DNA from: an uncultured Methanosarcinales archaeon
GTDB lineage: Archaea > Nanobdellota > Nanobdellia > Woesearchaeales > GW2011-AR9
NCBI GenBank assembly: GCA_964344235.1
Contig: CAYFMJ010000002.1
Coordinates: forward strand, 13,320 to 77,319
DNA: 64,000 nt
Direction of reading: 5' to 3'
Shown in pieces: positions 1 through 64,000 of the stretch. The translations under genes were made by a program, and so were the position numbers. Numbering within the stretch: the stretch's first letter is position 1; every line of letters begins with the position of its first letter. The notes beneath the pieces were generated by a model. The model was not told the origin of the DNA. It ran no database searches and saw only the letters and a program-made list of their open reading frames with translations.

Positions 1-34
1 TCCTGAAACATTGTTATACGAACCAATCAAATAA

Positions 35-667
35 TTACTTCTGCATCTTCCTATGATGCTTTTGAATTGTTACTATAGATAACAGAAACAACGCTATAAT
101 TGCAATAATACCACCCATCCCTAATGCCTGTACTTCTCCTACTCCCACCGAAGCTACTGCTGCTCCCGTAATGGAAGATGCATGAGATGTTAACCCAACA
201 ACAATAATTATTAACACGGCAGCTACCGTTCCTGCAATTGTTTGATATTGTCCTGCAGCAAACTTGCTTGGCGGTGCAGTAATAAAATGATGCTTACCGG
301 CTTTGAACTGCGCTCCTTTCCGCACAGACCTAACGAGTGGTTTCCCAGATTTCGTCGCTACCCGCTGTTGTTTCTGCCTTCGTTCCTTCAACACTTCGGC
401 TTGAATCTTCTGTACCCTTTTATGTAACACCGCAGCTGCACTTTTTTGGTCCTGTGCTTTCAATAACTGTGATGCTAATGCAGCATCCTTATGAGCATTC
501 TTCACCCAATCATGGAAGTCATGCTGGCTAGCATTCACATGATGTTTAAACGATTCTTCCTCCATATTAATAATAGCATGCTGTAAATCTTTTAAATTCT
601 TTAAAACAGTCCCATCTACAACTACAAAATGATCCTTCTTCGGCACGTTTCGTAATCCGTATTTCAT
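35..667 (-). CDS. hypothetical membrane-anchored protein (soluble N-terminal part, hydrophobic C-terminal segments)
   Basis: 210-aa ORF. The C-terminal ~70 aa are hydrophobic (AGTVAAVLIIIVVGL, GGIIAIIALFLLSIV). ATGA start/stop overlap with the upstream glutaredoxin-like gene. No family recognised. Confidence 0.5.
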   Translation of the reverse strand: MKYGLRNVPKKDHFVVVDGTVLKNLKDLQHAIINMEEESFKHHVNASQHDFHDWVKNAHKDAALASQLLKAQDQKSAAAVLHKRVQKIQAEVLKERRQKQQRVATKSGKPLVRSVRKGAQFKAGKHHFITAPPSKFAAGQYQTIAGTVAAVLIIIVVGLTSHASSITGAAVASVGVGEVQALGMGGIIAIIALFLLSIVTIQKHHRKMQK

Positions 668-897
668 TTGAGCAATTTCTCCATTTCATCTGGGTTAAAC
701 CCAACAATAACAGTTCCATCGATATCTACCACTGGCACTCCCATCTGCCCAGACTTTTCAATCATCTCATTCCGAGCTTTTTCATCCTCTTCAACGTTCT
801 TGTTAGAAAATTTGACTTTATGCTCTTTCAACCACTCTTTGGTTTTTTTGCACCATGGACAGGAATTTGTCGAATAAACAGTAACCTTCGCCATCAT
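664..897 (-). CDS. glutaredoxin/NrdH-like small thiol-disulfide oxidoreductase
   Basis: 77 aa. N-terminal beta-strand followed by a CPWC active site (VYSTNSCPWCKKTKEWL) and GVPVV..G..IVGF, which is a typical glutaredoxin fold signature. Confidence 0.8.
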   Translation of the reverse strand: MMAKVTVYSTNSCPWCKKTKEWLKEHKVKFSNKNVEEDEKARNEMIEKSGQMGVPVVDIDGTVIVGFNPDEMEKLLK

Positions 898-991
898 ATC
901 ACCTTTACTCTATTAAACCACCATAGTTTATAACTCTTTTCCCTTCAACAGATTCAAAATCTTTATTAAAAACACAACAAAACAACACAAA

Positions 992-1414
992 ATGGTGCGG
1001 GCAAAACTTTTATTACAACTTACCCTTATTTTGGCAGTTATTGGGATAGCAGTTTCTTGTTACTTAACATACAGTCATGAGCACCCCGATCTAGCACCAT
1101 GCGACATTAATCACGTTGCTTCTTGCACAATTGTCAATCAAAGTGTTTATTCTGAAGTCTTTGGCATTCCAGTAGCATTATTTGGTGTTCTGTGGTTTAT
1201 TGTACTTGGGTTAATTGCACTCAAAACATTCAAATCAAAAAAATTCACACGTGAACTCTACGGTTGGAACATTCTTGGAGTCGTCTTCGTCCTCTATTTC
1301 ATTTTCGCAGAATTCCAACTCAAAGCAATCTGTCCTTGGTGTACTGTTGTGCATGTTATTATCCTCATCACGTTCTTTATTTCACTTATTCTAAAGAAAA
1401 AAGCGTTAAGTTAA
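992..1414 (+). CDS. vitamin K epoxide reductase (VKOR) family membrane protein
   Basis: 140 aa with about 4 TM segments. Loop cysteine pair (PCDINHVASC), conserved S..Y...FGIPVA, and a membrane-embedded CPWC (AICPWCTVVH). Confidence 0.7.
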   Translation: MVRAKLLLQLTLILAVIGIAVSCYLTYSHEHPDLAPCDINHVASCTIVNQSVYSEVFGIPVALFGVLWFIVLGLIALKTFKSKKFTRELYGWNILGVVFVLYFIFAEFQLKAICPWCTVVHVIILITFFISLILKKKALS

Positions 1415-1415
1415 A

Positions 1416-1423
1416 TTTATATA
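1416..1423 (+). promoter_or_regulatory. TATA-box-like element TTTATATA upstream of the small basic ORF / transketolase operon
   Basis: TTTATATA lies 39 nt upstream of the ATG at 1462. An SD-like GAGAGGTGA sits between them. Confidence 0.4.
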
Positions 1424-1461
1424 CATCTCTCACTTCTCAAAATACAAAGAGAGGTGACTAT

Positions 1462-1572
1462 ATGCCAGCTAAAAAAACTGCCAAAAAACCAACTAAGAAA
1501 GCAACAAAATCGTCTTCTAAGAAAAAACCTAAAGTCATCAAGAGCGGCAAGAACGTCTGCACCTATTGTTAA
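1462..1572 (+). CDS. 36-aa lysine-rich micro-protein (MPAKKTAKKPTKKATKSSSKKKPKVIKSGKNVCTYC)
   Basis: ATG is preceded by AGAGGTGA at a 6-7 nt spacing. The stop is 1 nt before the transketolase ATG. Not in the ORF track as its own entry: it is the 3' part of 1264..1572. Confidence 0.35.
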   Translation: MPAKKTAKKPTKKATKSSSKKKPKVIKSGKNVCTYC

Positions 1573-1573
1573 T

Positions 1574-2467
1574 ATGAAAAAAATAACGAACGTGAAAGAC
1601 CTGCAAATGATGGCAGATATTATTCGGGAAGATATTATCTCTTCACTATTAGAAGCGGGTTCCGGCCATTCAGCTGGCCCTCTTGGCATGGCGGAAATCT
1701 TTACAGCCCTCTACTTCAACGTTCTCAAACATAACCCAAAGAATCCTCGTTGGGAAAAACGGGACCGGTTCATTCTTTCCAACGGCCATATTTGCCCCGG
1801 TATGTACGCTGCAATGGCGAATGTAGGCTATTTCCCTAAAAAAGAACTTCTGACACTCCGAAAGTTGGGCACACGCTTACAAGGCCACCCGCATAGAACT
1901 GCGCTTCCTGGCTTAGAAACAACATCTGGCCCCTTAGGTTCTGGTTTATCGCAAGCAGCAGGGATGGCTTTGGCGTTCAAGAGAGATAAAAAGCCGAACA
2001 AAGTCTTCTGCATGTGTAGTGATGGTGAGCAAAATGAAGGCAACCACTGGGAGGCTGTAATGTTTGCTGGGAAGTACAAATTACATAACCTCATTGCAAT
2101 CACTGATCGCAATTACATTCAAATAGATGGTAACACTGAAGACGTGATGCCCCTCGATCCGTTGGATGAAAAATATAAAGCATTTAACTGGCATGTCAAA
2201 ATGATTGATGGTAACAACATGCGACAAGTTCTCACAACGTTACAGAAAGCCCGTAACAATACTGGCAAACCATTAATGATTATTGCTAACACCGTTCCTG
2301 GAAAGGGTGTTGATTTCATGGAAAATAAATACGAATGGCACGGTAAACCACCGAAAGCCGATGAAGCAACTACAGCAATAGAAGAAATCCATGCGCATGA
2401 AGTTGAAGAGAGGGGTGATTGGTTTACACAACATCAGAAACTGAAACCACTCCATCCGAAAAAATGA
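1574..2467 (+). CDS. transketolase, N-terminal (TPP-binding) subunit
   Basis: SGHSAGPLGMAEI, GHPH..LPGLETTSGPLG, CSDGEQNEG. Start moved to the in-frame ATG at 1574, because the track's first 40 aa are an out-of-frame reading of the Lys-rich ORF. Confidence 0.9.
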   Translation: MKKITNVKDLQMMADIIREDIISSLLEAGSGHSAGPLGMAEIFTALYFNVLKHNPKNPRWEKRDRFILSNGHICPGMYAAMANVGYFPKKELLTLRKLGTRLQGHPHRTALPGLETTSGPLGSGLSQAAGMALAFKRDKKPNKVFCMCSDGEQNEGNHWEAVMFAGKYKLHNLIAITDRNYIQIDGNTEDVMPLDPLDEKYKAFNWHVKMIDGNNMRQVLTTLQKARNNTGKPLMIIANTVPGKGVDFMENKYEWHGKPPKADEATTAIEEIHAHEVEERGDWFTQHQKLKPLHPKK

Positions 2468-3444
2468 ACTTAACAGAACTCAAAAAGCTGAACAAAGCAA
2501 TGCACCTAAACTTTTTCCGCCAGCTCGTTCCTACCAGAAATGGCTATGGTGATGCACTTGTACAACTAGGAAGAAACAAAAAAATTATGGTTCTTTGCGC
2601 AGATCTCAGTGATTCTACGAGAGTATCTGCATTTGCAAAAAAATACCCAAAACAGTTCGTGGAAATGGGTGTTGCCGAGCAAAACCTCGTCACCGTAGCA
2701 TCTGGTTTAGCAGCTGTTGGGAAGATACCGTTTGCTTCCTCTTATGCAGCGTTTTGTCCTGGCAGGTGTTGGGAACAAATTAGAACAACTATTTGTTACA
2801 ACGACCAGAATGTTAAAATCATTGGCGCACATGCGGGTATTTCTGTTGGGCCAGACGGCGCAACGCATCAAGCATTGGAAGATATTGCAACCATGCGTTC
2901 CTTAGCTAACATGGTTGTTGTCGTTCCTGCAGATTATGACCAAACCAAGAAAGCAACCAAAGCTATTGCAAAGTACAAAGGTCCTGCTTACATGCGTTTT
3001 GCTCGTAATAAAACAGCGCAGGTAACCACTCCCAAAACGCCGTTTACAATCGGCAAAGCGCAAGTGTTGAAACAGGGAAACGATATTGCTTTAATTGGAG
3101 CTGGGCCGCTAGTACATGAATGTTTAGTAGCAGCATTGATGCTGCAGAAAGAAGGCATCAATGCCATGGTAATTAACTGCCACACCATCAAGCCGCTTGA
3201 CGAGAAAACAATTCTGGCTGCAGCAAAAAAATGTGGTAAAATAGTAACGGCAGAAGAAGCGCAAATTACTGGGGGGCTAGGTAGTGCAATTGCTGAATTC
3301 CTATCTGAGAAATATCCCACTCCCATCCGCAGAGTTGGTGTCCAAGATCGTTATGGAGAAAGTGGTGAACCAACGGAATTGTTACATGCTTTTGGCTTAA
3401 GTGCGAAACACATCTATCGCGAAGCAAAAAAATTAGTAAGGTGA
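2464..3444 (+). CDS. transketolase, C-terminal (pyrimidine-binding) subunit
   Basis: FVEMGVAEQNLV, GPDGATHQALEDIA. ATGA overlap with the N-terminal subunit at 2464-2467. Split tkt is typical of archaea. Confidence 0.9.
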   Translation: MNLTELKKLNKAMHLNFFRQLVPTRNGYGDALVQLGRNKKIMVLCADLSDSTRVSAFAKKYPKQFVEMGVAEQNLVTVASGLAAVGKIPFASSYAAFCPGRCWEQIRTTICYNDQNVKIIGAHAGISVGPDGATHQALEDIATMRSLANMVVVVPADYDQTKKATKAIAKYKGPAYMRFARNKTAQVTTPKTPFTIGKAQVLKQGNDIALIGAGPLVHECLVAALMLQKEGINAMVINCHTIKPLDEKTILAAAKKCGKIVTAEEAQITGGLGSAIAEFLSEKYPTPIRRVGVQDRYGESGEPTELLHAFGLSAKHIYREAKKLVR

Positions 3445-3448
3445 TAAT

Positions 3449-3538
3449 ATGTTAGAATGTCCGAGATGTGGGGAAGACATGAAGCTTCCCGAATCCTGTA
3501 ATGGTTGCAAGTTTTGCATAACTTGTTGTGAGTGTTAG
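3449..3538 (+). CDS. 29-aa cysteine-rich micro-protein (MLECPRCGEDMKLPESCNGCKFCITCCEC)
   Basis: ATG is 4 nt after the tkt stop. 9 Cys in 29 aa, including CPRC and CNGC pairs. Below the ORF-track size cut-off. Confidence 0.3.
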   Translation: MLECPRCGEDMKLPESCNGCKFCITCCEC

Positions 3539-3541
3539 ATT

Positions 3542-3748
3542 TTATTTTTTTGTAAACTTTTTTTGCAATGCATTCAGGGCATCCTGCCACAAATCATCAT
3601 ATTCTCTACTTTTAGAAATAAACTTTGTTGATCCATCTTTCTTCATGCCATAGACTTTAAGATCTCTCCGAATCAGTGCCATGTCATGTTGCAGTGCTAA
3701 AAGTACAGCTTTCTCTTTCGCTGATTGTCTCTGTTTTTCACTTACCAT
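3542..3748 (-). CDS. hypothetical small protein
   Basis: 68-aa ORF, 3 nt downstream of the oxidoreductase gene on the same strand. No motif recognised. Confidence 0.4.
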   Translation of the reverse strand: MVSEKQRQSAKEKAVLLALQHDMALIRRDLKVYGMKKDGSTKFISKSREYDDLWQDALNALQKKFTKK

Positions 3749-3751
3749 TTC

Positions 3752-5107
3752 TCACACCGGCACATTCATCGCTGCCCGTTGCACAACTTCACTTAAAGCA
3801 GGGTGAATATGCACAACATTTCGTAATAACCGTAACCCGTCTTTTCCTGCTTTCATCGCAATCAACACTTCATGCAATAACACAGAAGCATGCGGCCCTA
3901 TAACATGGCAGCCTAAAATCTTTCTACTACGAGGATCTACTAACAACTTCACAAATCCATCTTCTTCCGCTAACGCTTCTCCCATACCCGTATTCTTATA
4001 CAACGCCTTTCCTACAACATATCCCTTTCCCTTCAACTCTTGCTCCGTTTTCCCTACGCCTGCAATCTGTGGAGTCGTAAACACTGCATGTGGCATCGGA
4101 AAATAGTCAACCGGCTGCTTCTTATGAAATAAATTATACTGCACAAAATCTCTCTCGAGATTCGCACTGTGTCGAAACATATACACTCCTGCAATATCTC
4201 CTAAAGCCCAAATATCTTTCACATTCGTTTCCATGAACTGGTTAACCCGAATAAAACCTCGTTTATCCATCTTCACGCCTGCCTTCGCCACATTAAGATA
4301 ACCAGTATTCGGCCGAACTCCTGTTGCTACTAATAACTTCTCCGCTCGCAATTTCTTCCTACGTCCATTCTGCTTCACAGTAACCTCAACACCCTTCCCT
4401 CGCTTCGCAACGTTAACAACATCAGCTTTCGTTAACACATCATACCTCTTCCTCCACAATGCGGTAAATAACTCCGCAACCTCACGATCTTCTCGCGGTA
4501 ATAATAATGCATTTCGTTGTACTATTGTTATCTTACACCCTAATGCTGCATAGAAATGCCCTAACTCTGATCCAATATAGCCTCCACCTATCACAATCAT
4601 ACTTTTCGGAAGTTTTGTCTGCCGCAACGCTTCCGTACTGGTCATATAATCAACATTATCTAATCCATCAATCGGCGGAATAAACGGCCTTGCACCAGCT
4701 GCAATGACAATTCTCTTTCCAGAAATAATCTTACCGTTAACCTCAACGTCATACTTCCCCACAAACTTTGCTTCTCCCTGAAACAATGTAGGATTTCTTC
4801 TTGACAACAATGCCTTTTCAATCCCTTTAGAATCTCCATCTACAAGTTTGTTAGCCCTATCTGTTACTTTCTTAAATTTGACACCAGTAACCTTTGAATC
4901 AACACCAAAAATGGATGACTTTCTAATTCCCTCAGCTACATCAGCGGAGTGGATAACGATCTTTGATGGAATGCACCCTCTGTTCAGACACGTTCCACCT
5001 AATGCTCCTTTCTCTATTAATGCAACTCTCCAGCCATTACGAGCAGCATCATTCGCCAACCCTAACCCCGCTCCGGAGCCAATCACAATTAAATCAAATG
5101 ATTTCAT
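3752..5107 (-). CDS. class I pyridine nucleotide-disulfide oxidoreductase (dihydrolipoyl dehydrogenase-like)
   Basis: FAD-binding GSGAGLG, redox-active GGTCLNRGCIPSK, second GGGYIGSELG, and C-terminal HIHPALSEV His-Glu motif. Start taken at MKSFDLIVIGSG (5107). Confidence 0.8.
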   Translation of the reverse strand: MKSFDLIVIGSGAGLGLANDAARNGWRVALIEKGALGGTCLNRGCIPSKIVIHSADVAEGIRKSSIFGVDSKVTGVKFKKVTDRANKLVDGDSKGIEKALLSRRNPTLFQGEAKFVGKYDVEVNGKIISGKRIVIAAGARPFIPPIDGLDNVDYMTSTEALRQTKLPKSMIVIGGGYIGSELGHFYAALGCKITIVQRNALLLPREDREVAELFTALWRKRYDVLTKADVVNVAKRGKGVEVTVKQNGRRKKLRAEKLLVATGVRPNTGYLNVAKAGVKMDKRGFIRVNQFMETNVKDIWALGDIAGVYMFRHSANLERDFVQYNLFHKKQPVDYFPMPHAVFTTPQIAGVGKTEQELKGKGYVVGKALYKNTGMGEALAEEDGFVKLLVDPRSRKILGCHVIGPHASVLLHEVLIAMKAGKDGLRLLRNVVHIHPALSEVVQRAAMNVPV

Positions 5108-5217
5108 AGTCTCTCCTTTTCCATCTACGATAACCACAAAGAATTATTTAAATCCATCGATATCTTTCCTAACTCATAGTAACGCATCTTTATATACAAT
5201 ATAACACTCTTAATACC

Positions 5218-6198
5218 ATGAAACAAAAAGTGTTCGTCACACGTTCTATTCCGGGTGACGCAATTAAAACTCTCAAAAAACACTTCACTGTAAGAGTCTA
5301 TCCTAAAGATCAAAAAATTCCACGAAAAGAACTTCTCAAAGGAGCCAGGTGGTGTGACGCTCTCTTATGCATTCTCACTGAAAAAATTGATAAGCAAGTC
5401 ATTGACGCTAATCCAAACCTGAAAGTAATCTCCAACTACGCTGTTGGTTACAATAACATTGATGTGAAATACGCTACACAGAAAGGCATCCCTGTTTGTA
5501 ATACGCCATCACAAGAAGTCGTTGATGCTGTTGCTGAACATACATTCGCACTCATGCTAGGCTTAGCAAAACGTCTACATGAGGATGAACGCCACGTACG
5601 GAAACATAAATGGAAATCCTGGGCACCTCGCCTGCTTTTAGGAACACAGATGTCTGGTAAAACAGTGGGTATTGTTGGTTTAGGTAGAATCGGTAAAGGT
5701 GTTGCAGGAAGAGCAGCGTGTTTAGGCATGGACATTATCTATTATGATGTCTACAAGGATACAAAGTTTGAAAAAAAATTCAACGCCAAGAAAGTTTCTT
5801 TTACCACTCTACTCAAAAAGTCCGATTTCATTACATTGCATGTTAACCTCACGAAGAAGACCCATCATTTAATCAGCACGAAAGAACTAAAGATGATGAA
5901 AAAGACGGCGTATATCATCAACACCTCTCGCGGTCCTGTCATTGATGAGAAAGCGTTAACAAAAGCTTTGGTGAAAAAACAAATCGCTGGTGCAGGTTTG
6001 GATGTGCATGAAACCGAACCAAGTACCAATCACACTCTCCACAAATTAACCAACTGCATCTTAACACCGCACACTGCTTCTGCAACGGTGGAAGTACGGT
6101 TACAGATGGGTAAGGATGCCGCAAATAATATTATTACAATTCTCAAAAAGAAAGGTAAACCTAAAATCGTTAACCCTGAAGTGTTAAGAAAATCATAA
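5218..6198 (+). CDS. D-isomer-specific 2-hydroxyacid dehydrogenase (glyoxylate/hydroxypyruvate reductase-like)
   Basis: NAD-binding GIVGLGRIGKGVA; NTSRG..D; LDVHE.EP; TPHTAS. Confidence 0.85.
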   Translation: MKQKVFVTRSIPGDAIKTLKKHFTVRVYPKDQKIPRKELLKGARWCDALLCILTEKIDKQVIDANPNLKVISNYAVGYNNIDVKYATQKGIPVCNTPSQEVVDAVAEHTFALMLGLAKRLHEDERHVRKHKWKSWAPRLLLGTQMSGKTVGIVGLGRIGKGVAGRAACLGMDIIYYDVYKDTKFEKKFNAKKVSFTTLLKKSDFITLHVNLTKKTHHLISTKELKMMKKTAYIINTSRGPVIDEKALTKALVKKQIAGAGLDVHETEPSTNHTLHKLTNCILTPHTASATVEVRLQMGKDAANNIITILKKKGKPKIVNPEVLRKS

Positions 6199-6855
6199 CT
6201 TCTCCAACTTTCTCGGCACATCGCATAAATTACTAAATACAAAATCAGCTTCTAAATCTCCTTTCAATTTCTCAAACGTATGTTTCTTCCCTAACAGAAT
6301 AATTTTCACCCCCATTTTTTTAGAAGCAACAACGTCAGAATGCGCATCACCAATATACAAAACATCTGACGGTTTCACACCATGCTTTGCAATGACATGC
6401 TTGAAATTCTCAATCTTTGATGTAGGGCCACCTAAAATTTCATCAAAGTAACGCGCAACCCCACAGTGCCGAGCCACTTTACGAACCTCCCGAGAATTCT
6501 CTAACGACAACATAAATGTAAACTTCACTTGTTTCTTCAACTCTTTAATCACATTGGCACATTGAAACAACGGACAGGTATTCATACTTCTCACATAATG
6601 TTCTCCGAAATGATCAGCAACCATTTTTAACTCTTTCGTACTAGGCTTTCTATCAAAAAACCTCTTAAACAACAACACAACTTTCGCATCTCTGCTGTAA
6701 CCCTTCCCAATTAAATCCTCGTACGCTTTTCTAACCCCTTTAGAAACCCCAAATTTCTCTTTAAACACAGCTACCATCGCTGGGCCTTTCTTATCCTCAG
6801 ACATGATTAACGTTCCATCGAAATCAAACCCGACAGCTTTAATCATAAGAACCAC
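6193..6855 (-). CDS. HAD-superfamily hydrolase
   Basis: Motif I VGFDFDGTL, motif IV GDAHSDV. The true start may be the MIKAVGFDFDG Met at 6846. Confidence 0.75.
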   Translation of the reverse strand: MVLMIKAVGFDFDGTLIMSEDKKGPAMVAVFKEKFGVSKGVRKAYEDLIGKGYSRDAKVVLLFKRFFDRKPSTKELKMVADHFGEHYVRSMNTCPLFQCANVIKELKKQVKFTFMLSLENSREVRKVARHCGVARYFDEILGGPTSKIENFKHVIAKHGVKPSDVLYIGDAHSDVVASKKMGVKIILLGKKHTFEKLKGDLEADFVFSNLCDVPRKLEKL

Positions 6856-7529
6856 TTCAATATAATCAGCACCGCATACAATAAAAACCCAAAGATAAAG
6901 AATTCAATATTTCCTTTTCTTCCATACGGGATGTGGTGTCGTGTCACTGTAAAAAGTAATACCCCCGCAACCAACCCTACAAACAAGAACTCTAACCACA
7001 TCGGCACAAATGAACCAATAGCAATTCCTAATAACGCCCCAACGAATGTCGAACTTGAAAGAAAAATCATTCTCCTTTCCGAGTTGTGTGGTACTGCCGG
7101 TAAATTACTCACAACAGTAAACGCTAAAATTGATACGCCAAAGAAGATTCCTTCCAACACATTCTGTGAGAGGAATAACACCAATAAAATTCCCAAAATT
7201 ACATGGTAAATATAATAGAATATATTCTCTTCTAACGATAACATCTTCACCAACTCATGCCGTCTATTATGTTGATAAATTGATTTCTCTGCTATGTGGT
7301 GACCGATAAACCCCACAAGCAACGCAATGAATAGTAACTTGTTAATTCTGAATGCATTCTCTGCAAACAATGGTAACAACTCCAACAGCAAATACGTCGC
7401 TGAAACCCCTGCAGAGAATGATAACAGTTTTGGGAAATACGGCCGCTTCTTTAAGTTTAAACTCTTACTGAGGTACTCCGTAACACTAATCGCAACCGCA
7501 AATACAAGCGGAATAATAACAGCATTCAT
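6843..7529 (-). CDS. multi-pass membrane protein, unknown function
   Basis: About 7 hydrophobic segments. Start moved to MNAVIIPLVF (7529). His-rich loop HHIAEKSIYQHNRRHE hints at metal handling, but no family is assigned. Confidence 0.55.
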   Translation of the reverse strand: MNAVIIPLVFAVAISVTEYLSKSLNLKKRPYFPKLLSFSAGVSATYLLLELLPLFAENAFRINKLLFIALLVGFIGHHIAEKSIYQHNRRHELVKMLSLEENIFYYIYHVILGILLVLFLSQNVLEGIFFGVSILAFTVVSNLPAVPHNSERRMIFLSSSTFVGALLGIAIGSFVPMWLEFLFVGLVAGVLLFTVTRHHIPYGRKGNIEFFIFGFLLYAVLIILKWFL

Positions 7530-7681
7530 GTGTAAAAGAAATAATTTTAGATTTAATAATGTTTCGAATGAAGAAAAACATAGAATTTTACATCCGCAAA
7601 CCCAAACACTTTTAATAGGCAACATCTTTCTTCACAACAGCTTTATGAAAGCATTTGCTTGTTTTTGTAACGTATTTACGA

Positions 7682-7816
7682 ATGCCAAAATTTAAAATTA
7701 AATGTGGAATGTGTAAAGTTAATTGGGTAACCAAGGAAAGACGGAGCTACGCTCTATGCAACACTTGTAAGAAACGAATCAAGAAAGCAGAAGAAAAAGA
7801 AAGAAAAGGAAAGTAA
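7682..7816 (+). CDS. 44-aa zinc-ribbon micro-protein with basic tail
   Basis: MPKFKIKCGMCKVNW...ALCNTCKKRIKKAEEKERKGK has CxxC...CxxC. Below the track cut-off. Confidence 0.4.
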   Translation: MPKFKIKCGMCKVNWVTKERRSYALCNTCKKRIKKAEEKERKGK

Positions 7817-7819
7817 AAA

Positions 7820-7981
7820 TTATTTCTTTTTACCTAAGATTCTAAACATTGTTGTCCCACAATCTGGACACTGGCCTTTCATTGCTCTTCGCTGAACGCC
7901 ACCTTTTCCTTTCATTGCTACTTCGTTTGCGTTTTTCATTTCACGCTTTGCTTTACATTTAACACAATATCCTTCAGTCAT
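7820..7981 (-). CDS. 53-aa zinc-ribbon protein (DUF5679-like, from memory)
   Basis: MTEGYCVKCKAKREMKNANEVAMKGKGGVQRRAMKGQCPDCGTTMFRILGKKK. GAGGTG lies 7 nt upstream of the ATG. The CVKCK...M.....G.CP.CGT.MFRI pattern is a widespread small-protein family. Confidence 0.6.
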   Translation of the reverse strand: MTEGYCVKCKAKREMKNANEVAMKGKGGVQRRAMKGQCPDCGTTMFRILGKKK

Positions 7982-8035
7982 ATTGAACACCTCGATAGTT
8001 GTAGATAGAACGAATAATCCGCCCTCTACCTATAA

Positions 8036-8055
8036 TTTAAGCGCGGACGCTTAAA
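8036..8055 (-). terminator. 8-bp perfect hairpin downstream of valS
   Basis: TTTAAGCG-CGGA-CGCTTAAA, 30 nt after the valS stop. No clear oligo-T follows, so its role is uncertain. Confidence 0.3.
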
Positions 8056-8085
8056 AAGCTTTCGTAATTTTACCCTAAAATACGC

Positions 8086-10512
8086 TTATTTCTCAATACC
8101 GATAGAAATACCAAATTGTGCTGTTTCTAGGGAAGTTTCACCTTCAAAGAAGATCTCTTTCGCATTTAACACAGCTTTCAAGTCCCCTTCAATACTACTG
8201 ACAACTGCAGCAAAATCAGCATCAGAACTCTTCAATACTAACTTAGAAATCTCTTCTTTCAGAGAAACGTTCTGCTCGGACTTCCATTTTCTAACCACAT
8301 TAATAATCTCTACTCCAACATCTCCAGCTTTCTCCGCAGTCTCATCTACGAGAGCAGGATCAAATGTAGGCCACCCGCCACTATGAATACTCACGTGCCC
8401 TTCTTTCCCAGCAAAGTATAGTTGGTAAATCTCTTCCGTAATATGTGGCATCACTGGTGCCATTAACTTCAATACTCCTAACACGGCTGCATACAGTGCT
8501 ACTTGGCCGCTAGTTCTCTTTTCAACCCCCCTTGCATCTGGGTTATATAGTCTGTCTTTAACAATCTCTAAATATTGGTCACAGAATATTTTCCAGAAGA
8601 AGGCATCAGTTTCCGCTTTTGCTTTAGAGTATTCATATTTCTCAAACACTTCCGTTGCTACATTTATAGTCCGATGCAGCTTCGATATTAACCACTTATC
8701 AAACATCTCAACAACTTCTCCATCAGAATAATCCTCTAAATGCATGATACTAAATTTAGATGCATTCCATAATTTGTTCACCGTCTTCTGTCCTGTCAAC
8801 AAATCTTTCTCTTGGAACGGTAGGTCATCACCTAACTTTGAACCAGCTGCCCAATACCGTAACGCATCTGCAGAGAATTTCTCAATCATTTTCTGCGGTT
8901 CAACAATATTCCCCAGAGACTTTGACATCTTCTTGCCATGTGGATCTTGTGCGTGGCCAGAGATAACAACATCATTCCACGGCACTCTGCCAAAATGATA
9001 CCAACTTTTCACAATAGTGTAAAACAACCATGTTCTAATGATATCGTGCGCCTGCGGCCGTAGAGCCATTGGTTCGTCCACATAGGAGACATTATATTCT
9101 CCCTGGTGCACCCAATTTCGTGCAATCTCAGGAGTGATGGAAGAGGTTTGCCACGTATCTAACACATCCACTTCCCCTACTAAATTGTCAACATTTCCCG
9201 TATAATTTTTTGGCTTGTCAACCGTTGGGTCAACTGGTAATTCGTCCATTGCAGGCAACACCACTCCTCCTGTCTTTTTATCCACCCACACAGGAATCGG
9301 AATCCCAAAATGTCTCTGACGAGAAATACACCAGTCCCAATTCAAATTCTGTACCCAATGGTCATACCGCACTTTCATATGTTTCGGATACCATTTAATC
9401 TTGTTTCCTGCATCTAATAACTCTTGTTTTTTATCAAGAACTTTAATGTACCACTGCTTTGTTTTCAAAAATTCGAGTGGCGTTTTACATCGTTCATGCA
9501 CATTTACCGCGTGTGAAATTTCTTTTTGTCCTACTAACGCACCAAGTTCCTTCAGCTTCTCTAAAATGGCCTTTCGTGCTTCGACAATTTTCATCCCCTC
9601 GAACTCTCCAGCTAAAGAATTCATCTTACCAAACTTCTCAAATACAACTCGTAACTGTAAATCATGTTTATGCCACTTCTCTACATCTTCTTTATCTCCA
9701 AAGGTACAGACCATCATCAACCCAGTTCCTTTTTCTTTGTCGACGGATTCGTCGGATAAAATCGGCACTTTTTGACCAAACACTGGCACCACAGCATACT
9801 TATCCTCCAACTCCTGATAGCGCTCATCCCCTGGGTGATAGAATAACGCAACACACGCTGGCAACAACTCTGGTCGTGTTGTAGAGATAATCAACTCTTT
9901 GTCCCCACTCATAAACTTGATGTCATTAAAATGGGAATTCTTATCAACGGATTCAAACTCAGCTTGCGCGATAGCTGTTTGACATTTCACACACCATGCA
10001 ACTGGCGCTTCTTGTTGGAACACTCTTCCTTTCTTATACAGATCAATAAACGATGCCTGTGATGTAATTTGACAATGTTCACTAATGGTTGAATACGATT
10101 TCGTAAAATCGGCTGACATGCCAATCTGCCGCCAATCTTGCACGAATGCAGGTTTATTTTCTTTGATAAAATCATTACAAATTTTAACAAATTCCTCTCT
10201 GGAATATTTCCGTGATAAAATTTTCTTCGTCTTCTCTACTAAGATCGCTGTTGCTAACCCATTATCATCAGTACCAAACGGAAAAAACACATTCTTCCCC
10301 ATCATTCTGTGATAGCGTGCAACAATATCTTGTTGCGCATACGAAAACGCATGTCCCATATGCATTTTTCCGGAAACAGTTGGCGGTGGCGTGTCTATTG
10401 CATACGTTTCTCTTGCTTCATCCGGGTTATACTCAAATACCTTCTTCTCTTCCCAGTACTTCTGCCACTTTGCCTCAGAGACTTTAGGATCATATCGCTT
10501 TGGAAGTTCCAT
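8086..10512 (-). CDS. valS: valyl-tRNA synthetase
   Basis: Class I motifs PPPTVSGKMHMGH (HIGH-type) and KMSKSLGN, plus an editing-domain-sized insertion. Start taken at MELPKRYDPK (10512). Confidence 0.85.
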   Translation of the reverse strand: MELPKRYDPKVSEAKWQKYWEEKKVFEYNPDEARETYAIDTPPPTVSGKMHMGHAFSYAQQDIVARYHRMMGKNVFFPFGTDDNGLATAILVEKTKKILSRKYSREEFVKICNDFIKENKPAFVQDWRQIGMSADFTKSYSTISEHCQITSQASFIDLYKKGRVFQQEAPVAWCVKCQTAIAQAEFESVDKNSHFNDIKFMSGDKELIISTTRPELLPACVALFYHPGDERYQELEDKYAVVPVFGQKVPILSDESVDKEKGTGLMMVCTFGDKEDVEKWHKHDLQLRVVFEKFGKMNSLAGEFEGMKIVEARKAILEKLKELGALVGQKEISHAVNVHERCKTPLEFLKTKQWYIKVLDKKQELLDAGNKIKWYPKHMKVRYDHWVQNLNWDWCISRQRHFGIPIPVWVDKKTGGVVLPAMDELPVDPTVDKPKNYTGNVDNLVGEVDVLDTWQTSSITPEIARNWVHQGEYNVSYVDEPMALRPQAHDIIRTWLFYTIVKSWYHFGRVPWNDVVISGHAQDPHGKKMSKSLGNIVEPQKMIEKFSADALRYWAAGSKLGDDLPFQEKDLLTGQKTVNKLWNASKFSIMHLEDYSDGEVVEMFDKWLISKLHRTINVATEVFEKYEYSKAKAETDAFFWKIFCDQYLEIVKDRLYNPDARGVEKRTSGQVALYAAVLGVLKLMAPVMPHITEEIYQLYFAGKEGHVSIHSGGWPTFDPALVDETAEKAGDVGVEIINVVRKWKSEQNVSLKEEISKLVLKSSDADFAAVVSSIEGDLKAVLNAKEIFFEGETSLETAQFGISIGIEK

Positions 10513-10587
10513 CTCCGTAGTGATTTTGGATATATTTAAAAAACTACTGACGGAAAACATAAAAACATTCAGCACTTCTTTCCTTCT

Positions 10588-10932
10588 ATGAAATTCTACG
10601 GCTACAAAGGCTGCGGCACCTGCAGAAGAGCAATCAAATTTTTAGAAGAACATAATGTTGCTTATGACTTCATCCCCATCCGCGAACAACCTCCTTCAAT
10701 GGACGAACTACGACAAATGCTCACCAGATATCCTTTAAAGAAATTATTCAACACATCTGGCCAGGATTATAGAAAATTAAACATCAAAGAAAAACTTCCT
10801 TCACTAACGGAGTCACAAGCACTACAACTTCTCCACAACAACGGTAATCTCATCAAACGCCCTTTTGTTATTGGCAAGAATATTTTTTTAATTGGTTTTA
10901 ACGAGGAGCTTTGGGATACAACATTCTCATGA
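10588..10932 (+). CDS. ArsC/Spx-family thioredoxin-fold protein
   Basis: MKFYGYKGCGTCRRAIKFLEE...LIKRPFVI is typical of the ArsC/YffB family. Confidence 0.75.
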   Translation: MKFYGYKGCGTCRRAIKFLEEHNVAYDFIPIREQPPSMDELRQMLTRYPLKKLFNTSGQDYRKLNIKEKLPSLTESQALQLLHNNGNLIKRPFVIGKNIFLIGFNEELWDTTFS

Positions 10933-11242
10933 GTTGGTAAGCTCTTCCCTTGGGTTCGATTTCCACTTTTACTAAAAACCGTTCTTTGTCTCTACTTGGG
11001 TGGTAATCTAACGTAACATACCCCTCGTGCTCTAACGCTTCTACCACGCCCATGCTATAACGGTCGCCACTTTCAATAAATGTTCGTGTATGTCCATATT
11101 GCCCCATAAACTCTAGAAACTCTAGACCTCTTTTAACAGCTACGGCATAAGACAACTCACTTCCCGTAACTTTTCCTGGTCCTTTCTTTAAAATCTCCGC
11201 TAACCCTACGGCCGGCCTATCTCTTTCTGGTAATCGACTCAT
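10898..11242 (-). CDS. hypothetical protein, possibly winged-helix-like, downstream of the histidine kinase
   Basis: 114-aa ORF, 39 nt downstream of the HK gene on the same strand. LEHEGYVTLDYHP resembles a wHTH wing. Visibly GC-richer than its neighbours. Confidence 0.45.
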   Translation of the reverse strand: MSRLPERDRPAVGLAEILKKGPGKVTGSELSYAVAVKRGLEFLEFMGQYGHTRTFIESGDRYSMGVVEALEHEGYVTLDYHPSRDKERFLVKVEIEPKGRAYQLMRMLYPKAPR

Positions 11243-11281
11243 TTTCTCTAAAAACTAGCATTTTTTTAAAAGTCTAACTCT

Positions 11282-12055
11282 TTATCTCTCGACACTCTTT
11301 CTTTCCTGAGGGAAATATAATGTAAACGTACTTCCTTCTCCTTCAACAGATTCAACTCTTACAAAACCATGAATTAAACCACACACCATGTCAGTTAATG
11401 CAAGTCCTATCCCTCGGTTGTGACCATTAGAACTCCATCCCGGCTCAAAGACCTTTGGAAGGCTTTTTTCAGTGATTCCCTCTGCATCATCCGTGACAGA
11501 GATCTCAATAAATGGGTCTTCCAATCCATATATACCTGTATTCGGACCGAGATATCCATGGAGTTCCTCTGGCAGTGTGACAACTCTGCCTATAAGAGCC
11601 AAATCCCAATCCGCGCCTCCCCCGTGAAGTCGAGAATAAGCCTCCTGTGCATTTCTTGCAAAGTTAAACAGCTGGGTATAAATTACAGAACCATAGTTTA
11701 GCACTTTTACCTCTTCAATCTCAAAAGAATCGTTCACCACACTCATTCTACTTTCTCTTTTTGTCATGTAAGCAGCTAAATCTGCTAAAACATCCCTTAC
11801 AGAGAAGTCTGCAGCACTTATTCTTCCATACAAACCCAATTTACTCACAGCTGTAGTGACGGCTGCCTGGTGTCTCGTAAGGGCCAATAACCGCTCCGCA
11901 AAAGCCCCATCATAACTCTCCACGAGGGATTCAGCAATCCACGCTACCGCTTGCTCACACCCTTGCAAATCATGCCCCAATCTTCGAAATAACAAATCCT
12001 TCTCTCCCTTTGTTGGATGTTCTATGCTGCTCGGTCTAAAGAAATATTCGGCCAT
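11282..12055 (-). CDS. sensor-less histidine kinase core (DHp + HATPase_c)
   Basis: H-box-like FRRLGHDLQG, N-box LFNFARNAQEA, G1 VTDDAEGI, F VFEPGWS, G2 RGIGLAL. No TM or sensor domain. Confidence 0.7.
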   Translation of the reverse strand: MAEYFFRPSSIEHPTKGEKDLLFRRLGHDLQGCEQAVAWIAESLVESYDGAFAERLLALTRHQAAVTTAVSKLGLYGRISAADFSVRDVLADLAAYMTKRESRMSVVNDSFEIEEVKVLNYGSVIYTQLFNFARNAQEAYSRLHGGGADWDLALIGRVVTLPEELHGYLGPNTGIYGLEDPFIEISVTDDAEGITEKSLPKVFEPGWSSNGHNRGIGLALTDMVCGLIHGFVRVESVEGEGSTFTLYFPQERKSVER

Positions 12056-12155
12056 ACCAGAAGAATTTACTGCAACTATATAAATTTACTCTTTCAAAGT
12101 AATAAACAAAACCAAGACCACAAATCTTTAATACATAACTAACCAAAAACAAAGC

Positions 12156-13352
12156 ATGACCTTATTCAGCTTGAAATACGCTCCCAAGAACACCGCACAA
12201 CTATTTGGCCAGCAGTTAGCAGTGTCTCAACTGAAAGATTTCATTGTTAATTACAAAACCAAACAACAGAAAGCTGCTTTACTTAACGGTCCAATTGGCA
12301 CCGGTAAAACCTCTGCCGTCTACGCAATTGCCAAAGAACTCAACTATGACATTCTGGAAATCAACTCTTCCGATTTACGGAAAGCAGATAATATCAAGTC
12401 ATTTCTCGACTCTGCTCTTGGGCAGCAATCATTATTCTTCACACCGAAGATTATCCTGATAGATGAAATCGATAACATCTCTGGAGTGAAGGATCGGGGA
12501 TGTATTCCAGCTGTTGTGAAAGCCATTCAGAAATCGTCATTCCCTGTCATCTTCACTGCCAACGATGCAACGGATAAGAAACTCAAGCCATTGAAAAAAC
12601 TCTCTCTCACTATTGACTTCCATAAATTACAATATCGGACCATTACCCACTGTTTACAATGGGTCTGTGAGCAGGAAAATATCAAAGCAGATGAAAAAGC
12701 ACTCAACACGTTAGCCAGACAAGCTGATGGAGATATGCGTGCTGCGCTTATCGACCTCCAAATCTGCGCTTCTTTAGGAGAAATAACCTTTGACTCTGTC
12801 CTCCATTTGTCAGACAGAAAACGTACAGAGTCCATCATGAACGCTCTACGTATTATTTTCAAATCCTCTTCAGCTGAAAACGCTTTAGGTGCATTAAACG
12901 ATGTTGACGTTGACATTAACCACATTTTTTTATGGTTAGATTATAACTTACCAAAAGAATACCTCAAACCGTCTGCGTTAGCACGAGCGTATGAGCATTT
13001 AGCGCGGGCAGATATCTTTAACGGTAGAATTAGACGCAGACAACACTGGCGTTTCTTAGTGTACATCTTTGATCTCTTAACAGCCGGCATCTCCTCTGCC
13101 AAAGATGAAAAGAATCCAGATTTTGTGCAATACAAACAAACGATGCGTTTGTTGCGAATTTGGCAATCAAACATGAAAAATGCAAAGAAAAAAGAAATTG
13201 CGAAGAAGTTAGCTGAGCATACTCACACTTCTACTAAAGTAGCGATGCAACAATTACCGTATTTACAAACAATGCTCCGTCACTCTAACCCCACAGCTAT
13301 AGCAGAAGAGTTGGAGTTAACTGATGACGAAGTTAGCTGGTTGAGGAAGTAA
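12156..13352 (+). CDS. rfcL: replication factor C, large subunit
   Basis: AAA+ Walker A GPIGTGKTS, Walker B ILIDEIDNI, and the RFC-large C-terminal region. Confidence 0.8.
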   Translation: MTLFSLKYAPKNTAQLFGQQLAVSQLKDFIVNYKTKQQKAALLNGPIGTGKTSAVYAIAKELNYDILEINSSDLRKADNIKSFLDSALGQQSLFFTPKIILIDEIDNISGVKDRGCIPAVVKAIQKSSFPVIFTANDATDKKLKPLKKLSLTIDFHKLQYRTITHCLQWVCEQENIKADEKALNTLARQADGDMRAALIDLQICASLGEITFDSVLHLSDRKRTESIMNALRIIFKSSSAENALGALNDVDVDINHIFLWLDYNLPKEYLKPSALARAYEHLARADIFNGRIRRRQHWRFLVYIFDLLTAGISSAKDEKNPDFVQYKQTMRLLRIWQSNMKNAKKKEIAKKLAEHTHTSTKVAMQQLPYLQTMLRHSNPTAIAEELELTDDEVSWLRK

Positions 13353-13393
13353 TCATAAAAACCTTAATAAACCTCAACAAAATCAAATAACCA

Positions 13394-14863
13394 ATGAAAC
13401 ACACAGCAAAAGAGTTGGCAACATTCTGTAAAAAGAAAGGTTTCATCTATCCTTCTAGCGCTATCTACGGCGGTGTGGCAGGATTATATGATTACGGCCA
13501 TCTTGGAACGAAGCTCAAACACAATTTTCAAAATGTCTGGAGAAATTATTTCCTCTCATTAAATGATAATTTCTACGAAATTGAGACAGCCAATATTATG
13601 CATGAAAAAGTCTTCAAAGCATCCGGGCATTTAGATAATTTCACAGACCCTGTCGCAATCTCAGAATCGGGCCATTTCGAACGAGCTGACCATTTAATTG
13701 AGAAAGCTATCGGAGAAAGAGTAGAAGGCCTCTCATCAGAGGAACTCAAAGAATTAATTGACAAATATAACATCAAATGTCCTACCTCCGGCACAAAGAT
13801 AGTTGACGTGAAAATCTTCAACATGATGTTTCCGTTAACGATGGGAGTAAACTCCACAAACAAAGCCTACCTACGACCAGAAACAGCACAATCTCCCTAC
13901 GTGAACTTCAAATTGCAGTATGAGTTATTGAGAAAAAAACTTCCTTTGGGGTTAGCCCTTATTGGAAGAGCATATCGAAATGAAATCTCGCCACGTAACC
14001 TCACTCTTAGACAACGAGAATTCACACAGGCAGAATTGCAAATTTTCTTCAACCCCCACAACATCAATGAACATCCGGATTTTGATGACGTGAAAGACTA
14101 CCCTCTGCGAACAATGTTAGTAGAAGATAGGGAAGCAAAAACCATTACCGAACGAACGCCAGAAATGTTATTGGAATTGGGATTACCAAAGTTTTATGTC
14201 TTTCATCTAGTAAAAATCCAACAATTCTATCTTGACGTTCTACAAATCCCAAAAGACAGATTTCGGTTATATCAATTAAACGATAAAGAAAAAGCATTCT
14301 ACAACAAATTTCATTTTGACATTGAAATTGATCTAGCAGAACATGGCTTCTACGAAGTCGGCGGTTTACATTACAGAACAGATCATGATCTCCATGGGCA
14401 TCAAGATATTTCCAAAGAAAAAATGGAAGTGTTGGATGAAGCAACACAACAGAAATTCATTCCGCATGTGCTGGAGTTAAGTTTCGGTGTTGATAGGACG
14501 GTGTACGCTCTTCTCGACACCTCCTACCAAAACGATGCAGACCGAGGAAACATTGTATTACACTTACCAAAACTCTTCACGCCATTTCATTGTGCTGTCT
14601 TTCCGTTAGTAAAGAACAAAGAAGCAGTTGCCAAGAAAGCACGTGAAGTCTATAATGTAGTGAAAGAAAATTTTTCCTGCTTCTATGATGAAGCTTCTTC
14701 CATTGGGAGACGCTACGCACGTGCAGATGAAATCGGAATTCGCTACTGTATCACAATCGACTTCGAAACACTTGAAGATGCATGTGTTACCATCAGAGAT
14801 CGAGAAACAACCAAGCAAGAACGCATCCCTATTGCTAATTTATTAGAAACATTGTCGAAGTAA
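13394..14863 (+). CDS. glyS: glycyl-tRNA synthetase (archaeal/eukaryotic type)
   Basis: KKGFIYPSSAIYGGVAGLYDYGHLG, RPETAQ, FRNEISPR, and a C-terminal anticodon-binding domain. Confidence 0.9.
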   Translation: MKHTAKELATFCKKKGFIYPSSAIYGGVAGLYDYGHLGTKLKHNFQNVWRNYFLSLNDNFYEIETANIMHEKVFKASGHLDNFTDPVAISESGHFERADHLIEKAIGERVEGLSSEELKELIDKYNIKCPTSGTKIVDVKIFNMMFPLTMGVNSTNKAYLRPETAQSPYVNFKLQYELLRKKLPLGLALIGRAYRNEISPRNLTLRQREFTQAELQIFFNPHNINEHPDFDDVKDYPLRTMLVEDREAKTITERTPEMLLELGLPKFYVFHLVKIQQFYLDVLQIPKDRFRLYQLNDKEKAFYNKFHFDIEIDLAEHGFYEVGGLHYRTDHDLHGHQDISKEKMEVLDEATQQKFIPHVLELSFGVDRTVYALLDTSYQNDADRGNIVLHLPKLFTPFHCAVFPLVKNKEAVAKKAREVYNVVKENFSCFYDEASSIGRRYARADEIGIRYCITIDFETLEDACVTIRDRETTKQERIPIANLLETLSK

Positions 14864-14865
14864 AC

Positions 14866-14873
14866 TTTATATA
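14866..14873 (+). promoter_or_regulatory. TATA box TTTATATA, 22 nt upstream of the ATG at 14895
   Basis: Same motif and spacing recur at 15881, 38899 and 40257. Consistent with leaderless transcripts. Confidence 0.45.
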
Positions 14874-14894
14874 CCTCACTTCTCTTTTCTAACT

Positions 14895-15431
14895 ATGAAT
14901 AAAAGAGGTTCAGCATTTGCAATCACTATTACTATTTCTCTATTATTAATTGGGGGACTGAGTGCGCTGTACTTTCTTATTGATGACACCAGAATACAAT
15001 GGTTATCCCTCGCACTCCTTTTCGCAGTGTTCCTGTTCTTAGTGATAGATATTGTACGAACGTTCACTTCCCCCTCTCATCATCTTAAAAAATCAATCAA
15101 AGAAATGCATTCCCTCATCAAAAAGGAGCCGTTGGAAACACTCCGGGAGAAATACGTTGCCATTTACGAATCCTACATGAAATTATCTGAAAAGAAGAAA
15201 CAACACTTCTACCAAGACATCCATTCTCTTAGGGAAACAATTGAAGACCAATTACAAGCAGAGAAAAAAGTAGAAGAATTATTACAACAATCCTCCCAAG
15301 GAACAGTACAACAGCAACAGCAGATCTATGAGTTACTCCACACATATTCTCAGAAATTGCCACAGAAAGTACAAGAGAAATTCTACCCGCAAATCGTTGC
15401 TATGAAAGAGAAATTGAGTCGAGGGACCTAA
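14895..15431 (+). CDS. hypothetical membrane protein with coiled-coil C-terminal part
   Basis: Two N-terminal hydrophobic segments followed by a Q/E/K-rich helical region. Confidence 0.5.
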   Translation: MNKRGSAFAITITISLLLIGGLSALYFLIDDTRIQWLSLALLFAVFLFLVIDIVRTFTSPSHHLKKSIKEMHSLIKKEPLETLREKYVAIYESYMKLSEKKKQHFYQDIHSLRETIEDQLQAEKKVEELLQQSSQGTVQQQQQIYELLHTYSQKLPQKVQEKFYPQIVAMKEKLSRGT

Positions 15432-15481
15432 TCAATATCATAGAAATCTATATATACTACAAACGTCCCAACCCCCCCACA

Positions 15482-15871
15482 ATGGAAATCAAAGACATTC
15501 AAGCAAATCAGGGAAATATTGATGTGGTTATCGAAATCGTGGCGAAAGAAGAACCGCGGACGTTTGAGAAATTCGGAAAACAGGGAAGAGTTTGCAACGC
15601 GAAAGCTAAAGACGGTTCTGGGGAGATTAAACTTACCTTATGGAATGAAGATGTGGATAAAGTAAATGTAGGTGATAAAATCCATCTGCAAAACGGTTGG
15701 TGTTCTGAATACCAAGGAGAAAGACAACTCTCTTCAGGTAAATTTGGTAAGATTGAAGTTGTTGAACAATCCTCACAAGAAGTCTTCACCAACAGTGCTG
15801 AAATGTTGGGCCAACCGCAACCAGATCAAGAATCTTTAGAAGTCATCAAAGATGAAGAGATGGTTGAATAA
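15482..15871 (+). CDS. OB-fold single-stranded nucleic-acid-binding protein (SSB/RPA-like)
   Basis: Single OB-fold pattern (IDVVIEIV...GRVCNAKAKDGSGEIKLTLWNEDVDKV..GDKIHLQNGW...GERQLS) with an acidic C-terminal tail. Confidence 0.65.
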   Translation: MEIKDIQANQGNIDVVIEIVAKEEPRTFEKFGKQGRVCNAKAKDGSGEIKLTLWNEDVDKVNVGDKIHLQNGWCSEYQGERQLSSGKFGKIEVVEQSSQEVFTNSAEMLGQPQPDQESLEVIKDEEMVE

Positions 15872-15880
15872 GACCGAACT

Positions 15881-15888
15881 TTTATATA
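15881..15888 (+). promoter_or_regulatory. TATA box TTTATATA, 22 nt upstream of the Pop5 ATG
   Basis: Motif and spacing as above. Head of the exosome/proteasome superoperon. Confidence 0.45.
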
Positions 15889-15909
15889 CTCTTTTTTTAT
15901 TATAATTCT

Positions 15910-16236
15910 ATGAAACTCTTACCTGCATTAAAACAAAAAAAGCGGTACATTGTCTTTGAAATAATCTCAGATAATAAATTCTCCGCTTCAGAAGTACAAG
16001 CAGCAGTGAAGGAAGCACTCCATTCTTTCCTGGGTGAGTTAGGCATCGCAAAAGCAGGTCCGATGTTCATCAAAGAGAAATATACTTCCAATAAGTTTAT
16101 ATTAAAAGTCAATCATAAATATGTAGATGAGTGTAAATCTGCACTTATCCTCATCAAAACCATTAAAAAGAGGCCAGTGATCTTCCGTTCTGTGATTACA
16201 TCTGGCACAATAAAAAAAGCAAGCACATTCCTGTGA
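15910..16236 (+). CDS. rnp2: RNase P protein component 2 (Pop5/Rpp14 family)
   Basis: LKQKKRYIVFEI start, about 108 aa, and the canonical position directly upstream of psmA in the archaeal superoperon. Confidence 0.7.
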   Translation: MKLLPALKQKKRYIVFEIISDNKFSASEVQAAVKEALHSFLGELGIAKAGPMFIKEKYTSNKFILKVNHKYVDECKSALILIKTIKKRPVIFRSVITSGTIKKASTFL

Positions 16237-16237
16237 G

Positions 16238-16972
16238 GTGGATATTATGCAACCAAGTAAACAAATGATCGATAAGATGGGCTACGACCGTTCCATCACT
16301 ATGTTTTCTCCTGATGGTAGATTATTACAGGTAGAATATGCAAAAAAAACCGTACGACAAGGTTCAACCGCCATTGGCATCGCCTGTAAAGATGGCGTCG
16401 TTCTAGTAGCTGATAAAAGAATTAATTCAAAGTTAATGGTTCCTGAGGCTATTGAGAAAATGTTTAAAGTTGACGACCACATCGCTGCAACCGCTTCTGG
16501 CATTATCTCAGATGCAAGAGTGCTAGTAGATAGGGTGCAGTTAAAAGCACAACAGCATTCTGTAACATACGATTCAAAGATTGATATTCTCTCTATTGTG
16601 AAAGATATTTGCGATTTGAAACAAATCTGCACCCAGTCAGCTGGCTTACGGCCGTTTGGTGTTTCCATGCTACTTGGCGGAGTGGATGAGGATGGTGAAG
16701 TGAAACTCTTCTTAACAGAGCCATATGGAATTTACTTCCAGTTTAAAGCAGCTGTTATTGGAGAAGGTGAAAATGACATTGAACCTGCTTTACAGAAGGG
16801 CTACAAACCAAACATGTCCTGTGAGGATGGAATTCGGTTCGGCTTAAGTTTACTGAAAGGGTTCTTAGGTTCTGAGTTTAACTTTGATAGAGTTGATACA
16901 GTTGTTGTGCGAGCATCTGATAAGCGCTACACAAAGTTAAGTAACGACGAAATGAAGAAGTTGATGAAGTGA
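16238..16972 (+). CDS. psmA: proteasome alpha subunit
   Basis: YDRSITMFSPDGRLLQVEYA signature. Confidence 0.9.
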   Translation: MDIMQPSKQMIDKMGYDRSITMFSPDGRLLQVEYAKKTVRQGSTAIGIACKDGVVLVADKRINSKLMVPEAIEKMFKVDDHIAATASGIISDARVLVDRVQLKAQQHSVTYDSKIDILSIVKDICDLKQICTQSAGLRPFGVSMLLGGVDEDGEVKLFLTEPYGIYFQFKAAVIGEGENDIEPALQKGYKPNMSCEDGIRFGLSLLKGFLGSEFNFDRVDTVVVRASDKRYTKLSNDEMKKLMK

Positions 16973-16979
16973 TTCATGC

Positions 16980-17672
16980 ATGTCAGAAAAACTATCTCTC
17001 GCGAGAATCAAAAAATTCGGACAAACGTTTGAAATAAGCATTGATCAAGATAAAGCAGTTGCTTTCAAAGAAGGTTCTCTTACTGACGTTAGAGAAGCGC
17101 TCCAATCAGACGACATTTATACCGATGCAAAGAAAGGACTGAGAGCAACCTCTGAAAACCTTGCCAAAGCATTCCAAACAACTGATCCATTAAAAATCGC
17201 AGAAATAATTCTCAAACAAGGAGAGATTCAAGTCAGCGCAGAGCATCGTGCAGCTGAGAGGGAGCAACGAAGAAAACAACTAATTCAATTAATCCACAAA
17301 CAAGTTGTTGATCCTAAAACAGGTTTACCTCATCCAGTTACGAGAATCGAAGCTGCGTTAGAAGAAGGTAAAATTCATTTAGATGACCACAAATCTGTTG
17401 AAGAACAATTTGACAACATAATCTCTAAACTCCGTCCAATCATCCCTATTAGTATTGAGAGAAAAAAGTTAGCTGTTACCATTCCTTCTACCTACACTGG
17501 GAAAGCCTATGCTGCCGTAAAGTCAATAGCCCCCATTATCAAAGAAGAATGGAAATCTGACGGGAGCTGGTTTGTTCTGATAGAAATTCCTGCTGGTTTA
17601 GCGCCGGAAGTTATCGATAAACTCAACAGCTTAACGCAAGGCGAGGTAATGATCGAAGAAAAGAAAAATTAA
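16980..17672 (+). CDS. SBDS-family ribosome maturation protein (Sdo1)
   Basis: ARIKKFGQTFEISID N-terminal FYSH domain, about 230 aa, conserved position after psmA. Confidence 0.85.
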   Translation: MSEKLSLARIKKFGQTFEISIDQDKAVAFKEGSLTDVREALQSDDIYTDAKKGLRATSENLAKAFQTTDPLKIAEIILKQGEIQVSAEHRAAEREQRRKQLIQLIHKQVVDPKTGLPHPVTRIEAALEEGKIHLDDHKSVEEQFDNIISKLRPIIPISIERKKLAVTIPSTYTGKAYAAVKSIAPIIKEEWKSDGSWFVLIEIPAGLAPEVIDKLNSLTQGEVMIEEKKN

Positions 17673-17971
17673 CTACATTCATTTACTCTTCGCACAAAAT
17701 CATTGTACAACGTAACTCCATAATCTTCTGAGAGATCAACTTCAACTCGATACGTCTCTCTTAAATATTCTCTTGCGGCTTCTTCAAAACTTCCTTCCGG
17801 CACACTTTGCAAATGTCCATACCGCTCGCAGAACGCTGCTTTCTGGCCCGTCGCTTGTTGGTTTGCCCAATACGCGCCAATTCCCAACATCGCAACTCCA
17901 ACTACTGCTGCTTGCCACCCGGATATGCTTAAAATTCCATCCACAATTTCTCTCAGACCCATCCTAGACAA
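17669..17971 (-). CDS. hypothetical small membrane protein
   Basis: 100-aa ORF with one hydrophobic segment (WQAAVVGVAMLGIGAYWA). On the opposite strand, inside the superoperon. Confidence 0.4.
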   Translation of the reverse strand: MSRMGLREIVDGILSISGWQAAVVGVAMLGIGAYWANQQATGQKAAFCERYGHLQSVPEGSFEEAAREYLRETYRVEVDLSEDYGVTLYNDFVRRVNECS

Positions 17972-18044
17972 TTGAGGTAATTACTATAAAAATATTGCCT
18001 CAAATAACCACAAATCAGTAACAACCAATAATCAACCAAAACCC

Positions 18045-18074
18045 TTATAAAAAACCCCCCAAACTAACACTCTA
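18045..18074 (+). promoter_or_regulatory. conserved promoter/initiator element TTATAAAAAACCCCCCAAACTAACACTCTA (copy 1)
   Basis: 28/30 identical to 25590-25619. Lies 57 nt upstream of the rrp4 ATG. Confidence 0.5.
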
Positions 18075-18130
18075 AAGAAAAATACGGAGGCTATCCGCTA
18101 GAGTAGCATGAAAGTGGATAGAGACAAAAT

Positions 18131-18817
18131 ATGAGTAATATAAAAGTAGAAGATCGGGAAATTGTTATCCCGGGGCAAATTCTTGCAGAAGGAATGGATA
18201 ATCTTCCAGGCGAAAATACCTACCGAGAAGATGATAAAATTCATTCTAAAAAAGTTGGCTTAGTTTCAATCCGAGACAGAGTCATTCGAGTAACAGCAAT
18301 GTCTGGCCCTTACGTTCCAAAAGTAGGAGACAGAATTATTGCGCAGGTCATTGACATCACCATGAGTGGTTGGCGTGTTGATACAGGCACAGCGTACTCA
18401 GCAATGTTAAATGTCAAAGACGCAACGACACGATTCATTAAGCGTGATGAAGATCTGAGCCAGATTCTAGCAATTGGCGATTACCTAACTGTGGTTATTA
18501 CCAAAGTTACCTCTCAGAATTTGATTGATGTAACAATGAAAGAACCTGGTTTAGGAAAAATTCAGGGTGGTCGAATCATTAAAGTTAACTCCCACAAAGT
18601 TCCAAGAATCATCGGAAAAAAGGGAAGTATGATCTCATTACTGAAAGAAAAAACCGGCTGTTCAATTACAGTTGGCCAAAACGGCTTTGTTTCAATTAAA
18701 GGAACACCAGAAAACGAACTCAAAGTTGAGAGTGCTATCCATCTCATTGAAGCTAAATCTCACGAGTCTGGTTTAACCGAGAAAATTGAAGCATTCCTCG
18801 CAGGAGGTGCAGCGTAA
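18131..18817 (+). CDS. rrp4: exosome RNA-binding subunit Rrp4 (S1 + KH)
   Basis: PG..L N-terminal domain, S1 (GDRIIAQVIDI..SGWRVD), KH (IIGKKGSMISLL). Sits upstream of rrp41. Confidence 0.85.
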   Translation: MSNIKVEDREIVIPGQILAEGMDNLPGENTYREDDKIHSKKVGLVSIRDRVIRVTAMSGPYVPKVGDRIIAQVIDITMSGWRVDTGTAYSAMLNVKDATTRFIKRDEDLSQILAIGDYLTVVITKVTSQNLIDVTMKEPGLGKIQGGRIIKVNSHKVPRIIGKKGSMISLLKEKTGCSITVGQNGFVSIKGTPENELKVESAIHLIEAKSHESGLTEKIEAFLAGGAA

Positions 18818-19548
18818 TGGTATACAAACAACGATTAGACGGCAGAAAAGACGACGAGTTACGTCCAATGGAAGCTAAGGTTGGTGTTATTCCAAACGCT
18901 GACGGCTCCGCTTCATTTAAGATTGGGAAAACACACGCTATTGCAGCAGTCTACGGACCAAGGGAACTGTTTCCTAGGTTCTTACAGAATCCTAAAACGG
19001 GAATTTTACGATGTCATTACACAATGATGCCGTTCTCAGGTTCAGGAGAGAGAATCCGTCCTGGAAAAAGTAGACGAGCTCAGGAAATTTCCATGGTTAT
19101 GACGAAAGCGTTATCTCCGGTGTTAGATTTAACAGAATTTCCAAACGCTGTTGTTGATGTCTTTGTACAATTACCACAAACTGATGCAGGAACACGATGT
19201 GCAGCTATTACTGCAGCTTCCATGGCTCTTGCAGATGCAGGAATTCCAATGAAAGACATGATCTCTTCAGTGGCTGTGGGAAATGTTGATGATAAAATCG
19301 TCGCAGACCTAACGTACAAAGAGGAGCAGATCGGTCAATTCAATCCGGAATCAAAGGACGCTCCTGTATCCGACATTCCATTAGCAATGTTGCATAACAC
19401 CAAAGAGATTTCACTTCTGCAAATGGATGGTGAAATTTCCCGGGATGATTTAGTAAAATCATTAGAACTTGCAAAAATTGCTATGGAAAAGATCTACGAA
19501 GTGCAGAAGCAAGCACTGTTAGCAAAATTCACAGGTGACGCACAATGA
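18817..19548 (+). CDS. rrp41: exosome catalytic subunit Rrp41 (RNase PH fold)
   Basis: RLDGRKDDELRP...ADGSA...AAVYGPRE and QTDAGTRCAAITAASMALADAGIPM. Confidence 0.9.
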   Translation: MVYKQRLDGRKDDELRPMEAKVGVIPNADGSASFKIGKTHAIAAVYGPRELFPRFLQNPKTGILRCHYTMMPFSGSGERIRPGKSRRAQEISMVMTKALSPVLDLTEFPNAVVDVFVQLPQTDAGTRCAAITAASMALADAGIPMKDMISSVAVGNVDDKIVADLTYKEEQIGQFNPESKDAPVSDIPLAMLHNTKEISLLQMDGEISRDDLVKSLELAKIAMEKIYEVQKQALLAKFTGDAQ

Positions 19549-20336
19549 TTAGCAACAAACGAACAGTAAAACAACTTGCAGCAGAAGGCAAGCGACTAGA
19601 CATGCGTGGTTTAACCGACTACCGTGAACCAATTGAAATCTCGACAGAAATTTCATGGACCGCAGAAGGCTCAGCGCAAGTTACAATCGGCAAGACCGTT
19701 GTTATGGCTGGTGTGAAACTATCACTAGAGAAACCATACAACGATACTCCCGATGAGGGTGGCATTATGATTAATGCTGAACTAACTCCTCTATCAAGTC
19801 CAGAGTATGAAGCTGGTCCACCGCCAATTAAAGCTATTGAGTTAGCGAGAGTAACGGACAGAGGAATTCGAGAAGCGAAAGCAATCGATGTGAAGAAACT
19901 CTGTGTAACTCCTGGCGAGAAAGCATGGTTTGTTATTGTTGATATTGTAACGATTAACGATGATGGAAACCTGTTTGACGCAGCAAGCTTAGCAGCAATC
20001 ACCGCTTTGAAAGCAGCACGGTTCCCAGTTGTTGATGAAGCAACTGGAGCTATCAACTACAAAGAGAAAACAGATACACCTGTTCCTCTCGACAAAGAAC
20101 CTCTTTCAGTAACTGTGTACAAAATCAACGGCGCATTAGTTGTTGACCCAACACGGGAAGAAGAGAACGCCTATGATGCTCGGTTAACTGTTGCTATTGA
20201 TAAAAATGGCACAATCTCAGCAATGCAGAAAGGTGGTGAGGGTCTTTTGACTGTTGAAGAAGTTGCACAAGTAGCTGACATCGCAATGGAAAAATCAGCA
20301 TTTCTTCGTGAGAAAGTAAATGCAAAGGTGAACTAA
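19545..20336 (+). CDS. rrp42: exosome subunit Rrp42 (RNase PH fold, inactive)
   Basis: R.DMRGLTDYREP..., about 263 aa. 4-nt overlap with rrp41. Confidence 0.9.
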   Translation: MISNKRTVKQLAAEGKRLDMRGLTDYREPIEISTEISWTAEGSAQVTIGKTVVMAGVKLSLEKPYNDTPDEGGIMINAELTPLSSPEYEAGPPPIKAIELARVTDRGIREAKAIDVKKLCVTPGEKAWFVIVDIVTINDDGNLFDAASLAAITALKAARFPVVDEATGAINYKEKTDTPVPLDKEPLSVTVYKINGALVVDPTREEENAYDARLTVAIDKNGTISAMQKGGEGLLTVEEVAQVADIAMEKSAFLREKVNAKVN

Positions 20337-20337
20337 C

Positions 20338-20553
20338 ATGGCACATGACGAAGTAACATACACAAAGTACGAAAAAGCACGGATGATCGGATCCAGAGCT
20401 TTACAGCTTTCAATGGGTGCTCCGTTCTTGCTAAAGTTAAGTGAAGAAGAATTAACCAAAATCAGATATGACGTGATTCAGTTAGCAATCATGGAATTTG
20501 ATGAGGGAGTTCTTCCAATCACCGTTAAGAGACCTATTGCGAAGGCCAAATAA
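20338..20553 (+). CDS. rpoK: DNA-directed RNA polymerase subunit K (Rpb6 homologue)
   Basis: TKYEKARMIGSRALQLSMGAP signature. Confidence 0.85.
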   Translation: MAHDEVTYTKYEKARMIGSRALQLSMGAPFLLKLSEEELTKIRYDVIQLAIMEFDEGVLPITVKRPIAKAK

Positions 20554-20627
20554 CTTTATTTTATGCTTTTTTGAAACCACTTGTGGGTGACGAAAGACTT
20601 ATAAAAGAACCTACCATATTACTAACT

Positions 20628-21257
20628 ATGGCTAGAAAAAAGGAAAAACGTCGTAGGAAGCGTGGTGCAAGGGCAGTTGTTTACACCCCCAAAGATCGTT
20701 CCAGGTCGAAGGAAGGCTTTTTCCACCCTTTATATTTTTACACTCTTGGGGTTCAGTTTGTATACACTATCAGTAGCCTGCCAGACTCATTTCAAGAACA
20801 ACTGGCACAAAGCCCAATCACAACAATTACCGGTGCTAGTCTAACGGCTTTGGGAGTTGGGTTGGGGGTAAGAACTCAAGTTTACATGAAGCAACATTTC
20901 TCGCATAATCCAGATGGGAGTTTAGAAAATACACTTGCTACAGATGGTCCCTATGGTCTGGTTAGACACCCTATTTATTCCTGCTTTAGAGCAGCAAATG
21001 TGGGAATGGGATTAATGTTCCCAACTCCAATAAATATAGGATTAACCGTAGCTGCTTTAACCTTTTCTGAAGCACAATCAAGGGCGGAAGAGAGAAGATG
21101 CCTGAAAGATTTTGGTCCTAATTATGCTGAATACAAAGAAAGAACTCCTCGCTGGATTCCCCGAATTAAAACCTTAAAACAACGCATTGGGGAATACTCA
21201 GTCAGACATCCAAAATTAACTGGTGTAGTAAATACACTGGGCACAATGCTTGGATAA
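20628..21257 (+). CDS. isoprenylcysteine carboxyl methyltransferase / phospholipid methyltransferase family membrane protein
   Basis: TDGPYGLVRHPIYS...E...L...FG..Y..Y motif. Start taken at the ATG at 20628, 22 nt after CTTATAAAAG. Confidence 0.7.
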   Translation: MARKKEKRRRKRGARAVVYTPKDRSRSKEGFFHPLYFYTLGVQFVYTISSLPDSFQEQLAQSPITTITGASLTALGVGLGVRTQVYMKQHFSHNPDGSLENTLATDGPYGLVRHPIYSCFRAANVGMGLMFPTPINIGLTVAALTFSEAQSRAEERRCLKDFGPNYAEYKERTPRWIPRIKTLKQRIGEYSVRHPKLTGVVNTLGTMLG

Positions 21258-21262
21258 CAATT

Positions 21263-21553
21263 ATGAACTCCACAATAACCCAACAAAAACTGGACAAATA
21301 TTTCTCGATCACCAAAGAAGCATTGGATATGGCACGTGATAAATTCAATCCTCAAAGAGAAACGGAAGCAGCAGACTTCTTCGATATGGCAGAACGCTAC
21401 TACAACGACGCTCATTTCTTTCTCAATGAAAAGCAAGATGCAGTCCTAGCATTTGCTGCTCTAAACTACGCCCATGGCTGGCTTGATGCGGGGGCAAGGA
21501 TTGGTTTATTTGACGTAAAAGACGATAGGTTATTCACAGTTGATGCAGAGTAA
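21263..21553 (+). CDS. DUF357-family protein
   Basis: A.DF..MAERYY.DA..F......V.AFAALNYAHGWLDAG pattern (family recalled from memory). Confidence 0.6.
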   Translation: MNSTITQQKLDKYFSITKEALDMARDKFNPQRETEAADFFDMAERYYNDAHFFLNEKQDAVLAFAALNYAHGWLDAGARIGLFDVKDDRLFTVDAE

Positions 21554-21659
21554 CCACTAAACGGTACTAAATAAACCAAAAGATTTATAAAGCGTTTACA
21601 GTTATAGAGTAATTAAGAGGTTCTGAGAGTGGTCGATGTGTTAATGGAGGCAAATAACA

Positions 21660-22445
21660 ATGATCGTCCAAAAAGATTTCCTGAACAAACTCAAAGACTT
21701 CGGTCTCAATTCATATGAAAGTAAACTCTGGATCGCTCTCTTAAGCCGTGGCGTTTCAACCGCAGGAGAATTATCAGATATCTCAAACGTACCTCGATCA
21801 CGAGCGTATGATGTTCTTGAAAGTTTAGAAAAGAAGGGCTTTATTATTGTAAAAGTAGGAAAACCAATCAAATATCTTGCTGTTCCACCGTCTGAAGTTA
21901 TTGAAAGAGTAAAGAAAAAAGTACAAGACGAAGCAGAACAGCGGAATAAAATTCTAACAGAATTAAAAGATTCAAATATCCTTGGAGAATTAAACACACT
22001 TCACACAGAAGGTGTTAAATTAGTTGACCCAACCGATAAGAGTGGCGCTTTTCGAGGCCGAGATAAAGTCCATGACCACTTAGTTTCTATGGTAAAGCGA
22101 GCAAAGTCTAACATTACTTTAATGAATTCAAAAGAAGGAGCAGATAGAAAATTAGATTTGCTTGCAAACCATCTCAAAAAAGCAGCAAAGAATGGTGTTG
22201 AAATTAACGTAACAGTTCCTACTGGTACAAGCAAAGAAACTATTACACAATTCGAGACCGTTGCAAAAGTGAAGCAGCTGAAAAACACCACAGCACGATT
22301 CTGTATGGTTGACGGTCAGGAATTACTACTATTCTTAACAGATGATAAGAACGTTCACAAAAGTTACGATTGTGCAGTATGGTTAGACGCACCGTATTTC
22401 GTAAGCTACTTCGAGAACCTCTTCCAGAACGAATGGAGGAAATAA
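21660..22445 (+). CDS. TrmB-family transcriptional regulator
   Basis: N-terminal wHTH LGLNSYESKLWIALLSRGVSTAGELSDISNVPRSRAYDVLESLEKKGF plus the TrmB C-terminal domain length. Confidence 0.8.
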   Translation: MIVQKDFLNKLKDFGLNSYESKLWIALLSRGVSTAGELSDISNVPRSRAYDVLESLEKKGFIIVKVGKPIKYLAVPPSEVIERVKKKVQDEAEQRNKILTELKDSNILGELNTLHTEGVKLVDPTDKSGAFRGRDKVHDHLVSMVKRAKSNITLMNSKEGADRKLDLLANHLKKAAKNGVEINVTVPTGTSKETITQFETVAKVKQLKNTTARFCMVDGQELLLFLTDDKNVHKSYDCAVWLDAPYFVSYFENLFQNEWRK

Positions 22446-22476
22446 TTTTTTAAATTAGAATAGGTTTTGCTTTAAA

Positions 22477-22841
22477 ATGGGAACCATCGATACATTTGTT
22501 GTGGTGACTCTAGAACCGGTCGTTGGCCACTCCCGCTTTGCTGAAGAATCTGATCACTATATCTGTGTTGGTGTCTATGCCGAGCCTTTGACAATAGATG
22601 GTGATGAGGCTGATTTTTCCACAGTTCTAGCAGAAGGCTTGCGGATCAAAGGAAACGGGGGAAAGTAATCTACGAAGGTGGATTACTCTTGGACCCACTA
22701 AGCGCGTCGGATTATGGCTTCATGTTAGCTCAGGAATTTGGCGGCCAAGCAGATGAAACGTCGGGCTATGGTGGTCTAACTATTCGCTTTCCCGCGAGTA
22801 GAGAGGAAGCACTATTAGCTCGCTTACAACCAGATCAGTAA
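22477..22841 (+). pseudogene. orphan GC-elevated gene in two overlapping frames (frameshifted gene, homopolymer error, or -1 recoding)
   Basis: ORF 22477-22668 ends ...GGG GGA AAG TAA. The -1 frame is open from 22614 to the stop at 22839-22841 with no start codon of its own. The G GGA AAG heptamer is at 22659-22665. A TATA-like TTTTTTAAATTA lies about 20 nt upstream of the ATG. Confidence 0.4.
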
Positions 22842-22871
22842 ATTTTTAAACCCCCTTTCTTTTCTTTCTCT

Positions 22872-23216
22872 ATGTCCTTAAAACAAGTAATTCTCGTACG
22901 ACAAGACCTCAAACTACCGAAAGGGAAGGCAGCAGCGCAAGCAGCCCATGCCTCTGTGGAAGCTGTTCTCAAATCCCCTCCACAACTCGTCAAAGATTGG
23001 CGTGCAACAGGTATGGCTAAGATTGTGTTGAAAGTAAAGAATGAGAAAGAATTGATCAAATACTTTCAAATGGCCAAAGATGAGGGCATCACAGCTTCGT
23101 TAATCACAGACGCTGGCAGAACTGTCATCGCTCCTGGAACAAAGACCTGCGTGGGAATCGGTCCGGATGAAGAAGAAACCATCGACCATCTTACGAGTGA
23201 GTTACCTCTTCTCTAA
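22872..23216 (+). CDS. pth2: peptidyl-tRNA hydrolase, archaeal type (Pth2)
   Basis: KQVILVRQDLKLPKGKAAAQAAHASV...DAGRT...PGT.T..GIGP. Confidence 0.85.
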   Translation: MSLKQVILVRQDLKLPKGKAAAQAAHASVEAVLKSPPQLVKDWRATGMAKIVLKVKNEKELIKYFQMAKDEGITASLITDAGRTVIAPGTKTCVGIGPDEEETIDHLTSELPLL

Positions 23217-23253
23217 CCAAAAATTTATAAATAAACTACGTCCCAAACCTGTT

Positions 23254-23562
23254 ATGAAGCTACCAAAGACGATTAAACGGTATAATCCGAAATTACGGAA
23301 GCATACCGTGCATAAAGTAGTACAAGTGAAGAAACGTCAGGCTAGTTCTCTCAAGCGAGGTTCAAAATATCGAGCGAAGAAACGAGGAGAAGCACGTGGT
23401 GTTGGCGGTCACGGTAGATATTCTAAACCTGCCGTAACAAAGTTCAAACGGACTGGTGCGAAAGCTACCAAGAAAACCAATTTAGTCTTTGAATGTACAG
23501 AGAGTAAAATGAAATTCTCTCAGAAAAGCGGGAAGCGAACAAAGAGATTGGAATTAATTTAA
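23254..23562 (+). CDS. rpl44e: 50S ribosomal protein L44e
   Basis: MKLPKTIKRY...KHT.HKV...KK... is the L44e pattern. Start moved to the ATG at 23254. The zinc-ribbon cysteines are largely absent (see findings). Confidence 0.85.
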   Translation: MKLPKTIKRYNPKLRKHTVHKVVQVKKRQASSLKRGSKYRAKKRGEARGVGGHGRYSKPAVTKFKRTGAKATKKTNLVFECTESKMKFSQKSGKRTKRLELI

Positions 23563-23563
23563 A

Positions 23564-23740
23564 ATGGCTGAACCAAAAAGCAAATTTATCAAAGTACGAT
23601 GTTCCGATTGTAAGAACGAACAGATTATTTTTGGTAACGCAAGTAATGTTGTAAAGTGCTTAGTATGTAGCAAAGAAATGGCCTACCCAACTGGCGGTAA
23701 ATCCAAGATTTCTGCACGTGTTTTAGAAGTGTTTGGGTAA
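23564..23740 (+). CDS. rps27e: 30S ribosomal protein S27e
   Basis: 58 aa, FIKVRCSDCKNEQIIFGNASNVVKCLVCSKEMAYPTGGK. CxxC...CxxC zinc ribbon. Below the track cut-off. Canonical L44e-S27e order. Confidence 0.85.
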   Translation: MAEPKSKFIKVRCSDCKNEQIIFGNASNVVKCLVCSKEMAYPTGGKSKISARVLEVFG

Positions 23741-23782
23741 ACGACACAATCTTTTTAAAGAGCTCTCTTCCTTACAGATAAA

Positions 23783-24562
23783 ATGCTCTATAAATTATCT
23801 GGCTTACCGGAAGAAGGAGAAATCGTTCTCTGTAAAGTTACCAAGATCTATCCAAACTCCGTTTTCGTTGATCTCTTAGAATACCGTGATTCAGGAATGG
23901 TCCACATTTCAGAAGTTTCTCCGGGAAGAATCCGGAACTTACGTGATTATGTAAGTGTCGGTAGACAAATTGTCTGTAAAGTTCTTAGAATTGATAGAGA
24001 TCGTGGTCATATCGATCTCTCATTACGACGAGTTAACTCTAATCAGCGAAGAGAAAAATTAGATGAGATTAAACAAGAACTAAAGTCAGAACAACTTGTT
24101 AAAACAATCGCAAAAAAATTAGGAAAAAAGACCGAAGAATTATACAAAGAACTCACTGCGAAAGTGTTCAAAGAGTACTCTCACTTATACCTATGCTTCA
24201 AAGATATTGTTGATGGGGAAGTTGATTTAGCAAAACTTGGTGTCCCAACAAAAATTGCCAAAGAATTTACGGATGCCGTTATTGAAAAATTCAAACCGAA
24301 GAAAATCACCCTCAAAGGAGAGATCACATTACAGACATACGATCCTGCAGGTATTGAGAAAATTAAAGAAACACTTCTTGCAATTGAAAAAGTTTCTGAC
24401 ACTATTGATTTATTCTACTTAGGAGCTGGAAGGTATAAATTAACGATTGAAGATTTTGACTATAAGCCAGCTGAGAAAACGTTAGCAAAAGCTAAAGACA
24501 TTCTTGAGAAGTTTAATGGCAAACAGTCAACTGCAACATTCCAACGGGAGAAAAACGAATGA
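23783..24562 (+). CDS. eif2a: translation initiation factor aIF2 alpha subunit
   Basis: N-terminal S1 domain (PEEGEIVLCKVTKI...GMVHISEVS.GRIRNLRDYV), about 260 aa. Confidence 0.9.
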   Translation: MLYKLSGLPEEGEIVLCKVTKIYPNSVFVDLLEYRDSGMVHISEVSPGRIRNLRDYVSVGRQIVCKVLRIDRDRGHIDLSLRRVNSNQRREKLDEIKQELKSEQLVKTIAKKLGKKTEELYKELTAKVFKEYSHLYLCFKDIVDGEVDLAKLGVPTKIAKEFTDAVIEKFKPKKITLKGEITLQTYDPAGIEKIKETLLAIEKVSDTIDLFYLGAGRYKLTIEDFDYKPAEKTLAKAKDILEKFNGKQSTATFQREKNE

Positions 24563-24735
24563 AGCAACAAATCCATAAATGTCCTTCTTGTTCACAATAC
24601 ACTCTGAATCAAGCTTGTTCTTGCGGCACGAAAACAGAATTACCCTGTCCACCGAAATTCTCATTACAAGATAAATACGCTTCCTATAGAAGAGAAGCTA
24701 AAAAAGAAAGTCTGAAAGAAAAAGGACTTTACTAA
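24559..24735 (+). CDS. nop10: H/ACA RNP protein Nop10
   Basis: 58 aa, KCPSCSQYTL...CSCG......PPKFSLQDKYASYRRE. ATGA overlap with aIF2alpha. Below the track cut-off. Confidence 0.8.
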   Translation: MKQQIHKCPSCSQYTLNQACSCGTKTELPCPPKFSLQDKYASYRREAKKESLKEKGLY

Positions 24736-25493
24736 CCTAAGTTAACATTCAAATCATCGCCTCTCACACGGATTCCCTGTGCTAGACCCTGTAATTGTAA
24801 TGTTTCTTCAGCAGCTTTGTCAACCAAAAATTCTCCGTCAAATGAATCGATGAATACTTTATCCCCATCTAACTGCTGCTGTAATCTCTCACCAACAACT
24901 AACTCGCCGCTACCTCGCTCTAATTGCAGATCTTTCAATTCAATCTCATCAATATAGAGGTAATCATATCCTAAATTACTAAAGGAAATAGCAATCTCTT
25001 TTCCCGCTGAGAGTGCAACATCGTTAACTTCTAATCTCTTTGCGGTTCCTTTAATAGAGAAACCAACCCCCTGAAAGTCAACGGTTCCTTTGAAATCTTC
25101 AATAACTAACGCAACCTCATTTAAGTTACTTAACTCTAATTTATCATTATTCACTTTAATCTCAGCTGCACTATCATCGAAGCGCAACTGCATATTCTTC
25201 ACTTTCGCTTCCTCTTTAAACGTCGGCACTTTATCAAACGCCAGAATCATATCTACTCTCTTTGAAGGAGAAGACGTTTTCGTTGTACTCGTAGTAGCAG
25301 TTGTTTCTGCTGCATCGTCCGCTTTTTCCGTTGTATTCCCAATCGAACTTACGATAGCATTTGTAATACTAAATCCATCCCCATCATTATTCGCTAAGAG
25401 TAGAATAAAGATACCACCAACAACCAACGTTACCATCACTATATAGAACCGTACGTGATGATGTGCTGAATGCCCGCCTGCTGGATGAACCAT
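24732..25493 (-). CDS. hypothetical membrane-anchored extracellular protein
   Basis: N-terminal TM (FYIVMVTLVVGGIFILLL), Thr/Ser-rich linker, then a beta-rich domain. No family recognised. Confidence 0.5.
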   Translation of the reverse strand: MVHPAGGHSAHHHVRFYIVMVTLVVGGIFILLLANNDGDGFSITNAIVSSIGNTTEKADDAAETTATTSTTKTSSPSKRVDMILAFDKVPTFKEEAKVKNMQLRFDDSAAEIKVNNDKLELSNLNEVALVIEDFKGTVDFQGVGFSIKGTAKRLEVNDVALSAGKEIAISFSNLGYDYLYIDEIELKDLQLERGSGELVVGERLQQQLDGDKVFIDSFDGEFLVDKAAEETLQLQGLAQGIRVRGDDLNVNLG

Positions 25494-25589
25494 AATATGA
25501 CCTCGTTTTCAGGGAGTATGAAGTTCTCTAGCGTTAATAAGTTTTTTGGTTGTTAAACAATACTGACCTCTCAGAATTGAGCATAACCT

Positions 25590-25619
25590 TTATAAAAAAC
25601 CCTCCTAACTAACACTCTA
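25590..25619 (+). promoter_or_regulatory. conserved promoter/initiator element TTATAAAAAACCCTCCTAACTAACACTCTA (copy 2)
   Basis: 28/30 identical to 18045-18074. Lies 74 nt upstream of the rps15 ATG. Confidence 0.5.
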
Positions 25620-25692
25620 TCGAGAGGTACACCGGCTACGGCTTGTGTATACTGGAGAGAAGCATAGACTTATTCTCCAAGAGGCAAATATA

Positions 25693-26145
25693 ATGGCACG
25701 AATGCATAGTAGAGATAAAGGAAAAAGTCGAAGTTCCAAACCACCAAAGAGTATCCCCTCCTGGGCACCTCACAAAGGTAAGGAAGTCGAGAAATTAGTG
25801 GTAAAATACGCAAAGGCAGATCACAGCTCCAGCGAAATTGGCATGATCTTACGAGATAATTACGGAATTCAAAGTGTAAAAGCACTTACCGAAAAAACAA
25901 TTTCCCAAATCATGGAAGAAAATGGTATCACTAAAACCCTTCCAGAAGATTTACTAAACTTAATCCGAAAAATGATTCATGTAAAAACACACTTCGAGAA
26001 GAACCGACAAGATAAAACAGCGAAGCGTGGTTTACTCTTAACCAGTTCCAAAATCAGACGGTTAGTGAAGTATTACAAAGCTTCAAAGAAACTACCAGCT
26101 GATTGGAAATTAGACATGAATCGATTAAAGATTTACTTAGAATAA
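25693..26145 (+). CDS. rps15: 30S ribosomal protein S15 (eukaryotic S13 homologue)
   Basis: MARMHSRDKGKSRS.KP start and a C-terminal S15 helical domain. Start moved to the ATG at 25693. Confidence 0.9.
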   Translation: MARMHSRDKGKSRSSKPPKSIPSWAPHKGKEVEKLVVKYAKADHSSSEIGMILRDNYGIQSVKALTEKTISQIMEENGITKTLPEDLLNLIRKMIHVKTHFEKNRQDKTAKRGLLLTSSKIRRLVKYYKASKKLPADWKLDMNRLKIYLE

Positions 26146-26176
26146 GTTTTTTATTTTCTTTTTCAATTAAAAAACA

Positions 26177-26518
26177 ATGGGTGACTTACCAAAAACAAAA
26201 TTTACCAAATGCAATCCTGGAGACTATATTATGTCTCTTGACACAACAGTGATTTTCGAGATTGTAAGGTCCGGTGATGCCATGCCTACTGCATTTCAAG
26301 ACCGCGATGGTTGGGCGGGTGGAACTTTTGCTCCAGACACTCCTGTTATGAAGTGTTATTGGGTTCATCCCGAATTTAGAGACCAACAACCTCTCTCTGA
26401 AGGCCAAACAACCATTGATTACTTCAGGCAAGATTTTTATGGGCCTTTCACAAGAGAATTTGTTGATTTTGGAATTGAGAAAATGATGGAAGAATATAAG
26501 TCTCATGAAAAAGTGTAA
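26177..26518 (+). CDS. hypothetical protein
   Basis: 113-aa ORF. The antisense ORF of similar size in the track is less protein-like. No motif recognised. Confidence 0.45.
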   Translation: MGDLPKTKFTKCNPGDYIMSLDTTVIFEIVRSGDAMPTAFQDRDGWAGGTFAPDTPVMKCYWVHPEFRDQQPLSEGQTTIDYFRQDFYGPFTREFVDFGIEKMMEEYKSHEKV

Positions 26519-26576
26519 ACAACAAAAAAATAAACTTATAACATAGTTTTGATACTTGCGCTAGTAAGTTCCAAAA

Positions 26577-26864
26577 CTAGAGCATAGTTTTGATACTCTC
26601 AATCGAAGATGCAATGTCTTGACCTTTCTTCGTTAACTCTAATAACTTCAAGCGGCCTTCTTTCTTAAAATTAATTAACTCTGCTTTCTGCATCTCTTGT
26701 AAAATCTTTACAACATGAGAATATGTGCAATCAATTTGCTTTGCCAAGACAGATGCGTAGACATTGCTGTTTGCATTCTTTAACTCAACCAACATCATTG
26801 CCGGCTTCTCTCTGAAAAAAACGTCGAATATTCCTTTTTCTTTGATCAATGTAAAACCCCCCAA
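26577..26864 (-). CDS. winged-helix transcriptional regulator (ArsR/MarR-like)
   Basis: 95 aa. YASVLAKQIDCTYSHVVKILQEMQKAELINFKKEGRLKLLELTKKG matches an HTH plus wing. TTG start in the track. Confidence 0.6.
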   Translation of the reverse strand: MGGFTLIKEKGIFDVFFREKPAMMLVELKNANSNVYASVLAKQIDCTYSHVVKILQEMQKAELINFKKEGRLKLLELTKKGQDIASSIESIKTML

Positions 26865-26925
26865 ACATCCACCTAACCCCGATCATTCGGGTTGAATAGG
26901 TATATTTAAACATTTATTGACTCTA

Positions 26926-28848
26926 ATGGATATTTTGGAGAACACATTCTTATTTAAACTTTCTGGTTCGTTTTTTCACTACATATTACCTAAAATGCTT
27001 TCTCCAGATGTCAAAGAATTCTTCCCGTACGACCAGATACGAGATGGTCAAAAAGAACTCATTAACGACGTAGAACGTACCTGCAAGGAACAGAAAATTC
27101 TGCTTGCACATGCTCCTACTGGTTTAGGAAAAACTGTAAGCTCTTTAGCAGCAATTCTTTCCTATGCAATCAAAGAAAAGAAAGTTGTGTTCTTTCTCAC
27201 TAACAGACACACACAACACCGCATTGCTGTTGAAACGATCAAACACATCCGTGACAAAACGCATGAACCCCTTTCCTGTGTTGATTTAATTGGAAAACGA
27301 TGGATGTGTAATCAAGAAGTTTCCAGCTTGTTTGGTAGTGACTTTAACGAGTTCTGCAAGTCAATCGTTGAGAAAGGCGAATGTGAATTCTATAACAACA
27401 TTAGAACAAAGAAAGGCCTCAGCGTACCAGCACAAGCACTGATTAAAGAACTTGAACGGCAAACGCTCCACAACGAAGAACTTGTTGCCAGAGGGAAAGA
27501 AGAAAAGATGTGCAGTTATGAAATTGCTATGGCCATGGCCAAGAAAGCAACTGTAATTATTGGCGATTATTATTACCTCTTCAACCCGTTTATTCAAGCT
27601 ACTCTCTTCACTAAAATGGAAAAAGAGATGGAGGATGCCATTGTGATTGTTGATGAAGGTCACAACCTCCCTGCAAGAGTTACAGACATGGTAAGTAATA
27701 CCCTCACCAGCCTCATGATCAAAAATGCCATTATGGAAGCAAGGAAATACCATTACCAAGGCCTTATTGAGTGGCTACAAAAGTTACAAGAAATTCTTAC
27801 TCAATTGGCAGTATTTGATGATGCTTCCAAAGAAAAGAAAGTGAGTCGAGAACAGTTCTCACAGAAGGTAGCGGCGTTTATTGACTATGAAAATCTCATT
27901 GAAGAGCTAGATGCCGCAGCTGATGAGGTTCGCAAACGGCAGCGAAAAAGTTATCTTGGTGGAATTGCTTCTTTCTTAGAAGCATGGAATGGTGCAGATG
28001 ATGGTTTTACTAGAATCATTAACGAAACAGAAACCAAATTCGGTCCGAGTATTGCACTCAAATATCTCTGTTTAGATCCTTCTATTATTACTAAACCCGT
28101 ATTTTCCCGTGTTCATGCTGGTGTTATCATGAGTGGTACACTTACTCCTGTCTCTATGTACAGCGACGTATTGGGCATAGATAACCCACTTGAGAGAGAG
28201 TACCACTCTCCATTTCCACCGGAGAATAAACTTGCTCTTGTTGTTCCTGAGACAACTACCAAATACACTGCCCGTAATAATGGCATGTATAAAGAAATTG
28301 CAGAACGTTGCTCTACCATCGCTTCACTTGTTCCGGGAAACGTCGCTCTGTTCTTCCCTTCCTATTACGTTCGTGACTGTGTTGGTGAGTTTTTCCAATC
28401 AGAGAAACAATTATTTTGGGAAAAAAGTTCTATGCAGAAAGAAGAAAAAGAACAATTCCTCAGGGACTTTCGGGCAATAAAAGAAACGGGTGGCGTTCTG
28501 TTGGGTGTAACGGGCGCTAACTTCGCTGAAGGTGTTGATTTCCCTGGTGATTTATTGCATGGCGTCGTTGTTATTGGTATCCCTTTAGCAAAACCAGACT
28601 TGAAAACGAAAGAAGTTATCAACTACTACCAGCAAAAATTCGGCAAGGGGTGGGAGTATGGCTATACATTCCCTGCCATCTCTAAATGTATTCAGTCGGC
28701 TGGCAGGTGTATTAGAAGTGAGTCAGATAAAGGTGCCGTTATTTATTTAGACGAACGCTTTGCCTGGTCACGCTATTATGGTTGCTTACCACGCGAGGGT
28801 TTAATCGTTAGCAAAGAGTATACAAAATACTTAACGGAATTCTGGTAA
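26926..28848 (+). CDS. xpd: XPD/Rad3-family 5'-3' DNA helicase (FeS-cluster helicase)
   Basis: Walker A APTGLGKT, DEGH box IVDEGHNL, Cys cluster (C..C..C...C) between motifs Ia and II, and C-terminal QSAGRCIRS. Confidence 0.85.
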   Translation: MDILENTFLFKLSGSFFHYILPKMLSPDVKEFFPYDQIRDGQKELINDVERTCKEQKILLAHAPTGLGKTVSSLAAILSYAIKEKKVVFFLTNRHTQHRIAVETIKHIRDKTHEPLSCVDLIGKRWMCNQEVSSLFGSDFNEFCKSIVEKGECEFYNNIRTKKGLSVPAQALIKELERQTLHNEELVARGKEEKMCSYEIAMAMAKKATVIIGDYYYLFNPFIQATLFTKMEKEMEDAIVIVDEGHNLPARVTDMVSNTLTSLMIKNAIMEARKYHYQGLIEWLQKLQEILTQLAVFDDASKEKKVSREQFSQKVAAFIDYENLIEELDAAADEVRKRQRKSYLGGIASFLEAWNGADDGFTRIINETETKFGPSIALKYLCLDPSIITKPVFSRVHAGVIMSGTLTPVSMYSDVLGIDNPLEREYHSPFPPENKLALVVPETTTKYTARNNGMYKEIAERCSTIASLVPGNVALFFPSYYVRDCVGEFFQSEKQLFWEKSSMQKEEKEQFLRDFRAIKETGGVLLGVTGANFAEGVDFPGDLLHGVVVIGIPLAKPDLKTKEVINYYQQKFGKGWEYGYTFPAISKCIQSAGRCIRSESDKGAVIYLDERFAWSRYYGCLPREGLIVSKEYTKYLTEFW

Positions 28849-29244
28849 GTTGTTAAGAATTGGAAAATACGTTTTTGGCTTGTCCCTTCGCTTTTTTCGA
28901 TCATGCTGTGCTTCCTGTAGTAGTATGTCTATTGCCCCCGGACTTTCATCTCTACCACAATCATAATGCCTACACCAAAATGGCTTTCTCTCTTCAATCC
29001 CACACGTATTTGTCGCCTCATCAAGAAAAAGGCAAGCGATCGACTCGGGCTTTGATACAATGGCCCATTTTCCCCTTCTTCGCTTAACATTTTCCCTACC
29101 AATACGATCTAACTCTTCTTCTGCAACAACCCTCCCGGCTTTGTAGCAACAAGCGTTGTGACAGGAAGATGCGTATTTCATCCCACAAACAGCTTGCTTT
29201 CCTCCACCAAACTCTTCCATCAAGAAGCGAATATTTCCCTCCAT
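28831..29244 (-). CDS. YkgJ-family Cys-cluster (zinc/iron-chelating) protein
   Basis: CHNACCYK and CLFLDEATNTCGIEERKPFWCRHYDC patterns typical of the CxxCxxCC family. Confidence 0.65.
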   Translation of the reverse strand: MEGNIRFLMEEFGGGKQAVCGMKYASSCHNACCYKAGRVVAEEELDRIGRENVKRRRGKWAIVSKPESIACLFLDEATNTCGIEERKPFWCRHYDCGRDESPGAIDILLQEAQHDRKKRRDKPKTYFPILNNLPEFR

Positions 29245-29532
29245 TTATACTTTCTGGCAAATTTATTGCTTTGTATACAAAACAACAAAAAAGCAACCAG
29301 TATACAAAAACGTAACATTTATATACAAGTACTACTTTGAGACTCAATAAGGGAAAAAGAGGTGATAGTTACCCTAACTATCCACAATAACGGGGCTCCT
29401 TCGATTCTACCACCCTCACCCCCTCTAGGGGGCCCCACTTCCCTATGATTTCTGAGGCTATTTTTACGATACTTTTATAAGCAAACCAAGGGTCCAGCGC
29501 TTTCTCAAAACAATTTGGAGTGTGAAATAAAA

Positions 29533-29850
29533 ATGGCAAAAGAATTACCAAGAAAGAGACTGTTTACGATGTTAAGAGAAAAACCAATTGGTAGTGAAGA
29601 GGTTCCAGAGATCTCAGAAATCTTTAAAGATCATGGAATCAACATAGATCCAGATACCGAAGGGTTAGTCGCTGAATATGGTGGTAGACAAGTTGTGATT
29701 TATGGTGAGAAAGGCAACCCTGGCGATTGGGTCCAAGCATTAACAGCAACCTACGATCTTAGTCAAATGGGTTTTGCAAAAGCACCATTTAGAAATTTTG
29801 TTGCAGCTGAAGTAGGTGACCGGTTACCTGGTCGTGGTTACCGCGCTTAA
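29533..29850 (+). CDS. hypothetical protein
   Basis: ATG at 29533 inside the track ORF (which uses a TTG start). 105 aa. No motif recognised. Confidence 0.45.
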   Translation: MAKELPRKRLFTMLREKPIGSEEVPEISEIFKDHGINIDPDTEGLVAEYGGRQVVIYGEKGNPGDWVQALTATYDLSQMGFAKAPFRNFVAAEVGDRLPGRGYRA

Positions 29851-29851
29851 T

Positions 29852-30478
29852 TCACTCAACATATTTCTTATTTTTACTTGCATAACTGTAATGTACTTCT
29901 CCAAAACCACAACCAACACACGTTGCATCCATATCTACCCAATTCTCTGCATCTTTATACCGCGGTGTCGCTTCTGGCAAGTACACTTGCACATACACAT
30001 GCCCCGGCACAAACACAAATCGCGTCCTAAAACCCACAGATTGTAATAAAGAAGATAATAGAATAGAAGAATCATCACAATCCCCAACAGAAGAATGAAA
30101 CGCTTCCTGTGGTGTTTTGTAATACTCATACACTAATGGATCATTAACATACTTAAAATTCTGCTGCACAAAATAAAACATCGCTTTGGCAATACACACT
30201 CGATGTGTTTCCTTACATGATAACGCAATAATTTTGTCAGCTACTTTCTTAATCTCTGACGTTGTTTGCACATATGAAGTAATCCCTCCACTTACCACTG
30301 GAATACTCATCTGCGGCACTCCTACCTCTTCTATGCTAGGAATCATAACTGGTTCGGGATTTTGTTTCACTCCATAATACGGCACAGCCCATAAAACAAT
30401 GATAAAAATCAGAAACAACCCTAGGAAAATCTTCCACACACCTTTCTTCTCCTCTTCGAAATGTTCTTCTTCCATCAT
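29852..30478 (-). CDS. membrane-anchored transglutaminase-like cysteine protease-fold protein
   Basis: N-terminal TM, then VGDCDDSSILLSSLLQSVGF...VPGHVYVQV...VDMDAT, matching a Cys-His-Asp transglutaminase core. Confidence 0.7.
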   Translation of the reverse strand: MMEEEHFEEEKKGVWKIFLGLFLIFIIVLWAVPYYGVKQNPEPVMIPSIEEVGVPQMSIPVVSGGITSYVQTTSEIKKVADKIIALSCKETHRVCIAKAMFYFVQQNFKYVNDPLVYEYYKTPQEAFHSSVGDCDDSSILLSSLLQSVGFRTRFVFVPGHVYVQVYLPEATPRYKDAENWVDMDATCVGCGFGEVHYSYASKNKKYVE

Positions 30479-30942
30479 AGCAACCGATAATACTGAACAA
30501 ACTCTTCTTCAGAAATAACAAAACCGGCGTCAATAAAATGTTTTGCTAGTATTGGTGCATCTTTCGCAACGTCATCACTCTTTTTAAAATTCAAAATACG
30601 TTTTACCGTAAAATCACACAAATACCCTTCATTTATCTTTAACACAATTGACTTCCCATTTTTTTGTTTTAAACTTTTATCAAACACAACATTCTCACAA
30701 CAAAAACTACTTTTATTCTTCACAAACCCATGTGACAATAATTCTTTCTCGATTAAACAACGCACCAATTCTTTCTTCGTATTATATTCTCCACTTCTTA
30801 CAATCTCATCTCTTTCAGAAAATTCATGCACTTTCCCTAAATACTTCTTCACCTTCTGCCGCGGCCCTTGGGGTGTTGTTGTACTTTCTACTAAATACGC
30901 ATACTGACTTCCGTTAATTCTTTTACAACGAATATAGGCCAT
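30475..30942 (-). CDS. hypothetical protein translationally coupled to the transglutaminase-like gene
   Basis: 155 aa. 4-nt overlap with the downstream gene. The N-terminal Y.YLVES....G.RQK..KYLGK motif resembles N-termini seen in some archaeal IS-encoded proteins (from memory). Confidence 0.45.
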   Translation of the reverse strand: MAYIRCKRINGSQYAYLVESTTTPQGPRQKVKKYLGKVHEFSERDEIVRSGEYNTKKELVRCLIEKELLSHGFVKNKSSFCCENVVFDKSLKQKNGKSIVLKINEGYLCDFTVKRILNFKKSDDVAKDAPILAKHFIDAGFVISEEEFVQYYRLL

Positions 30943-31206
30943 GCAACGAACAACTCATACACTAATATAAATCTTTAGAAATCAACGAAAAGAAACAAGT
31001 GGGAAAAGAAGTAATTCACGCAACTATTTATTCCTGCCGTTACCACCGCTTTTAGTACGCATATATGCCATATGGGGTAGATGTGGAATACATATATATT
31101 TCAACGTTTCTCTTCCAACTGTGCTCAACAACAATATTTGGCGTCAGTATTAACAGAGTTTCTTATTATTTTGCCAACTGCACAAACACAAAGTTTGGAG
31201 GTGGAT

Positions 31207-31524
31207 ATGATAACAATGAAAACGGCACCATTTAATAGGTGTATTGAATGTACCGATGTGATTACTAACCCAGTTTGTCCCGGCTGTCTAGCAAAAGAGA
31301 TGCAAGTTATGGTTTCTGAGCACAACGAAGCTCTAGCCATGCAAATCACTGCCCCTCACATCCCGGGAGGAGAGACCATGTGTATCTCCTGTGGTGATTC
31401 CATGAACCTGTGTGCGCACTGTTTCAGTAAGGATGTCTACCTCTTCCTTGAACACCATAACGAACAAATTGCTGAAGAGTTCATGCGCCGTTTCGACTTT
31501 GAATTACGACAAGAATTTTATTAA
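31207..31524 (+). CDS. hypothetical 4x CxxC zinc-binding protein
   Basis: GGAGGTGGAT precedes the ATG at 31207. Contains CIEC, CPGC, CISC and CAHC pairs. The track's longer N-terminus looks non-coding. Confidence 0.5.
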   Translation: MITMKTAPFNRCIECTDVITNPVCPGCLAKEMQVMVSEHNEALAMQITAPHIPGGETMCISCGDSMNLCAHCFSKDVYLFLEHHNEQIAEEFMRRFDFELRQEFY

Positions 31525-32963
31525 CAATTAATACCAATCACGCTGCTAATCTCCTCAGAGGTAAAACACTGCTGCAGCACTTTACAATATTGCGAATATT
31601 CTTTCTCAGGATTCTTAATGAAACCACTCAACACATATTCTGATGGTAACACATACATTCTTTTACTTTTATGTGTTTTCTCAATGGAACCACACGTTAA
31701 ACTCTGCACAGTCTTCTGGAATGCCTGCCAACTGTTGAACTTCACACTATAATCAGCTTCAACACCTGTTTCACACTGCTGCTTTGACCGTAAGATCAAA
31801 TCGCTCTTGCCGGGAGTTTTCACAACATGATATGATGCACTATTTGGTCCATCCACCGTTTGCACACAGATATGGAACGCATCAACTTTGTCATAAAACG
31901 CGTTCTTCGTGAGATACGTCCCCAATTCCGCTTTCATAGAACTATGTAATTGCGCTTCTGACTGGAAATACACTGCATGTCCTGTTGCTCCTTTCAAGAT
32001 AAAGAACACGCCAACCAACACTAAAATACTGAACCCAGCAATAAACGCTACTTTGTGGATATCTACATCAACCTCAGCACTACCGTCAGCCCGAGGGGAA
32101 CCAGCTTTCTTATATTTCTTATAATTATGCCGCATCGTCTCCTTATACGCCCATTGAACATCATTTGGATGCCAACCTGCTTTCACTAAATTCGATTTAA
32201 TATGGGGAAACTTCTTTCCCGCAGCAATGTGTTTTGTAATGTAATTCTTTACCTCTGGATGAACTTTCGGTGAACCTTTAGACTTCATTACATACTTAAT
32301 ACCAAAGAACGCTACCATAAACACTAATAGTGCAAACAAACCGACTGTTAAAAATTTTGTAAATGCTCTTTCTTTATCAACATCCTGTTCCACATTCTTC
32401 AACTCTGCCTGTGCAGCTTCCACATCTTCTTGCAACCCTGCTAACCCCACTGTGTTCTCTTGTACATCTCCTTCAATCGAACCTTGCATTGAGTTTAGTA
32501 ATTGAATATTGTCGTTAAGATCATTGATTTGCTGCTGCAATACCAAAATGTTACTTTCTGTCTGCATGACTCTACTCTCCAAATCAGCAGAACTTGCTTC
32601 CAGGATACTTACCTCCTCTTGTAATTCATCAATTACTTGTTGATCAACACTTGGTGTTACTTCTGTTACATTTGTGTCATTAATCTCTTCTCCTCCACCA
32701 AAGAAATTTTCAAAAAATAACTCCTCTTCCGTCCCCCCAACAGATTCATCATCAATATCATTAGGATTCTGCCACATACATGTCAACGTCTCAACGCCAC
32801 AATAACAGATTTCATCACTACTTCCCGTAAACACTTCACATGGCAAAGAACAGTCAGCATTACTTGTACACATCTCCTCCAAATTAATATCTGCACCCAA
32901 GACAAACGAACCGCCACCTATAGTAAACAGCAATACAAACAGCACATACACACTTTTTTTCAT
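31521..32963 (-). CDS. secreted/membrane protein with Cys-rich N-domain, coiled coil and two TM segments
   Basis: Signal-peptide-like MKKSVYVLFVLLFTIGG, a long Q/E/L heptad region, and TM segments FLTVGLFALLVFMVAFF and VAFIAGFSILVLVGVFFIL. Confidence 0.55.
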   Translation of the reverse strand: MKKSVYVLFVLLFTIGGGSFVLGADINLEEMCTSNADCSLPCEVFTGSSDEICYCGVETLTCMWQNPNDIDDESVGGTEEELFFENFFGGGEEINDTNVTEVTPSVDQQVIDELQEEVSILEASSADLESRVMQTESNILVLQQQINDLNDNIQLLNSMQGSIEGDVQENTVGLAGLQEDVEAAQAELKNVEQDVDKERAFTKFLTVGLFALLVFMVAFFGIKYVMKSKGSPKVHPEVKNYITKHIAAGKKFPHIKSNLVKAGWHPNDVQWAYKETMRHNYKKYKKAGSPRADGSAEVDVDIHKVAFIAGFSILVLVGVFFILKGATGHAVYFQSEAQLHSSMKAELGTYLTKNAFYDKVDAFHICVQTVDGPNSASYHVVKTPGKSDLILRSKQQCETGVEADYSVKFNSWQAFQKTVQSLTCGSIEKTHKSKRMYVLPSEYVLSGFIKNPEKEYSQYCKVLQQCFTSEEISSVIGINC

Positions 32964-33015
32964 AGTCCTCTTTTTCCTACATTAAAGAAGTCCTTTTTTG
33001 ATTTATATACTTTCC

Positions 33016-33024
33016 TATAATTCC
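33016..33024. repeat. left copy of the 9-bp target-site duplication TATAATTCC
   Basis: Identical 9-mer directly abuts the outside of both terminal inverted repeats (33016-33024 and 38868-38876). Confidence 0.75.
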
Positions 33025-33037
33025 GGCTTTGCACAAA
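33025..33037. repeat. left terminal inverted repeat GGCTTTGCACAAA, with two further subterminal TGCACAAA copies at 33048-33055 and 33068-33075
   Basis: Exact reverse complement of 38855-38867. The TGCACAAA core occurs three times within 50 nt. Confidence 0.75.
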
Positions 33038-33169
33038 CGCTTAGTTCTGCACAAAGAGATTGCATTTTGCACAAACAATATCTCCCCAAATTAGGGGTTT
33101 TTTGGGTGTTTAGTTAACTATGTGTTCCACACAAGAAGTTTTTAAATAATATCAGCCGTAAGATACGTC

Positions 33170-33583
33170 ATGGTTAAAATTAGGGGGTCAGAGGCTATTA
33201 GGAGAATCCGCCAAATACAAAAGAACATTGAAGAGCAGAATAGAAAAGACATAGATGATGAATTAGAACTGCTTGGTCTGAACAGAAATGATCCTGACCT
33301 AAAAAAAATCGTAGAGAAAATCATTGAGAAAACAGAATCAGAAAGGGCCCTTTTGAAAATACTTAACAAACGTTTTGAGACGAATAAAGCAGTCAATATC
33401 AAAAGAACATTTGAGATCATAGATCGGATTAGATCTAAGAAAAATTTCTACGTCAATTTAGCATATATCAGGAAACAAGAAAAAATAAACGGGAGGCTAT
33501 TACGCCTGAACCGAGATACAATCCGCTTGACTATTTTGGTTTTGTTGTTGATGGCAGTTCAGATATTCTTAATGGTTCGTTGA
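33170..33583 (+). CDS. hypothetical coiled-coil protein (uncertain)
   Basis: 137-aa K/E/R-rich ORF at the left end of the element. It competes with an antisense ORF and overlaps the 3' end of the nuclease gene. Confidence 0.3.
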   Translation: MVKIRGSEAIRRIRQIQKNIEEQNRKDIDDELELLGLNRNDPDLKKIVEKIIEKTESERALLKILNKRFETNKAVNIKRTFEIIDRIRSKKNFYVNLAYIRKQEKINGRLLRLNRDTIRLTILVLLLMAVQIFLMVR

Positions 33584-34232
33584 CTCTTACCCATTTACAA
33601 AACCCGCACTCTTCAGAGCTCTCTGGCAAACTGCCTTCAAGAACCGCTATCGCCTCTTTGAAGATTTTCTTAGCGTTGTTAACATTAACTTTCATTTTTA
33701 TTAGTTCTGCGTGAAAGTCAACATCGCCATTCTCGTGAACTTTATTTGGATGGTAGAAGAGCAGGTAAGCGTAATCTTCGGTTTTGTAATCATTTAACTG
33801 CAGTAGGTGGTTGTAAATGTCTAACTGATTCTGGTAATGGTCTGCTGTATCCTCTTTTAATGGGTATCCTCTAGTTTTGTAATCTAAAACGATGAGTTTG
33901 TTGCCTTTCTTTAGAATGTTGTCTACGGCTCCACGAAAGAGGTTTCCTTCTTTGTCCGTCCACTGAATACCTTTGAAATTGTTTCTCCAAATTGTAAGTA
34001 ACTCTTCATCATCAAAGAGTTTTACTTCACCATTGAGTTTCTCTAATTCTGGAGGGAGTGTTTCCAACTTCATAAACTTATCAAAGTGGTTTTTTAAGAT
34101 TCTATCTATTCCAGAAGGTAAACTTGGAAAGATTCCGTTAGGCCTACGCAACTTTTTATTATGGTGTAGCCAGAAACAACGTGGACATTCTTTTAGAAGG
34201 CTTAGTGCTGAAGGGGAGAGTTTGTATGCCAT
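33531..34232 (-). CDS. Cas4/RecB-like PD-(D/E)XK nuclease
   Basis: N-terminal LSPSALSLLKECPRCFWL, GAVDNI (D), VLDYKT (D/E-x-K), QNQLDIYNHLL (QxxxY), and C-terminal Cys pair ECGFCKW. Confidence 0.7.
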   Translation of the reverse strand: MAYKLSPSALSLLKECPRCFWLHHNKKLRRPNGIFPSLPSGIDRILKNHFDKFMKLETLPPELEKLNGEVKLFDDEELLTIWRNNFKGIQWTDKEGNLFRGAVDNILKKGNKLIVLDYKTRGYPLKEDTADHYQNQLDIYNHLLQLNDYKTEDYAYLLFYHPNKVHENGDVDFHAELIKMKVNVNNAKKIFKEAIAVLEGSLPESSEECGFCKWVRVNEPLRISELPSTTKPK

Positions 34233-34233
34233 T

Positions 34234-35178
34234 TTAGTTTAGGGATTTTGAATAAGGTAATGATTTAATATAATTCCTCATAAAAATCCAATCTGGCCTG
34301 CCATCTTTATCGACAGGCAACATTATTTTACTCTTTGACATCCTATCAAATCTCCATTTACGGCCGTAATTAAACCGATATTTTTCTTTACCAATTAAAG
34401 GGATTAAGAACATCGAGATATATACATCTAGATGCCCATCTTTGATTCTTAAAATGTTTACATCATGAGAACAAGTAAATTCTTCTGGTTGATAGAATGC
34501 AGCACCAGCATGGCCATTGTTAACTACTGTTAAACAATTCCCCTTGAAGACTTTTTCTACAATCGATTTGTCAAGATAATCTGTAACGCCATTGTTATAA
34601 ACGGATGCTGAGATGAATTTCAATTCCCCCTCCTTAGTTGGCCTTTTATTATAAAATCCTCTTTCAATTGCGAATACCTCACCATACAAGAAATACTTCC
34701 ACTTTCTACTTGATAAATTTGTTTTTTCGTTTAATAACCTTGCATTAAGATTCCTTCGGACAAATTTTTTCTTTTTATAGACCCACGAGGGCATATTAAT
34801 CTCAACCAATGTTCTCCCAAGCCTACTAGGTGTAACCTTTCTACCATAGCTATATCTAAAAACTTCCCTTCTTATTAAAAGGACAAAATACATCATCTCC
34901 TCCCTTGAAAATTTCCTTTTTGGTGAAAGAACAATGCTATCACTATTTATACAACAACCCCTCTCTTGTAAGAATGCATAACAAACCGTTCCAGTCCTGG
35001 GTACATTAATGACATTTCTATAGGTTGGTTCAATATCTACATAACCCACAACTCCATTATCGGTTCCTTTTGATGAGATAAGTGGAGTTTTCCCTCTATC
35101 AACAGTATCTCTTACTAAGAGGTTGTCTTTTCCATACTCCATATCAAACAATTCACGTAGTTCAATCAACTTCCTCAC
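34234..35178 (-). CDS. HsdS-like specificity subunit with two target-recognition domains (BcgI-B-like)
   Basis: Internal duplication: LRELFDMEYGK...PLISSKGTDNGVVGYV...YSYGRK...IEINMP versus GEVFAIERGF...FISASVYNNGVTDYL...FNYGRK...KIMLPV. 314 aa, with no long HsdS coiled-coil spacers. Confidence 0.7.
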   Translation of the reverse strand: MRKLIELRELFDMEYGKDNLLVRDTVDRGKTPLISSKGTDNGVVGYVDIEPTYRNVINVPRTGTVCYAFLQERGCCINSDSIVLSPKRKFSREEMMYFVLLIRREVFRYSYGRKVTPSRLGRTLVEINMPSWVYKKKKFVRRNLNARLLNEKTNLSSRKWKYFLYGEVFAIERGFYNKRPTKEGELKFISASVYNNGVTDYLDKSIVEKVFKGNCLTVVNNGHAGAAFYQPEEFTCSHDVNILRIKDGHLDVYISMFLIPLIGKEKYRFNYGRKWRFDRMSKSKIMLPVDKDGRPDWIFMRNYIKSLPYSKSLN

Positions 35179-37045
35179 CCAATTCTTTGAATAACAAATA
35201 TTTTTTCATCTCTCTCTCAAAATCACTTATCTTAATTGATGAGAAATCTGATTCTAAATACGCTTCTGGAACTAATTCCAATAACTCGTCATCTGGGTCT
35301 AATTCTGTGGAAATTTTAAATTCTGGGACTGCCTTAACTTGATGATTATTGTTGGACATAAAGGCTTTTAATTCATCTTTAATCTCAAGAAGCCTATTAC
35401 TTTCTTGTTTGTCAAAAATTCTTTTCCCCTTTCTTTTTATGAAACCATCTGTATTAGCCTTTGCAAAATAAACCTTCTGGTTTATAAAATCATGAGGTAC
35501 ACCTTTTTTTATAAACATCCCAACAGTATGGACACCAACAGGGTAAAATAACTCCTCTGGGAGAGTCAATACACTTACAAGGGAGTTTTTTCTTAATAAT
35601 TCTCTCCTCCATTGCTTACCACCAGACTCAATAAGGACGGATATTGGAACAATTGCAAAAAGATGCCCACCGTCTTGCATTTGCTCAAGCGCATAGTCTA
35701 TGAAATGACTCTCTTTTTCATCAGATTTTTTTAATGCAAACGGGGGATTCATAAGAACTTTAGTTATGATGGGACTTTCATTTTTATTTCCCTCCCTTCT
35801 TTTAAATTCTCCTGTTGGAAAACCTTTCTTTTGAGTGTATACTATATTCTTCTGAAAGCAATTCCCTTCACTGATATTGTTTTTTCCATCCCCTCGAAAA
35901 ATCATATTAACTAGCGATAGTGAAACCACTTCATCATCTTGTTCTATTCCAAAAACATTATAATTTTTGAATTTGTCTAGCTGTTTATCATTGCTAGAGT
36001 TTTTCACATAATCAAAAGCAGACACTAAAAAACCACCTGTTCCACAGGTTGGGTCAAAAACATAATCATTGTGTTTTATATCAAGGACATCCACCGCAAA
36101 TTTGGTTATATGTCTTGGGGTAAGGACTATGCCAATCTCTTTTGCACCATTACCATATTTTAAAAATTTTTCATAAAACTTTCCGAGGACATCATTACCA
36201 GATGCCATAGCATTCTTTATATCCAAGGTCTGGAGTTCTTTTAGTGTGTTTATTATTGCTCTTCTATACTTAATATGGTTCTCTTTGCTTGGAGGCACTT
36301 CTAGTTTTATAAAATCAAAAAAACTTTCTTTATTTACTTCCTCTAACTTTGTTTTAATGAGATTATTGATATTATCAACAAGAAGTTTTGTTTTAGATGT
36401 CCTTAAACTTATCTCTTCATTTAGAGACAAAGATAAAACAAGCCCAGCTATAAACCTCGCTCTTTTATTTTTGTTTATCCCTGCGTTGTGTAATATCTCA
36501 TTTATTCTCTCAGCTGATGCCAAGTATTTTTCTTCAGGAAAATCAGGAAATTCTTTCCAATTAGGTGTTTTATTTGATAGTAAGTATTCTGCTTGCTCCC
36601 TTGATAATAATGTATCTTTTGGTTTTCCATTGAATAACACTGTTTCCCATTTGCCATCGTGAAGGAATTGGTTGATTATTGTATAACCATCAGTGTCATT
36701 TCCAGCTAACCCTGTTATTATCAGGCATTTAATTTTCTTACTTTTATTTATCTTCTTGGCATATTGGTTTTTTGCTTCATCCAATGCTTCATTAATATCC
36801 TTTTTGTCCCTTTTGCTCTCTATTACCCAATATTCAGAATCATTCAAACACACAACGGCTTCAGGCATATCTCTACCTAGAACTTGTTTAATATTTTCAT
36901 TGTACAAACATTCGTTCTGTTTGTAAACCTCTCCCTCTGGGACCCTGGCAGGATTTTTTACTACCCAACCTAATTCTTCTAACTCCTCTTTAATATAAGC
37001 ATATGCATCAACCTCTGAATTTTTAGGTTTTTTTGAATGAACCAT
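35162..37045 (-). CDS. fused restriction endonuclease / N6-adenine DNA methyltransferase (Type IIB BcgI-A-like)
   Basis: N-terminal PD-ExK-like MPEAVVCLNDSEYWVIESKRD. MTase motif I VFDPTCGTGGFLVSA and motif IV LMNPPFA. 17-nt overlap with the S gene. No HsdR-type helicase nearby. Confidence 0.8.
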   Translation of the reverse strand: MVHSKKPKNSEVDAYAYIKEELEELGWVVKNPARVPEGEVYKQNECLYNENIKQVLGRDMPEAVVCLNDSEYWVIESKRDKKDINEALDEAKNQYAKKINKSKKIKCLIITGLAGNDTDGYTIINQFLHDGKWETVLFNGKPKDTLLSREQAEYLLSNKTPNWKEFPDFPEEKYLASAERINEILHNAGINKNKRARFIAGLVLSLSLNEEISLRTSKTKLLVDNINNLIKTKLEEVNKESFFDFIKLEVPPSKENHIKYRRAIINTLKELQTLDIKNAMASGNDVLGKFYEKFLKYGNGAKEIGIVLTPRHITKFAVDVLDIKHNDYVFDPTCGTGGFLVSAFDYVKNSSNDKQLDKFKNYNVFGIEQDDEVVSLSLVNMIFRGDGKNNISEGNCFQKNIVYTQKKGFPTGEFKRREGNKNESPIITKVLMNPPFALKKSDEKESHFIDYALEQMQDGGHLFAIVPISVLIESGGKQWRRELLRKNSLVSVLTLPEELFYPVGVHTVGMFIKKGVPHDFINQKVYFAKANTDGFIKRKGKRIFDKQESNRLLEIKDELKAFMSNNNHQVKAVPEFKISTELDPDDELLELVPEAYLESDFSSIKISDFEREMKKYLLFKELGEEVD

Positions 37046-37133
37046 CTATCTTTTCCTCTTTTTTGTTTTCTTTTTTGGAGCAGAGAATATTTTGGCATAG
37101 TTAAGGCTCCACTTAACTGATTTGCCTCTAGGC

Positions 37134-37337
37134 TTACTTCTTGTTTTTGTAGCTTTCTTCTTCACCATGTTTAATCAAAATCTCTTCTTTGTATAATTTA
37201 TCAAGATACTTTTTAACTGTTACATAACTTATTCCAGTATACTTAGATATTTCATGAGCAGTCATAAAACCGCCGTGTTTATGAATCGCCCTGATTATTT
37301 CTCTCTCTTTATCTTTAAGTATCGGTTTGCTCGTCAT
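37134..37337 (-). CDS. small HTH DNA-binding protein
   Basis: 67 aa. MTAHEISKYTGISYVTVKKYLDKLYKEEIL is a helix-turn-helix. Confidence 0.55.
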   Translation of the reverse strand: MTSKPILKDKEREIIRAIHKHGGFMTAHEISKYTGISYVTVKKYLDKLYKEEILIKHGEEESYKNKK

Positions 37338-37566
37338 CTACCACCTCAGCGAAAAGACGAGGAACCATCTCGCCATGCTCACTTTTGTCTAACTCAACTC
37401 TAAATCGCATTATTTCATCGCCAGTTAGTCTTGCTCGTTCGGCGATCCTTTTTGGGATTTTAACCGAGAACTGCCCCGTGTTTTTGTGAAGCGTAACTTT
37501 TGCAGTCAACTCAGAACCTTGTTCTCCTTCGATTATTTCTCTAACTTCTTCGATTACCTTTCTCAT
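37315..37566 (-). CDS. SpoVT/AbrB-like small DNA-binding protein
   Basis: 83 aa. FSVKIPKRIAERARLTGDEIMRFRVE resembles the swapped-hairpin AbrB motif. 23-nt overlap with the HTH gene. Confidence 0.45.
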   Translation of the reverse strand: MRKVIEEVREIIEGEQGSELTAKVTLHKNTGQFSVKIPKRIAERARLTGDEIMRFRVELDKSEHGEMVPRLFAEVVDDEQTDT

Positions 37567-37784
37567 TGGAACTAAATATTAATCTTTATTTCATAATAAA
37601 TAGTCTATTGATTTATATAATTATCGTTATTTTCATCATAATTAGACTAATTATTGGTAATTTTTAGAAAGTTTTAAATAAAAGTGACAATAAATAGACT
37701 AAATATTGTAAAATGAAACTTGCGAGGTTGATATTATGGATGTTGTTACTGCTACTGCACGCACGGTTAGCTGGAGGATGATGT

Positions 37785-38846
37785 GTGTTACAAAAGAGAA
37801 AAACCGAGATGTGGAAAAGAGGTCGTTTAGGAGAACGACAAATGGAACTACGGGAATTCAACAAGAAAGTCAAACAGCTCACCTACCCTCAAAATTGGGA
37901 AGCATACAATCGAGCCAAAACGCAGGAGAAAATCCTCGCTGAACGATTACTCTCAGAATTGCTAGAAGCGACAGCTAACATCAAGCCAGCAAGAAAAGGC
38001 GACCAGTACGCTTCTGTGAAAGATAAAATATTCTGTATGTTCGTTTACAACTTTTCTGGACTTAGCTCAAGACGTTGTATGTCTGATGTTAAGATCGCCC
38101 ACCAGAGGGGTTTAATCGCAAGGACACCACACTTTAACTCAATCTTGAACTATTTTGCCGATCCCAACACAACTCCCATTATCAAGAAGTTAATCACTCT
38201 CACGGCGTTGCCATTACGAAACGTGGAGAAAGACTTCGCTGTTGACTCTTCGGGTTTCTCAACATCTCTCTTCGACAGATGGGTAGATTACAGGACGCAG
38301 AAAGTAACAAGAAGAAGACATTGGAAGAAATGCCACATCACAGTCGGAGTTAAGAGTAATGTGATCACTGCTGTAAAAATAACATCTGGCAGTTCCCCTG
38401 ACTGTTCAGAATTCATAGAACTGGTAAGGGAAACGAGGGGGTTCTTTGACGTTGAAGAAGTTTCGGCGGACAAAGCATATTCAAGTAAATCAAATCTCGA
38501 AGCGGTCTCCCAACTTGGAGCGATTCCGTATGTGCCTTTCAAGAAAAACACAACAGGAAAAGCAAGAGGTTCTTACACATGGAGTCGAATGTATGATTAC
38601 TTCCTTAACAACAGAGAACGATTCGATCAATCATATCACAAACGGTCAAACGTTGAAACAGCTTTCCACATGATCAAGCGGAAGTTTGGAAATAATCTCA
38701 GAACAAAGAAAGATATTTCTCATGTCAATGAAATTTTGATGAAGTGCTTGTGCCACAATCTTTCGGTTTTGGTTCAGGAGTCGTTTGAACTTGGGCTAGA
38801 AATTGATTTTTCTCATTGTGCAGAAATCTATGCTGCACAGACGTAG
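37785..38846 (+). CDS. DDE transposase, IS4/IS5 superfamily
   Basis: AVDSSGF (D), SADKAY (D), YHKRSNVETAFHMIKRK (Y-x2-R-x3-E-x6-K). N-terminal YPQNWEAYNRAKTQEK. The real start may be Met at 37809 or 37842. Confidence 0.8.
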   Translation: MLQKRKTEMWKRGRLGERQMELREFNKKVKQLTYPQNWEAYNRAKTQEKILAERLLSELLEATANIKPARKGDQYASVKDKIFCMFVYNFSGLSSRRCMSDVKIAHQRGLIARTPHFNSILNYFADPNTTPIIKKLITLTALPLRNVEKDFAVDSSGFSTSLFDRWVDYRTQKVTRRRHWKKCHITVGVKSNVITAVKITSGSSPDCSEFIELVRETRGFFDVEEVSADKAYSSKSNLEAVSQLGAIPYVPFKKNTTGKARGSYTWSRMYDYFLNNRERFDQSYHKRSNVETAFHMIKRKFGNNLRTKKDISHVNEILMKCLCHNLSVLVQESFELGLEIDFSHCAEIYAAQT

Positions 38847-38854
38847 GGTTATCA

Positions 38855-38867
38855 TTTGTGCAAAGCC
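38855..38867. repeat. right terminal inverted repeat TTTGTGCAAAGCC
   Basis: Exact reverse complement of 33025-33037. Confidence 0.75.
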
Positions 38868-38876
38868 TATAATTCC
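38868..38876. repeat. right copy of the 9-bp target-site duplication TATAATTCC
   Basis: Identical to 33016-33024. Confidence 0.75.
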
Positions 38877-38898
38877 CTTTCCTCATGTAGTCGTAATC

Positions 38899-38907
38899 TT
38901 TATATAA
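38899..38907 (+). promoter_or_regulatory. TATA box TTTATATAA, 22 nt upstream of the serS ATG
   Basis: Motif and spacing as at other genes in the window. Confidence 0.45.
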
Positions 38908-38928
38908 CTCTCTGCAATCCTGCCTTCC

Positions 38929-40224
38929 ATGCTAGCGATCCAATTTATTCGTGATAATCCTAAAATTGTAAAAGCCTCCGAGAAGAAAAGGGGTCGTGAT
39001 CCTAAGCGAATTGACCAACTTCTCACATTAGACGAGGAATGGCGTTCTCTTAAACAGAAGGTAGAAAAACTTCGCCACACACGTAACACTGTTTCCGAAC
39101 AAATCAACAAAGCGAAAAAAGCGAAGAAAGAGAAAGAAGCGCAACAAAAAATTACTAAGATGCGCTCTGTAATCGCTGATATGAAGAAACAGGAAGAAAA
39201 ATTTGCGAAAGTAGAACTGGAACGTAACACTCTGCTGGCGAGCATTGGTAACATTCTTCAAAAAACAGTTCCCAAAGGCAAAGATGATTCTGACAATGTT
39301 GAATTAAAAAAGGTTGGTAAGAAACCGAAATTTACGTTTCCCCTTAAAGACCACATTGAGTTAGGAGAATCACTTGATTTAATTGATTTAGAAACAGCAG
39401 CGAAAAATTCTGGTTCCCGTTTCTACTATCTCAAGAACGAAGCAGTGCTTCTAAGCCAAGCTCTCCAGAGATTTGCAATCGACCTTCTTCTCAAGAAAGG
39501 CTTTACCCTCATCAAAACACCATTCATGCTCAACCGTGCAGCTCTTGCGGGCGGAGTAAACTTAACCGACTTTGAAGATACTATTTACAAAATTGAGGGG
39601 GAAGATCTTTACCTCATTGCAACCTCTGAACATTCCCTTGTTGCATTAAAGCGTAACCAAGTTCTTGAAGCCTCAGAACTACCAATGAAAATCGTTGGTG
39701 TCAGTACTTGCTTTAGAAAAGAATTAGGTGCACACGGTCGAGATGACAAAGGAATCTTTCGTGTCCACGAATTCAACAAAGTAGAAGAAATCATTTATTG
39801 TAAACCAGAGAATTCAGAGAAATACTTCAACGAATTGCAAAAACTCTCTGAAGATATTTTCAAAAAGCTTGGTCTTCCGTATCGGGTAGTTAACATCTGT
39901 ACGGGGGATTTAGGAAATAAACAATCATTACAGTATGATATTGAAGTGTGGTTCCCAGGACAGAATGAAAAGAAAGGAGCGTATCGAGAAGTAACCTCTT
40001 GCAGCAACTGCTTAGACTATCAGTCAGTTTCTCTTAACACAAAATACACAACCAAAGACGGCAAGCGAGAGTATGTTCATCTTCTTAACAATACCGCTTT
40101 AACTGACACCAGGCCAATTGCTGCTATTCTCGAAAATTACCAGCAGAAAGATGGTTCCGTGAAAATTCCGAAAGCCCTCTGGCCGTATATGAATGGGATT
40201 AAAGTAATCAAACCAACAAAATGA
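38929..40224 (+). CDS. serS: seryl-tRNA synthetase
   Basis: N-terminal coiled-coil arm (IRDNP..V......R), class II core (FRVHEFNKVE, TSCSNC.DYQS) and NNTALT.TR. Confidence 0.9.
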   Translation: MLAIQFIRDNPKIVKASEKKRGRDPKRIDQLLTLDEEWRSLKQKVEKLRHTRNTVSEQINKAKKAKKEKEAQQKITKMRSVIADMKKQEEKFAKVELERNTLLASIGNILQKTVPKGKDDSDNVELKKVGKKPKFTFPLKDHIELGESLDLIDLETAAKNSGSRFYYLKNEAVLLSQALQRFAIDLLLKKGFTLIKTPFMLNRAALAGGVNLTDFEDTIYKIEGEDLYLIATSEHSLVALKRNQVLEASELPMKIVGVSTCFRKELGAHGRDDKGIFRVHEFNKVEEIIYCKPENSEKYFNELQKLSEDIFKKLGLPYRVVNICTGDLGNKQSLQYDIEVWFPGQNEKKGAYREVTSCSNCLDYQSVSLNTKYTTKDGKREYVHLLNNTALTDTRPIAAILENYQQKDGSVKIPKALWPYMNGIKVIKPTK

Positions 40225-40256
40225 GTGTCACTTTGTAGTGATTCATTTTCGCAACA

Positions 40257-40264
40257 TTTATATA
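40257..40264 (+). promoter_or_regulatory. TATA box TTTATATA, 23 nt upstream of the ATG at 40287
   Basis: Motif and spacing as above. Confidence 0.45.
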
Positions 40265-40286
40265 TTTCATATACATTCCTCTCGTA

Positions 40287-41399
40287 ATGTTTAAGAGCCT
40301 CCTCGCAACATTACTCGCTGGGGGGATAGCAGCAACAACATTTCTGAGTGATGGAGCACCACTACAACTGGCAGCAGCGTATCATCAACCGTATACTGCA
40401 AGTATTCTCAGTCCACTTTCTGTTGAATCGGTCCCACCTCCTGCCGCACTTACAACCTCCTCTATAACCACCACTCCACCTCCAACCCTGCCTCGGAAAG
40501 CTCTCTCATACTGCACAACCACTCGGAGAATTCATCACTATCCTTCTGAAAGTGTCATTGACAGTACGGGATGTCCCCAATGGTGGAACCTTTTAGCGGA
40601 AGAATCTGAAATTCGTGAGCTTGACCGTGGTTGTGGTAGAATGGAAGACCTACGGGAAGATCTTTATCATCGTCTCGGCAGGTCGTGTGACTCTCCTGTC
40701 CTACGAGAACTAAGAACAAAAGCTCCTTCACCTGACTTTGTTATTTACTTTTTACAAAACATGTATGATGATAACCACCGTGATGGTGCAAAACCAAGTC
40801 CATTTGCTCCACCTGCTGCAGTTATAGAGATTCACAACGCTCTTGATGATCAACCAACATTCCGCCGGCGAGATATCCTGAATATACTCTGTGATGATTA
40901 CGCTGCCACTTCAAAACCTCCAGAAGGCAAAGAAGATGTTTGTCTTTCATTACAACAAGCATATCCTGATGATTTTGAGGTAATAGTAGAAGATCCCTCA
41001 GAAAGTCTTTTCTGCTCTATGCTTGAACCCGTCTTCAATTTTCTTGATTGGCGGCCCCCGTTTTTACATCCAATGCCCTCCGTAGACCTCTCGGAAGAAT
41101 TTCCAGGCATCTTTCCTCCTGGTGAAGCGGGTGTTAGTTTAAGGACCTATAAAATAATTACTACTCCCCTAAATGTGACTTACCACAAAGATGACATTGA
41201 AATGGTTGCTGAGGATTTAGTTCATGTTATTCGCTCAACTGTTCCTGCTGGTAAAGATGTTCTTGCTTATGGTCTAGAATTGAAATCTCAGTTTGGTGAA
41301 CTTTTCACTCTTCCACCAGGCACAGTAGAACTTGTTACCAATAAGCTAGTTGGCTATGACCCTTTGTCCAGGACATTTGCTATTGATAATATTGATTAA
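40287..41399 (+). CDS. hypothetical secreted protein
   Basis: Signal-peptide-like MFKSLLATLLAGGIAATTFL and a Pro/Thr-rich segment. No family recognised. Confidence 0.5.
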   Translation: MFKSLLATLLAGGIAATTFLSDGAPLQLAAAYHQPYTASILSPLSVESVPPPAALTTSSITTTPPPTLPRKALSYCTTTRRIHHYPSESVIDSTGCPQWWNLLAEESEIRELDRGCGRMEDLREDLYHRLGRSCDSPVLRELRTKAPSPDFVIYFLQNMYDDNHRDGAKPSPFAPPAAVIEIHNALDDQPTFRRRDILNILCDDYAATSKPPEGKEDVCLSLQQAYPDDFEVIVEDPSESLFCSMLEPVFNFLDWRPPFLHPMPSVDLSEEFPGIFPPGEAGVSLRTYKIITTPLNVTYHKDDIEMVAEDLVHVIRSTVPAGKDVLAYGLELKSQFGELFTLPPGTVELVTNKLVGYDPLSRTFAIDNID

Positions 41400-41451
41400 C
41401 TGCCCTTTTACCCCCAAAATCCTTATAAACACCTTTCTCTCTCATCATGAG

Positions 41452-42519
41452 ATGTCCTTATTCAAAGATATGCTCCATGCCAACGAATCGTTGTTCAGAG
41501 ACACCATCTTTCTCAGCTACGATTTTCAACCAAAAATCCTCCATGGCCGGGAAAATGAACAACAACGCTTTGCTGTAGCTATCCGCCCTTTATTACAAGG
41601 CCACAATGGCAGAAATGTCTTCGTCTATGGAGCCCCAGGTATTGGAAAAACTACTGCCTGTAAACATGTCCTCCGGGAATTGGAAGATGAAACTGATGAC
41701 GTCATTCCTTTATACATCAACTGTTGGAAAGAAAATACAACCTATAAAATCTTCTACAAAATCTGTGAACAACTTGGTTACAAATTTATTCAGAGTAAAA
41801 AAACCACAGAACTCTTTGCGTTAATCGCACAGAAACTGAACAAAGTAAGTGCCGTCTTCGTTTTTGATGAAATCGACAAATTAGAAGATACAGACTTCCT
41901 CTACACGATCTTGGAAGACATTTACAGAAAATCAATTATTCTTATTACAAATTACAGAGACAGCTATTCCGAAATGGATGAACGCATTCGTAGTAGATTA
42001 AATCCAGAATTCCTTTGCTTTCGAGCGTATAACGAATCAGAAGTTGCAGAAATTCTCAAGCAACGAAAAGAATATGCTTTCGTACCTACTGCCTGGGATG
42101 ATGCCGCGTTTAAAGAAATTGTTGAGAAATGTACGGAAACAAACGACGTGCGTGTTGGTTTGTATATGATGCGGGAAGCAGGGAACGTAGCTGAGGATAA
42201 AAGTTCTAGAACCATCAACGCAGAGCACGTTGCGGAAGCTGTCAAGAAAGTGCAAAATTTTCATATCAAACCGAAGGATGGATTGGATGAGGAGTTACAA
42301 TCAATTCTTGACCTTGTTAAAGCCCACACTGGTAAGAAAATTGGTGATATGTATAGTGAGTATCAACAAACTGGCGGTCAGTTAAGTTACAAAAGTTTCC
42401 ATAGAAGAGTTATGAAATTACAAGATGGCCGCTTCGTTTCGTCAGAAAAAGTTACGGGAAAAGACGGCAATACAACACTTGTCCATTACGCAAGTACAAA
42501 AAAATTAACAGATTTCTAA
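41452..42519 (+). CDS. cdc6: Orc1/Cdc6 replication initiator
   Basis: GRE.E......L, Walker A GAPGIGKTT, Walker B VFVFDEIDKL, and a C-terminal winged helix. Start moved to the ATG at 41452. Confidence 0.85.
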   Translation: MSLFKDMLHANESLFRDTIFLSYDFQPKILHGRENEQQRFAVAIRPLLQGHNGRNVFVYGAPGIGKTTACKHVLRELEDETDDVIPLYINCWKENTTYKIFYKICEQLGYKFIQSKKTTELFALIAQKLNKVSAVFVFDEIDKLEDTDFLYTILEDIYRKSIILITNYRDSYSEMDERIRSRLNPEFLCFRAYNESEVAEILKQRKEYAFVPTAWDDAAFKEIVEKCTETNDVRVGLYMMREAGNVAEDKSSRTINAEHVAEAVKKVQNFHIKPKDGLDEELQSILDLVKAHTGKKIGDMYSEYQQTGGQLSYKSFHRRVMKLQDGRFVSSEKVTGKDGNTTLVHYASTKKLTDF

Positions 42520-43127
42520 AGCCCAATATCCACAACTACACATTTCTCCTGCATCGATTCTAAACCAACTTTCACGTCATGTAACGCTACAATTAAATCA
42601 GCATTCCCTACTAACGTTCCTTCTCCTGTATCTGGGTGCATCCCCGATGGTACATCAACCGCTACTTTATAGCCCAACAACGAATTATAATAATTAATAC
42701 CTAATGAAACTGGTCCTCTTACCTCTCCTTTCACACCCGTGCCAAGAAGCGCATCCACCAAAATAATGTTATCTCTCTGCTGGATTCTAAATTTCTCTAA
42801 ATCCTCTTGACTTTGCACTTCAATCACTGGAACGCTGTCTTTAATTTTTCGATAATTCTGCAGTGCAGCATCCCCTAACTTTTCTTCTTGTCCAAAAAAT
42901 AACACAATCACATTACACACTTCAGCAAAATATCGTGCTGCAACAAACCCGTCACCACCATTACTTCCATGTCCTGCGAAAATCACAACATGTTGGTCTG
43001 CTAAATCCATCTTCTTCTTCACAGCTAAGAATACCCTTTTACCTGCAGTCTCCATCAATCGCTCTTCTGAAATTCCTCTATCTGCAGCGGCTTTCTCCAA
43101 CGCTTTCATTTCAGCTGTGGTTATCAT
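42516..43127 (-). CDS. NAD(P)H-hydrate epimerase (YjeF N-terminal domain)
   Basis: VIFAGHGSNGGDGFVAARYF and VDALLGTG motifs. Confidence 0.75.
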   Translation of the reverse strand: MITTAEMKALEKAAADRGISEERLMETAGKRVFLAVKKKMDLADQHVVIFAGHGSNGGDGFVAARYFAEVCNVIVLFFGQEEKLGDAALQNYRKIKDSVPVIEVQSQEDLEKFRIQQRDNIILVDALLGTGVKGEVRGPVSLGINYYNSLLGYKVAVDVPSGMHPDTGEGTLVGNADLIVALHDVKVGLESMQEKCVVVDIGL

Positions 43128-43178
43128 TACCTGAACTCTAAAAGAAATGTATTTAAAGTTTCTCCTTTTCTCACCCTC

Positions 43179-44993
43179 GTGGTAGACGACAATTCTCGCG
43201 GTTGGGACAAACCAATCAATTTAAAGTACAATCTCAAGACATTTTGGCGATTTATTTCGCAATCAAAGCTATTGGTCTATGGTACAATCATTCTCTCGTT
43301 TATTGGTGAAGCTATTACCTTCTTTGACAATTTCGTATTCAAATACTTAGTAGATAAAGCGACCCTTTTCTCACAGGATAAAATCACTGCTGCTGTCTTC
43401 GCCCAAATTATCTTGTATTCAGTACTTGTGTACTTAGCAGTACGCTTTCTTGGAGCAGTTGTTTGGTTTATCCGGATAAAGTTGATTAACAGACTTGACG
43501 CGCGTACCATGAGCGCCGTGGAACAGGAAGCATTCTGGCATATTACCAATCTTTCGTACAAATTCCACGCAGATAAAAAAACAGGATCAATTATCTCTAA
43601 ATTCACAAGGGGAGTGAACAAGGTAGAATCATTTATTGGGGCGTTTGTGTTTCATGTATTTCCCGTGTTCTTCCGTTTACTGCTATCAGTGGGTGTGATT
43701 TTTTACTTTGATATCATTACTGCATTAATTCTCATTGCTATGACTGTCGTTTTCATTACAGTGGGAGTTATTGTCACAAATATGCAGAAACATCCGCAAG
43801 GTATCGCTAACTACAAAGAAGACATCCTGAAACAGAACCTCAGCGATGTATTCATGAATATTGACACTGTAAAGTATTTTGCAAAGGAAAAACCAACCTT
43901 TCGCTTTTTCCGTAAACTCTCAAAGAGCTTGAAAGAAGCACGGCTTACGTTTTGGCACTACTATAGTTGGCATGCCGGTATTCAAACGTTTGTCATTGGC
44001 GTTGGTGTCGCTGCAATTTTCTACACAACCTTTACTGGTTTCCTGGAAGGACGTATCACGTTAGGAAGCATCACTCTTATCTACGCAGCCGTCTGGCGGT
44101 TAATCCCCCTACTCTTTGGTCTGATTCACGGCTACCGGGAGTTTATTCGAAGTACTGTTGATGTTGATGCACTCTTCGCGATGTTCAAAGAACGGAATGA
44201 AGTTGAAGACAGACCACGTGCACCCTCACTGAAAGTTAAGGCAGGGAAGATCGACTTCAATCACGTTTCCTTTGCCTACCCTGCTTCCGAAAAGAAAAAT
44301 GAGAAAACCGTGCTTAAAGACTTTCACCTTGACATTCAACCGAACACTAAAGTAGCACTTGTTGGTCCTTCTGGCAGCGGTAAAACGACAGTGGTTAAAG
44401 TCCTTTACAGATTGTTTGATATAAACGAAGGGACAATCACCGTTGATGGCCAAGATATCAGTAAAGTCAAACAACACTCTCTCCGTGAAAGCATGAGCAT
44501 TGTCCCTCAAGAACCGTTATTATTTGATAACACCATTTACTACAACGTTGCCTACGCCAATCCTACGGCTTCACGACGCGATGTTTGGAAAGCAATCCGC
44601 TTTGCGCAACTTGACAAATTCATTGAAGAATTGCCATTCAAAGAAAACACTATTGTCGGTGAACGTGGAGTAAAACTTTCCGGGGGGGAGAAGCAGCGTG
44701 TATCCATTGCCCGAGCCATCTTAGCAAATAAAAAAATTCTCGTACTTGATGAAGCGACCTCCGCTCTCGATTCAGAGACAGAAAAAGAAATTCAAAGAGA
44801 CTTGGACAAACTAATGCAAGGCCGCACGAGCATTATCATAGCTCATAGACTCTCAACCATTATGAAAGCAGATACTATTGTTGTGATGGGTAAAGGCCAA
44901 ATTCTAGAGATTGGCACGCATGAAGAATTGAAAAACAAACGTGGCGGCTTGTACAAGAAATTATGGGAATTACAACAGGGTGGAAGATTATAA
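43179..44993 (+). CDS. ABC exporter, fused permease/ATPase (MsbA/multidrug type)
   Basis: 6-TM N-domain. Walker A GPSGSGKTT, signature LSGGEKQR, Walker B ILVLDEATSALD. Confidence 0.85.
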   Translation: MVDDNSRGWDKPINLKYNLKTFWRFISQSKLLVYGTIILSFIGEAITFFDNFVFKYLVDKATLFSQDKITAAVFAQIILYSVLVYLAVRFLGAVVWFIRIKLINRLDARTMSAVEQEAFWHITNLSYKFHADKKTGSIISKFTRGVNKVESFIGAFVFHVFPVFFRLLLSVGVIFYFDIITALILIAMTVVFITVGVIVTNMQKHPQGIANYKEDILKQNLSDVFMNIDTVKYFAKEKPTFRFFRKLSKSLKEARLTFWHYYSWHAGIQTFVIGVGVAAIFYTTFTGFLEGRITLGSITLIYAAVWRLIPLLFGLIHGYREFIRSTVDVDALFAMFKERNEVEDRPRAPSLKVKAGKIDFNHVSFAYPASEKKNEKTVLKDFHLDIQPNTKVALVGPSGSGKTTVVKVLYRLFDINEGTITVDGQDISKVKQHSLRESMSIVPQEPLLFDNTIYYNVAYANPTASRRDVWKAIRFAQLDKFIEELPFKENTIVGERGVKLSGGEKQRVSIARAILANKKILVLDEATSALDSETEKEIQRDLDKLMQGRTSIIIAHRLSTIMKADTIVVMGKGQILEIGTHEELKNKRGGLYKKLWELQQGGRL

Positions 44994-45401
44994 TCATAAC
45001 AGAAACACAATAACAGCAACCACAAAACCAACCGCCGCTCCCACCACTACTTGTAACGGCGTATGGCCAAGAGAATAATGAAATTTCGATTTAATTTTAT
45101 GTTCTCGAAATAACTTCTCAATTGCTTTCCCTTCATTCCCCACACTTCTCCGTACACCAAAGGCATCTCGAATAACAATAAATGCCAACACTAAACTAAT
45201 TGCAAATGCCGTGGAAGCCCCTTCCATCAAAAAGATAATCGTAGCTAATGATACCACAAACGCTGAATGAGAACTCGGCATCCCTCCCGTCACAATCAAA
45301 TCATTCCAATTCAACGTTTTATGCCGAAACCATAACGCAATTAACTTCACCAATTGTGCACCAAACCCTGCAAACAATACAGCTAAAATAATTTTATTCA
45401 T
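44994..45401 (-). CDS. divergent PAP2-family membrane protein (DUF212)
   Basis: GGMPSSHSAFVVSLA and RDAFGVRR motifs. Confidence 0.7.
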   Translation of the reverse strand: MNKIILAVLFAGFGAQLVKLIALWFRHKTLNWNDLIVTGGMPSSHSAFVVSLATIIFLMEGASTAFAISLVLAFIVIRDAFGVRRSVGNEGKAIEKLFREHKIKSKFHYSLGHTPLQVVVGAAVGFVVAVIVFLL

Positions 45402-45480
45402 ATTATTACCTTTTTTTTAGGCTATATATATTTTACTTCCATTCACAAATTTTTTTAATGAAACCCCTAATTTACTCCAT

Positions 45481-46176
45481 ATGAACTCAGTTTCCCACAT
45501 TGGCATTATTCTTGATGGTAATCGTAGATTTGCTAAAAAGCTCATGAAACAACCCTGGAAAGGTCATGAGTGGGGCGCACAGAAAGTTGAAAAACTCTTT
45601 GATTGGTGTACCGAACTTGGGGTTAAAGAACTTACCCTCTACGCTTTCTCTATGCAAAATTTCAACAGACCAAAACAAGAATTTGATTATTTGATGCAAC
45701 TCTTTCAGAAATTCTTCACTAAATTAGAAAATGACGGCCGGTTAGAAAAGCAAAATATCCGTGTTAATTTCATTGGGCGTATCCACCTCTTCCCACAAGA
45801 ACTCTACCAAAAAATGCTTTCTGTTATGAAAAAAACAAAGGATAACAAAACATACACTGTTAATTTTGCTCTAGCATATGGTGGCCAGGAAGAGATTGTT
45901 GACGCTGTAAAGCAAATTGGGAGAGACTTAGAAGCAGGCAAAATAACTGCAGATACCATCAATAAAGAAATAATTGAAAAAAATCTTTACATCTCAAGCC
46001 AGCCGGATCTTATTATTCGAACAGGAGGAGAACAAAGAACCTCTAACTTCCTCGTCTGGCAATCCTGGTACTCAGAATGGTTCTTTTTGGAGAAAACCTG
46101 GCCGGAATTTGAGAGAGAAGACCTGGTTACAATCATAACTCAATTTAAGGGTAGGGAACGCCGTTTTGGGAAATAA
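45481..46176 (+). CDS. uppS: cis-prenyl (undecaprenyl-type) diphosphate synthase
   Basis: HIGIILDGNRRFAKK, LTLYAFS.QNF.R, IRTGGEQR.SNFL.WQ. Confidence 0.9.
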   Translation: MNSVSHIGIILDGNRRFAKKLMKQPWKGHEWGAQKVEKLFDWCTELGVKELTLYAFSMQNFNRPKQEFDYLMQLFQKFFTKLENDGRLEKQNIRVNFIGRIHLFPQELYQKMLSVMKKTKDNKTYTVNFALAYGGQEEIVDAVKQIGRDLEAGKITADTINKEIIEKNLYISSQPDLIIRTGGEQRTSNFLVWQSWYSEWFFLEKTWPEFEREDLVTIITQFKGRERRFGK

Positions 46177-46225
46177 CCCTCTTATCACAATAATTATTAT
46201 AAATTCCCCAACCCCCTAATATTCT

Positions 46226-48049
46226 ATGGCCAGTATTAACATTCTATCAGAAGACCTCATCAATAAAATCGCTGCCGGAGAAGTTATTGAAAGACCTGCA
46301 TCTGTGGTGAAAGAGCTAATAGAAAATTCACTGGATGCAAACGCTACCACCATCACCATCGACATCAAAGATTCCGGTAAAAAATTAATCAAAATCACCG
46401 ATAACGGGTCTGGTATGGATAAAGACGATGCGAAAAAGTCAATCATCCGCCACGCCACCAGCAAACTTAACACCACAGATGATCTATTCGCGATTCAAAC
46501 ACTTGGTTTTCGAGGTGAAGCATTAGCGAGCATTGCTGCTGTTTCTTTACTTTCATTAACAACAAAACAACAAGATACATTAGAAGGCTTCTCCCTCGTC
46601 ATTGAGGGGGGCAATATAGTTAATGAAACCATTGCCGCTGCTGATCCGGGAACAACAATTGAAGTGCATAATTTATTCTTCAACACTCCCGCAAGAAAAA
46701 AATTTCTCAAAACGGACGGGGTTGAATTACGTCACATTATCGACGTTGTAACCAATTACGCCTTACTCCATCCGGGCGTTTCATTCCGCTTAAACCATGA
46801 AGGCAGAGAATTACTTTCCTCGCCAGCAGTGCAGGACCAACGCAGTAACATTTCTGCTATTTACGGTACTTCCACTGCTAAAGACTTATTGGAAGTTGCG
46901 TATAAAGATGATCTTTGTACTCTTACTGGCTTTATCTCAAAACCAATTAACTGTCGGAATGACAAAACACAGCAAATTTTCTTTGTTAATAATCGTTGGG
47001 TGAAAAATAGTGGTCTAAGCAATGCTGTCTACGATGGTTTCCATTCAATGTTATTTGTCAATAAACATCCAATCTTTGTACTTCATCTCACGCTCGATCC
47101 GGAAAAAGTTGACGTGAACGTCCATCCGCAAAAATCTGAAATTAAAATCGATCAAAAGGAACAGATTGCAGCAGCTGTTACGGCTGCAGTCAAAGAAACA
47201 CTGCGAGCAAACAATCTCATTCCAGTTGTGGATGTTGAGTTTGAACAACAAGCAACACTTGCTCCACCCACTCCTAAACCGAAAGTGGAGAAACCAGGCG
47301 TAAAATATAACTTTGAACCATCGGAACAAACAATCTTACAAGAACCTTCTTTAGTTACGTCACATGAGCAACTTCATTCCATTATCTCAGAAACTGTAGA
47401 GGCCGAGCAGTCTGCAGAGCCAGAACTCGCGCCCTTAGAAGAAGATGTCAAAGCACAACTTAGTGAAACTGAAAAATTCCCACCACTCAAATTATTTGGT
47501 CAAATTCATAAAACATTTTTTGTAGCGGAAACACCAGGTGGCGTGTTCTTCATTGATCAACACGCTGCGCATGAAAGAGTGTTGTACGAACGGTTCATGA
47601 AACAATACGCTGACAAAGCAGTGGAAGTACAGACATTATTGCAAGGGGAAGTAGTCGAATTCACTGCTGCTGAGGTAGCGTTGTTAAATGAACACCATGC
47701 GGCATTGGAACAATTTGGTTTTGTGATTGACCATTTTGGGGAGAATTCCTTTGCTATTAAATCCGTGCCACTTATTTTTAACAGATTACAACCAAAAGAG
47801 CAAGTCAAAGAATTTCTCCATAGCCTTTCTAATGGAAAAAACACTCTACAAAAACTGCATGAAACGATTGTAACCAGAATGGCCTGCCGTTCTGCCTACA
47901 TGGCCGGTGATGACCTCACAACGCAACAAGTGCAGGGAATTCTCAAGGACTTATCTAATTGCGAACATCCTTATACCTGTCCCCATGGCCGTCCCACGAT
48001 GATTAAGACAGGTGTGTTTGAGCTAGAGAAGAAGTTTAAGCGGTGCTAA
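46226..48049 (+). CDS. mutL: DNA mismatch repair protein MutL (endonuclease-type)
   Basis: GHKL ATPase N-domain (INKIAAGEVIERPASVVKELIENSLDA, DNGSGM). C-terminal DQHAAHERVLYE and CPHGRP motifs. Confidence 0.85.
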   Translation: MASINILSEDLINKIAAGEVIERPASVVKELIENSLDANATTITIDIKDSGKKLIKITDNGSGMDKDDAKKSIIRHATSKLNTTDDLFAIQTLGFRGEALASIAAVSLLSLTTKQQDTLEGFSLVIEGGNIVNETIAAADPGTTIEVHNLFFNTPARKKFLKTDGVELRHIIDVVTNYALLHPGVSFRLNHEGRELLSSPAVQDQRSNISAIYGTSTAKDLLEVAYKDDLCTLTGFISKPINCRNDKTQQIFFVNNRWVKNSGLSNAVYDGFHSMLFVNKHPIFVLHLTLDPEKVDVNVHPQKSEIKIDQKEQIAAAVTAAVKETLRANNLIPVVDVEFEQQATLAPPTPKPKVEKPGVKYNFEPSEQTILQEPSLVTSHEQLHSIISETVEAEQSAEPELAPLEEDVKAQLSETEKFPPLKLFGQIHKTFFVAETPGGVFFIDQHAAHERVLYERFMKQYADKAVEVQTLLQGEVVEFTAAEVALLNEHHAALEQFGFVIDHFGENSFAIKSVPLIFNRLQPKEQVKEFLHSLSNGKNTLQKLHETIVTRMACRSAYMAGDDLTTQQVQGILKDLSNCEHPYTCPHGRPTMIKTGVFELEKKFKRC

Positions 48050-48121
48050 CCTTCTTCCAAAAAACTTATAAATAACTCTCTCTTTTCCCTACCTGATAGA
48101 TATGAGTTCTCGAGGTTTACA

Positions 48122-48754
48122 ATGAATGAACAGTTAAAAACAGGAACAACAACAGTTGGCATTGTCTGCAAAGATGGTGTTGTCTTAGCGGCTGACACTC
48201 GTGCAACAGCAGGCACAATGATCGTGGATAAAAGAGCAGAAAAAGTCCACGAAATCACGGATGATTTTGCGTTAACAATCGCCGGGGGCGTTTCAGATGC
48301 TCAATTATTAATCAAATTAATTCGTGCGGAATTAAAATTGAAAGAAGTTCGCACAACCAAGAAACCAACAGCGAAAGAAGCTGCAAATCTTTTAGGTGGC
48401 TTATTATATTCAAACATCAGAAGACCAAGTATGCTTCCAGGCGTAGTTCACTTCCTCTTAGCAGGAAAAGATGTTCATGGTAAACATTTATACGATCTCT
48501 TCCCAGATGGAAGTATCACTAAAGTTCCGAAGTTTATTTCCTCTGGTTCTGGTAGTGTCTTTGCATACGGTGTCTTAGAAACACACTACAATCCGGGCAT
48601 GTCAACAGAAGAAGGCGTAAAACTAGCACAAAAAGCAATTGATACCGCAATGCAACGTGATAGTGCTTCCGGAAATGGAATTGACATCGTAATCGTCACG
48701 AATGAGGGTATCAAAAGGGTAATGCACAAAGAAGTAACAATGACACTCTATTAA
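48122..48754 (+). CDS. psmB: proteasome beta subunit
   Basis: Short propeptide, then TGTTTVGIVCKDGVVLAADTRAT. Confidence 0.9.
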   Translation: MNEQLKTGTTTVGIVCKDGVVLAADTRATAGTMIVDKRAEKVHEITDDFALTIAGGVSDAQLLIKLIRAELKLKEVRTTKKPTAKEAANLLGGLLYSNIRRPSMLPGVVHFLLAGKDVHGKHLYDLFPDGSITKVPKFISSGSGSVFAYGVLETHYNPGMSTEEGVKLAQKAIDTAMQRDSASGNGIDIVIVTNEGIKRVMHKEVTMTLY

Positions 48755-48788
48755 TTTTTTTAACATTTAATTATTCACAATTTTAAAA

Positions 48789-50666
48789 ATGGCAGATATC
48801 TTAAAAGAAATAATAAAAGTACTTCCTGCAAACAAAATTTCTGACGCAACATTTGAAGCAGCAAATATTGTGCTCTATACTAAAGATAGAGATTACTTCA
48901 TCGATAATAAAGGAACGATCATTAAAGCAGTGAAGGAATTCAAAAAACGGATTGAACTCCGTCCAGACCCTTCTCTCTGTATTGATCAGGAAGAAACGAA
49001 ACGCCTCATTAAAGAGATGGTGCCGGAAGAAGCAGGGGTCCAAGAATTTATTTTTGACCCTCCTCGTTCCCAGGTCATCATTCATGCAGATAAACCGGGC
49101 TTGGTAATTGGCAAACAAGGGGAGCAGCTACGAAAAATTAGTGCAAAAACCTGTTGGGTTCCTTTAGTAAAACGTGTACCGCCAATCCGTTCAAAATTAA
49201 TTGAAAGTATCCGCTCCGTTCTCTACGAACACGCAGAAGAACGGAAAAAATTCTTAGATAAAACCGGTCATCGGATTTACGATGGTTGGATTCGTCAGAA
49301 AAAACATGAATGGGTGCGGTTATCCTGTTTAGGGGCATCCCGGCAAGTTGGCCGAACCTGCTTCTTACTCCAGACACCTGAGTCTCGTGTCCTCATTGAT
49401 TGCGGGATCGACCCTGGGCAAGACGGCACGGAAACATACCCTTATCTTGATGCTCCGGAATTTAACGTAACAGAGATTGATGCAGTTGTTATTACACATT
49501 CTCATCTTGATCATTGCGGTCTTGTTCCCTACCTCTTCAAATTTGGCTATACTGGACCAGTTTACTGTACCTATCCTACAAGAGACGTCATGTCTTTACT
49601 GCAACTAGATATGATCAAAATTCAAAGAAATCAGGGAAAGGAACCCATTTATACCAGTGAGGAAGTCAAGAAAACCGTTCTTCACACTGTTTGCCTAAAT
49701 TACGATGAAGTCGCCGACATCACTCCTGACATCCGGTTGACGTTCTACAACGCCGGCCATATTCTTGGTAGTGCCATTGTTCACTTTAACATCGGCAACG
49801 GCCTACACAACTTTGCCTATACGGGGGATCTAAAATATGGAAGAACAAATGTCCTAGAAGCAGCAAACACACAGTTTCCTCGTATTGAAACATTAATGAT
49901 GGAATCAACATATGGGGGAAAGGATTGCGTTATGCAAGAAGAATCCGCTGATGAGTACATGGTCCGCGTCATTAAACAAACATTTGAACGTGGCGGTAAG
50001 GTACTAATTCCTGTTCTTGGTTCAGGTAGAGCACAGGAAGTAATGATTATCGTTGAGAGATTAATGCGTGAAGGTAAAATCCCTTCAGCAAAAGTCTACG
50101 TTGATGGAATGCTATGGGATATCTCTGCAATTCATACGGCATATCCCGAGTATCTTAACAGAAATTTACGGCAACAAATATTCCACAAAGAGAATAACCC
50201 CTTTTTATCATCGATTTTCAAACAAGTTGGTTCTCGCAAAGAACGCCAGCAAGTTATTGAGGAAGAGGGGCCAAGTTTAATTCTTGCAACATCTGGAATG
50301 CTTACAGGGGGCCCATCTGTTGAGTATCTTAAACACTTGGCAGAGGGCAAGAAAAATTCCATTATCTTTAGTTGTTATCAACCTCGTGGCAGTCTTGGAC
50401 AAAGAATTAGAGATGGTGAGAAAGACATTATGATGGAAGGGAAAATGGTCACTATGAATCTTGACGTTCATAAAGTTGAAATCACAAACCATTCTGATAG
50501 ACGCCAGTTAATGAATTATGTTAAACGATGTAACCCACAACCCCGTAAAGTGTTAGTTGTTCATGGTGAAGCCTCAAGATGTTTAGACTTAGCATCTTCT
50601 TTACATAAAGCCTATCGGATTGAAACGAGTGCACCGAAGAATTTGGAAGTTATTCGATTGAAATAG
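48789..50666 (+). CDS. aCPSF1-type beta-CASP ribonuclease with N-terminal KH domains
   Basis: KH (VIGKQGEQLRKI), metallo-beta-lactamase HSHLDHCG, beta-CASP, and a C-terminal H motif (VVHGE). Confidence 0.85.
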   Translation: MADILKEIIKVLPANKISDATFEAANIVLYTKDRDYFIDNKGTIIKAVKEFKKRIELRPDPSLCIDQEETKRLIKEMVPEEAGVQEFIFDPPRSQVIIHADKPGLVIGKQGEQLRKISAKTCWVPLVKRVPPIRSKLIESIRSVLYEHAEERKKFLDKTGHRIYDGWIRQKKHEWVRLSCLGASRQVGRTCFLLQTPESRVLIDCGIDPGQDGTETYPYLDAPEFNVTEIDAVVITHSHLDHCGLVPYLFKFGYTGPVYCTYPTRDVMSLLQLDMIKIQRNQGKEPIYTSEEVKKTVLHTVCLNYDEVADITPDIRLTFYNAGHILGSAIVHFNIGNGLHNFAYTGDLKYGRTNVLEAANTQFPRIETLMMESTYGGKDCVMQEESADEYMVRVIKQTFERGGKVLIPVLGSGRAQEVMIIVERLMREGKIPSAKVYVDGMLWDISAIHTAYPEYLNRNLRQQIFHKENNPFLSSIFKQVGSRKERQQVIEEEGPSLILATSGMLTGGPSVEYLKHLAEGKKNSIIFSCYQPRGSLGQRIRDGEKDIMMEGKMVTMNLDVHKVEITNHSDRRQLMNYVKRCNPQPRKVLVVHGEASRCLDLASSLHKAYRIETSAPKNLEVIRLK

Positions 50667-50668
50667 AA

Positions 50669-51025
50669 TTACAAATTATAAATCGTATACGTTCCACTAA
50701 TTACTCTGGCACAGTCGTCCTCAGAATTTTCTTCGTTAACCAACAAACTATCAACGGTTGTTCCTTTCATTAATGTAAACCGATCCCTATCATAGCATAT
50801 CTTCTGGTCATACCCCTGAACACGAACCCAGGGGACTTCGCAAAATGGAAAAGGGAGCCCATCAAAATTATCCGATTGCTTCATGCAGCCTTCTGTAGTT
50901 ATACTCACATCTTCAAGCTCCATGTAGTGCTGAGTCCTCCAATGATACGATCCTAAAGCCGCAGAACCAAGAATAGCCATAGCAATTGCAGACCCGAGTA
51001 AAACTTTCCTGATGGTATAAATCAT
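50669..51025 (-). CDS. hypothetical secreted small protein
   Basis: 118 aa with an N-terminal hydrophobic segment (LLGSAIAMAILGSAALG). Confidence 0.45.
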   Translation of the reverse strand: MIYTIRKVLLGSAIAMAILGSAALGSYHWRTQHYMELEDVSITTEGCMKQSDNFDGLPFPFCEVPWVRVQGYDQKICYDRDRFTLMKGTTVDSLLVNEENSEDDCARVISGTYTIYNL

Positions 51026-51140
51026 GGGCCCATCATTTCACTTTTTTATATAAAACTTAGTGACGAAGTGTGCTATATTGATTTGGGTGGTTGTATTTAC
51101 CTAAAATTTTATAAACAGCTTTCTTACTTGTAAAACTTAT

Positions 51141-51271
51141 GCCACTGTCGCATAATCTGGTACTGTGCGTGAGCACCGGTTTACGCATGGCGGAAAATTG
51201 CGCTGGTCTTGAAGCAACTGCATGAGAACCAGTTCCTTCGGGAATTGCCGGTTCAAATCCGGCCGGTGGCG
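51141..51271 (+). tRNA. candidate tRNA-Ser(UGA) with long variable arm and two putative introns
   Basis: Acceptor GCCACTG/CGGTGGC (7 bp, one G-U). D arm GCAT-AATCTGGTACT-GTGC. Anticodon arm CTGGT-CTTGAA..A-ACCAG. Variable arm TTCC-TTCG-GGAA. T arm GCCGG-TTCAAAT-CCGGC. Discriminator G. Removing about 33 nt (51170-51202) and 13 nt (51214-51226) leaves 85 nt. Confidence 0.6.
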
Positions 51272-51596
51272 CTTCAAATCTTTAAGTCTCTCAGGAGAGA
51301 TGTAAGAGCTAACCATAAACTAAGATTAGTTCAGTCCATTAAGTATTTTTTCATTTTTAATTACTCGTTCACCAGTTTGACAAAAAATGTCGGAAATCTA
51401 TCGAACTAAAAAATTCAGCAATTTTCTACTGTTTGGATGTTCCCACTAAATAATAAACTATATTTGAAGGATCATTTATCCCTCGAAAACAAGATCCGAT
51501 AAAAATCTCCAATTTTGATTTACTCAGCTAAGCTAGTGTTAGTTCAACTACCATTTTTTCGCACATTTTAAAAACAAATATTCTTTTCTAGATGGT

Positions 51597-52004
51597 ATGA
51601 ATCATAACAAATTTATGCAAACCGCTATTGATGACGCTAGAAAATATAAGCACCATTTTGGCGCGGTTATTGTGAAGAATAACAAAATAATCGCATCAGG
51701 TAATGATAGGCCCCCTGGGGATCCTCGTTTCCATGCCGAAACAACTGCAATCTTAGCAACAAAAAAGAGGTCGTTGGAGGGCTGTATTTTATACTCAACC
51801 AGTGAACCTTGTCCTATGTGTTTTTACATGGCATGGATTACGGGAATTAAAAACATTGTTTACGGTTCAACGATTAAAGATGCTGCTAAAGCCGGTCATC
51901 CTCAGATTATTACTACCAATAAATATCTTAACAAAAAATCAGGCAAAAAAATTAAACTCACACAAATTATGAGAAAAGAGTGCAAAGAATTGCTTAATGA
52001 ATAA
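51597..52004 (+). CDS. CMP/dCMP-type zinc deaminase
   Basis: HAE...(25)...PCPMC zinc-binding signature. 135 aa. Confidence 0.75.
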   Translation: MNHNKFMQTAIDDARKYKHHFGAVIVKNNKIIASGNDRPPGDPRFHAETTAILATKKRSLEGCILYSTSEPCPMCFYMAWITGIKNIVYGSTIKDAAKAGHPQIITTNKYLNKKSGKKIKLTQIMRKECKELLNE

Positions 52005-52944
52005 TCTGCTCAACTTCGATTCTAAATTCCTTTAAAGTTAAGTCACCTAATCTCTTATGAATCTCTGCTCGTATTTGTTTAAACTGCTGATCATTTTCTG
52101 TTTGAAAAGCATAGTAAAGGTTTACCCATCCTACTGCTTTGATAATAATGACAAAATGTGGATTCGCCCTCGCCCACCTGATAAATGTCTCTATTTTCTT
52201 CTCAGAATCCTTTACTGCTAGATTTAATCTAGTAATGAAAGTCCATTCACGTACTCCAACTTGTTGAAAATCAATTAATGGGTAAAAACGAAGTATGACG
52301 TTCTTATCTTGCAATTTCTTTATTTTACGTTTAACGGTGTCAGTATGAACGTTTAACTTCTGCGCTAGCTCCAATAATGGAATCCTTGCATCTTTGTGAA
52401 GAATCTTCAATAATTTGTTTTCAATAGGATCTAACTTAATATCCTTAACCTCTTCCTTTACATCACATTTCGCAATTTTTGTAGGATTTAACAAACGCGA
52501 TAAATATGTATAACTACGCACACTCTGAAAACTCACATAGTTAATAACGGTTGAACCAAATATGCTTAATACTTTTGATTGTATGTTGTCATACTCTCCA
52601 ATGGTACGTGTCCACACACTTATGTATGGCTTCCATCTACTTACCTCATGGAGAAAATAGCAACAACTAACATCTTTAATTTTCAATACTTTTTTCACGA
52701 GTTCCTTTTCTTTTTGTTGGTCGTGAATTTTTAAGTCTAAATATAACGAATGTCTACTCATTCCTAAATTTTGGTAGTTAATTATAGTAGAAAATCTTTG
52801 AATCGCTTTACTATCGAGCATTTTTTGCACTCTATTTGTAACTGTTTTCTCTGGTATTTTCAATTCACGAGAAATTTTAGAGAATGATTGCCGTGCATCC
52901 TGGAACAATTCAAATAGGATATGCTTGTCTTTTTCATCAATCAT
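51994..52944 (-). CDS. tandem Lrp/AsnC-type HTH regulator (duplicated module)
   Basis: Two HTH_AsnC-like segments: DKHILFELFQDARQSFSKISRELKIPEKTVTNRVQKM and IENKLLKILHKDARIPLLELAQKLNVHTDTVKRKIKKL. Each is followed by a roughly 90-aa domain. Confidence 0.7.
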   Translation of the reverse strand: MIDEKDKHILFELFQDARQSFSKISRELKIPEKTVTNRVQKMLDSKAIQRFSTIINYQNLGMSRHSLYLDLKIHDQQKEKELVKKVLKIKDVSCCYFLHEVSRWKPYISVWTRTIGEYDNIQSKVLSIFGSTVINYVSFQSVRSYTYLSRLLNPTKIAKCDVKEEVKDIKLDPIENKLLKILHKDARIPLLELAQKLNVHTDTVKRKIKKLQDKNVILRFYPLIDFQQVGVREWTFITRLNLAVKDSEKKIETFIRWARANPHFVIIIKAVGWVNLYYAFQTENDQQFKQIRAEIHKRLGDLTLKEFRIEVEQIIH

Positions 52945-53049
52945 CTTTCTAGTAGAATGCAGGTTCTTTTAAAATTTGCGTGTTTTCCGCCATTTTTTAG
53001 TAGAAATAGATAAAAGACACCTAACATATAGAAAGATGAGGAATGTGGG

Positions 53050-53235
53050 GTGGTGGATGTTATGAGGGTGGAAGTTTTGTGTTGGAAAAGAATAATTCAA
53101 AGTAAGAGGGGGATTCCTTACATTTATCTCTCCCAAAACTTATCTCCAGAAAGCGGATTCTATAAAGGAAGAGAAGTTGATTGTAAAATAGTTGTGGAAA
53201 AAGGAAAAGTGCGTTTAATTATTGACCTTATTTGA
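53050..53235 (+). CDS. hypothetical small protein (uncertain)
   Basis: 61-aa ORF with a GTG-type start. No motif. Weak support. Confidence 0.3.
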   Translation: MVDVMRVEVLCWKRIIQSKRGIPYIYLSQNLSPESGFYKGREVDCKIVVEKGKVRLIIDLI

Positions 53236-53355
53236 GATCTCTTTTTGACTGAAATTAAGCTTATTTTGGAATGTTTTGTGACGTTTCGTACCCCCTACAG
53301 CACCCCTCACAGGGCTTAGGTTACAAATAAATAATATCTTAACTCTATCTCTCTC

Positions 53356-53562
53356 ATGCCAAAAAATGTTAAAGTGCAGTTTCGTGTAACAAAGAACCAA
53401 CATCAACGATTACATAATAATGCTCAAGCAAAAGGTTTTCAGTCAGCTTCATCATACTTGCGTTCTTTGGCTCTTGGAAATGATCTTTTTACAGAAAAAA
53501 CAATACGGGAAACAAATGATAATGTTAGAAAAATCTTACAAATTCTTCAAGAAAAGCTCTAG
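53356..53562 (+). CDS. ribbon-helix-helix-like small protein
   Basis: 68 aa. VQFRVTKNQHQRLHNNAQAKGFQSASSYLRSLAL fits a beta-strand/helix/helix RHH layout. Confidence 0.45.
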   Translation: MPKNVKVQFRVTKNQHQRLHNNAQAKGFQSASSYLRSLALGNDLFTEKTIRETNDNVRKILQILQEKL

Positions 53563-53739
53563 GGCGAATAAATTCATAGGTGGTGTGCCGGGGGTGCATC
53601 TTACCGTCGAAAAATATATAAATAACTATTGCTTTTATACATAAATAACAGACACTAAGGGGTTAAAGAAATAATCGTCTTAGGTGTTTTGTAATATCGG
53701 GTAAATCTTTATCTGATATGGCATTGTCAAGCTCTCAAA

Positions 53740-54948
53740 GTGGCATTTTTAGAGATTTTAGTGGCTATGGTGCTTGGCGTGCATTCCGGGATCATTACGG
53801 GGTTAGTGCCGGGAATTCATGTTAATCTTATTTCGGTGTTAATGCTATCTTTCTCTTCAGTGCTATTGGGTTTTGTTGAACCAGCAGTCTTAGGGGTGTT
53901 TATTATTAGTTTAGCGATAACCCATTCGTTTTTGGATTCACTTCCTGGAATTTATCTTGGAGCCCCGGATGCGGGAACAGAATTGAATGTTCTTCCGGGG
54001 CATCGCTTATTACAGCAAGGACTTGGTCATAATGCGGTTGTGTATACTGTTCTTGGTTCTTTGGGCAGTTTAGTGGTTTGTGTTCTACTTCTCCCTGTTT
54101 TTATCGCGAGTATGGCAGTTATCTTTCCAGTGGTACGTGGGATGATCGGGTATATTCTCATTGCCATTATGGTGTTTATGATTGTAAAAGATAGGGGGAA
54201 ATGGTTACGGAGCTTGGTAGTCTTTCTGTTTGCAGGCGTTCTGGGATTGGTTGTATTTAATATTCCTCAACTGTCGCAGCCACTCTTTCCCCTATTATCC
54301 GGTTTGTTCGGATTTTCAATTCTCTTAGTAAGCCTGTTTGAATCTTCAGTTATCCCAAAACAAGATTTCTCAAAGCCGTTAGCAATTTCAAAGAAAAATG
54401 TTGGGAAGACTGTGTCGGCAGCTTCAAGCATGGGTTTTATTGCTGCGTTTCTCCCAGGATTTGGGAGTAGCCAAGCGGCGATAATGGCAACTATGGTCGT
54501 GGGGGACGTTGGAGATGAGGGTTTCTTAACATTAGTTGGGGGGATCAATACAGCCAACATGCTTATTTCAATAGGGACGGCGTATGTGTTAGATAAAGCC
54601 AGGAATGGAGCAATTGTTGCAGTAAAAGAGTTGATTGGGAGTGTTCAGTTACAAGAATTATTGTTGTTTGTATTTGTTGCGTTGATTGTTGGAGGGGTTG
54701 CAACAGTTCTTGCAGTAAGGATTTCGAAAATATTTGCTAAAGTTGTTGTTAAAGTAAAATATTCCTCTATTGTGTTTGTGATTATTGGGTTTATTATATT
54801 ACTTACAGCGTATTTTGATGGGCTTGTTGGTTTGTTAGTTTTAATAACGGCAACAGCAGTTGGTTTACTTGCATCTGCATGGACTGTGGGAAAAAACCAT
54901 TTGATGGGCTGTTTAATTCTGCCAGTTATATTATATTTTGTCTTGTGA
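53740..54948 (+). CDS. polytopic membrane protein (TctA/DUF112-like)
   Basis: About 10 hydrophobic segments. GLVPGIH and LPGFGSSQAA motifs are reminiscent of the TctA family. GTG start. Confidence 0.5.
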   Translation: MAFLEILVAMVLGVHSGIITGLVPGIHVNLISVLMLSFSSVLLGFVEPAVLGVFIISLAITHSFLDSLPGIYLGAPDAGTELNVLPGHRLLQQGLGHNAVVYTVLGSLGSLVVCVLLLPVFIASMAVIFPVVRGMIGYILIAIMVFMIVKDRGKWLRSLVVFLFAGVLGLVVFNIPQLSQPLFPLLSGLFGFSILLVSLFESSVIPKQDFSKPLAISKKNVGKTVSAASSMGFIAAFLPGFGSSQAAIMATMVVGDVGDEGFLTLVGGINTANMLISIGTAYVLDKARNGAIVAVKELIGSVQLQELLLFVFVALIVGGVATVLAVRISKIFAKVVVKVKYSSIVFVIIGFIILLTAYFDGLVGLLVLITATAVGLLASAWTVGKNHLMGCLILPVILYFVL

Positions 54949-55095
54949 ATCTTTTGGTAAACCCGGTATATATCCGGTTAGTTCTGTTTTACTATTTTCA
55001 AGTGGAGCTAAATTTTTATAAGGGGTATGACTATAATTCTAGAACAAAGTTCGCATTTCATTTGCTGATGAAAGTTTTGGAATAATAAAAAGGAG

Positions 55096-57150
55096 TTGGT
55101 GACGGTGAGGAAAAATTCATATTTGATTGTTTTTGTGATTTTATTAGTGGCAGTTTTTGCATATTTGGTGGTTGCATTGGCAGTAGATACTGGAACAAGT
55201 AACGTAGCTCTTATTTCACCTGCTACTTATAATAACCTCAGTGGAAATCATCTATTGAATGTGACCGCTCCACATATCTCCGCGGGTGATGGTAATATTA
55301 CTAACGCTACACTTTTCTTCTGGAACTTCTCAAATTCCTCGGACCCTTTTGTTTATAACGTAACGATTTATCCTAATGATGCAAGTGATAACCTTTCGCT
55401 TAATCTTACGCTTAACACATCAACTTTCTTACCCGATGGTGTTTACAATGTTTCGATAAATGCTACGAACGCTTCTGATGATGCAGTTTTGGAGAACAGT
55501 TCAGTTTTTACAGTTGTTGAGTTCTTTGTGGTTGATAATACTCCTCCGCATGTATTATCAGTAACTGATGGGTTTGAAGATCGCAAGAATTTTACCTCTA
55601 CAGCCGGGTTAGATGTTATCCCTTTTAATGTTACGGTAGAAAATGCATCTGCTGTCGATGATGACAATGTTTCAGGGATTCATGTTGTTCAGTTTAATGT
55701 ATCAAATGGAACGGGTATCTGGTTGAACTTTACAGCTAATGCCGAGAATGGTACAAGTTTTAACTATACTATAAATCTCACTACCCTTGGGTTAGTAGAT
55801 GGGAACCATACGATGGTTGTTTATGCTAATGATACTGCAGGGAATACTAACTGGACCCAGAATATAACTTACTTAATTGATAGGGAAGCTCCAGGAAATG
55901 TTTCTTTAGTATCTCCAGATAATGCTGCTACAGTCGAAACAACCCCAACTCTTAGGTGGGAGGTTAATGATTCAGTTGCTACTACTTTACTCTGTGAAAT
56001 TATCATAGACGATAATGTTAATGTCACTGGTTTGGCGGCAGTTAATGGAACAAGAGTGGAGTATAACATTACCAGCGCTTTAGCAGATGGGGCACATAAC
56101 TGGAGTGTGAGTTGTAATGATACGGTGGAGTTAAATAATGTCTCTTTGAGTCGTAACTTTACGGCGGATGGTGCTGCACCTTCTATCTCTGAATCTGGGT
56201 CTTCAGGAATAACGTCAAGTGGTGCTACTATTTCGGTTACTACAAATGAGGCAGCAACATGTAAGTTTGATACGTCCTCTTCAGCTTCCTATGACAACAT
56301 GGCTAATGGAATGGACGGTGCTGAAAGTACAACTCACTCTAAAGGAATTGGGGGTTTGTCTTCAAGCACGAAATACACTTACTATGTTAAGTGTCTTGAT
56401 GCGTACAATAACGCTATGACTACGGGGACTTCAATCAGTTTCACAACTTCTTCTAGTGGAAGTAGTGGTGGTTCTGGTGGAGGAAGTAGTTCTGGTAGTG
56501 CTGGTCAGTTTGAGAAAAAGACCTGGACTTCTGTCTTTGCTGGTGAAACTGCTACTGTTGAGGTTGACAATGGGGCAATTGGAGTTACGGAAGTAAGTTT
56601 CTCCGTGGATGAAGATGCTTACGGACTCTGGGTTAAAATTGATAAAGAGGAGAGTTTCCCAAGCACTGTCCCCGCGTTTAGTGGCGAGGTCTATAGGAAA
56701 CTAGAGATTACTAAGAATTCAGGAACAAAAGTTGATTTACAGGATATCGTTGTTGAGTTTAAAGTGGCTGAAGAATGGTTGAGTAGTAAGGGTTTCGGTA
56801 ATGGTGATGTCGCTTTATTCCGCCATGTTGACGGAGAGTGGGTTGAACTCGAAACAGAACAGACGGGGGAGAAAGATGGTTACGTGCATTACGCTTCGTC
56901 AACTCCAGGATTTAGTTACTTTGTGATTGGGGAAAAGACTGGTGCTAGTGAAGCTGGCTTGGTTGATGGCGGCTTTACTGAAGACTCTCCTGCTGTTGAG
57001 AGTGGTGAATCTGAAAGTGCAGACGTTGAGTCAGATGACGAATCCCTTGCAGCTGATAGCGCTGGGGGGGTTCCTACCTGGCTTTGGGTAGTTCTTGTCG
57101 TTGTGATCCTTGCAGGGGTTGCTTTTTGGTTCACTAGCAAAAAGAAGTAA
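55096..57150 (+). CDS. cell-surface glycoprotein with Ig-like repeats, PGF-pre-PGF-like domain and C-terminal TM anchor
   Basis: N-terminal TM/signal, very many N-x-S/T sequons, a Ser/Gly linker, ...STPGFSYFVIGEK, and a GGVPTWLWVVLVVVILAGVAFWFTSKKK tail. The start could be GTG at 55099 or 55105, after AAAGGAG. Confidence 0.75.
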   Translation: MVTVRKNSYLIVFVILLVAVFAYLVVALAVDTGTSNVALISPATYNNLSGNHLLNVTAPHISAGDGNITNATLFFWNFSNSSDPFVYNVTIYPNDASDNLSLNLTLNTSTFLPDGVYNVSINATNASDDAVLENSSVFTVVEFFVVDNTPPHVLSVTDGFEDRKNFTSTAGLDVIPFNVTVENASAVDDDNVSGIHVVQFNVSNGTGIWLNFTANAENGTSFNYTINLTTLGLVDGNHTMVVYANDTAGNTNWTQNITYLIDREAPGNVSLVSPDNAATVETTPTLRWEVNDSVATTLLCEIIIDDNVNVTGLAAVNGTRVEYNITSALADGAHNWSVSCNDTVELNNVSLSRNFTADGAAPSISESGSSGITSSGATISVTTNEAATCKFDTSSSASYDNMANGMDGAESTTHSKGIGGLSSSTKYTYYVKCLDAYNNAMTTGTSISFTTSSSGSSGGSGGGSSSGSAGQFEKKTWTSVFAGETATVEVDNGAIGVTEVSFSVDEDAYGLWVKIDKEESFPSTVPAFSGEVYRKLEITKNSGTKVDLQDIVVEFKVAEEWLSSKGFGNGDVALFRHVDGEWVELETEQTGEKDGYVHYASSTPGFSYFVIGEKTGASEAGLVDGGFTEDSPAVESGESESADVESDDESLAADSAGGVPTWLWVVLVVVILAGVAFWFTSKKK
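56534..56924. repeat. 391-bp block identical to 60124-60514 (copy 1)
   Basis: Base-for-base identity read across seven sequence lines. Flanked by diverged but homologous sequence. Confidence 0.9.
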
Positions 57151-57233
57151 TCTTCTTTCTTTTTGTTTTTTATGAAATCGGAATATTTATAAATGAAGAA
57201 AATGTTCTACTTTTTGAAAAAGAGGTGGGTTGA

Positions 57234-60200
57234 TTGAAAAAGGTATTAATATTAGTGTTTCTCTTGGCGGTTCTGGCTGCTTTTGCTATGCTTGTTGGTG
57301 CGGCGGAGATTGGAACGTGTCAAACCATTTCAAGTTCAGGTGTGTATACTCTTAATACAAGTATTAATTATACCAGTGGCAATTGTTTTAATGTTACGAC
57401 AAGTCATGTTCTGTTGGAAGGAGGGAACTCAACTGTTATTAGTGGCGGTGGAACCGGTACGGGGATTAATGTAACGGGAGCAACTAACATTACTATTAGA
57501 AATTTTGCTGGCTTGAATAATTGGACTGAGGCAGTTAATTTTACAGATGTTAATGATTCATTTATTTTTAACGTTACTATCGACTCCGATAATGCTAGTG
57601 CAGCAACTGGTTTTTTTCTTGTTGACAGTTTTAATAATCTGATAAACTACAGCACTGTTTGGGCTAGTAATAATTCGGTTGTTCTGTTAAGAGCAAATAG
57701 CACAAATCTTACACATAATTTCTTTAACACAACTCTTTTTGATGGGGTAGTGGTTGGTTTAACTGATACCTCTCTTACTTTAATTTATAATAATACGGTA
57801 GACGCAGCTAATGGCACTAGCTCCAGTGGGATTGGAATTGTAAATGGGGGATTTAACAACGTCACCCTTAACAATGTCACAACAAGAGGAACGCAGAGTT
57901 CGGGAGTTGCTTTGCAGACTTCTACAGACAATGTCGTTGATTCAAATACAGTTATTACTGATGGAGACACTCTGGGAGCAATTTACCTCCTTACGGGTGC
58001 TTCTCGGAATAATATCTCTTCAAATACCATATTAACTGCAAGCGAATCGACGTTTGCTGTTTGGTTGGTTGGTGCTTCAGATTTCAACCGGATTGAAGGT
58101 AACAATATTGATGCTGCAGACGCGGGATTCAAAGTAGATAACGCGTTGCATTCGGTTATTCAGAACAATGTAATGAATACTAGTAAAACGACGGCAGGGG
58201 CAAACGCAGTTGACATTGATGAGTCAAATAGTACAACCCTTTATGGGAACTCTATGTACGTTTCAGACAATGTCACTGACACTTCAAATGGTGTTTTAGT
58301 GAGAGTTAGTTCTGGAGGGAACAATATCTCCTCTAATTTAATCATGCTTTGGGGCACAGAGGGAACTGGTATTATAGTTACTAGTGCTAGCAATAATACG
58401 GTTGAATTGAATAATGTCACAACATTTGGTAATGATTCAAATGTGTTATCAGTTACCTCCTCTGCAAGCAATAATTACTTCTTTTCAAACATCCTCAATA
58501 CTTCGGGGAATGATACGTATGCTATATACATCGCCGCGTCGGATAATAATTTTACTGGTAACACTGTTGAAGCAAGTGGAAATAACAGTTGGGGGATCAC
58601 ATTGGATTCTGGCTCTTCGCCAAGTTTGTTGCTCAACAATGTTGTTGACACAGTAAATGATACCGGTCATGGCATCTACTTTAATTCGAATACTAATAAT
58701 GTTACAAACAACACAGTGAAAACTACCGGTCAAGGATCTCACGGTATGTATCTTTCTCACTATAACACTATTGTGAGTAACACTGTAAAAACTACTGGTG
58801 GGGCCTCACCGTATCCGATAGTTTCTTCTGGAGGAGATGGGAATATTATTGAAAGGAACACAGCCGTTGCTGAACAGACAAGAGGTATCTACTTAACAGG
58901 CGGTGCGAATGATAACAATATTTCATACAATTTTGTAGATACAAACACTAGTGCGGCTTTAACTGCTGAAGCGTCTCACAATAACACATTTATTTCGAAC
59001 CATGCTAACTCTGGTGATGATTATGGTTTGCAGATATCTTCTTCTGCGGGGAATAATACTTTCTTGAATAATAATCTTAGTGGGTCTTATGGGCTTTTTG
59101 ACGGAGTGGATGATAATAACACATTACTTTATAACAACACGTATGGTTATATGAACTGGTCGAAGTCTAATCTTACCGCTCGACTTAACCTTTCAATTGG
59201 AACTACAATTATCTTGCAGCAGAATTTGGTTGGTTTAGAATCCCATACGGAGGACAATGAAAGTATAAATGCAAGTGCAGCTATTGAAATCCGCAATTTA
59301 ACGTATTCCGGTTTACCGATCCTTCTTAGGGATGGCGTTCGATGTGATAATGAAACGAACCGTCTGCAGTGTAATATTACGTATGATTCGTCTACTGGAG
59401 TTTTAGACGCGAATGTAACAAGTTTCAGTAATTACAGTACGCAAGAAGTTTCAGTATTGGTGAGTTTCAATACGCCTCCTGCTGATGAGGCTTTAAGTGA
59501 CCTTAATACCTCTATTGTTATTAATGTGACTGTGGCGAATGAAACTGGTGTGGCTGATATTGATGCTGTGTTGTTCCAATTATCAAATGGCAGCTCTGCT
59601 GATTTTAACATCACTGCTTCGAACACTAATGGTACGGAGTGGAATGCAACATTGACGCTTGCGTCTTTAGAGGACGGATCCCATAATATTACTGTCTTTG
59701 CAAATGATACAAGAGGTAATATTAATCGAACGGAAATTCGGACGATCTCCTATGATTCTGCTGCTCCGACAATAAGTGCTATAAGTGCCTCAGAAGTAAC
59801 CTCCAGCTCTGCCAAGATTTCAGTTACTAGCAGTGAAGCAGCCACCTGCAAACTAGATACTGAAGATGTTGGTTATGGAAATATGGGAACCGAGATGACT
59901 GGTTCAGGTACGGCCACACACACTAAGTCTGTTTCCAGTCTTAGTTCTAGTACCACTTACGTTTATTATGTGAGGTGCCAGGATATCTATAATCACGCTG
60001 CAACTTCCTCTTCCTCAGTTTCATTTACCACTGCCTCATCAGGTGGAGGGGGATCTGGTGGTTCCAGCGGAGGAAGTAGTTCTGGCAGTGCAGGTGAGTT
60101 TGAAAAGAAGACCTGGACTTCTATCTTTGCTGGTGAAACTGCTACTGTTGAGGTTGACAATGGGGCAATTGGAGTTACGGAAGTAAGTTTCTCCGTGGAT

Positions 60201-60740
60201 GAAGATGCTTACGGACTCTGGGTTAAAATTGATAAAGAGGAGAGTTTCCCAAGCACTGTCCCCGCGTTTAGTGGCGAGGTCTATAGGAAACTAGAGATTA
60301 CTAAGAATTCAGGAACAAAAGTTGATTTACAGGATATCGTTGTTGAGTTTAAAGTGGCTGAAGAATGGTTGAGTAGTAAGGGTTTCGGTAATGGTGATGT
60401 CGCTTTATTCCGCCATGTTGACGGAGAGTGGGTTGAACTCGAAACAGAACAGACGGGGGAGAAAGATGGTTACGTGCATTACGCTTCGTCAACTCCAGGA
60501 TTTAGTTACTTTGTCATTGGTGAGAAAACGAGTGCAGCAGTTGCTGATACCCCCGAAACTAGTGATAGTGCTGCGGAGCAACCTGACAAGGATTCTGAGG
60601 AGGTAGAAGGTGTCCAGGAAGGCTTGGCTGATGCTTTGGCTTCAACAAGTGGCGGAGCTCCTAATTGGGTATGGATAGTTGTTGCAGTTATTGTTGTAGC
60701 AGGTATCATAATCTGGTTCTTTAATAACCGGAAGAAGTAA
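57234..60740 (+). CDS. large cell-surface glycoprotein with parallel beta-helix repeats and the same C-terminal module as 55096-57150
   Basis: Signal peptide, about 700 aa of N-rich repeats of about 22 aa (e.g. NNISSN.I / NN.F.GN.V) typical of right-handed beta-helix (NosD/PbH1-like), Ig-like domains, PGF-pre-PGF-like domain, and a TM plus basic tail. GAGGTGG precedes the TTG start. Confidence 0.75.
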   Translation: MKKVLILVFLLAVLAAFAMLVGAAEIGTCQTISSSGVYTLNTSINYTSGNCFNVTTSHVLLEGGNSTVISGGGTGTGINVTGATNITIRNFAGLNNWTEAVNFTDVNDSFIFNVTIDSDNASAATGFFLVDSFNNLINYSTVWASNNSVVLLRANSTNLTHNFFNTTLFDGVVVGLTDTSLTLIYNNTVDAANGTSSSGIGIVNGGFNNVTLNNVTTRGTQSSGVALQTSTDNVVDSNTVITDGDTLGAIYLLTGASRNNISSNTILTASESTFAVWLVGASDFNRIEGNNIDAADAGFKVDNALHSVIQNNVMNTSKTTAGANAVDIDESNSTTLYGNSMYVSDNVTDTSNGVLVRVSSGGNNISSNLIMLWGTEGTGIIVTSASNNTVELNNVTTFGNDSNVLSVTSSASNNYFFSNILNTSGNDTYAIYIAASDNNFTGNTVEASGNNSWGITLDSGSSPSLLLNNVVDTVNDTGHGIYFNSNTNNVTNNTVKTTGQGSHGMYLSHYNTIVSNTVKTTGGASPYPIVSSGGDGNIIERNTAVAEQTRGIYLTGGANDNNISYNFVDTNTSAALTAEASHNNTFISNHANSGDDYGLQISSSAGNNTFLNNNLSGSYGLFDGVDDNNTLLYNNTYGYMNWSKSNLTARLNLSIGTTIILQQNLVGLESHTEDNESINASAAIEIRNLTYSGLPILLRDGVRCDNETNRLQCNITYDSSTGVLDANVTSFSNYSTQEVSVLVSFNTPPADEALSDLNTSIVINVTVANETGVADIDAVLFQLSNGSSADFNITASNTNGTEWNATLTLASLEDGSHNITVFANDTRGNINRTEIRTISYDSAAPTISAISASEVTSSSAKISVTSSEAATCKLDTEDVGYGNMGTEMTGSGTATHTKSVSSLSSSTTYVYYVRCQDIYNHAATSSSSVSFTTASSGGGGSGGSSGGSSSGSAGEFEKKTWTSIFAGETATVEVDNGAIGVTEVSFSVDEDAYGLWVKIDKEESFPSTVPAFSGEVYRKLEITKNSGTKVDLQDIVVEFKVAEEWLSSKGFGNGDVALFRHVDGEWVELETEQTGEKDGYVHYASSTPGFSYFVIGEKTSAAVADTPETSDSAAEQPDKDSEEVEGVQEGLADALASTSGGAPNWVWIVVAVIVVAGIIIWFFNNRKK
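60124..60514. repeat. 391-bp block identical to 56534-56924 (copy 2)
   Basis: See copy 1. Offset is exactly 3,590 nt. Confidence 0.9.
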
Positions 60741-60772
60741 ATTAAACTCAATTTATTATTCTTTTAATTTCT

Positions 60773-62311
60773 TTAAAATTTTTGAATGCTTAGCTGACCA
60801 GTGCGTTTTGTTGGCTTGATCCGTTTTACTTCTTCACCAACTTGTTTCTTGAGGTTTATGGCGACTGCTTTCCCAACGATTTGGGTGAGGCTGGTTATAT
60901 CTGTCTTCTTTATGTCACCGACGTTTTTGATGTTTTGTGTGAATAGTTTTCTAGCTCGTACGCGGCCAATGCCTTTAAACTTTAATAGGGCAAGAAGTTC
61001 TTCCCTAACGCCGTGCTTGACTCGTGTTCGTAGTTTATGGAGTTCTCTGGTTAATTCGTTTTTGTTCATTATTTTGGAAAGTTCTTCACATGCATATAAC
61101 AGCCAGTCAGCGTTTTCTATTTTGTATCGAATCTCTCCTGGCCGGATGTTGAATTTCTCAAGTAGAAAGTCCTCATTTTTCTCGCTGATCCATGCTTCGA
61201 AGAACAGGGTGGTTTTAATAGAATTGATGAAATCAGGATAGTCAATATCAAACGAGGATGGTTCTTCCATGAGGAGGAGATCGTATTGTTTTGTGAGTTC
61301 TTCTTCAATGTATTCTTGTTCCTTTGCTTTCGTTCTGAGAAGAGGACGCATCTCTAGCGTGTAGGAAATCATCTGTAGGAGTGAGAAAGAAGTGTGGTTT
61401 TGGTTGAAATTTTGTAAGCATTGCAGAAGATGGTTTGCGGTAAGCGGATCGAGGTAGAGCTCAGAGATTCTTTTTCCCAACGGTGTGGCACGCATGGTTT
61501 TTTGTGTTTCTTTTGGTTTATGAATTTCTGTTGCGGGCGTAAAGTCATCTTCTGTGCTTTTGCCGTGAATGGTGATGAATTCCCATTCATCTAAGAAAGA
61601 AAGCATCTTTTGCATAATGGATTCGAGTTTGTCCATGTCTTTGAACTGATGTGCCCAAAAGGTTTTGGCAAAAAATTCTTTCATTGATGTTTCATTACGA
61701 ATAATACCTGAAGAAATGAGCGAGAGAAGATATGTTCTTAACACTGGTTCTACAGCGAGTTTTGAGTAAATGTCTTCTGGGTCTCCACAGATGTAGCGTT
61801 CGTGGATTTCATCTCGCTCAGCGTCACTTTTCGCAACGACAATTGATTCGCCAAACGCTTCATACTCCGGCCGGCCAGCTCTCCCTGCCATTTGAAGATA
61901 TTCTAATACCGGAATCCAATCCATACCCCATCTGCCAGAGTAGCGTTTAAGTGATTTGATAATAACACGGAACACTGGTAGTGAGAGGCCAGCTGCCAAT
62001 GTTGGTGTGGCACAGATGATTTTGACATGTCCTGTTTTGAATTGTTCTTCAATGAGCTCTTTTTGTTTTTGTAATAATCCTGCATGGTGAAAAGCGATAC
62101 CTTTACGAATTGAGTGCGAGAGACGACGGCATTGTTTTGTTGGAGTAGAGGCTGCTTTAAGAATTTCTTGCTCAAGTTCTGGGAGCTGCATGGTGGTGAG
62201 TTTTGCAATTTCTTCGGCTGTTTTTTCAGCACTAGCTCTGCTCGGAGTGAAGATGATCGCTTGTTTGCTTTTCTCAATTGTTTGTACAGCAAGCTTGAGA
62301 ATGGGGTCCAT
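60773..62311 (-). CDS. Hel308/Ski2-type helicase, C-terminal part only (RecA2 + winged helix + ratchet + HhH)
   Basis: Motifs IV-VI are present (AIIFTPSR, GIAFHHAGL, ATPTLAAGLSLP, LQMAGRAGRP) with a C-terminal HhH (LKFKGIGRVRARKL). There is no Walker A or DEAH region. Own TATA-like TTTAATAAAA about 20 nt upstream of the ATG. Confidence 0.75.
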   Translation of the reverse strand: MDPILKLAVQTIEKSKQAIIFTPSRASAEKTAEEIAKLTTMQLPELEQEILKAASTPTKQCRRLSHSIRKGIAFHHAGLLQKQKELIEEQFKTGHVKIICATPTLAAGLSLPVFRVIIKSLKRYSGRWGMDWIPVLEYLQMAGRAGRPEYEAFGESIVVAKSDAERDEIHERYICGDPEDIYSKLAVEPVLRTYLLSLISSGIIRNETSMKEFFAKTFWAHQFKDMDKLESIMQKMLSFLDEWEFITIHGKSTEDDFTPATEIHKPKETQKTMRATPLGKRISELYLDPLTANHLLQCLQNFNQNHTSFSLLQMISYTLEMRPLLRTKAKEQEYIEEELTKQYDLLLMEEPSSFDIDYPDFINSIKTTLFFEAWISEKNEDFLLEKFNIRPGEIRYKIENADWLLYACEELSKIMNKNELTRELHKLRTRVKHGVREELLALLKFKGIGRVRARKLFTQNIKNVGDIKKTDITSLTQIVGKAVAINLKKQVGEEVKRIKPTKRTGQLSIQKF

Positions 62312-62370
62312 GGTAGTTCGGAGAATGAAGGTTTTATTAAAGTTTGGATAGAAAATTTTGGTAGTATGGA

Positions 62371-64000
62371 TTAGCGCGTAATCACATAGATATTGAACAT
62401 ATCATTCTCTATTTGTGGGGCCGGAGGAATGTATTCTTCTGGTGTTACTGTAACGTGCCATTCTTTAACGATTGTATCTCTGCCATCGCTGACTGAGAGG
62501 CGAACTTTCTTCTTACCGGGTGTTGTAAATGTTCGTTCAACAGTGTCTGTGCCTTTTACCCTTCCTTCACGCGCACTGAAAGTCCACGTGTATTTGAGTG
62601 GATCGTTGTCGGGGTCTTTAGCAGTTGCATGGAAGATTGTTGGCTCATTTTGCTTTACCGTAATTTCTGTTTGGGGTAAATAATCGAGGATTGTTGGCGG
62701 CTGGTTAGTATTTTTAATCGTGACTTTTACAGGATAATTTACTGTTGTTGTTCCATCAGAGGCAACGAAACTTAACCAGACAACCGCTTTCTCTTTACTT
62801 AGTTTTCTGTTGAGATAGGATGAAGAACTAATGAAATTGTGCCAGGCGCTATCTGTTTTTCCAATAGCGCTATTGAATTGAGGTACCCATGTAAATGTGC
62901 CATCAACAAATGAAGCACCGGGTGGGATGTTCTCTAAGACAATGTTGAGGTTATCGTTATCTGGGTCGGTTGCAGTTACGTCTATTGAAAATTCTTGCCC
63001 TTCATTTACTGTGATTGTATCGTCTTTTATTTTTATTGAGGGCTCTCTATTTTTTTGGTGGACTGTTAATGTTATTGTTGAGCTGTCTGAAAATTCTCCA
63101 TCAGACGCTGTTACATTTACCTGATACACTCCTGCAGCCTCGTAGTGAGTTTCCCACTTGCCTGTTTTCTTGTGTACTGGATCTGAGAATGTATAACGGA
63201 TGAAATCACCATCGGGATCCACTGCAGTTGGTTGGATGGATACGGTTTCTGTTTCCGTTACGTTGATTGGGGATGTTGATTGCAGAATTGGTGGGCGATT
63301 AGTGTTGTGAACAATAACATTTACGGTGCCAACGGAGCATAATGATTTATCGCACACTTCAACGTGAAGTGGTACGGTTTTCTTTTTCAGTAAGAATTTT
63401 TCTAACCCAAATGCGCTGAGGAATGTTGTAAAAGCGTTGTCTTTTCGTTGAATTGTAGTGTAATCGGGTTTCCAAGTAAATGTTTTCTTTTTTTGGTTCA
63501 ATTTTGCGTTAAGTGGCGTGTTGGTGATAGAAATTTCAATGTCTTCTTCGTCTGGGTCGTAGGTTTCGATTATCCAGGAAAGTTCTTCGTTTTCATATGC
63601 ACTAAGTAAGGATGGTAAAATTAATGTTGGGGCTCTGTTCACGTTAAGTACAGTGATTGGAATAGTGATGGTGTCTGTAAACTCTCCATCAGATGCAGTT
63701 ACTATGACCGTGTACTCGCCTGCATCTTCGTAGTTGGTCTGCCATTCACCATCTTCGTTTAGCAGGTCTTTGTATGTATAGGTTAGCGCGTCTCCATCAA
63801 TGTCAGTTGCTGGAAGATTAAGTGTAACTTTCTCATTTTCGTGTACAATAATTGGAACATGGGAGACTTCTGGTTTGCGGTTTTCATTTTCAATTGTGAT
63901 TACCCATTCTCTAGTCTCAGTATTTATGCCATCACCTACGACAAGTTTCAATGTGTACTCCCCGGCACTACTGTGGTCAAAGTAATGAGCGCCACTTAGT
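62371..64000 (-). CDS. surface protein with tandem cadherin-like/Ig-like repeats and a terminal PKD-like domain (5' end outside the window)
   Basis: At least five repeats of about 95 aa, each with N(R/Q)xP...V.E.E......A.DPD.D.L.Y and Y..AG.Y.V.V.ASDG. The frame stays open upstream of the track's TTG start to the window edge. Confidence 0.7.
   Translation of the reverse strand, partial: LSGAHYFDHSSAGEYTLKLVVGDGINTETREWVITIENENRKPEVSHVPIIVHENEKVTLNLPATDIDGDALTYTYKDLLNEDGEWQTNYEDAGEYTVIVTASDGEFTDTITIPITVLNVNRAPTLILPSLLSAYENEELSWIIETYDPDEEDIEISITNTPLNAKLNQKKKTFTWKPDYTTIQRKDNAFTTFLSAFGLEKFLLKKKTVPLHVEVCDKSLCSVGTVNVIVHNTNRPPILQSTSPINVTETETVSIQPTAVDPDGDFIRYTFSDPVHKKTGKWETHYEAAGVYQVNVTASDGEFSDSSTITLTVHQKNREPSIKIKDDTITVNEGQEFSIDVTATDPDNDNLNIVLENIPPGASFVDGTFTWVPQFNSAIGKTDSAWHNFISSSSYLNRKLSKEKAVVWLSFVASDGTTTVNYPVKVTIKNTNQPPTILDYLPQTEITVKQNEPTIFHATAKDPDNDPLKYTWTFSAREGRVKGTDTVERTFTTPGKKKVRLSVSDGRDTIVKEWHVTVTPEEYIPPAPQIENDMFNIYVITR

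Follow-up and report, generated by a model that had tools for sequence, protein, structure and literature searches.

A 5.8-kb transposon-like unit with an IS903-type transposase and restriction-modification cargo upstream of serS in an archaeal genome

Genes and ends of the element

The window analysed in this study, a 64-kb stretch of archaeal DNA, contains a 5,843-bp segment (33025-38867) between serS and a divergent gene for a 480-aa protein. The segment encodes the following genes and control region:

33170-33583, plus strand: 137-aa ORF without a family match, cargo of uncertain status; public assemblies call it as a gene, and it overlaps the nuclease gene at the latter's 3' end
33531-34232, minus strand: 233-aa PD-(D/E)XK nuclease, Cas4-like, cargo (PF12705 E=1.2e-12; PADLOC Cas4 E=6e-10)
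34234-35178, minus strand: 314-aa specificity subunit, BcgI-B-like, cargo (PF01420 E=5e-19; PADLOC Specificity_II PDLC03591 E=2.9e-26)
35162-37045, minus strand: 627-aa fused restriction/N6-adenine methyltransferase subunit (Type IIB/IIG, BcgI-A-like), cargo (PF02384 E=2.6e-33)
37134-37337, minus strand: 67-aa winged-helix HTH protein, backbone module (HTH_24 E=6e-5)
37315-37566, minus strand: 83-aa AbrB/SpoVT-like protein, backbone module, at the head of the leftward array; homologues adjoin the transposase in 9 other elements
37567-37808, no strand: AT-rich divergent control region (GC 0.27) that separates the AbrB-like gene from the transposase
37785-38846, plus strand: DDE transposase, IS5 family, IS903-like (PF01609 E=6e-21; NF033579 126.6 bits; invariant DDE and YREK residues)

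A reading made from the sequence only had proposed a Type IIB-like restriction-modification (R-M) pair and a Cas4-like nuclease, and both proposals were borne out by the Pfam and PADLOC profile matches. The PDLC03591 match of the specificity subunit spans 13-325 of the 341 profile positions. The 627-aa subunit matches PADLOC REase_MTase_IIG PDLC03608 (E=5e-49, residues 173-620) and, in the PDB, Type I M subunits; its translation contains the methylase motifs DPTCGTGGF and NPPF and an N-terminal D...ESK. The nuclease has CxxC pairs near both termini, and its score against TIGR00372 (27.6 bits) is under the cut-off of 65. No integrase or second transposase was found among the ORFs of the element in the profile search. 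The predicted cargo is, on these matches, a BcgI-like Type IIB R-M pair, together with the Cas4-like nuclease and the unassigned 137-aa ORF. The body of the element had also been described as AT-rich, and windowed GC agreed: from 33025 to 37566, up to the divergent region of the transposase, GC is 0.349, against a mean of 0.398 (sd 0.012, minimum 0.362) in 4.5-kb windows outside, which places the cargo about 4 sd under its host. The transposase gene has a GC of 0.417.

The ends of the segment and their repeats are as follows:

33016-33024, no strand: left copy of the target site duplication (TSD), TATAATTCC
33025-33037, plus strand: left terminal inverted repeat (TIR), site L1, GGCTTTGCACAAA
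33045-33057, plus strand: subterminal repeat L2, TTCTGCACAAAGA, a direct copy of the terminal core, kept in position in relatives and co-varying with the terminus
33065-33077, plus strand: subterminal repeat L3, TTTTGCACAAACA, from sequence and comparison with relatives
33084-33103, plus strand: CCCC-AAATTA-GGGG hairpin followed by TTTTTT, a putative terminator pointing inward from the left end
38812-38824, minus strand: subterminal repeat R3, TCTGCACAATGAG on the minus strand, inside the transposase coding end
38831-38841, plus strand: subterminal repeat R2, TGCTGCACAGA, in the opposite orientation to R1 and R3
38855-38867, minus strand: right TIR, site R1
38868-38876, no strand: right copy of the TSD, TATAATTCC

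Read directly, the left TIR is the perfect 13-nt inverse of the right (TTTGTGCAAAGCC is the exact reverse complement of GGCTTTGCACAAA), and the same 9-mer stands directly outside both, as the sequence-only reading had given them, correct to the base. With up to 2 mismatches allowed, the TIR 13-mer occurs in the 64-kb window at the two element ends and nowhere else; the 9-mer has one extra copy, at 34269, unrelated to the TSD. The right end begins 8 nt past the transposase stop codon (38844-38846), again as first described. No left end near the transposase was found in 37101-37830, where the best 13-mer match has 5 mismatches, and the best internal end-like site outside the left-end repeats has 3 (35457, within the methylase gene), which is chance level by our own estimate. 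Each end has a repeat of about 12 nt, TGCACAA, in three copies, and the two ends are asymmetric. The core TGCACAAA starts at 33030, 33048 and 33068 in the left end; the two strands of the window together have only 9 copies, 4 of them in the element ends. These cores had been proposed as transposase-binding sites; that the layout is kept in relatives, and that the repeat co-varies with the terminus between lineages (TGCAC vs TGTTT), strengthens the case that they probably serve this function.

The transposase and the wider family

The transposase has 353 aa from the GTG at 37785 and likely starts at the ATG at 37809 (345 aa), as in the gene calls of public assemblies. Residues D154, D229 and E291 of the DDE triad, and Y284, R287, E291 and K298 of the Y-x2-R-x3-E-x6-K signature, are invariant among 28 aligned homologues. 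The best NCBIfam model, NF033579, is also the one that genuine IS903 matches (353 bits), and the 126.6 bits of the present protein are below its curated cut-off of 140. IS903 itself has a DDE_Tnp_1 transposase with the same signature, a 9-bp target duplication and termini starting GGCTTTG (GGCTTTGTTGAATAAATC), and the kinship that had been proposed on these grounds holds as a distant one, with 25% identity over 175 residues. The enzyme is, as judged from sequence comparison, a distant IS903-type (IS5 family) DDE transposase. IS903 is about 1.06 kb long with one ORF and has a single 18-bp IR at each end, whereas the present element has 5.8 kb, seven ORFs, three repeat copies per end and an extra module of AbrB-like and winged-helix genes.

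This module had been counted as cargo, a view that the comparison with relatives overturned: the two genes stay beside the transposase where other cargo is carried, and homologues of the HTH gene occupy the same position in five elements (L003, L030, L096, L109 and L112). They form a conserved backbone module and are not cargo. The top six PDB matches of the 83-aa protein profile (2glw, 7xi6, 5itm/5itj/2l66, 3o27; E 0.001-0.05) are archaeal small proteins, three being AbrB-family regulators according to their depositions, and a regulator role of the pair is likely. TAGACTA at 37643 and 37695, with an inverted copy at 37601, looks like a set of candidate operators in the divergent control region, to which a regulator may bind; L003 has an inverted TAGGACTA pair at the same place.

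Related transposases were found within 64 end pairs at 62 loci; the ends read GGCTTTG..., enclose the transposase and are flanked by an exact 9-bp TSD. As 3,046 end pairs were examined, 0.012 exact TSDs would be expected by chance. The elements measure 1.8-10.9 kb (median 4.35 kb; one of 64 under 2 kb), and the transposase is the sole feature common to them, while the cargo varies. C5, N6 and N4 methylases are abundant in the family cargo, as are restriction enzymes; archaeal cargo consists mostly of R-M or defence genes, and 13 of the 20 archaeal elements carry DNA methyltransferases. A defence transposon with a single transposase had been thought unusual. However, the family occurs in archaea, bacteria and viral contigs, and the element of the window is therefore no rarity.

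The large family is apparently undescribed. Its features look new; single-transposase units with restriction genes are a known kind already. Furuta, Abe and Kobayashi (2010) described isolated cases of transposon-like R-M units with R-M genes within terminal inverted repeats and a short target duplication (PMC2853133). One of these, in N. gonorrhoeae, likewise joins a BcgI-like pair, a Type IIG gene and an S homologue, to a transposase-like gene (PMC2853133). In those units the duplication is 8 bp long, the IRs measure 26-65 bp and the transposase is a degenerate one of COG3677 (IS1/IS1595-type) (PMC2853133). The element of the window, by contrast, has an intact IS903-like transposase, and its arrangement is the hallmark of a large family. 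Passenger-gene insertion sequences, termed tIS ('transporter IS'), include members of the IS1595 family (Siguier et al. 2009, cited in PMC2853133). In them, one transposase and its own IRs likewise mobilise unrelated passenger genes as a unit, at the frontier of IS and transposon; the transposase family is another, and cargo is the exception there and the rule in the present clade.

Arrival of the unit at the serS locus

Taken together, 33025-38867 is very probably one unit transposon, an insertion sequence with passenger genes. Its backbone would comprise the transposase at the right end, the adjoining divergent regulator pair and the asymmetric ends, with a cargo slot from the left end to that pair. 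The transposase would bind the repeats of both ends and then pair the ends; the whole 5.8 kb would be cut out and joined to a target opened by a staggered cut of 9 bp, and repair of the stagger would yield the TATAATTCC duplication. Such cut-and-paste chemistry would be that of IS903 by analogy. The footprint of a single 5.84-kb unit, recognised in the first reading, gains from the 64 related pairs, which enclose cargo alike, and from empty orthologous sites: in two related archaeal contigs (L147 and L149) the homologous flanking genes are divergent and adjacent without an element, with gaps of 138 and 269 nt, respectively, and the same downstream synteny. These contigs come from relatives with just 66-68% SerS identity and not from sister strains.

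It is possible, though we consider it rather unlikely, that the unit inserted as one transposon and is now a fixed, inactive resident kept by useful or addictive R-M genes; a benefit or an addiction effect of such cargo is plausible. Only one copy is visible, and the public contigs of the same population, seven in all from four PRJEB17505 runs, showed neither an empty site nor an excision junction: they are 99.995-100% identical to the window (one mismatch, L084) and occupied wherever they reach the site. A related element in L003 (transposase 81% identical) also lies upstream of serS, which could indicate long residence. However, its distance to serS (178 vs 61 nt), its flank (GTTTTTGTG vs TATAATTCC) and its AbrB and HTH genes, only 32% identical, point to a separate insertion. 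Perfect TIRs and TSD, an intact transposase frame with its catalytic residues and the empty L147 and L149 sites also stand against fixation.

Assembly in place, in which the R-M island came otherwise (recombination or an integrase) beside an existing IS and an outer left end was captured later, is highly improbable. The GC difference between cargo and transposase would suit it, as would the stacked left-end-like sequences of L111 (15/16) and L096 (14/16), the only two internal cases, which show that outer ends can be added and are possibly a trace of cargo capture. However, the entire unit lies between the two copies of the 9-bp duplication, and thus the last event moved everything together; moreover, the element has no integrase, second transposase or internal end relic, and the proposal accounts for the origin of cargo in the family but not for the arrival of this copy. 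An ordinary IS of about 1.3 kb beside serS, with the distal GGCTTTGCACAAA and 9-mer 4.7 kb off being fortuitous or a relic of another copy, is effectively refuted, despite simple forms of about 1.5 kb on short contigs (L099, L101, L102) and one 1.8-kb element (L023): the sequence-only reading rightly saw no proximal left end (5/13 mismatches at best), close relatives (L003, L109, L112) likewise have none, the 13-nt inverted and adjoining 9-nt direct matches specify 22 bases, and 62 loci repeat this long-range layout with an exact TSD.

Target choice and the neighbouring promoter

Conceptual excision of the unit transposon gives the junction CTTTCCTATAATTCCCTTTCC and restores, as had been estimated at about 110 nt, a divergent promoter region of 113 nt between the 480-aa gene and serS, with TTTATATA on either side (33002-33009 and 38899-38906). 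One of these boxes is the following feature:

33002-33009, minus strand: TATA box of the flanking 480-aa gene (TATATAAA on the minus strand), 6 nt from the TSD, the spacing preferred by the family

This family-typical spacing had been overlooked in the first reading. The left flank reads GGAAAG-TATATAAA, short of the full consensus, and the right flank is without a TATA-like half-site; TATATAAAC/TC is kept upstream of the homologous gene in both empty-site relatives. Among 31 archaeal sites, there are 18 whose TSD is upstream of a TATA box by exactly 6 bp (background 0.57%, p about 8e-33), and the outward ATGs lie 29-65 nt from that box. Directly beyond the duplication are A-rich bases reminiscent of the target motif published for IS903, WTTYA-N9-TRAAW (PMC2577343); unlike that motif, the motif of the present family reaches to the TATA box at a fixed 6-bp spacing.

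In eukaryotes, Ty3 inserts at Pol III start sites through TFIIIB/TBP. Both Ty3 and the present family insert at a set distance from core promoter elements, sparing the neighbouring gene; the analogy is functional only, with no homology, and a transposase that reads the sequence directly, with no part for TBP or TFB, would account for the target data equally well. Archaeal members choose targets whose flank is AAAA-N-TTTATAAA and therefore land 6 bp upstream of a TATA box. This landing point, just outside the BRE, would leave the neighbouring promoter intact, and the promoter spared here would be that of the 480-aa gene in the spacer that it shares with serS.

Ends, composition and genes of the element

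The element at 33025-38867 is very probably an IS903-related unit transposon that was inserted as one 5,843-bp piece, through DDE chemistry with a 9-bp stagger, in the divergent promoter spacer between a 480-aa gene on the left and serS on the right. The left terminal inverted repeat (TIR), GGCTTTGCACAAA, occupies 33025-33037 and its exact reverse complement lies at 38855-38867, and the target-site duplication (TSD) TATAATTCC borders both TIRs on the outside (33016-33024 and 38868-38876); the perfect 13-nt TIRs and 9-bp TSD described in the sequence-only reading were therefore confirmed in position and sequence. No further copy of the 13-mer was present in the 64-kb window at up to 2 mismatches, and the 9-mer had a third, unrelated copy at 34269. 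The element measures 5,843 bp and holds seven ORFs, and its right end begins 8 nt past the stop codon of a 353-aa transposase ORF (37785-38846). A proximal or internal left end was sought in the window element and none was found. The best match to the 13-mer in 37101-37830 had 5/13 mismatches, in agreement with the earlier statement that no left end lies near the transposase, and the best internal matches away from the left-end repeats had 3 mismatches, which is chance level by our own estimate. A composite (compound) transposon was rejected, because there is a single transposase gene without a second IS or an internal end. The organization is that of a unit transposon, or an IS with passenger genes (tIS), with one transposase, one inverted-repeat pair and a TSD around the whole unit.

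The body of the element (33025-37566) has a GC content of 0.349, whereas 4.5-kb windows outside the element have a mean of 0.398 (sd 0.012) and a minimum of 0.362, so the AT-rich body noted earlier was borne out by the windowed values. The transposase gene is host-like in composition (0.417). A CCCC/GGGG hairpin followed by T6 was observed at 33084-33103, just inside the left-end repeats, and may halt transcription coming in from the flank. Scans of the window for tRNA genes and Rfam families gave no match.

Features of the window element besides the transposase gene
33025-33037, 33045-33057 and 33065-33077: left-end repeat sites
137-aa ORF, inward from the left end: no family match
233-aa ORF, leftward: PD-(D/E)XK nuclease, Cas4-like
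314-aa ORF, leftward: specificity subunit (PADLOC Specificity_II, E=2.9e-26; Methylase_S, E=5e-19)
627-aa ORF, leftward: N6-adenine methylase-domain protein (N6_Mtase, E=2.6e-33; PADLOC REase_MTase_IIG)
37134-37337, leftward: 67-aa winged-helix gene
37315-37566, leftward: 83-aa gene (AbrB-like), the first after the AT-rich region 37567-37808
38812-38824, 38831-38841 (inverted) and 38855-38867: right-end repeat sites

The 627-aa protein matched the PADLOC REase_MTase_IIG profiles (Type IIG fused restriction-methylase) at E=5e-49 and E=2e-43, and a D...ESK nuclease motif near the N terminus was recognised by visual inspection alone. The 314-aa protein covered the 341-position Specificity_II profile over nearly its full length. 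In terms of sequence profiles, the former corresponds to the fused nuclease/gamma-class N6-adenine methyltransferase A subunit of Type IIB systems, and the latter to their separate S subunit with two target-recognition domains. The arrangement of the pair is that of a BcgI-type (Type IIB) restriction-modification (R-M) system, and the Type IIB-like pair proposed earlier is upheld by the agreement of the PADLOC and Pfam matches of both subunits. The 233-aa nuclease can be called Cas4-like, as first suggested, in the sense of a Cas4-like PD-(D/E)XK nuclease only; a true cas4 gene was rejected, since the TIGR00372 model gave 27.6 bits against a cut-off of 65 and the neighbours are R-M genes rather than CRISPR-cas genes.

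Relation to IS903 and survey of the family

The 353-aa ORF matched DDE_Tnp_1 (PF01609) at E=6e-21. It contains the IS5-family transposase motif Y-(2)-R-(3)-E-(6)-K, and in an alignment of 28 homologues the residues D154, D229 and E291, together with Y284-x2-R287-x3-E291-x6-K298, were invariant. The best NCBIfam model was NF033579, which the transposase matched over profile positions 2-287 of 289 with 126.6 bits, not reaching the cut-off of 140; the reference IS903 transposase, taken from plasmid p1658/97, scored 353 bits on the same model. When the protein was aligned directly with that of IS903 (E=4e-10), the catalytic cores were 25% identical. The IS903 terminus, GGCTTTGTTGAATAAATC, which was matched in more than 5000 plasmids, has the start GGC(TTTG) in common with the window TIR, so the IS903-type features named earlier, a 9-bp TSD and GGCTTTG termini, are both present. 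The identity of 25% and the score of 126.6 bits, together with the 9-bp TSD and the common terminus, place the element as a distant relative of the IS903 group, not as a strict member or equivalog. Unlike IS903, a compact IS of about 1 kb with the transposase only, the window element is a 5,843-bp unit of seven ORFs. Homologues of the transposase number in the thousands; among 72,556 plasmids no close relative was found, with the best match 29.5% identical.

Loci around transposase relatives were collected from species-representative genomes, metagenomes, viral contigs and exact-protein look-ups. A script required GGCTTTG-type inverted ends with at least 12/20 matching bases, a transposase homologue inside and identical outer 9-mers. 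Of 3,046 end pairs tested, 64 passed, in 62 loci, with 0.012 expected by chance. The 64 pairs delimit elements of 1.8-10.9 kb (median 4.35 kb; one below 2 kb), and simple forms of about 1.5 kb were found on three short contigs. For the archaeal members shown, the distance from the transposase to the right end is about 24-84 nt, commonly about 27 nt, and all other genes sit between the transposase and the left end. Because 64 comparable pairs exist in 62 loci, the long-range end pairing in the window represents the normal architecture of the clade and not a coincidence, and the proposed movement of 5,843 bp as one unit is supported by the same architecture with an exact 9-bp TSD. The earlier suggestion that a single-transposase, defence-carrying unit would be unusual did not hold, as the element is one of a widespread clade. 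A metagenome scan with a single transposase as query gave 19 loci, none above 56% identity.

Several further observations were made on individual loci. Some bacterial elements have more than 1 kb of cargo on the right side of the transposase. At L074:2776-12095, two family elements stand in tandem, and all three junctions (left, middle and right) have the 9-mer GTTGGACCG, which points to more than one insertion at the same site or to a duplication. Family transposases were also present on about 30 IMG/VR contigs (L115-L144) and on the contig L111; on 14 of the contigs, complete elements with an exact TSD were seen. The genes of L111 are co-directional, nearly all lack a Pfam match, and the contig has a virus- or plasmid-like look. 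Viral contigs are a possible route of transfer between cells.

Alignment of 90 nt from each end of 20 elements revealed a repeat architecture. At the left end, the repeat of about 12 nt that forms the terminal site recurs in direct orientation at about positions 24 and 44; at the right end, it recurs inverted at about 28-35 and in direct orientation at about 46, within the end of the transposase coding sequence. In the window, the core TGCACAAA occurs at 33030, 33048 and 33068, and 4 of its 9 copies in the whole window (both strands) are in the element ends. A lineage with the terminus GGCTTTGTTTAATAAGT (L027, L039, L051 and L058) has the internal repeats CTGTTTAAAAAGT, not CTGCACAATAA. Because the internal repeats co-vary with the terminus among the 20 elements, they behave as transposase-binding sites would, which supports the view in the sequence-only reading of the three cores as putative sites of this kind.

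When the ORFs of 36 elements were clustered, the transposase was the sole gene common to all. A Pfam scan of 92 cargo proteins of at least 140 aa identified methylases (C5, 7; N6_Mtase, 4; N6_N4_Mtase, 4; D12, 1), restriction enzymes (Eco47II, 2; MvaI_BcnI, of the MvaI/BcgI family; HindVP) and further domains, including Vsr (2), HSDR_N (2), ResIII, AIPR, a Thoeris TIR protein and an IrrE-type peptidase. One or more DNA methyltransferases were present in 13 of the 20 archaeal elements of the first set, as judged by cluster membership and motif. The remaining archaeal elements carry, for example, an AbiV-type HEPN protein, NosD/beta-helix and S-layer-like surface proteins and a papain-type protease. 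Homologues of the fused methylase of the window occur in L016, L030 and L058, whose transposases are only 46-48% identical. Internal left-end-like sequences were observed in L111 (4662-4677 and 4259-4274; 15/16 identical to its own left end) and in L096 (element position 4243; 14/16). They look like stacked left ends, hint that new left ends can be added outside old ones, and are a possible trace of cargo capture; the window element has no such relic.

Iterative profile searches of the small ORFs that immediately precede the transposase picked out two conserved small genes. Homologues of the 83-aa protein were present in nine other elements (L003, L017, L018, L026, L030, L058, L096, L109 and L112) and those of the winged-helix protein in five (L003, L030, L096, L109 and L112). 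The closest relatives, with transposase identities of 81% (L003 and the contig of the transposase relative P0002), 69% (L109) and 60% (L112), keep the small-gene pair in divergent orientation to the transposase and have different cargo, without R-M genes. Since the pair is conserved beside the transposase while the cargo varies, the AbrB-like and winged-helix (wHTH) genes are assigned to the transposon backbone, and not to the cargo as had been assumed. A Pfam scan of the 83-aa protein gave no match. In a PDB search with a profile of its nine homologues, the top six entries (2glw, 7xi6 (C56), 5itm, 5itj, 2l66 and 3o27) were small archaeal proteins at weak E values of 0.001-0.05, three of them deposited as AbrB-family regulators. 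The divergent control region (37567-37808; GC 0.27) contains TAGACTA at 37643 and 37695 and, inverted, at 37601, as well as a 29-nt imperfect inverted repeat (37585-37613/37689-37717), and an inverted TAGGACTA pair is present in the equivalent region of L003. The AbrB-like and wHTH proteins are probably regulators of this region, and its repeats are candidate operators for them.

Target choice and history of the insertion site

For the study of target choice, 31 archaeal-type empty sites were rebuilt and read outward from the TSD, giving 62 half-sites with the consensus N-AAAA-N-TTTATAAA. A TATA-like hexamer, T[TA]TA[TA]A, starts at outward position 7 in 18/62 half-sites and at position 9 in 19/62, the latter mostly from reading those boxes, of the TTTATATA type, in a second register; the remaining offsets between 1 and 25 had no more than 2 starts each. 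Counted by site, 18 of the 31 have a position-7 box on one or both sides, against 0.57% of all positions in the same loci (p=8e-33), and the fixed-distance association with TATA boxes is statistically secure. Such sites include that in the window (33002-33024), L008, L014, L016, L017, L023, L027, L030, L034, L035, L039, L045, L058, L069, L109, L112 and L116, among others, and several more have near-matches such as TTTTTATA or TTAAATA. The box can face either end of the element. An outward ATG follows the box by 29-36 nt in eight cases and by 45-65 nt in four more, the window included, so that by inspection, which took in shorter ORFs and short flanks, at least 12 of the 18 TATA-bearing flanks have an outward ATG within 29-65 nt. 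Outward ORFs of at least 70 aa did not separate TATA-bearing from other flanks (8/18 vs 14/44). A TATA-to-ATG distance of 29-36 nt is the spacing of leaderless archaeal genes. Because the TATA box lies at a fixed 6 bp, and the purine-rich bases between TSD and box fall at the BRE position, the insertions of archaeal members lie 6 bp upstream of a TATA box and do not disrupt the promoter.

Read outward, the left flank of the window site is GGAAAG-TATATAAA. L147 and L149, two loci with homologues of the flanking genes, conserve its box (33002-33009) in front of the homologous gene. On the other side, the insertion did not touch the promoter of serS, TTTATATA at 38899-38906, which precedes the ATG by 30 nt. 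The target motif of IS903, WTTYA-N9-TRAAW (PMC2577343, Table 1), covers only the inner A-rich part of the family pattern, in which A at outward positions 2-5 is compatible with RAAW; at the window site, 4/5 positions of the left flank TTTCC agree with the motif, and the right flank CTTTC does not match it. The outer TATA part could be read out either directly by the transposase or via TBP/TFB-bound or bent DNA. No tRNA gene was found beside the insertion sites in nine other loci scanned. The flanks of the bacterial members L075, L078, L079, L065 and L081 are not TATA-like, and several bacterial flanks are palindromic or repetitive, such as cccctcc-CCACAAGGG-ggagggg in L078, which suggests a different type of target, e.g. 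hairpin or REP-like sequences.

Public contigs with an identical SerS or 480-aa neighbour all came from four runs of PRJEB17505 and were 99.995-100% identical to the window, with a single mismatch, in the 21-kb L084. The search for an empty site, called for at the outset, succeeded in distant relatives and not in the same population, where every PRJEB17505 contig reaching the site is occupied without polymorphism; no sign of current movement was seen among these contigs. Both L147 (GCA_964362485.1) and L149 have a 33%-identical homologue of the 480-aa gene divergent beside serS, and neither has the element; their SerS proteins are 68% and 66% identical to that of the window and the spacers 138 nt and 269 nt long, respectively. 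The genes downstream in L147 are the same as in the window (Cdc6-like, YjeF_N, DUF212 and prenyltransferase). These two loci give the ancestral, element-free state. In silico removal of the element and one TSD copy leaves the junction ...GATTTATATACTTTCCTATAATTCCCTTTCCTCATG... in a 113-nt spacer, close to the divergent promoter region of about 110 nt predicted earlier. The L149 spacer (L149:1760-2028) contains a GC-rich, self-complementary sequence that could be a small RNA gene. A 370-aa ORF without a Pfam match (40287-41399) separates serS from the Cdc6-like gene and falls in the most GC-rich part of the neighbourhood (0.47); its position has no counterpart in L003 and holds a 149-aa gene in L147, and the ORF may be another lineage-specific insertion.

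The transposase of L003, a locus of another archaeon, is 81% identical to that of the window and is also located upstream of serS (L003:1811-2001), and the host proteins of the two loci are less alike than their transposases (SerS 50%, Cdc6 74%). An old shared insertion with later exchange would place both elements in this spacer, but it is unlikely: the L003 flank, GTTTTTGTG followed by aatgt-TTTATAAA, differs from that of the window, the distance to serS is 178 nt in L003 vs 61 nt in the window, identity is only 32% for the AbrB-like and HTH proteins, and L147 and L149 are empty, yet closer to the window in SerS than L003. The elements of the window and of L003 are read as two separate promoter-directed insertions in the same spacer. 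On the P0002 contig, a gene begins 70 nt past the transposase, and this may be another case upstream of serS.

Known systems and significance

By analogy with IS903, movement of the element would be of the cut-and-paste type. The R-M cargo could protect the host and also stabilise the element. Elements in which a single transposase accompanies passenger genes form a recognised class, the transporter IS (Siguier et al. 2009, as cited in PMC2853133). Furuta et al. (2010; PMC2853133) described isolated R-M units within inverted repeats and with 8-bp duplications, one of which combines a BcgI-like pair with a degenerate transposase gene of the IS1/IS1595 type. In the literature searched, we found no IS903-related clade with cargo-bearing forms as the rule, no description of the AbrB/wHTH module or triple-repeat ends of this family, and no case of insertion at a set spacing from the TATA boxes of archaea; a named member may exist in ISfinder. 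The 'Aloposons' are unrelated, having giant genes and integrating at tRNA sites. The clade is widespread, promoter-seeking, defence-carrying and apparently uncharacterised. A wider and much more tentative proposal, which we regard as rather doubtful in its full form, is that an undescribed IS903-related clade with multi-site ends, an AbrB/wHTH module and core-promoter recognition serves as a main shuttle of R-M and other defence genes among DPANN and other archaea, including via viruses. Such recognition might operate by sensing TBP/TFB-bound or TBP-bendable DNA.

To our knowledge, the spread of defence genes among the tiny-genome archaea (DPANN) is poorly known, with few plasmids and few characterised mobile elements. 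The locus and its relatives represent a simple, self-contained vehicle, in which one IS903-type transposase is associated with kilobases of variable cargo, in archaea mostly R-M systems. The conserved ends (GGCTTTG... and the 9-bp duplication) provide a direct handle to delimit mobile defence cargo in metagenomes, and are a candidate large-cargo transposon tool for archaea. Landing at a fixed 6 bp would allow gene-dense genomes to be colonised with genes and promoters unbroken and, if dependent on TBP/TFB, would be an archaeal counterpart of the promoter-targeted integration of eukaryotes.

What the first reader, a model, noticed from the sequence alone, without database searches (positions are those of the whole stretch)
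33531..37045. BcgI-like Type IIB R-M pair tightly coupled to a Cas4-like PD-(D/E)XK nuclease
Three co-directional genes with essentially no spacers. (1) A 627-aa protein with an N-terminal PD-ExK-like motif (PEAVV...VIESK) fused to a gamma-class N6-adenine methyltransferase (FDPTCGTGGF, NPPF). (2) Overlapping it by 17 nt, a 314-aa HsdS-like protein with two internally duplicated target-recognition domains. (3) One nt later, a 233-aa Cas4/RecB-type nuclease (CPRC...D...DYK...QxxxY...CGFC). There is no HsdR helicase, so the first two genes match the BcgI A/B architecture of about 637 and 341 aa (established knowledge) rather than Type I. To my knowledge the third gene is not part of described Type IIB systems. 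A second nuclease translationally coupled to the specificity subunit could be an extra effector, a DNA-end processor, or a transposon-maintenance function. This is the best candidate for an undescribed defence configuration in the window.
Basis: partly seen in the sequence, partly recalled or inferred. Interest (0 to 1): 0.7.

Follow-up and report, generated by a model that had tools for sequence, protein, structure and literature searches.

The report
Restriction system riding an archaeal transposon
The three genes are real, but they are cargo of one 5.8-kb jumping element in a small archaeon: a BcgI/BsaXI-type restriction-modification pair is its regular cargo, and the Cas4-like nuclease is an optional extra gene of a kind already noted beside such systems.

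Summary
Three minus-strand genes lie at 35162-37045 (627 aa), 34234-35178 (314 aa) and 33531-34232 (233 aa), with a 17-nt overlap and a 1-nt gap, and all catalytic motifs are intact. The first two form a Type IIB (BcgI/BsaXI-like) RM+S pair. The third is a RecB/Cas4-fold nuclease (PF12705), not a bona fide Cas4.

The trio is not a dedicated three-gene system. None of 10 informative loci holding close RM relatives has the nuclease next to S. Only 2 of 53 loci with the nuclease hold an RM627-like gene, and gene order differs in both.

The whole block 33025-38867 is one IS5-family transposon. It has 13-bp perfect terminal inverted repeats and a perfect 9-bp target duplication (TATAATTCC). Sister transposons with clear ends carry Tnp+RM+S. 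Some add the Cas4-like gene or a Holliday-junction-resolvase-like nuclease.

The nuclease family does sit next to DNA methyltransferase genes of many types about 30 times more often than background. The literature already noted this looser link for DPANN solo-Cas4 in 2017.

Verdict: a new member of known kinds, of moderate interest.

The parts
33016..33024 (.). Left copy of the 9-bp target-site duplication, TATAATTCC
   Evidence: Exact match to 38868-38876, directly abutting the terminal inverted repeat.
33025..33080 (+). Left (transposase-distal) transposon end: 13-bp terminal inverted repeat GGCTTTGCACAAA (33025-33037) followed by three subterminal copies of T(T/C)TGCACAAA
   Evidence: 13/13 inverted match to 38855-38867. 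Motif copies at 33028, 33045 and 33066. The sister element in L044 has the same architecture.
33170..33583 (+). orf137: small basic protein with a hydrophobic C-terminus and no family match. It is convergent with the Cas4-like gene and overlaps its 3' end by 53 nt.
   Evidence: ORF list. Called as a gene on all sister contigs. No Pfam, NCBIfam or PHROG hit.
33531..34232 (-). Solo Cas4-like RecB-fold nuclease (233 aa, PF12705) with a CxxC...CxxC cysteine pattern
   Evidence: PDDEXK_1 1.2e-12. TIGR00372 cas4 scores 27.6 bits, below its cut-off of 65. C16, C19, D104, D117, K119, Q136, Y140, C209 and C212 are invariant. The AF2 model (pLDDT 87) matches AdnAB, Cas4-Cas1-Cas2, MGME1, Exo5 and RecE.
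34234..35178 (-). Specificity subunit (314 aa) with two target-recognition domains
   Evidence: Methylase_S in two stretches, 5.1e-19. PADLOC Specificity_II 2.9e-26 over the whole length. It follows the RM gene in every related locus.
35162..37045 (-). Fused restriction-modification subunit (627 aa): N-terminal PD-ExK endonuclease domain, helical connector and gamma-type N6-adenine methyltransferase
   Evidence: N6_Mtase 2.6e-33. PADLOC Type IIG models 5e-49 and 2.2e-43. E45, P61-E62, E76-S-K78 and NPPF are invariant. The AF2 model shows an alpha-beta nuclease fold at residues 12-135. Fold matches to BsaXI (Type IIB), BpuSI and DrdV.
37134..37337 (-). HTH67: small winged-helix DNA-binding protein, a candidate regulator of the cargo operon
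   Evidence: HTH_24 6e-05 and many other wHTH families. A 37%-identical homologue sits directly upstream of the Cas4-like gene in L001.
37315..37566 (-). orf83: small protein with no family hit. By eye it carries an AbrB/SpoVT-like 'VKIPKRIAERARL' motif.
   Evidence: ORF list. Called as a gene on sister contigs. No Pfam or NCBIfam hit. The AbrB-like reading is my inference only.
37785..38846 (+). DDE transposase of the IS5 family (353 aa from GTG; 345 aa from the ATG at 37809), divergent from the cargo genes
   Evidence: DDE_Tnp_1 6.3e-21. NCBIfam IS5_2 1.3e-36, 126.6 bits against a cut-off of 140. Homologues 36-46% identical sit beside the RM gene in L037, L044, L061, L063, L068 and L069, and beside the Cas4-like gene in L001, which has no RM627-like gene.
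38811..38867 (-). Right (transposase-proximal) transposon end: terminal inverted repeat at 38855-38867 plus a subterminal repeat at 38811-38825
38868..38876 (.). Right copy of the 9-bp target-site duplication, TATAATTCC

Best explanation
The region 33025-38867 is a single 5.84-kb IS5-family (IS903-like) cargo transposon. It is inserted between a gene of unknown function and the seryl-tRNA synthetase gene of a DPANN-type archaeon.

Its regular cargo is a Type IIB restriction-modification enzyme. The 627-aa RM subunit and the 314-aa S subunit probably assemble as (RM)2S. That complex would methylate a bipartite site on host DNA and cut unmodified DNA on both sides of the site. This function is inferred by homology to BcgI and BsaXI.

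Two small DNA-binding proteins upstream probably regulate the cargo genes (inferred).

The Cas4-like gene is a facultative extra cargo gene, not a subunit of the enzyme. It belongs to a conserved DPANN-wide family of solo RecB/Cas4-fold nucleases. Members of that family repeatedly lie next to DNA-methyltransferase-based modules of many types: Type I, Type IIG/IIB, a PLD-helicase plus Eco57I-type methylase operon, and Dcm-Vsr.

The role I consider most likely is a generic DNA-end exonuclease acting downstream of restriction. It would either degrade cleaved invader DNA or resect breaks in host DNA for repair when a mobile RM system arrives or is lost. This role is inferred, not shown.
For: Transposon (shown):
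- 13/13 terminal inverted repeats and a perfect 9-bp direct repeat abut both ends.
- Three sister elements have GGCTTTG-type ends and perfect 9-bp duplications of different sequence: L044, L037 and L063.
- L068 and L069 have 7-bp duplications.
- The transposase is IS5-family.

Type IIB:
- PADLOC Type IIG and Specificity_II models match.
- The fold matches solved BsaXI.
- Invariant E45/E62/E76/K78 have the same spacing as the BsaXI catalytic residues E73/D90/E105/K107 (PMC11997821).
- No HsdR-like gene in the window.

Cas4-like gene is facultative:
- 0 of 10 informative RM-seeded loci have it.
- Gene order differs in L037 and L044.
- The transposon-borne copies do not form one clade.
- The RM-S-HTH module has GC3 of 0.27-0.31, against 0.38 for the Cas4-like gene.

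Looser functional link:
- 11 DNA methyltransferase genes lie in the 145 kb within 1.5 kb of the nuclease gene, against 1 in the 415 kb beyond 3 kb.
- A Pfam census of near versus far neighbours agrees.

End-processing fold: the nuclease model matches AdnAB, Cas4, MGME1, Exo5 and RecE.
Against: - No empty site was found. Every contig with identical proteins comes from one project and carries the same insertion.
- Nothing here shows enzymatic activity, a methylation motif, co-transcription or physical interaction.
- The methyltransferase enrichment could partly reflect shared residence in small mobile islets rather than shared function.
- The two other Cas4-carrying transposons were found by searching with the Cas4-like protein, so the 3-of-7 frequency is biased upwards.
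- The transposase scores just below NCBIfam's IS5 cut-off.
Confidence: 0.6

Rival explanations
1. One reading: RM, S and the Cas4-like nuclease form one dedicated three-component defence system, with the translationally coupled nuclease as an obligate second effector.
For: The gap is 1 nt and the genes are co-directional. All catalytic residues are intact. The nuclease and an RM627-like gene share a transposon in L037 and L044.
Against: - 0 of 10 informative loci with relatives of the RM protein (60-75% identical) carry the nuclease.
- In L044 the nuclease lies upstream of RM, separated by two genes. In L037 it is divergent from a fused RM-S gene.
- The same tight junction is seen with unrelated upstream genes in 12 of 55 loci.
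- Solved and studied Type IIB enzymes need only RM and S (PMC11997821).
Confidence: 0.1
2. The Cas4-like gene is an ordinary host repair or recombination gene with no functional tie to restriction. The transposon merely captured it, or transposons tend to land beside it.
For: - The family is 60-80% identical across many DPANN lineages, and its tree roughly follows host groups.
- Its GC3 is host-like.
- Most loci (about 80%) have no methyltransferase within 1.5 kb.
- The literature finds that solo-cas4 genes evolve mostly vertically under ordinary purifying selection (PMC5704561).
Against: - DNA methyltransferase genes are about 30-fold denser within 1.5 kb than beyond 3 kb.
- Near neighbours are defence or mobile-element genes, while far neighbours are housekeeping genes.
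- No housekeeping gene is a recurrent neighbour.
- Here the gene lies inside the inverted repeats and target duplication.
Confidence: 0.2
3. The extra PD-(D/E)XK nucleases serve the transposon itself. This covers the Cas4-like gene here and in L037 and L044, and the Holliday-junction-resolvase-like gene in L044 and L063. They might cut the second strand at the ends, as TnsA does in Tn7, or process transposition intermediates.
For: 4 of 7 delimited elements carry an additional PD-(D/E)XK nuclease beyond the RM enzyme.
Against: - L068, L069 and L061 have clean ends and duplications without any such gene.
- Only 3 of 53 other loci of the nuclease family (L001, L037, L044) have this transposase nearby.
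- IS5-family elements normally need only their DDE transposase (established knowledge).
Confidence: 0.07

Closest known systems
Type IIB restriction-modification enzymes with separate subunits (BcgI A/B; BsaXI RM/S, PDB 8w0p/8w2p)
   Same: - An N-terminal PD-(D/E)XK nuclease is fused to a gamma N6-adenine methyltransferase.
- A separate HsdS-like subunit has two TRDs.
- There is no translocase.
- The E...(D/E)...ExK catalytic spacing matches.
- The fold matches BsaXI.
   Different: - Only the methyltransferase core is detectably similar in sequence to solved structures.
- At 627 aa the RM subunit is much shorter than BsaXI RM (about 915 aa).
- The active-site PD is PE.
- Double-sided cleavage is untested.
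Transposon-like mobile RM units (Furuta, Abe and Kobayashi 2010, PMC2853133), including a Neisseria gonorrhoeae unit with a Type IIG RM gene, an S homologue and a transposase-like gene, flanked by 26-bp inverted repeats and an 8-bp duplication
   Same: RM genes lie inside terminal inverted repeats with a short target duplication, and the cargo is BcgI-like RM+S.
   Different: Here the element is autonomous, with an apparently intact IS5-family transposase. It sits in DPANN-type archaea, forms a recognisable family (at least 6 elements with GGCTTTG-type ends), and carries variable extra cargo.
DPANN solo-Cas4 and PF12705 Cas4-like nucleases in defence contexts (Hudaiberdiev et al. 2017, PMC5704561)
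   Same: - A stand-alone Cas4-family nuclease in small-genome archaea without CRISPR.
- Adjacency to RM genes was noted in several DPANN genomes.
- PF12705 UvrD-Cas4 fusions lie next to Type III RM and Dcm-Vsr, and the authors propose an ancillary role.
   Different: - This family is a stand-alone 220-aa protein with a CxxC...CxxC cysteine pattern.
- It hits PF12705, not PF01930.
- I could not check whether it is one of the DPANN families in that paper's tables.
- The association is quantified here, and the gene is shown to be transposon cargo.
IS903 group of the IS5 family
   Same: A DDE_Tnp_1/IS5-type transposase, inverted repeats starting GGCTTTG, and a 9-bp target duplication. The IS903 features are recalled from memory, not tested here.
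   Different: IS903 is about 1 kb and carries only its transposase. These elements are 4.4-8.4 kb with 2-8 passenger genes and multiple subterminal repeats.

Membership tests
Type IIB RM (BcgI/BsaXI-like) | RM subunit with an N-terminal PD-(D/E)XK endonuclease domain carrying E...(D/E)...ExK | tested here: met
   E45, E62, E76 and K78 are invariant in 35 homologues. Their spacing (17, 14) compares with BsaXI E73/D90/E105/K107 (17, 15). The AF2 model shows an alpha-beta nuclease fold at residues 12-135. Fold matches to BsaXI cover 563-617 of 627 alignment columns.
Type IIB RM (BcgI/BsaXI-like) | Gamma-class N6-adenine methyltransferase domain in the same polypeptide | tested here: met
   PF02384 at residues 284-559, 2.6e-33. 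Motif I (DPTCGTGGF) precedes motif IV (NPPF), and both are invariant.
Type IIB RM (BcgI/BsaXI-like) | Separate specificity subunit with two target-recognition domains | tested here: met
   Methylase_S in two stretches. PADLOC Specificity_II 2.9e-26 over residues 8-305.
Type IIB RM (BcgI/BsaXI-like) | No ATP-dependent translocase (HsdR/Res) partner | tested here: met
   tblastn with three HsdR or PLD-helicase queries finds nothing in the 64-kb window. None lies inside the transposon.
Type IIB RM (BcgI/BsaXI-like) | Cleavage on both sides of a bipartite recognition site; (RM)2S assembly | not testable with these tools
   Needs biochemistry or methylome data.
Cas4 (CRISPR-associated; TIGR00372 / PF01930) | Sequence match above the curated family threshold | tested here: not met
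   TIGR00372 scores 27.6 bits against a cut-off of 65. Pfam reports only PF12705 at E up to 0.1.
Cas4 (CRISPR-associated; TIGR00372 / PF01930) | RecB nuclease motifs (D, D/ExK, QxxxY) | tested here: met
   D104, D117-Y-K119 and Q136...Y140 are invariant. The fold matches Cas4 in Cas4-Cas1-Cas2 complexes.
Cas4 (CRISPR-associated; TIGR00372 / PF01930) | Four cysteines in the canonical 1 + 3 arrangement binding an Fe-S cluster | tested here: inconclusive
   Four invariant cysteines are present but arranged 2 + 2 (C16-x2-C19 ... C209-x2-C212). The metal content is unknown. The canonical pattern is recalled from knowledge of SSO0001.
Cas4 (CRISPR-associated; TIGR00372 / PF01930) | Encoded with cas1/cas2 or next to a CRISPR array | tested here: not met
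   No tandem repeat array in the window. None of the genes annotated here in or near the transposon is a cas gene.
IS5-family transposon | DDE transposase of the IS5 family | tested here: inconclusive
   The best NCBIfam hit is IS5_2, 1.3e-36, but at 126.6 bits it is below the cut-off of 140. Pfam DDE_Tnp_1 passes its cut-off.
IS5-family transposon | Terminal inverted repeats flanked by a short target-site duplication | tested here: met
   13/13 inverted repeats and a 9/9 duplication. The same structure appears in L037, L044 and L063 with different duplicated sequences.
IS5-family transposon | Empty target site, or further copies, in related genomes | tested here: not met
   All contigs with identical SerRS, transposase or nuclease proteins carry the same insertion. 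The window holds a single copy.
Type I RM | HsdR subunit; HsdM without a nuclease domain | tested here: not met
   No HsdR-like gene. HsdM sequence matches start at residue ~245-287 of the 627-aa protein, leaving a conserved N-terminal nuclease domain.
MADS (methylation-associated defence system) | mad2/mad5 matches above threshold, plus the other mad genes | tested here: not met
   NF047738 scores 70 bits against a cut-off of 720. The PADLOC mad2 and mad5 hits are weaker than the Type IIG and Specificity_II hits. No other mad genes are present.

The most novel reading that the evidence does not exclude
DPANN archaea may host a family of IS5-type 'defence transposons'. Each would pair a Type IIB/IIG restriction-modification enzyme with a swappable accessory PD-(D/E)XK nuclease, either a solo Cas4-like or a Holliday-junction-resolvase-like protein. 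On this reading the accessory nuclease cooperates with restriction. It would finish off cleaved invader DNA, or rescue the new host's chromosome while the mobile RM system establishes itself. That would make a portable substitute for the RecBCD/AddAB functions that these reduced genomes lack.
Probability: 0.25. Interest if true: 0.6.

Novelty: new member of a known kind. Interest (0 to 1): 0.4.

Why it matters
The result turns an apparent new three-gene defence system into something more ordinary but cleaner. It is a precisely delimited cargo transposon that moves a complete Type IIB restriction-modification system, plus optional nucleases, between DPANN archaeal genomes.

The RM gene also has 65-75% identical relatives in CPR bacteria, Rickettsia endosymbionts and Nitrosopumilaceae.

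It matters in three ways:
1. It gives a concrete vehicle for the spread of RM systems among ultra-small archaea.
2. It puts numbers on the association, previously only noted, between solo Cas4-like nucleases and DNA-methyltransferase modules. That makes the long-standing question of what solo Cas4 does testable in a compact natural context.
3. It offers short, apparently intact Type IIB enzymes (627 + 314 aa) that may interest enzymologists.

Tried and rejected
- **Type I RM and MADS.** Both rejected: there is no HsdR, and the scores are far below cut-offs.
- **CRISPR-associated Cas4.** Rejected: below threshold, with no CRISPR array or cas neighbours.
- **'Cas4-like is native, RM inserted beside it'.** I first inferred this from GC3 and from L001, where a transposase and an HTH67-like gene precede the nuclease with no RM between them. 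I abandoned it as stated once the inverted repeats and target duplication showed that the nuclease gene lies inside the transposed unit. The GC3 difference is kept only as evidence of mosaic cargo.
- **An own promoter for the nuclease.** A TATA-like box lies at about -35 to -42 inside the S gene, as in stand-alone homologues. The same bases encode the conserved YIK of S proteins, so this is uninformative.
- **Transposon ends in L001.** Only a weak 24-nt, 79% inverted repeat was found, without a duplication. Left unresolved.
- **Empty-site search.** Look-ups with identical SerRS, nuclease and transposase proteins returned only the same insertion.
- **Viral origin of the nuclease.** It matches phrog_31195 strongly, but only 2 IMG/VR contigs encode relatives. 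Not mainly viral.
- **DUF2779 protein next to S in L091 as a distant Cas4-like relative.** The profile comparison gave nothing.
- **Sequence search of PDB for the S subunit and the nuclease.** Nothing significant.
- **The sigma-70 promoter/terminator scanner.** Not used, because the host is archaeal.

Full report
**1. Observation**

The ORF list shows three co-directional minus-strand ORFs: 35162-37045 (627 aa), 34234-35178 (314 aa, GTG start) and 33531-34232 (233 aa). The first two overlap by 17 nt. One base separates the stop of the second from the ATG of the third (sequence).

- 627-aa protein: N6_Mtase (2.6e-33), and PADLOC 'Type IIG restriction enzyme-methyltransferase' models at 5e-49 and 2.2e-43.
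- 314-aa protein: Methylase_S in two stretches, and PADLOC 'Type II specificity subunit' at 2.9e-26.
- 233-aa protein: PDDEXK_1 (1.2e-12) and PADLOC Cas4 models at 6e-10. The curated cas4 model TIGR00372 scores only 27.6 bits against a cut-off of 65.

**2. The RM pair**

In an alignment with 34 homologues, the N-terminal residues E45, P61-E62 and E76-S-K78 are invariant. So are the methyltransferase motifs DPxCGTGGF and NPPF.

The AlphaFold2 model has mean pLDDT 79. It shows an alpha-beta nuclease fold at residues 12-135, then a helical connector and the methyltransferase.

Sequence searches of solved structures find only HsdM proteins, and those matches start at residue ~245-287. So the first ~170 residues are an extra domain.

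By fold, the model also matches the solved Type IIB enzyme BsaXI over 563-617 alignment columns. It matches the Type IIG/IIL enzymes BpuSI and DrdV as well.

The BsaXI paper reports that catalytic residues E73, D90, E105 and K107 are conserved across Type IIB enzymes (PMC11997821). E45/E62/E76/K78 here have nearly the same spacing. No HsdR-like gene exists in the window.

I therefore accept the BcgI/BsaXI-like Type IIB assignment on architecture. Double-sided cleavage itself cannot be tested here.

**3. The nuclease**

C16, C19, D104, D117, K119, Q136, Y140, C209 and C212 are invariant in 35 sequences, so the protein is not degraded.

The model (pLDDT 87) matches RecB-family end-processing nucleases: AdnAB, Cas4 in Cas4-Cas1-Cas2 complexes, MGME1, Exo5, RecE and AddAB. 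These matches are better than those to Type II restriction enzymes.

It is not a bona fide Cas4:
- It scores below the family threshold.
- Its cysteines are arranged 2+2 rather than the canonical 1+3.
- The window has no CRISPR-like array.

**4. Does the trio recur?**

The nuclease has about 3,500 relatives, 60-80% identical, labelled Woesearchaeota, Pacearchaeota, Nanoarchaeota, Aenigmarchaeota and similar.

The RM protein has relatives 65-75% identical in very different organisms: Rickettsia endosymbionts, candidate-phyla-radiation bacteria and Nitrosopumilaceae. This is the pattern of a horizontally mobile gene.

Loci found through the RM protein give 10 with informative flanks (L061-L064, L068-L070, L091, L092 and the P0151 contig). 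S always follows RM, and the nuclease is never there.

Among 53 loci found through the nuclease, only L037 and L044 have an RM627-like gene:
- In L044 the nuclease lies upstream of RM, with two genes between them.
- In L037 it is divergent from a fused RM-S gene.

A junction of 10 nt or less to a co-directional upstream gene occurs in 12 of 55 loci of the nuclease family. The upstream partners are unrelated: RhuM, Vsr, an AAA_14 ATPase and several unknowns. Many family members share a TAAAATG start context. The tight S-nuclease coupling in the window is therefore a habit of this gene, not a signature of a three-gene system.

**5. What the block really is**

A repeat search, then direct inspection, showed the following:
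- GGCTTTGCACAAA at 33025-33037 is perfectly inverted at 38855-38867.
- Both ends carry further subterminal copies of T(T/C)TGCACAAA.
- The 9-mer TATAATTCC directly flanks both ends (33016-33024 and 38868-38876).

So 33025-38867 (5,843 bp) transposed as one unit. It contains the DDE transposase (IS5 family; Pfam DDE_Tnp_1), orf83, the winged-helix HTH67, RM, S, the Cas4-like gene and orf137.

Sister elements confirm the family:

| Locus | Span / size | Ends and duplication | Cargo |
|---|---|---|---|
| L044 | about 8.4 kb | TSD TCTGATAGA | Tnp, AAA_14 ATPase, Cas4-like, Holliday-junction-resolvase-like nuclease, RM, S |
| L037 | 901-7744 | TSD TAGAGTCTA | Tnp, fused RM-S, Cas4-like |
| L063 | 5898-11671 | 17/17 repeats, TSD GGTTTTTTG | Tnp, fused RM-S, resolvase-like nuclease |
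| L068 | 4459-9284 | 7-bp duplication | Tnp, RM, S, and a 104-aa ORF |
| L069 | 4434-8877 | 7-bp duplication | Tnp, RM, S only |
| L061 | 6401-11191 | a different inverted repeat; no clear duplication | Tnp, RM, S and a small ORF |

From memory, IS903 of the IS5 family has GGCTTTG... ends and 9-bp duplications. That fits, but I did not test it.

I found no empty site. All contigs with identical proteins come from one project and share the insertion.

**6. Is there any link between the nuclease and restriction?**

Yes, but a loose one.

- Clustering all neighbours of the nuclease in 55 loci gives only two recurrent families: N6-adenine methyltransferase genes, and Dcm plus Vsr.
- Counting methyltransferase genes by distance gives 11 in the 145 kb lying within 1.5 kb of the nuclease gene (11 of 53 loci). 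Beyond 3 kb there is 1 in 415 kb. That is about a 30-fold difference. The Poisson P is about 1e-13, but it rests on a background rate estimated from a single event.
- A Pfam census of 148 near and 148 far neighbours agrees. Methyltransferases, ResIII helicases and nucleotidyltransferases lie near. Ribosomal proteins, tRNA synthetases and kinases lie far.
- The partners span Type I, Type IIG/IIB, a PLD-helicase plus Eco57I-type methylase operon, and Dcm-Vsr. Any role must therefore be generic.
- The nuclease tree roughly follows host groups, and the transposon-borne copies do not form one clade.
- Inside the window's transposon, RM, S and HTH67 have GC3 of 0.27-0.31. The nuclease, orf83 and the transposase have 0.38-0.44, close to flanking host genes. 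Both points indicate mosaic, repeatedly reassembled cargo.

**7. Mechanism I commit to**

- Shown: an IS5-type transposon carries the genes.
- Inferred by homology: RM and S form a Type IIB enzyme that methylates host DNA and cuts unmodified DNA on both sides of a bipartite site.
- Inferred from fold and context, about 40% likely: the nuclease is a facultative DNA-end exonuclease working downstream of restriction. It would destroy cleaved invader DNA, or resect host breaks for repair when the mobile RM arrives or is lost.

The rivals are a dedicated three-component system (about 0.1), a pure hitchhiking housekeeping gene (about 0.2), and a helper of transposition like TnsA (about 0.07). The evidence for and against each is given in the rivals section.

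**8. Comparison with the literature**

- Hudaiberdiev et al. 2017 (PMC5704561) reported that most DPANN archaea encode solo-Cas4. They noted that in several DPANN genomes its adjacency to RM genes 'implies' uncharacterised defence roles. They also found PF12705 UvrD-Cas4 fusions next to Type III RM and Dcm-Vsr, and proposed an ancillary role.
- Furuta et al. 2010 (PMC2853133) described transposon-like RM units with inverted repeats and short duplications. One is a BcgI-like RM+S unit with a transposase-like gene.

Both halves of the picture therefore have precedent. What is new here:
- the exact delimitation of the element;
- the recognition of a family of such elements in DPANN archaea;
- the numbers behind the nuclease-methyltransferase association.

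**9. Verdict**

The finding is a new member of known kinds, with interest about 0.4. The most novel reading not excluded is a modular 'restriction plus end-processing' defence transposon. I give it about 0.25 probability.

Noticed in passing
L037:901-7744; L044:~7250-15704; L063:5898-11671; L068:4459-9284; L069:4434-8877: A family of IS5-type cargo transposons carries Type IIB/IIG RM genes in DPANN-type contigs. The ends are GGCTTTG-type, with perfect 9-bp (or 7-bp) target duplications. Two of them (L044, L063) carry an Endonuc_Holl (Holliday-junction-resolvase-like) nuclease.
   Followed up: partly
L068:9285-9310: Directly after the right end and duplication of the L068 element lies another left-end-like sequence (GAGCTTTGCACCTAAAGT). 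This suggests insertion next to, or into, a second element end.
   Followed up: no
L091:9857-11314: In one RM-seeded locus, a 485-aa DUF2779 protein lies convergent to S, immediately after it. Mrr_cat, Abi_C and integrase genes are nearby. No detectable relation to the Cas4-like family was found (hhalign probability 0.07).
   Followed up: partly
window 33531-33583: The Cas4-like protein here has a C-terminal extension of about 13 aa compared with its homologues. Its 3' end overlaps the convergent orf137 by 53 nt.
   Followed up: no
L001-L054, start of the Cas4-like gene: Many members of the nuclease family share the start context TAAAATG. Upstream genes of unrelated families often end exactly on that TAA.
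   Followed up: partly
L006 and L016 (both from MAG JAHJDQ01): One Nanoarchaeota MAG holds two full-length copies of the Cas4-like gene, 72% and 65% identical to the window's. Several contigs also end at or just after the gene, which hints at nearby repeats or strain variation.
   Followed up: no
proteins P0155, P0162, P0154, P0181, P0200, P0172: RM627 homologues 65-70% identical are named by their sources as coming from Rickettsia endosymbionts, CPR bacteria (Falkowbacteria, Moranbacteria, Parcubacteria) and Nitrosopumilaceae. This implies recent inter-domain transfer. Some are fused to an S-like domain (about 790-825 aa).
   Followed up: no
L044:15784-17668 and L061:14181-16023: These two loci share a three-gene synteny block downstream of their RM transposons. 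L044's element holds an ATPase, the Cas4-like gene and a resolvase-like gene between the transposase and RM. L061's does not.
   Followed up: partly
window 26917-28848, 38929-40224, 41350-42519, 48789-50666: The host genes are archaeal housekeeping genes: an XPD/Rad3-like helicase, SerRS, Cdc6/Orc1 and FttA/aCPSF1. ARAGORN finds no tRNA gene in the whole 64 kb.
   Followed up: partly
window 51597-54948: A second low-GC stretch (0.348 at 52-54 kb) holds ordinary genes: a cytidine deaminase, a double Lrp/AsnC-type regulator and a TctA transporter. It is not an obvious island.
   Followed up: yes
window 31521-32963 and 40287-41399: Two sizeable ORFs flank the insertion (480 aa and 370 aa). Neither has a Pfam match. 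The 480-aa protein has an N-terminal hydrophobic segment and a long acidic coiled-coil-like region.
   Followed up: no
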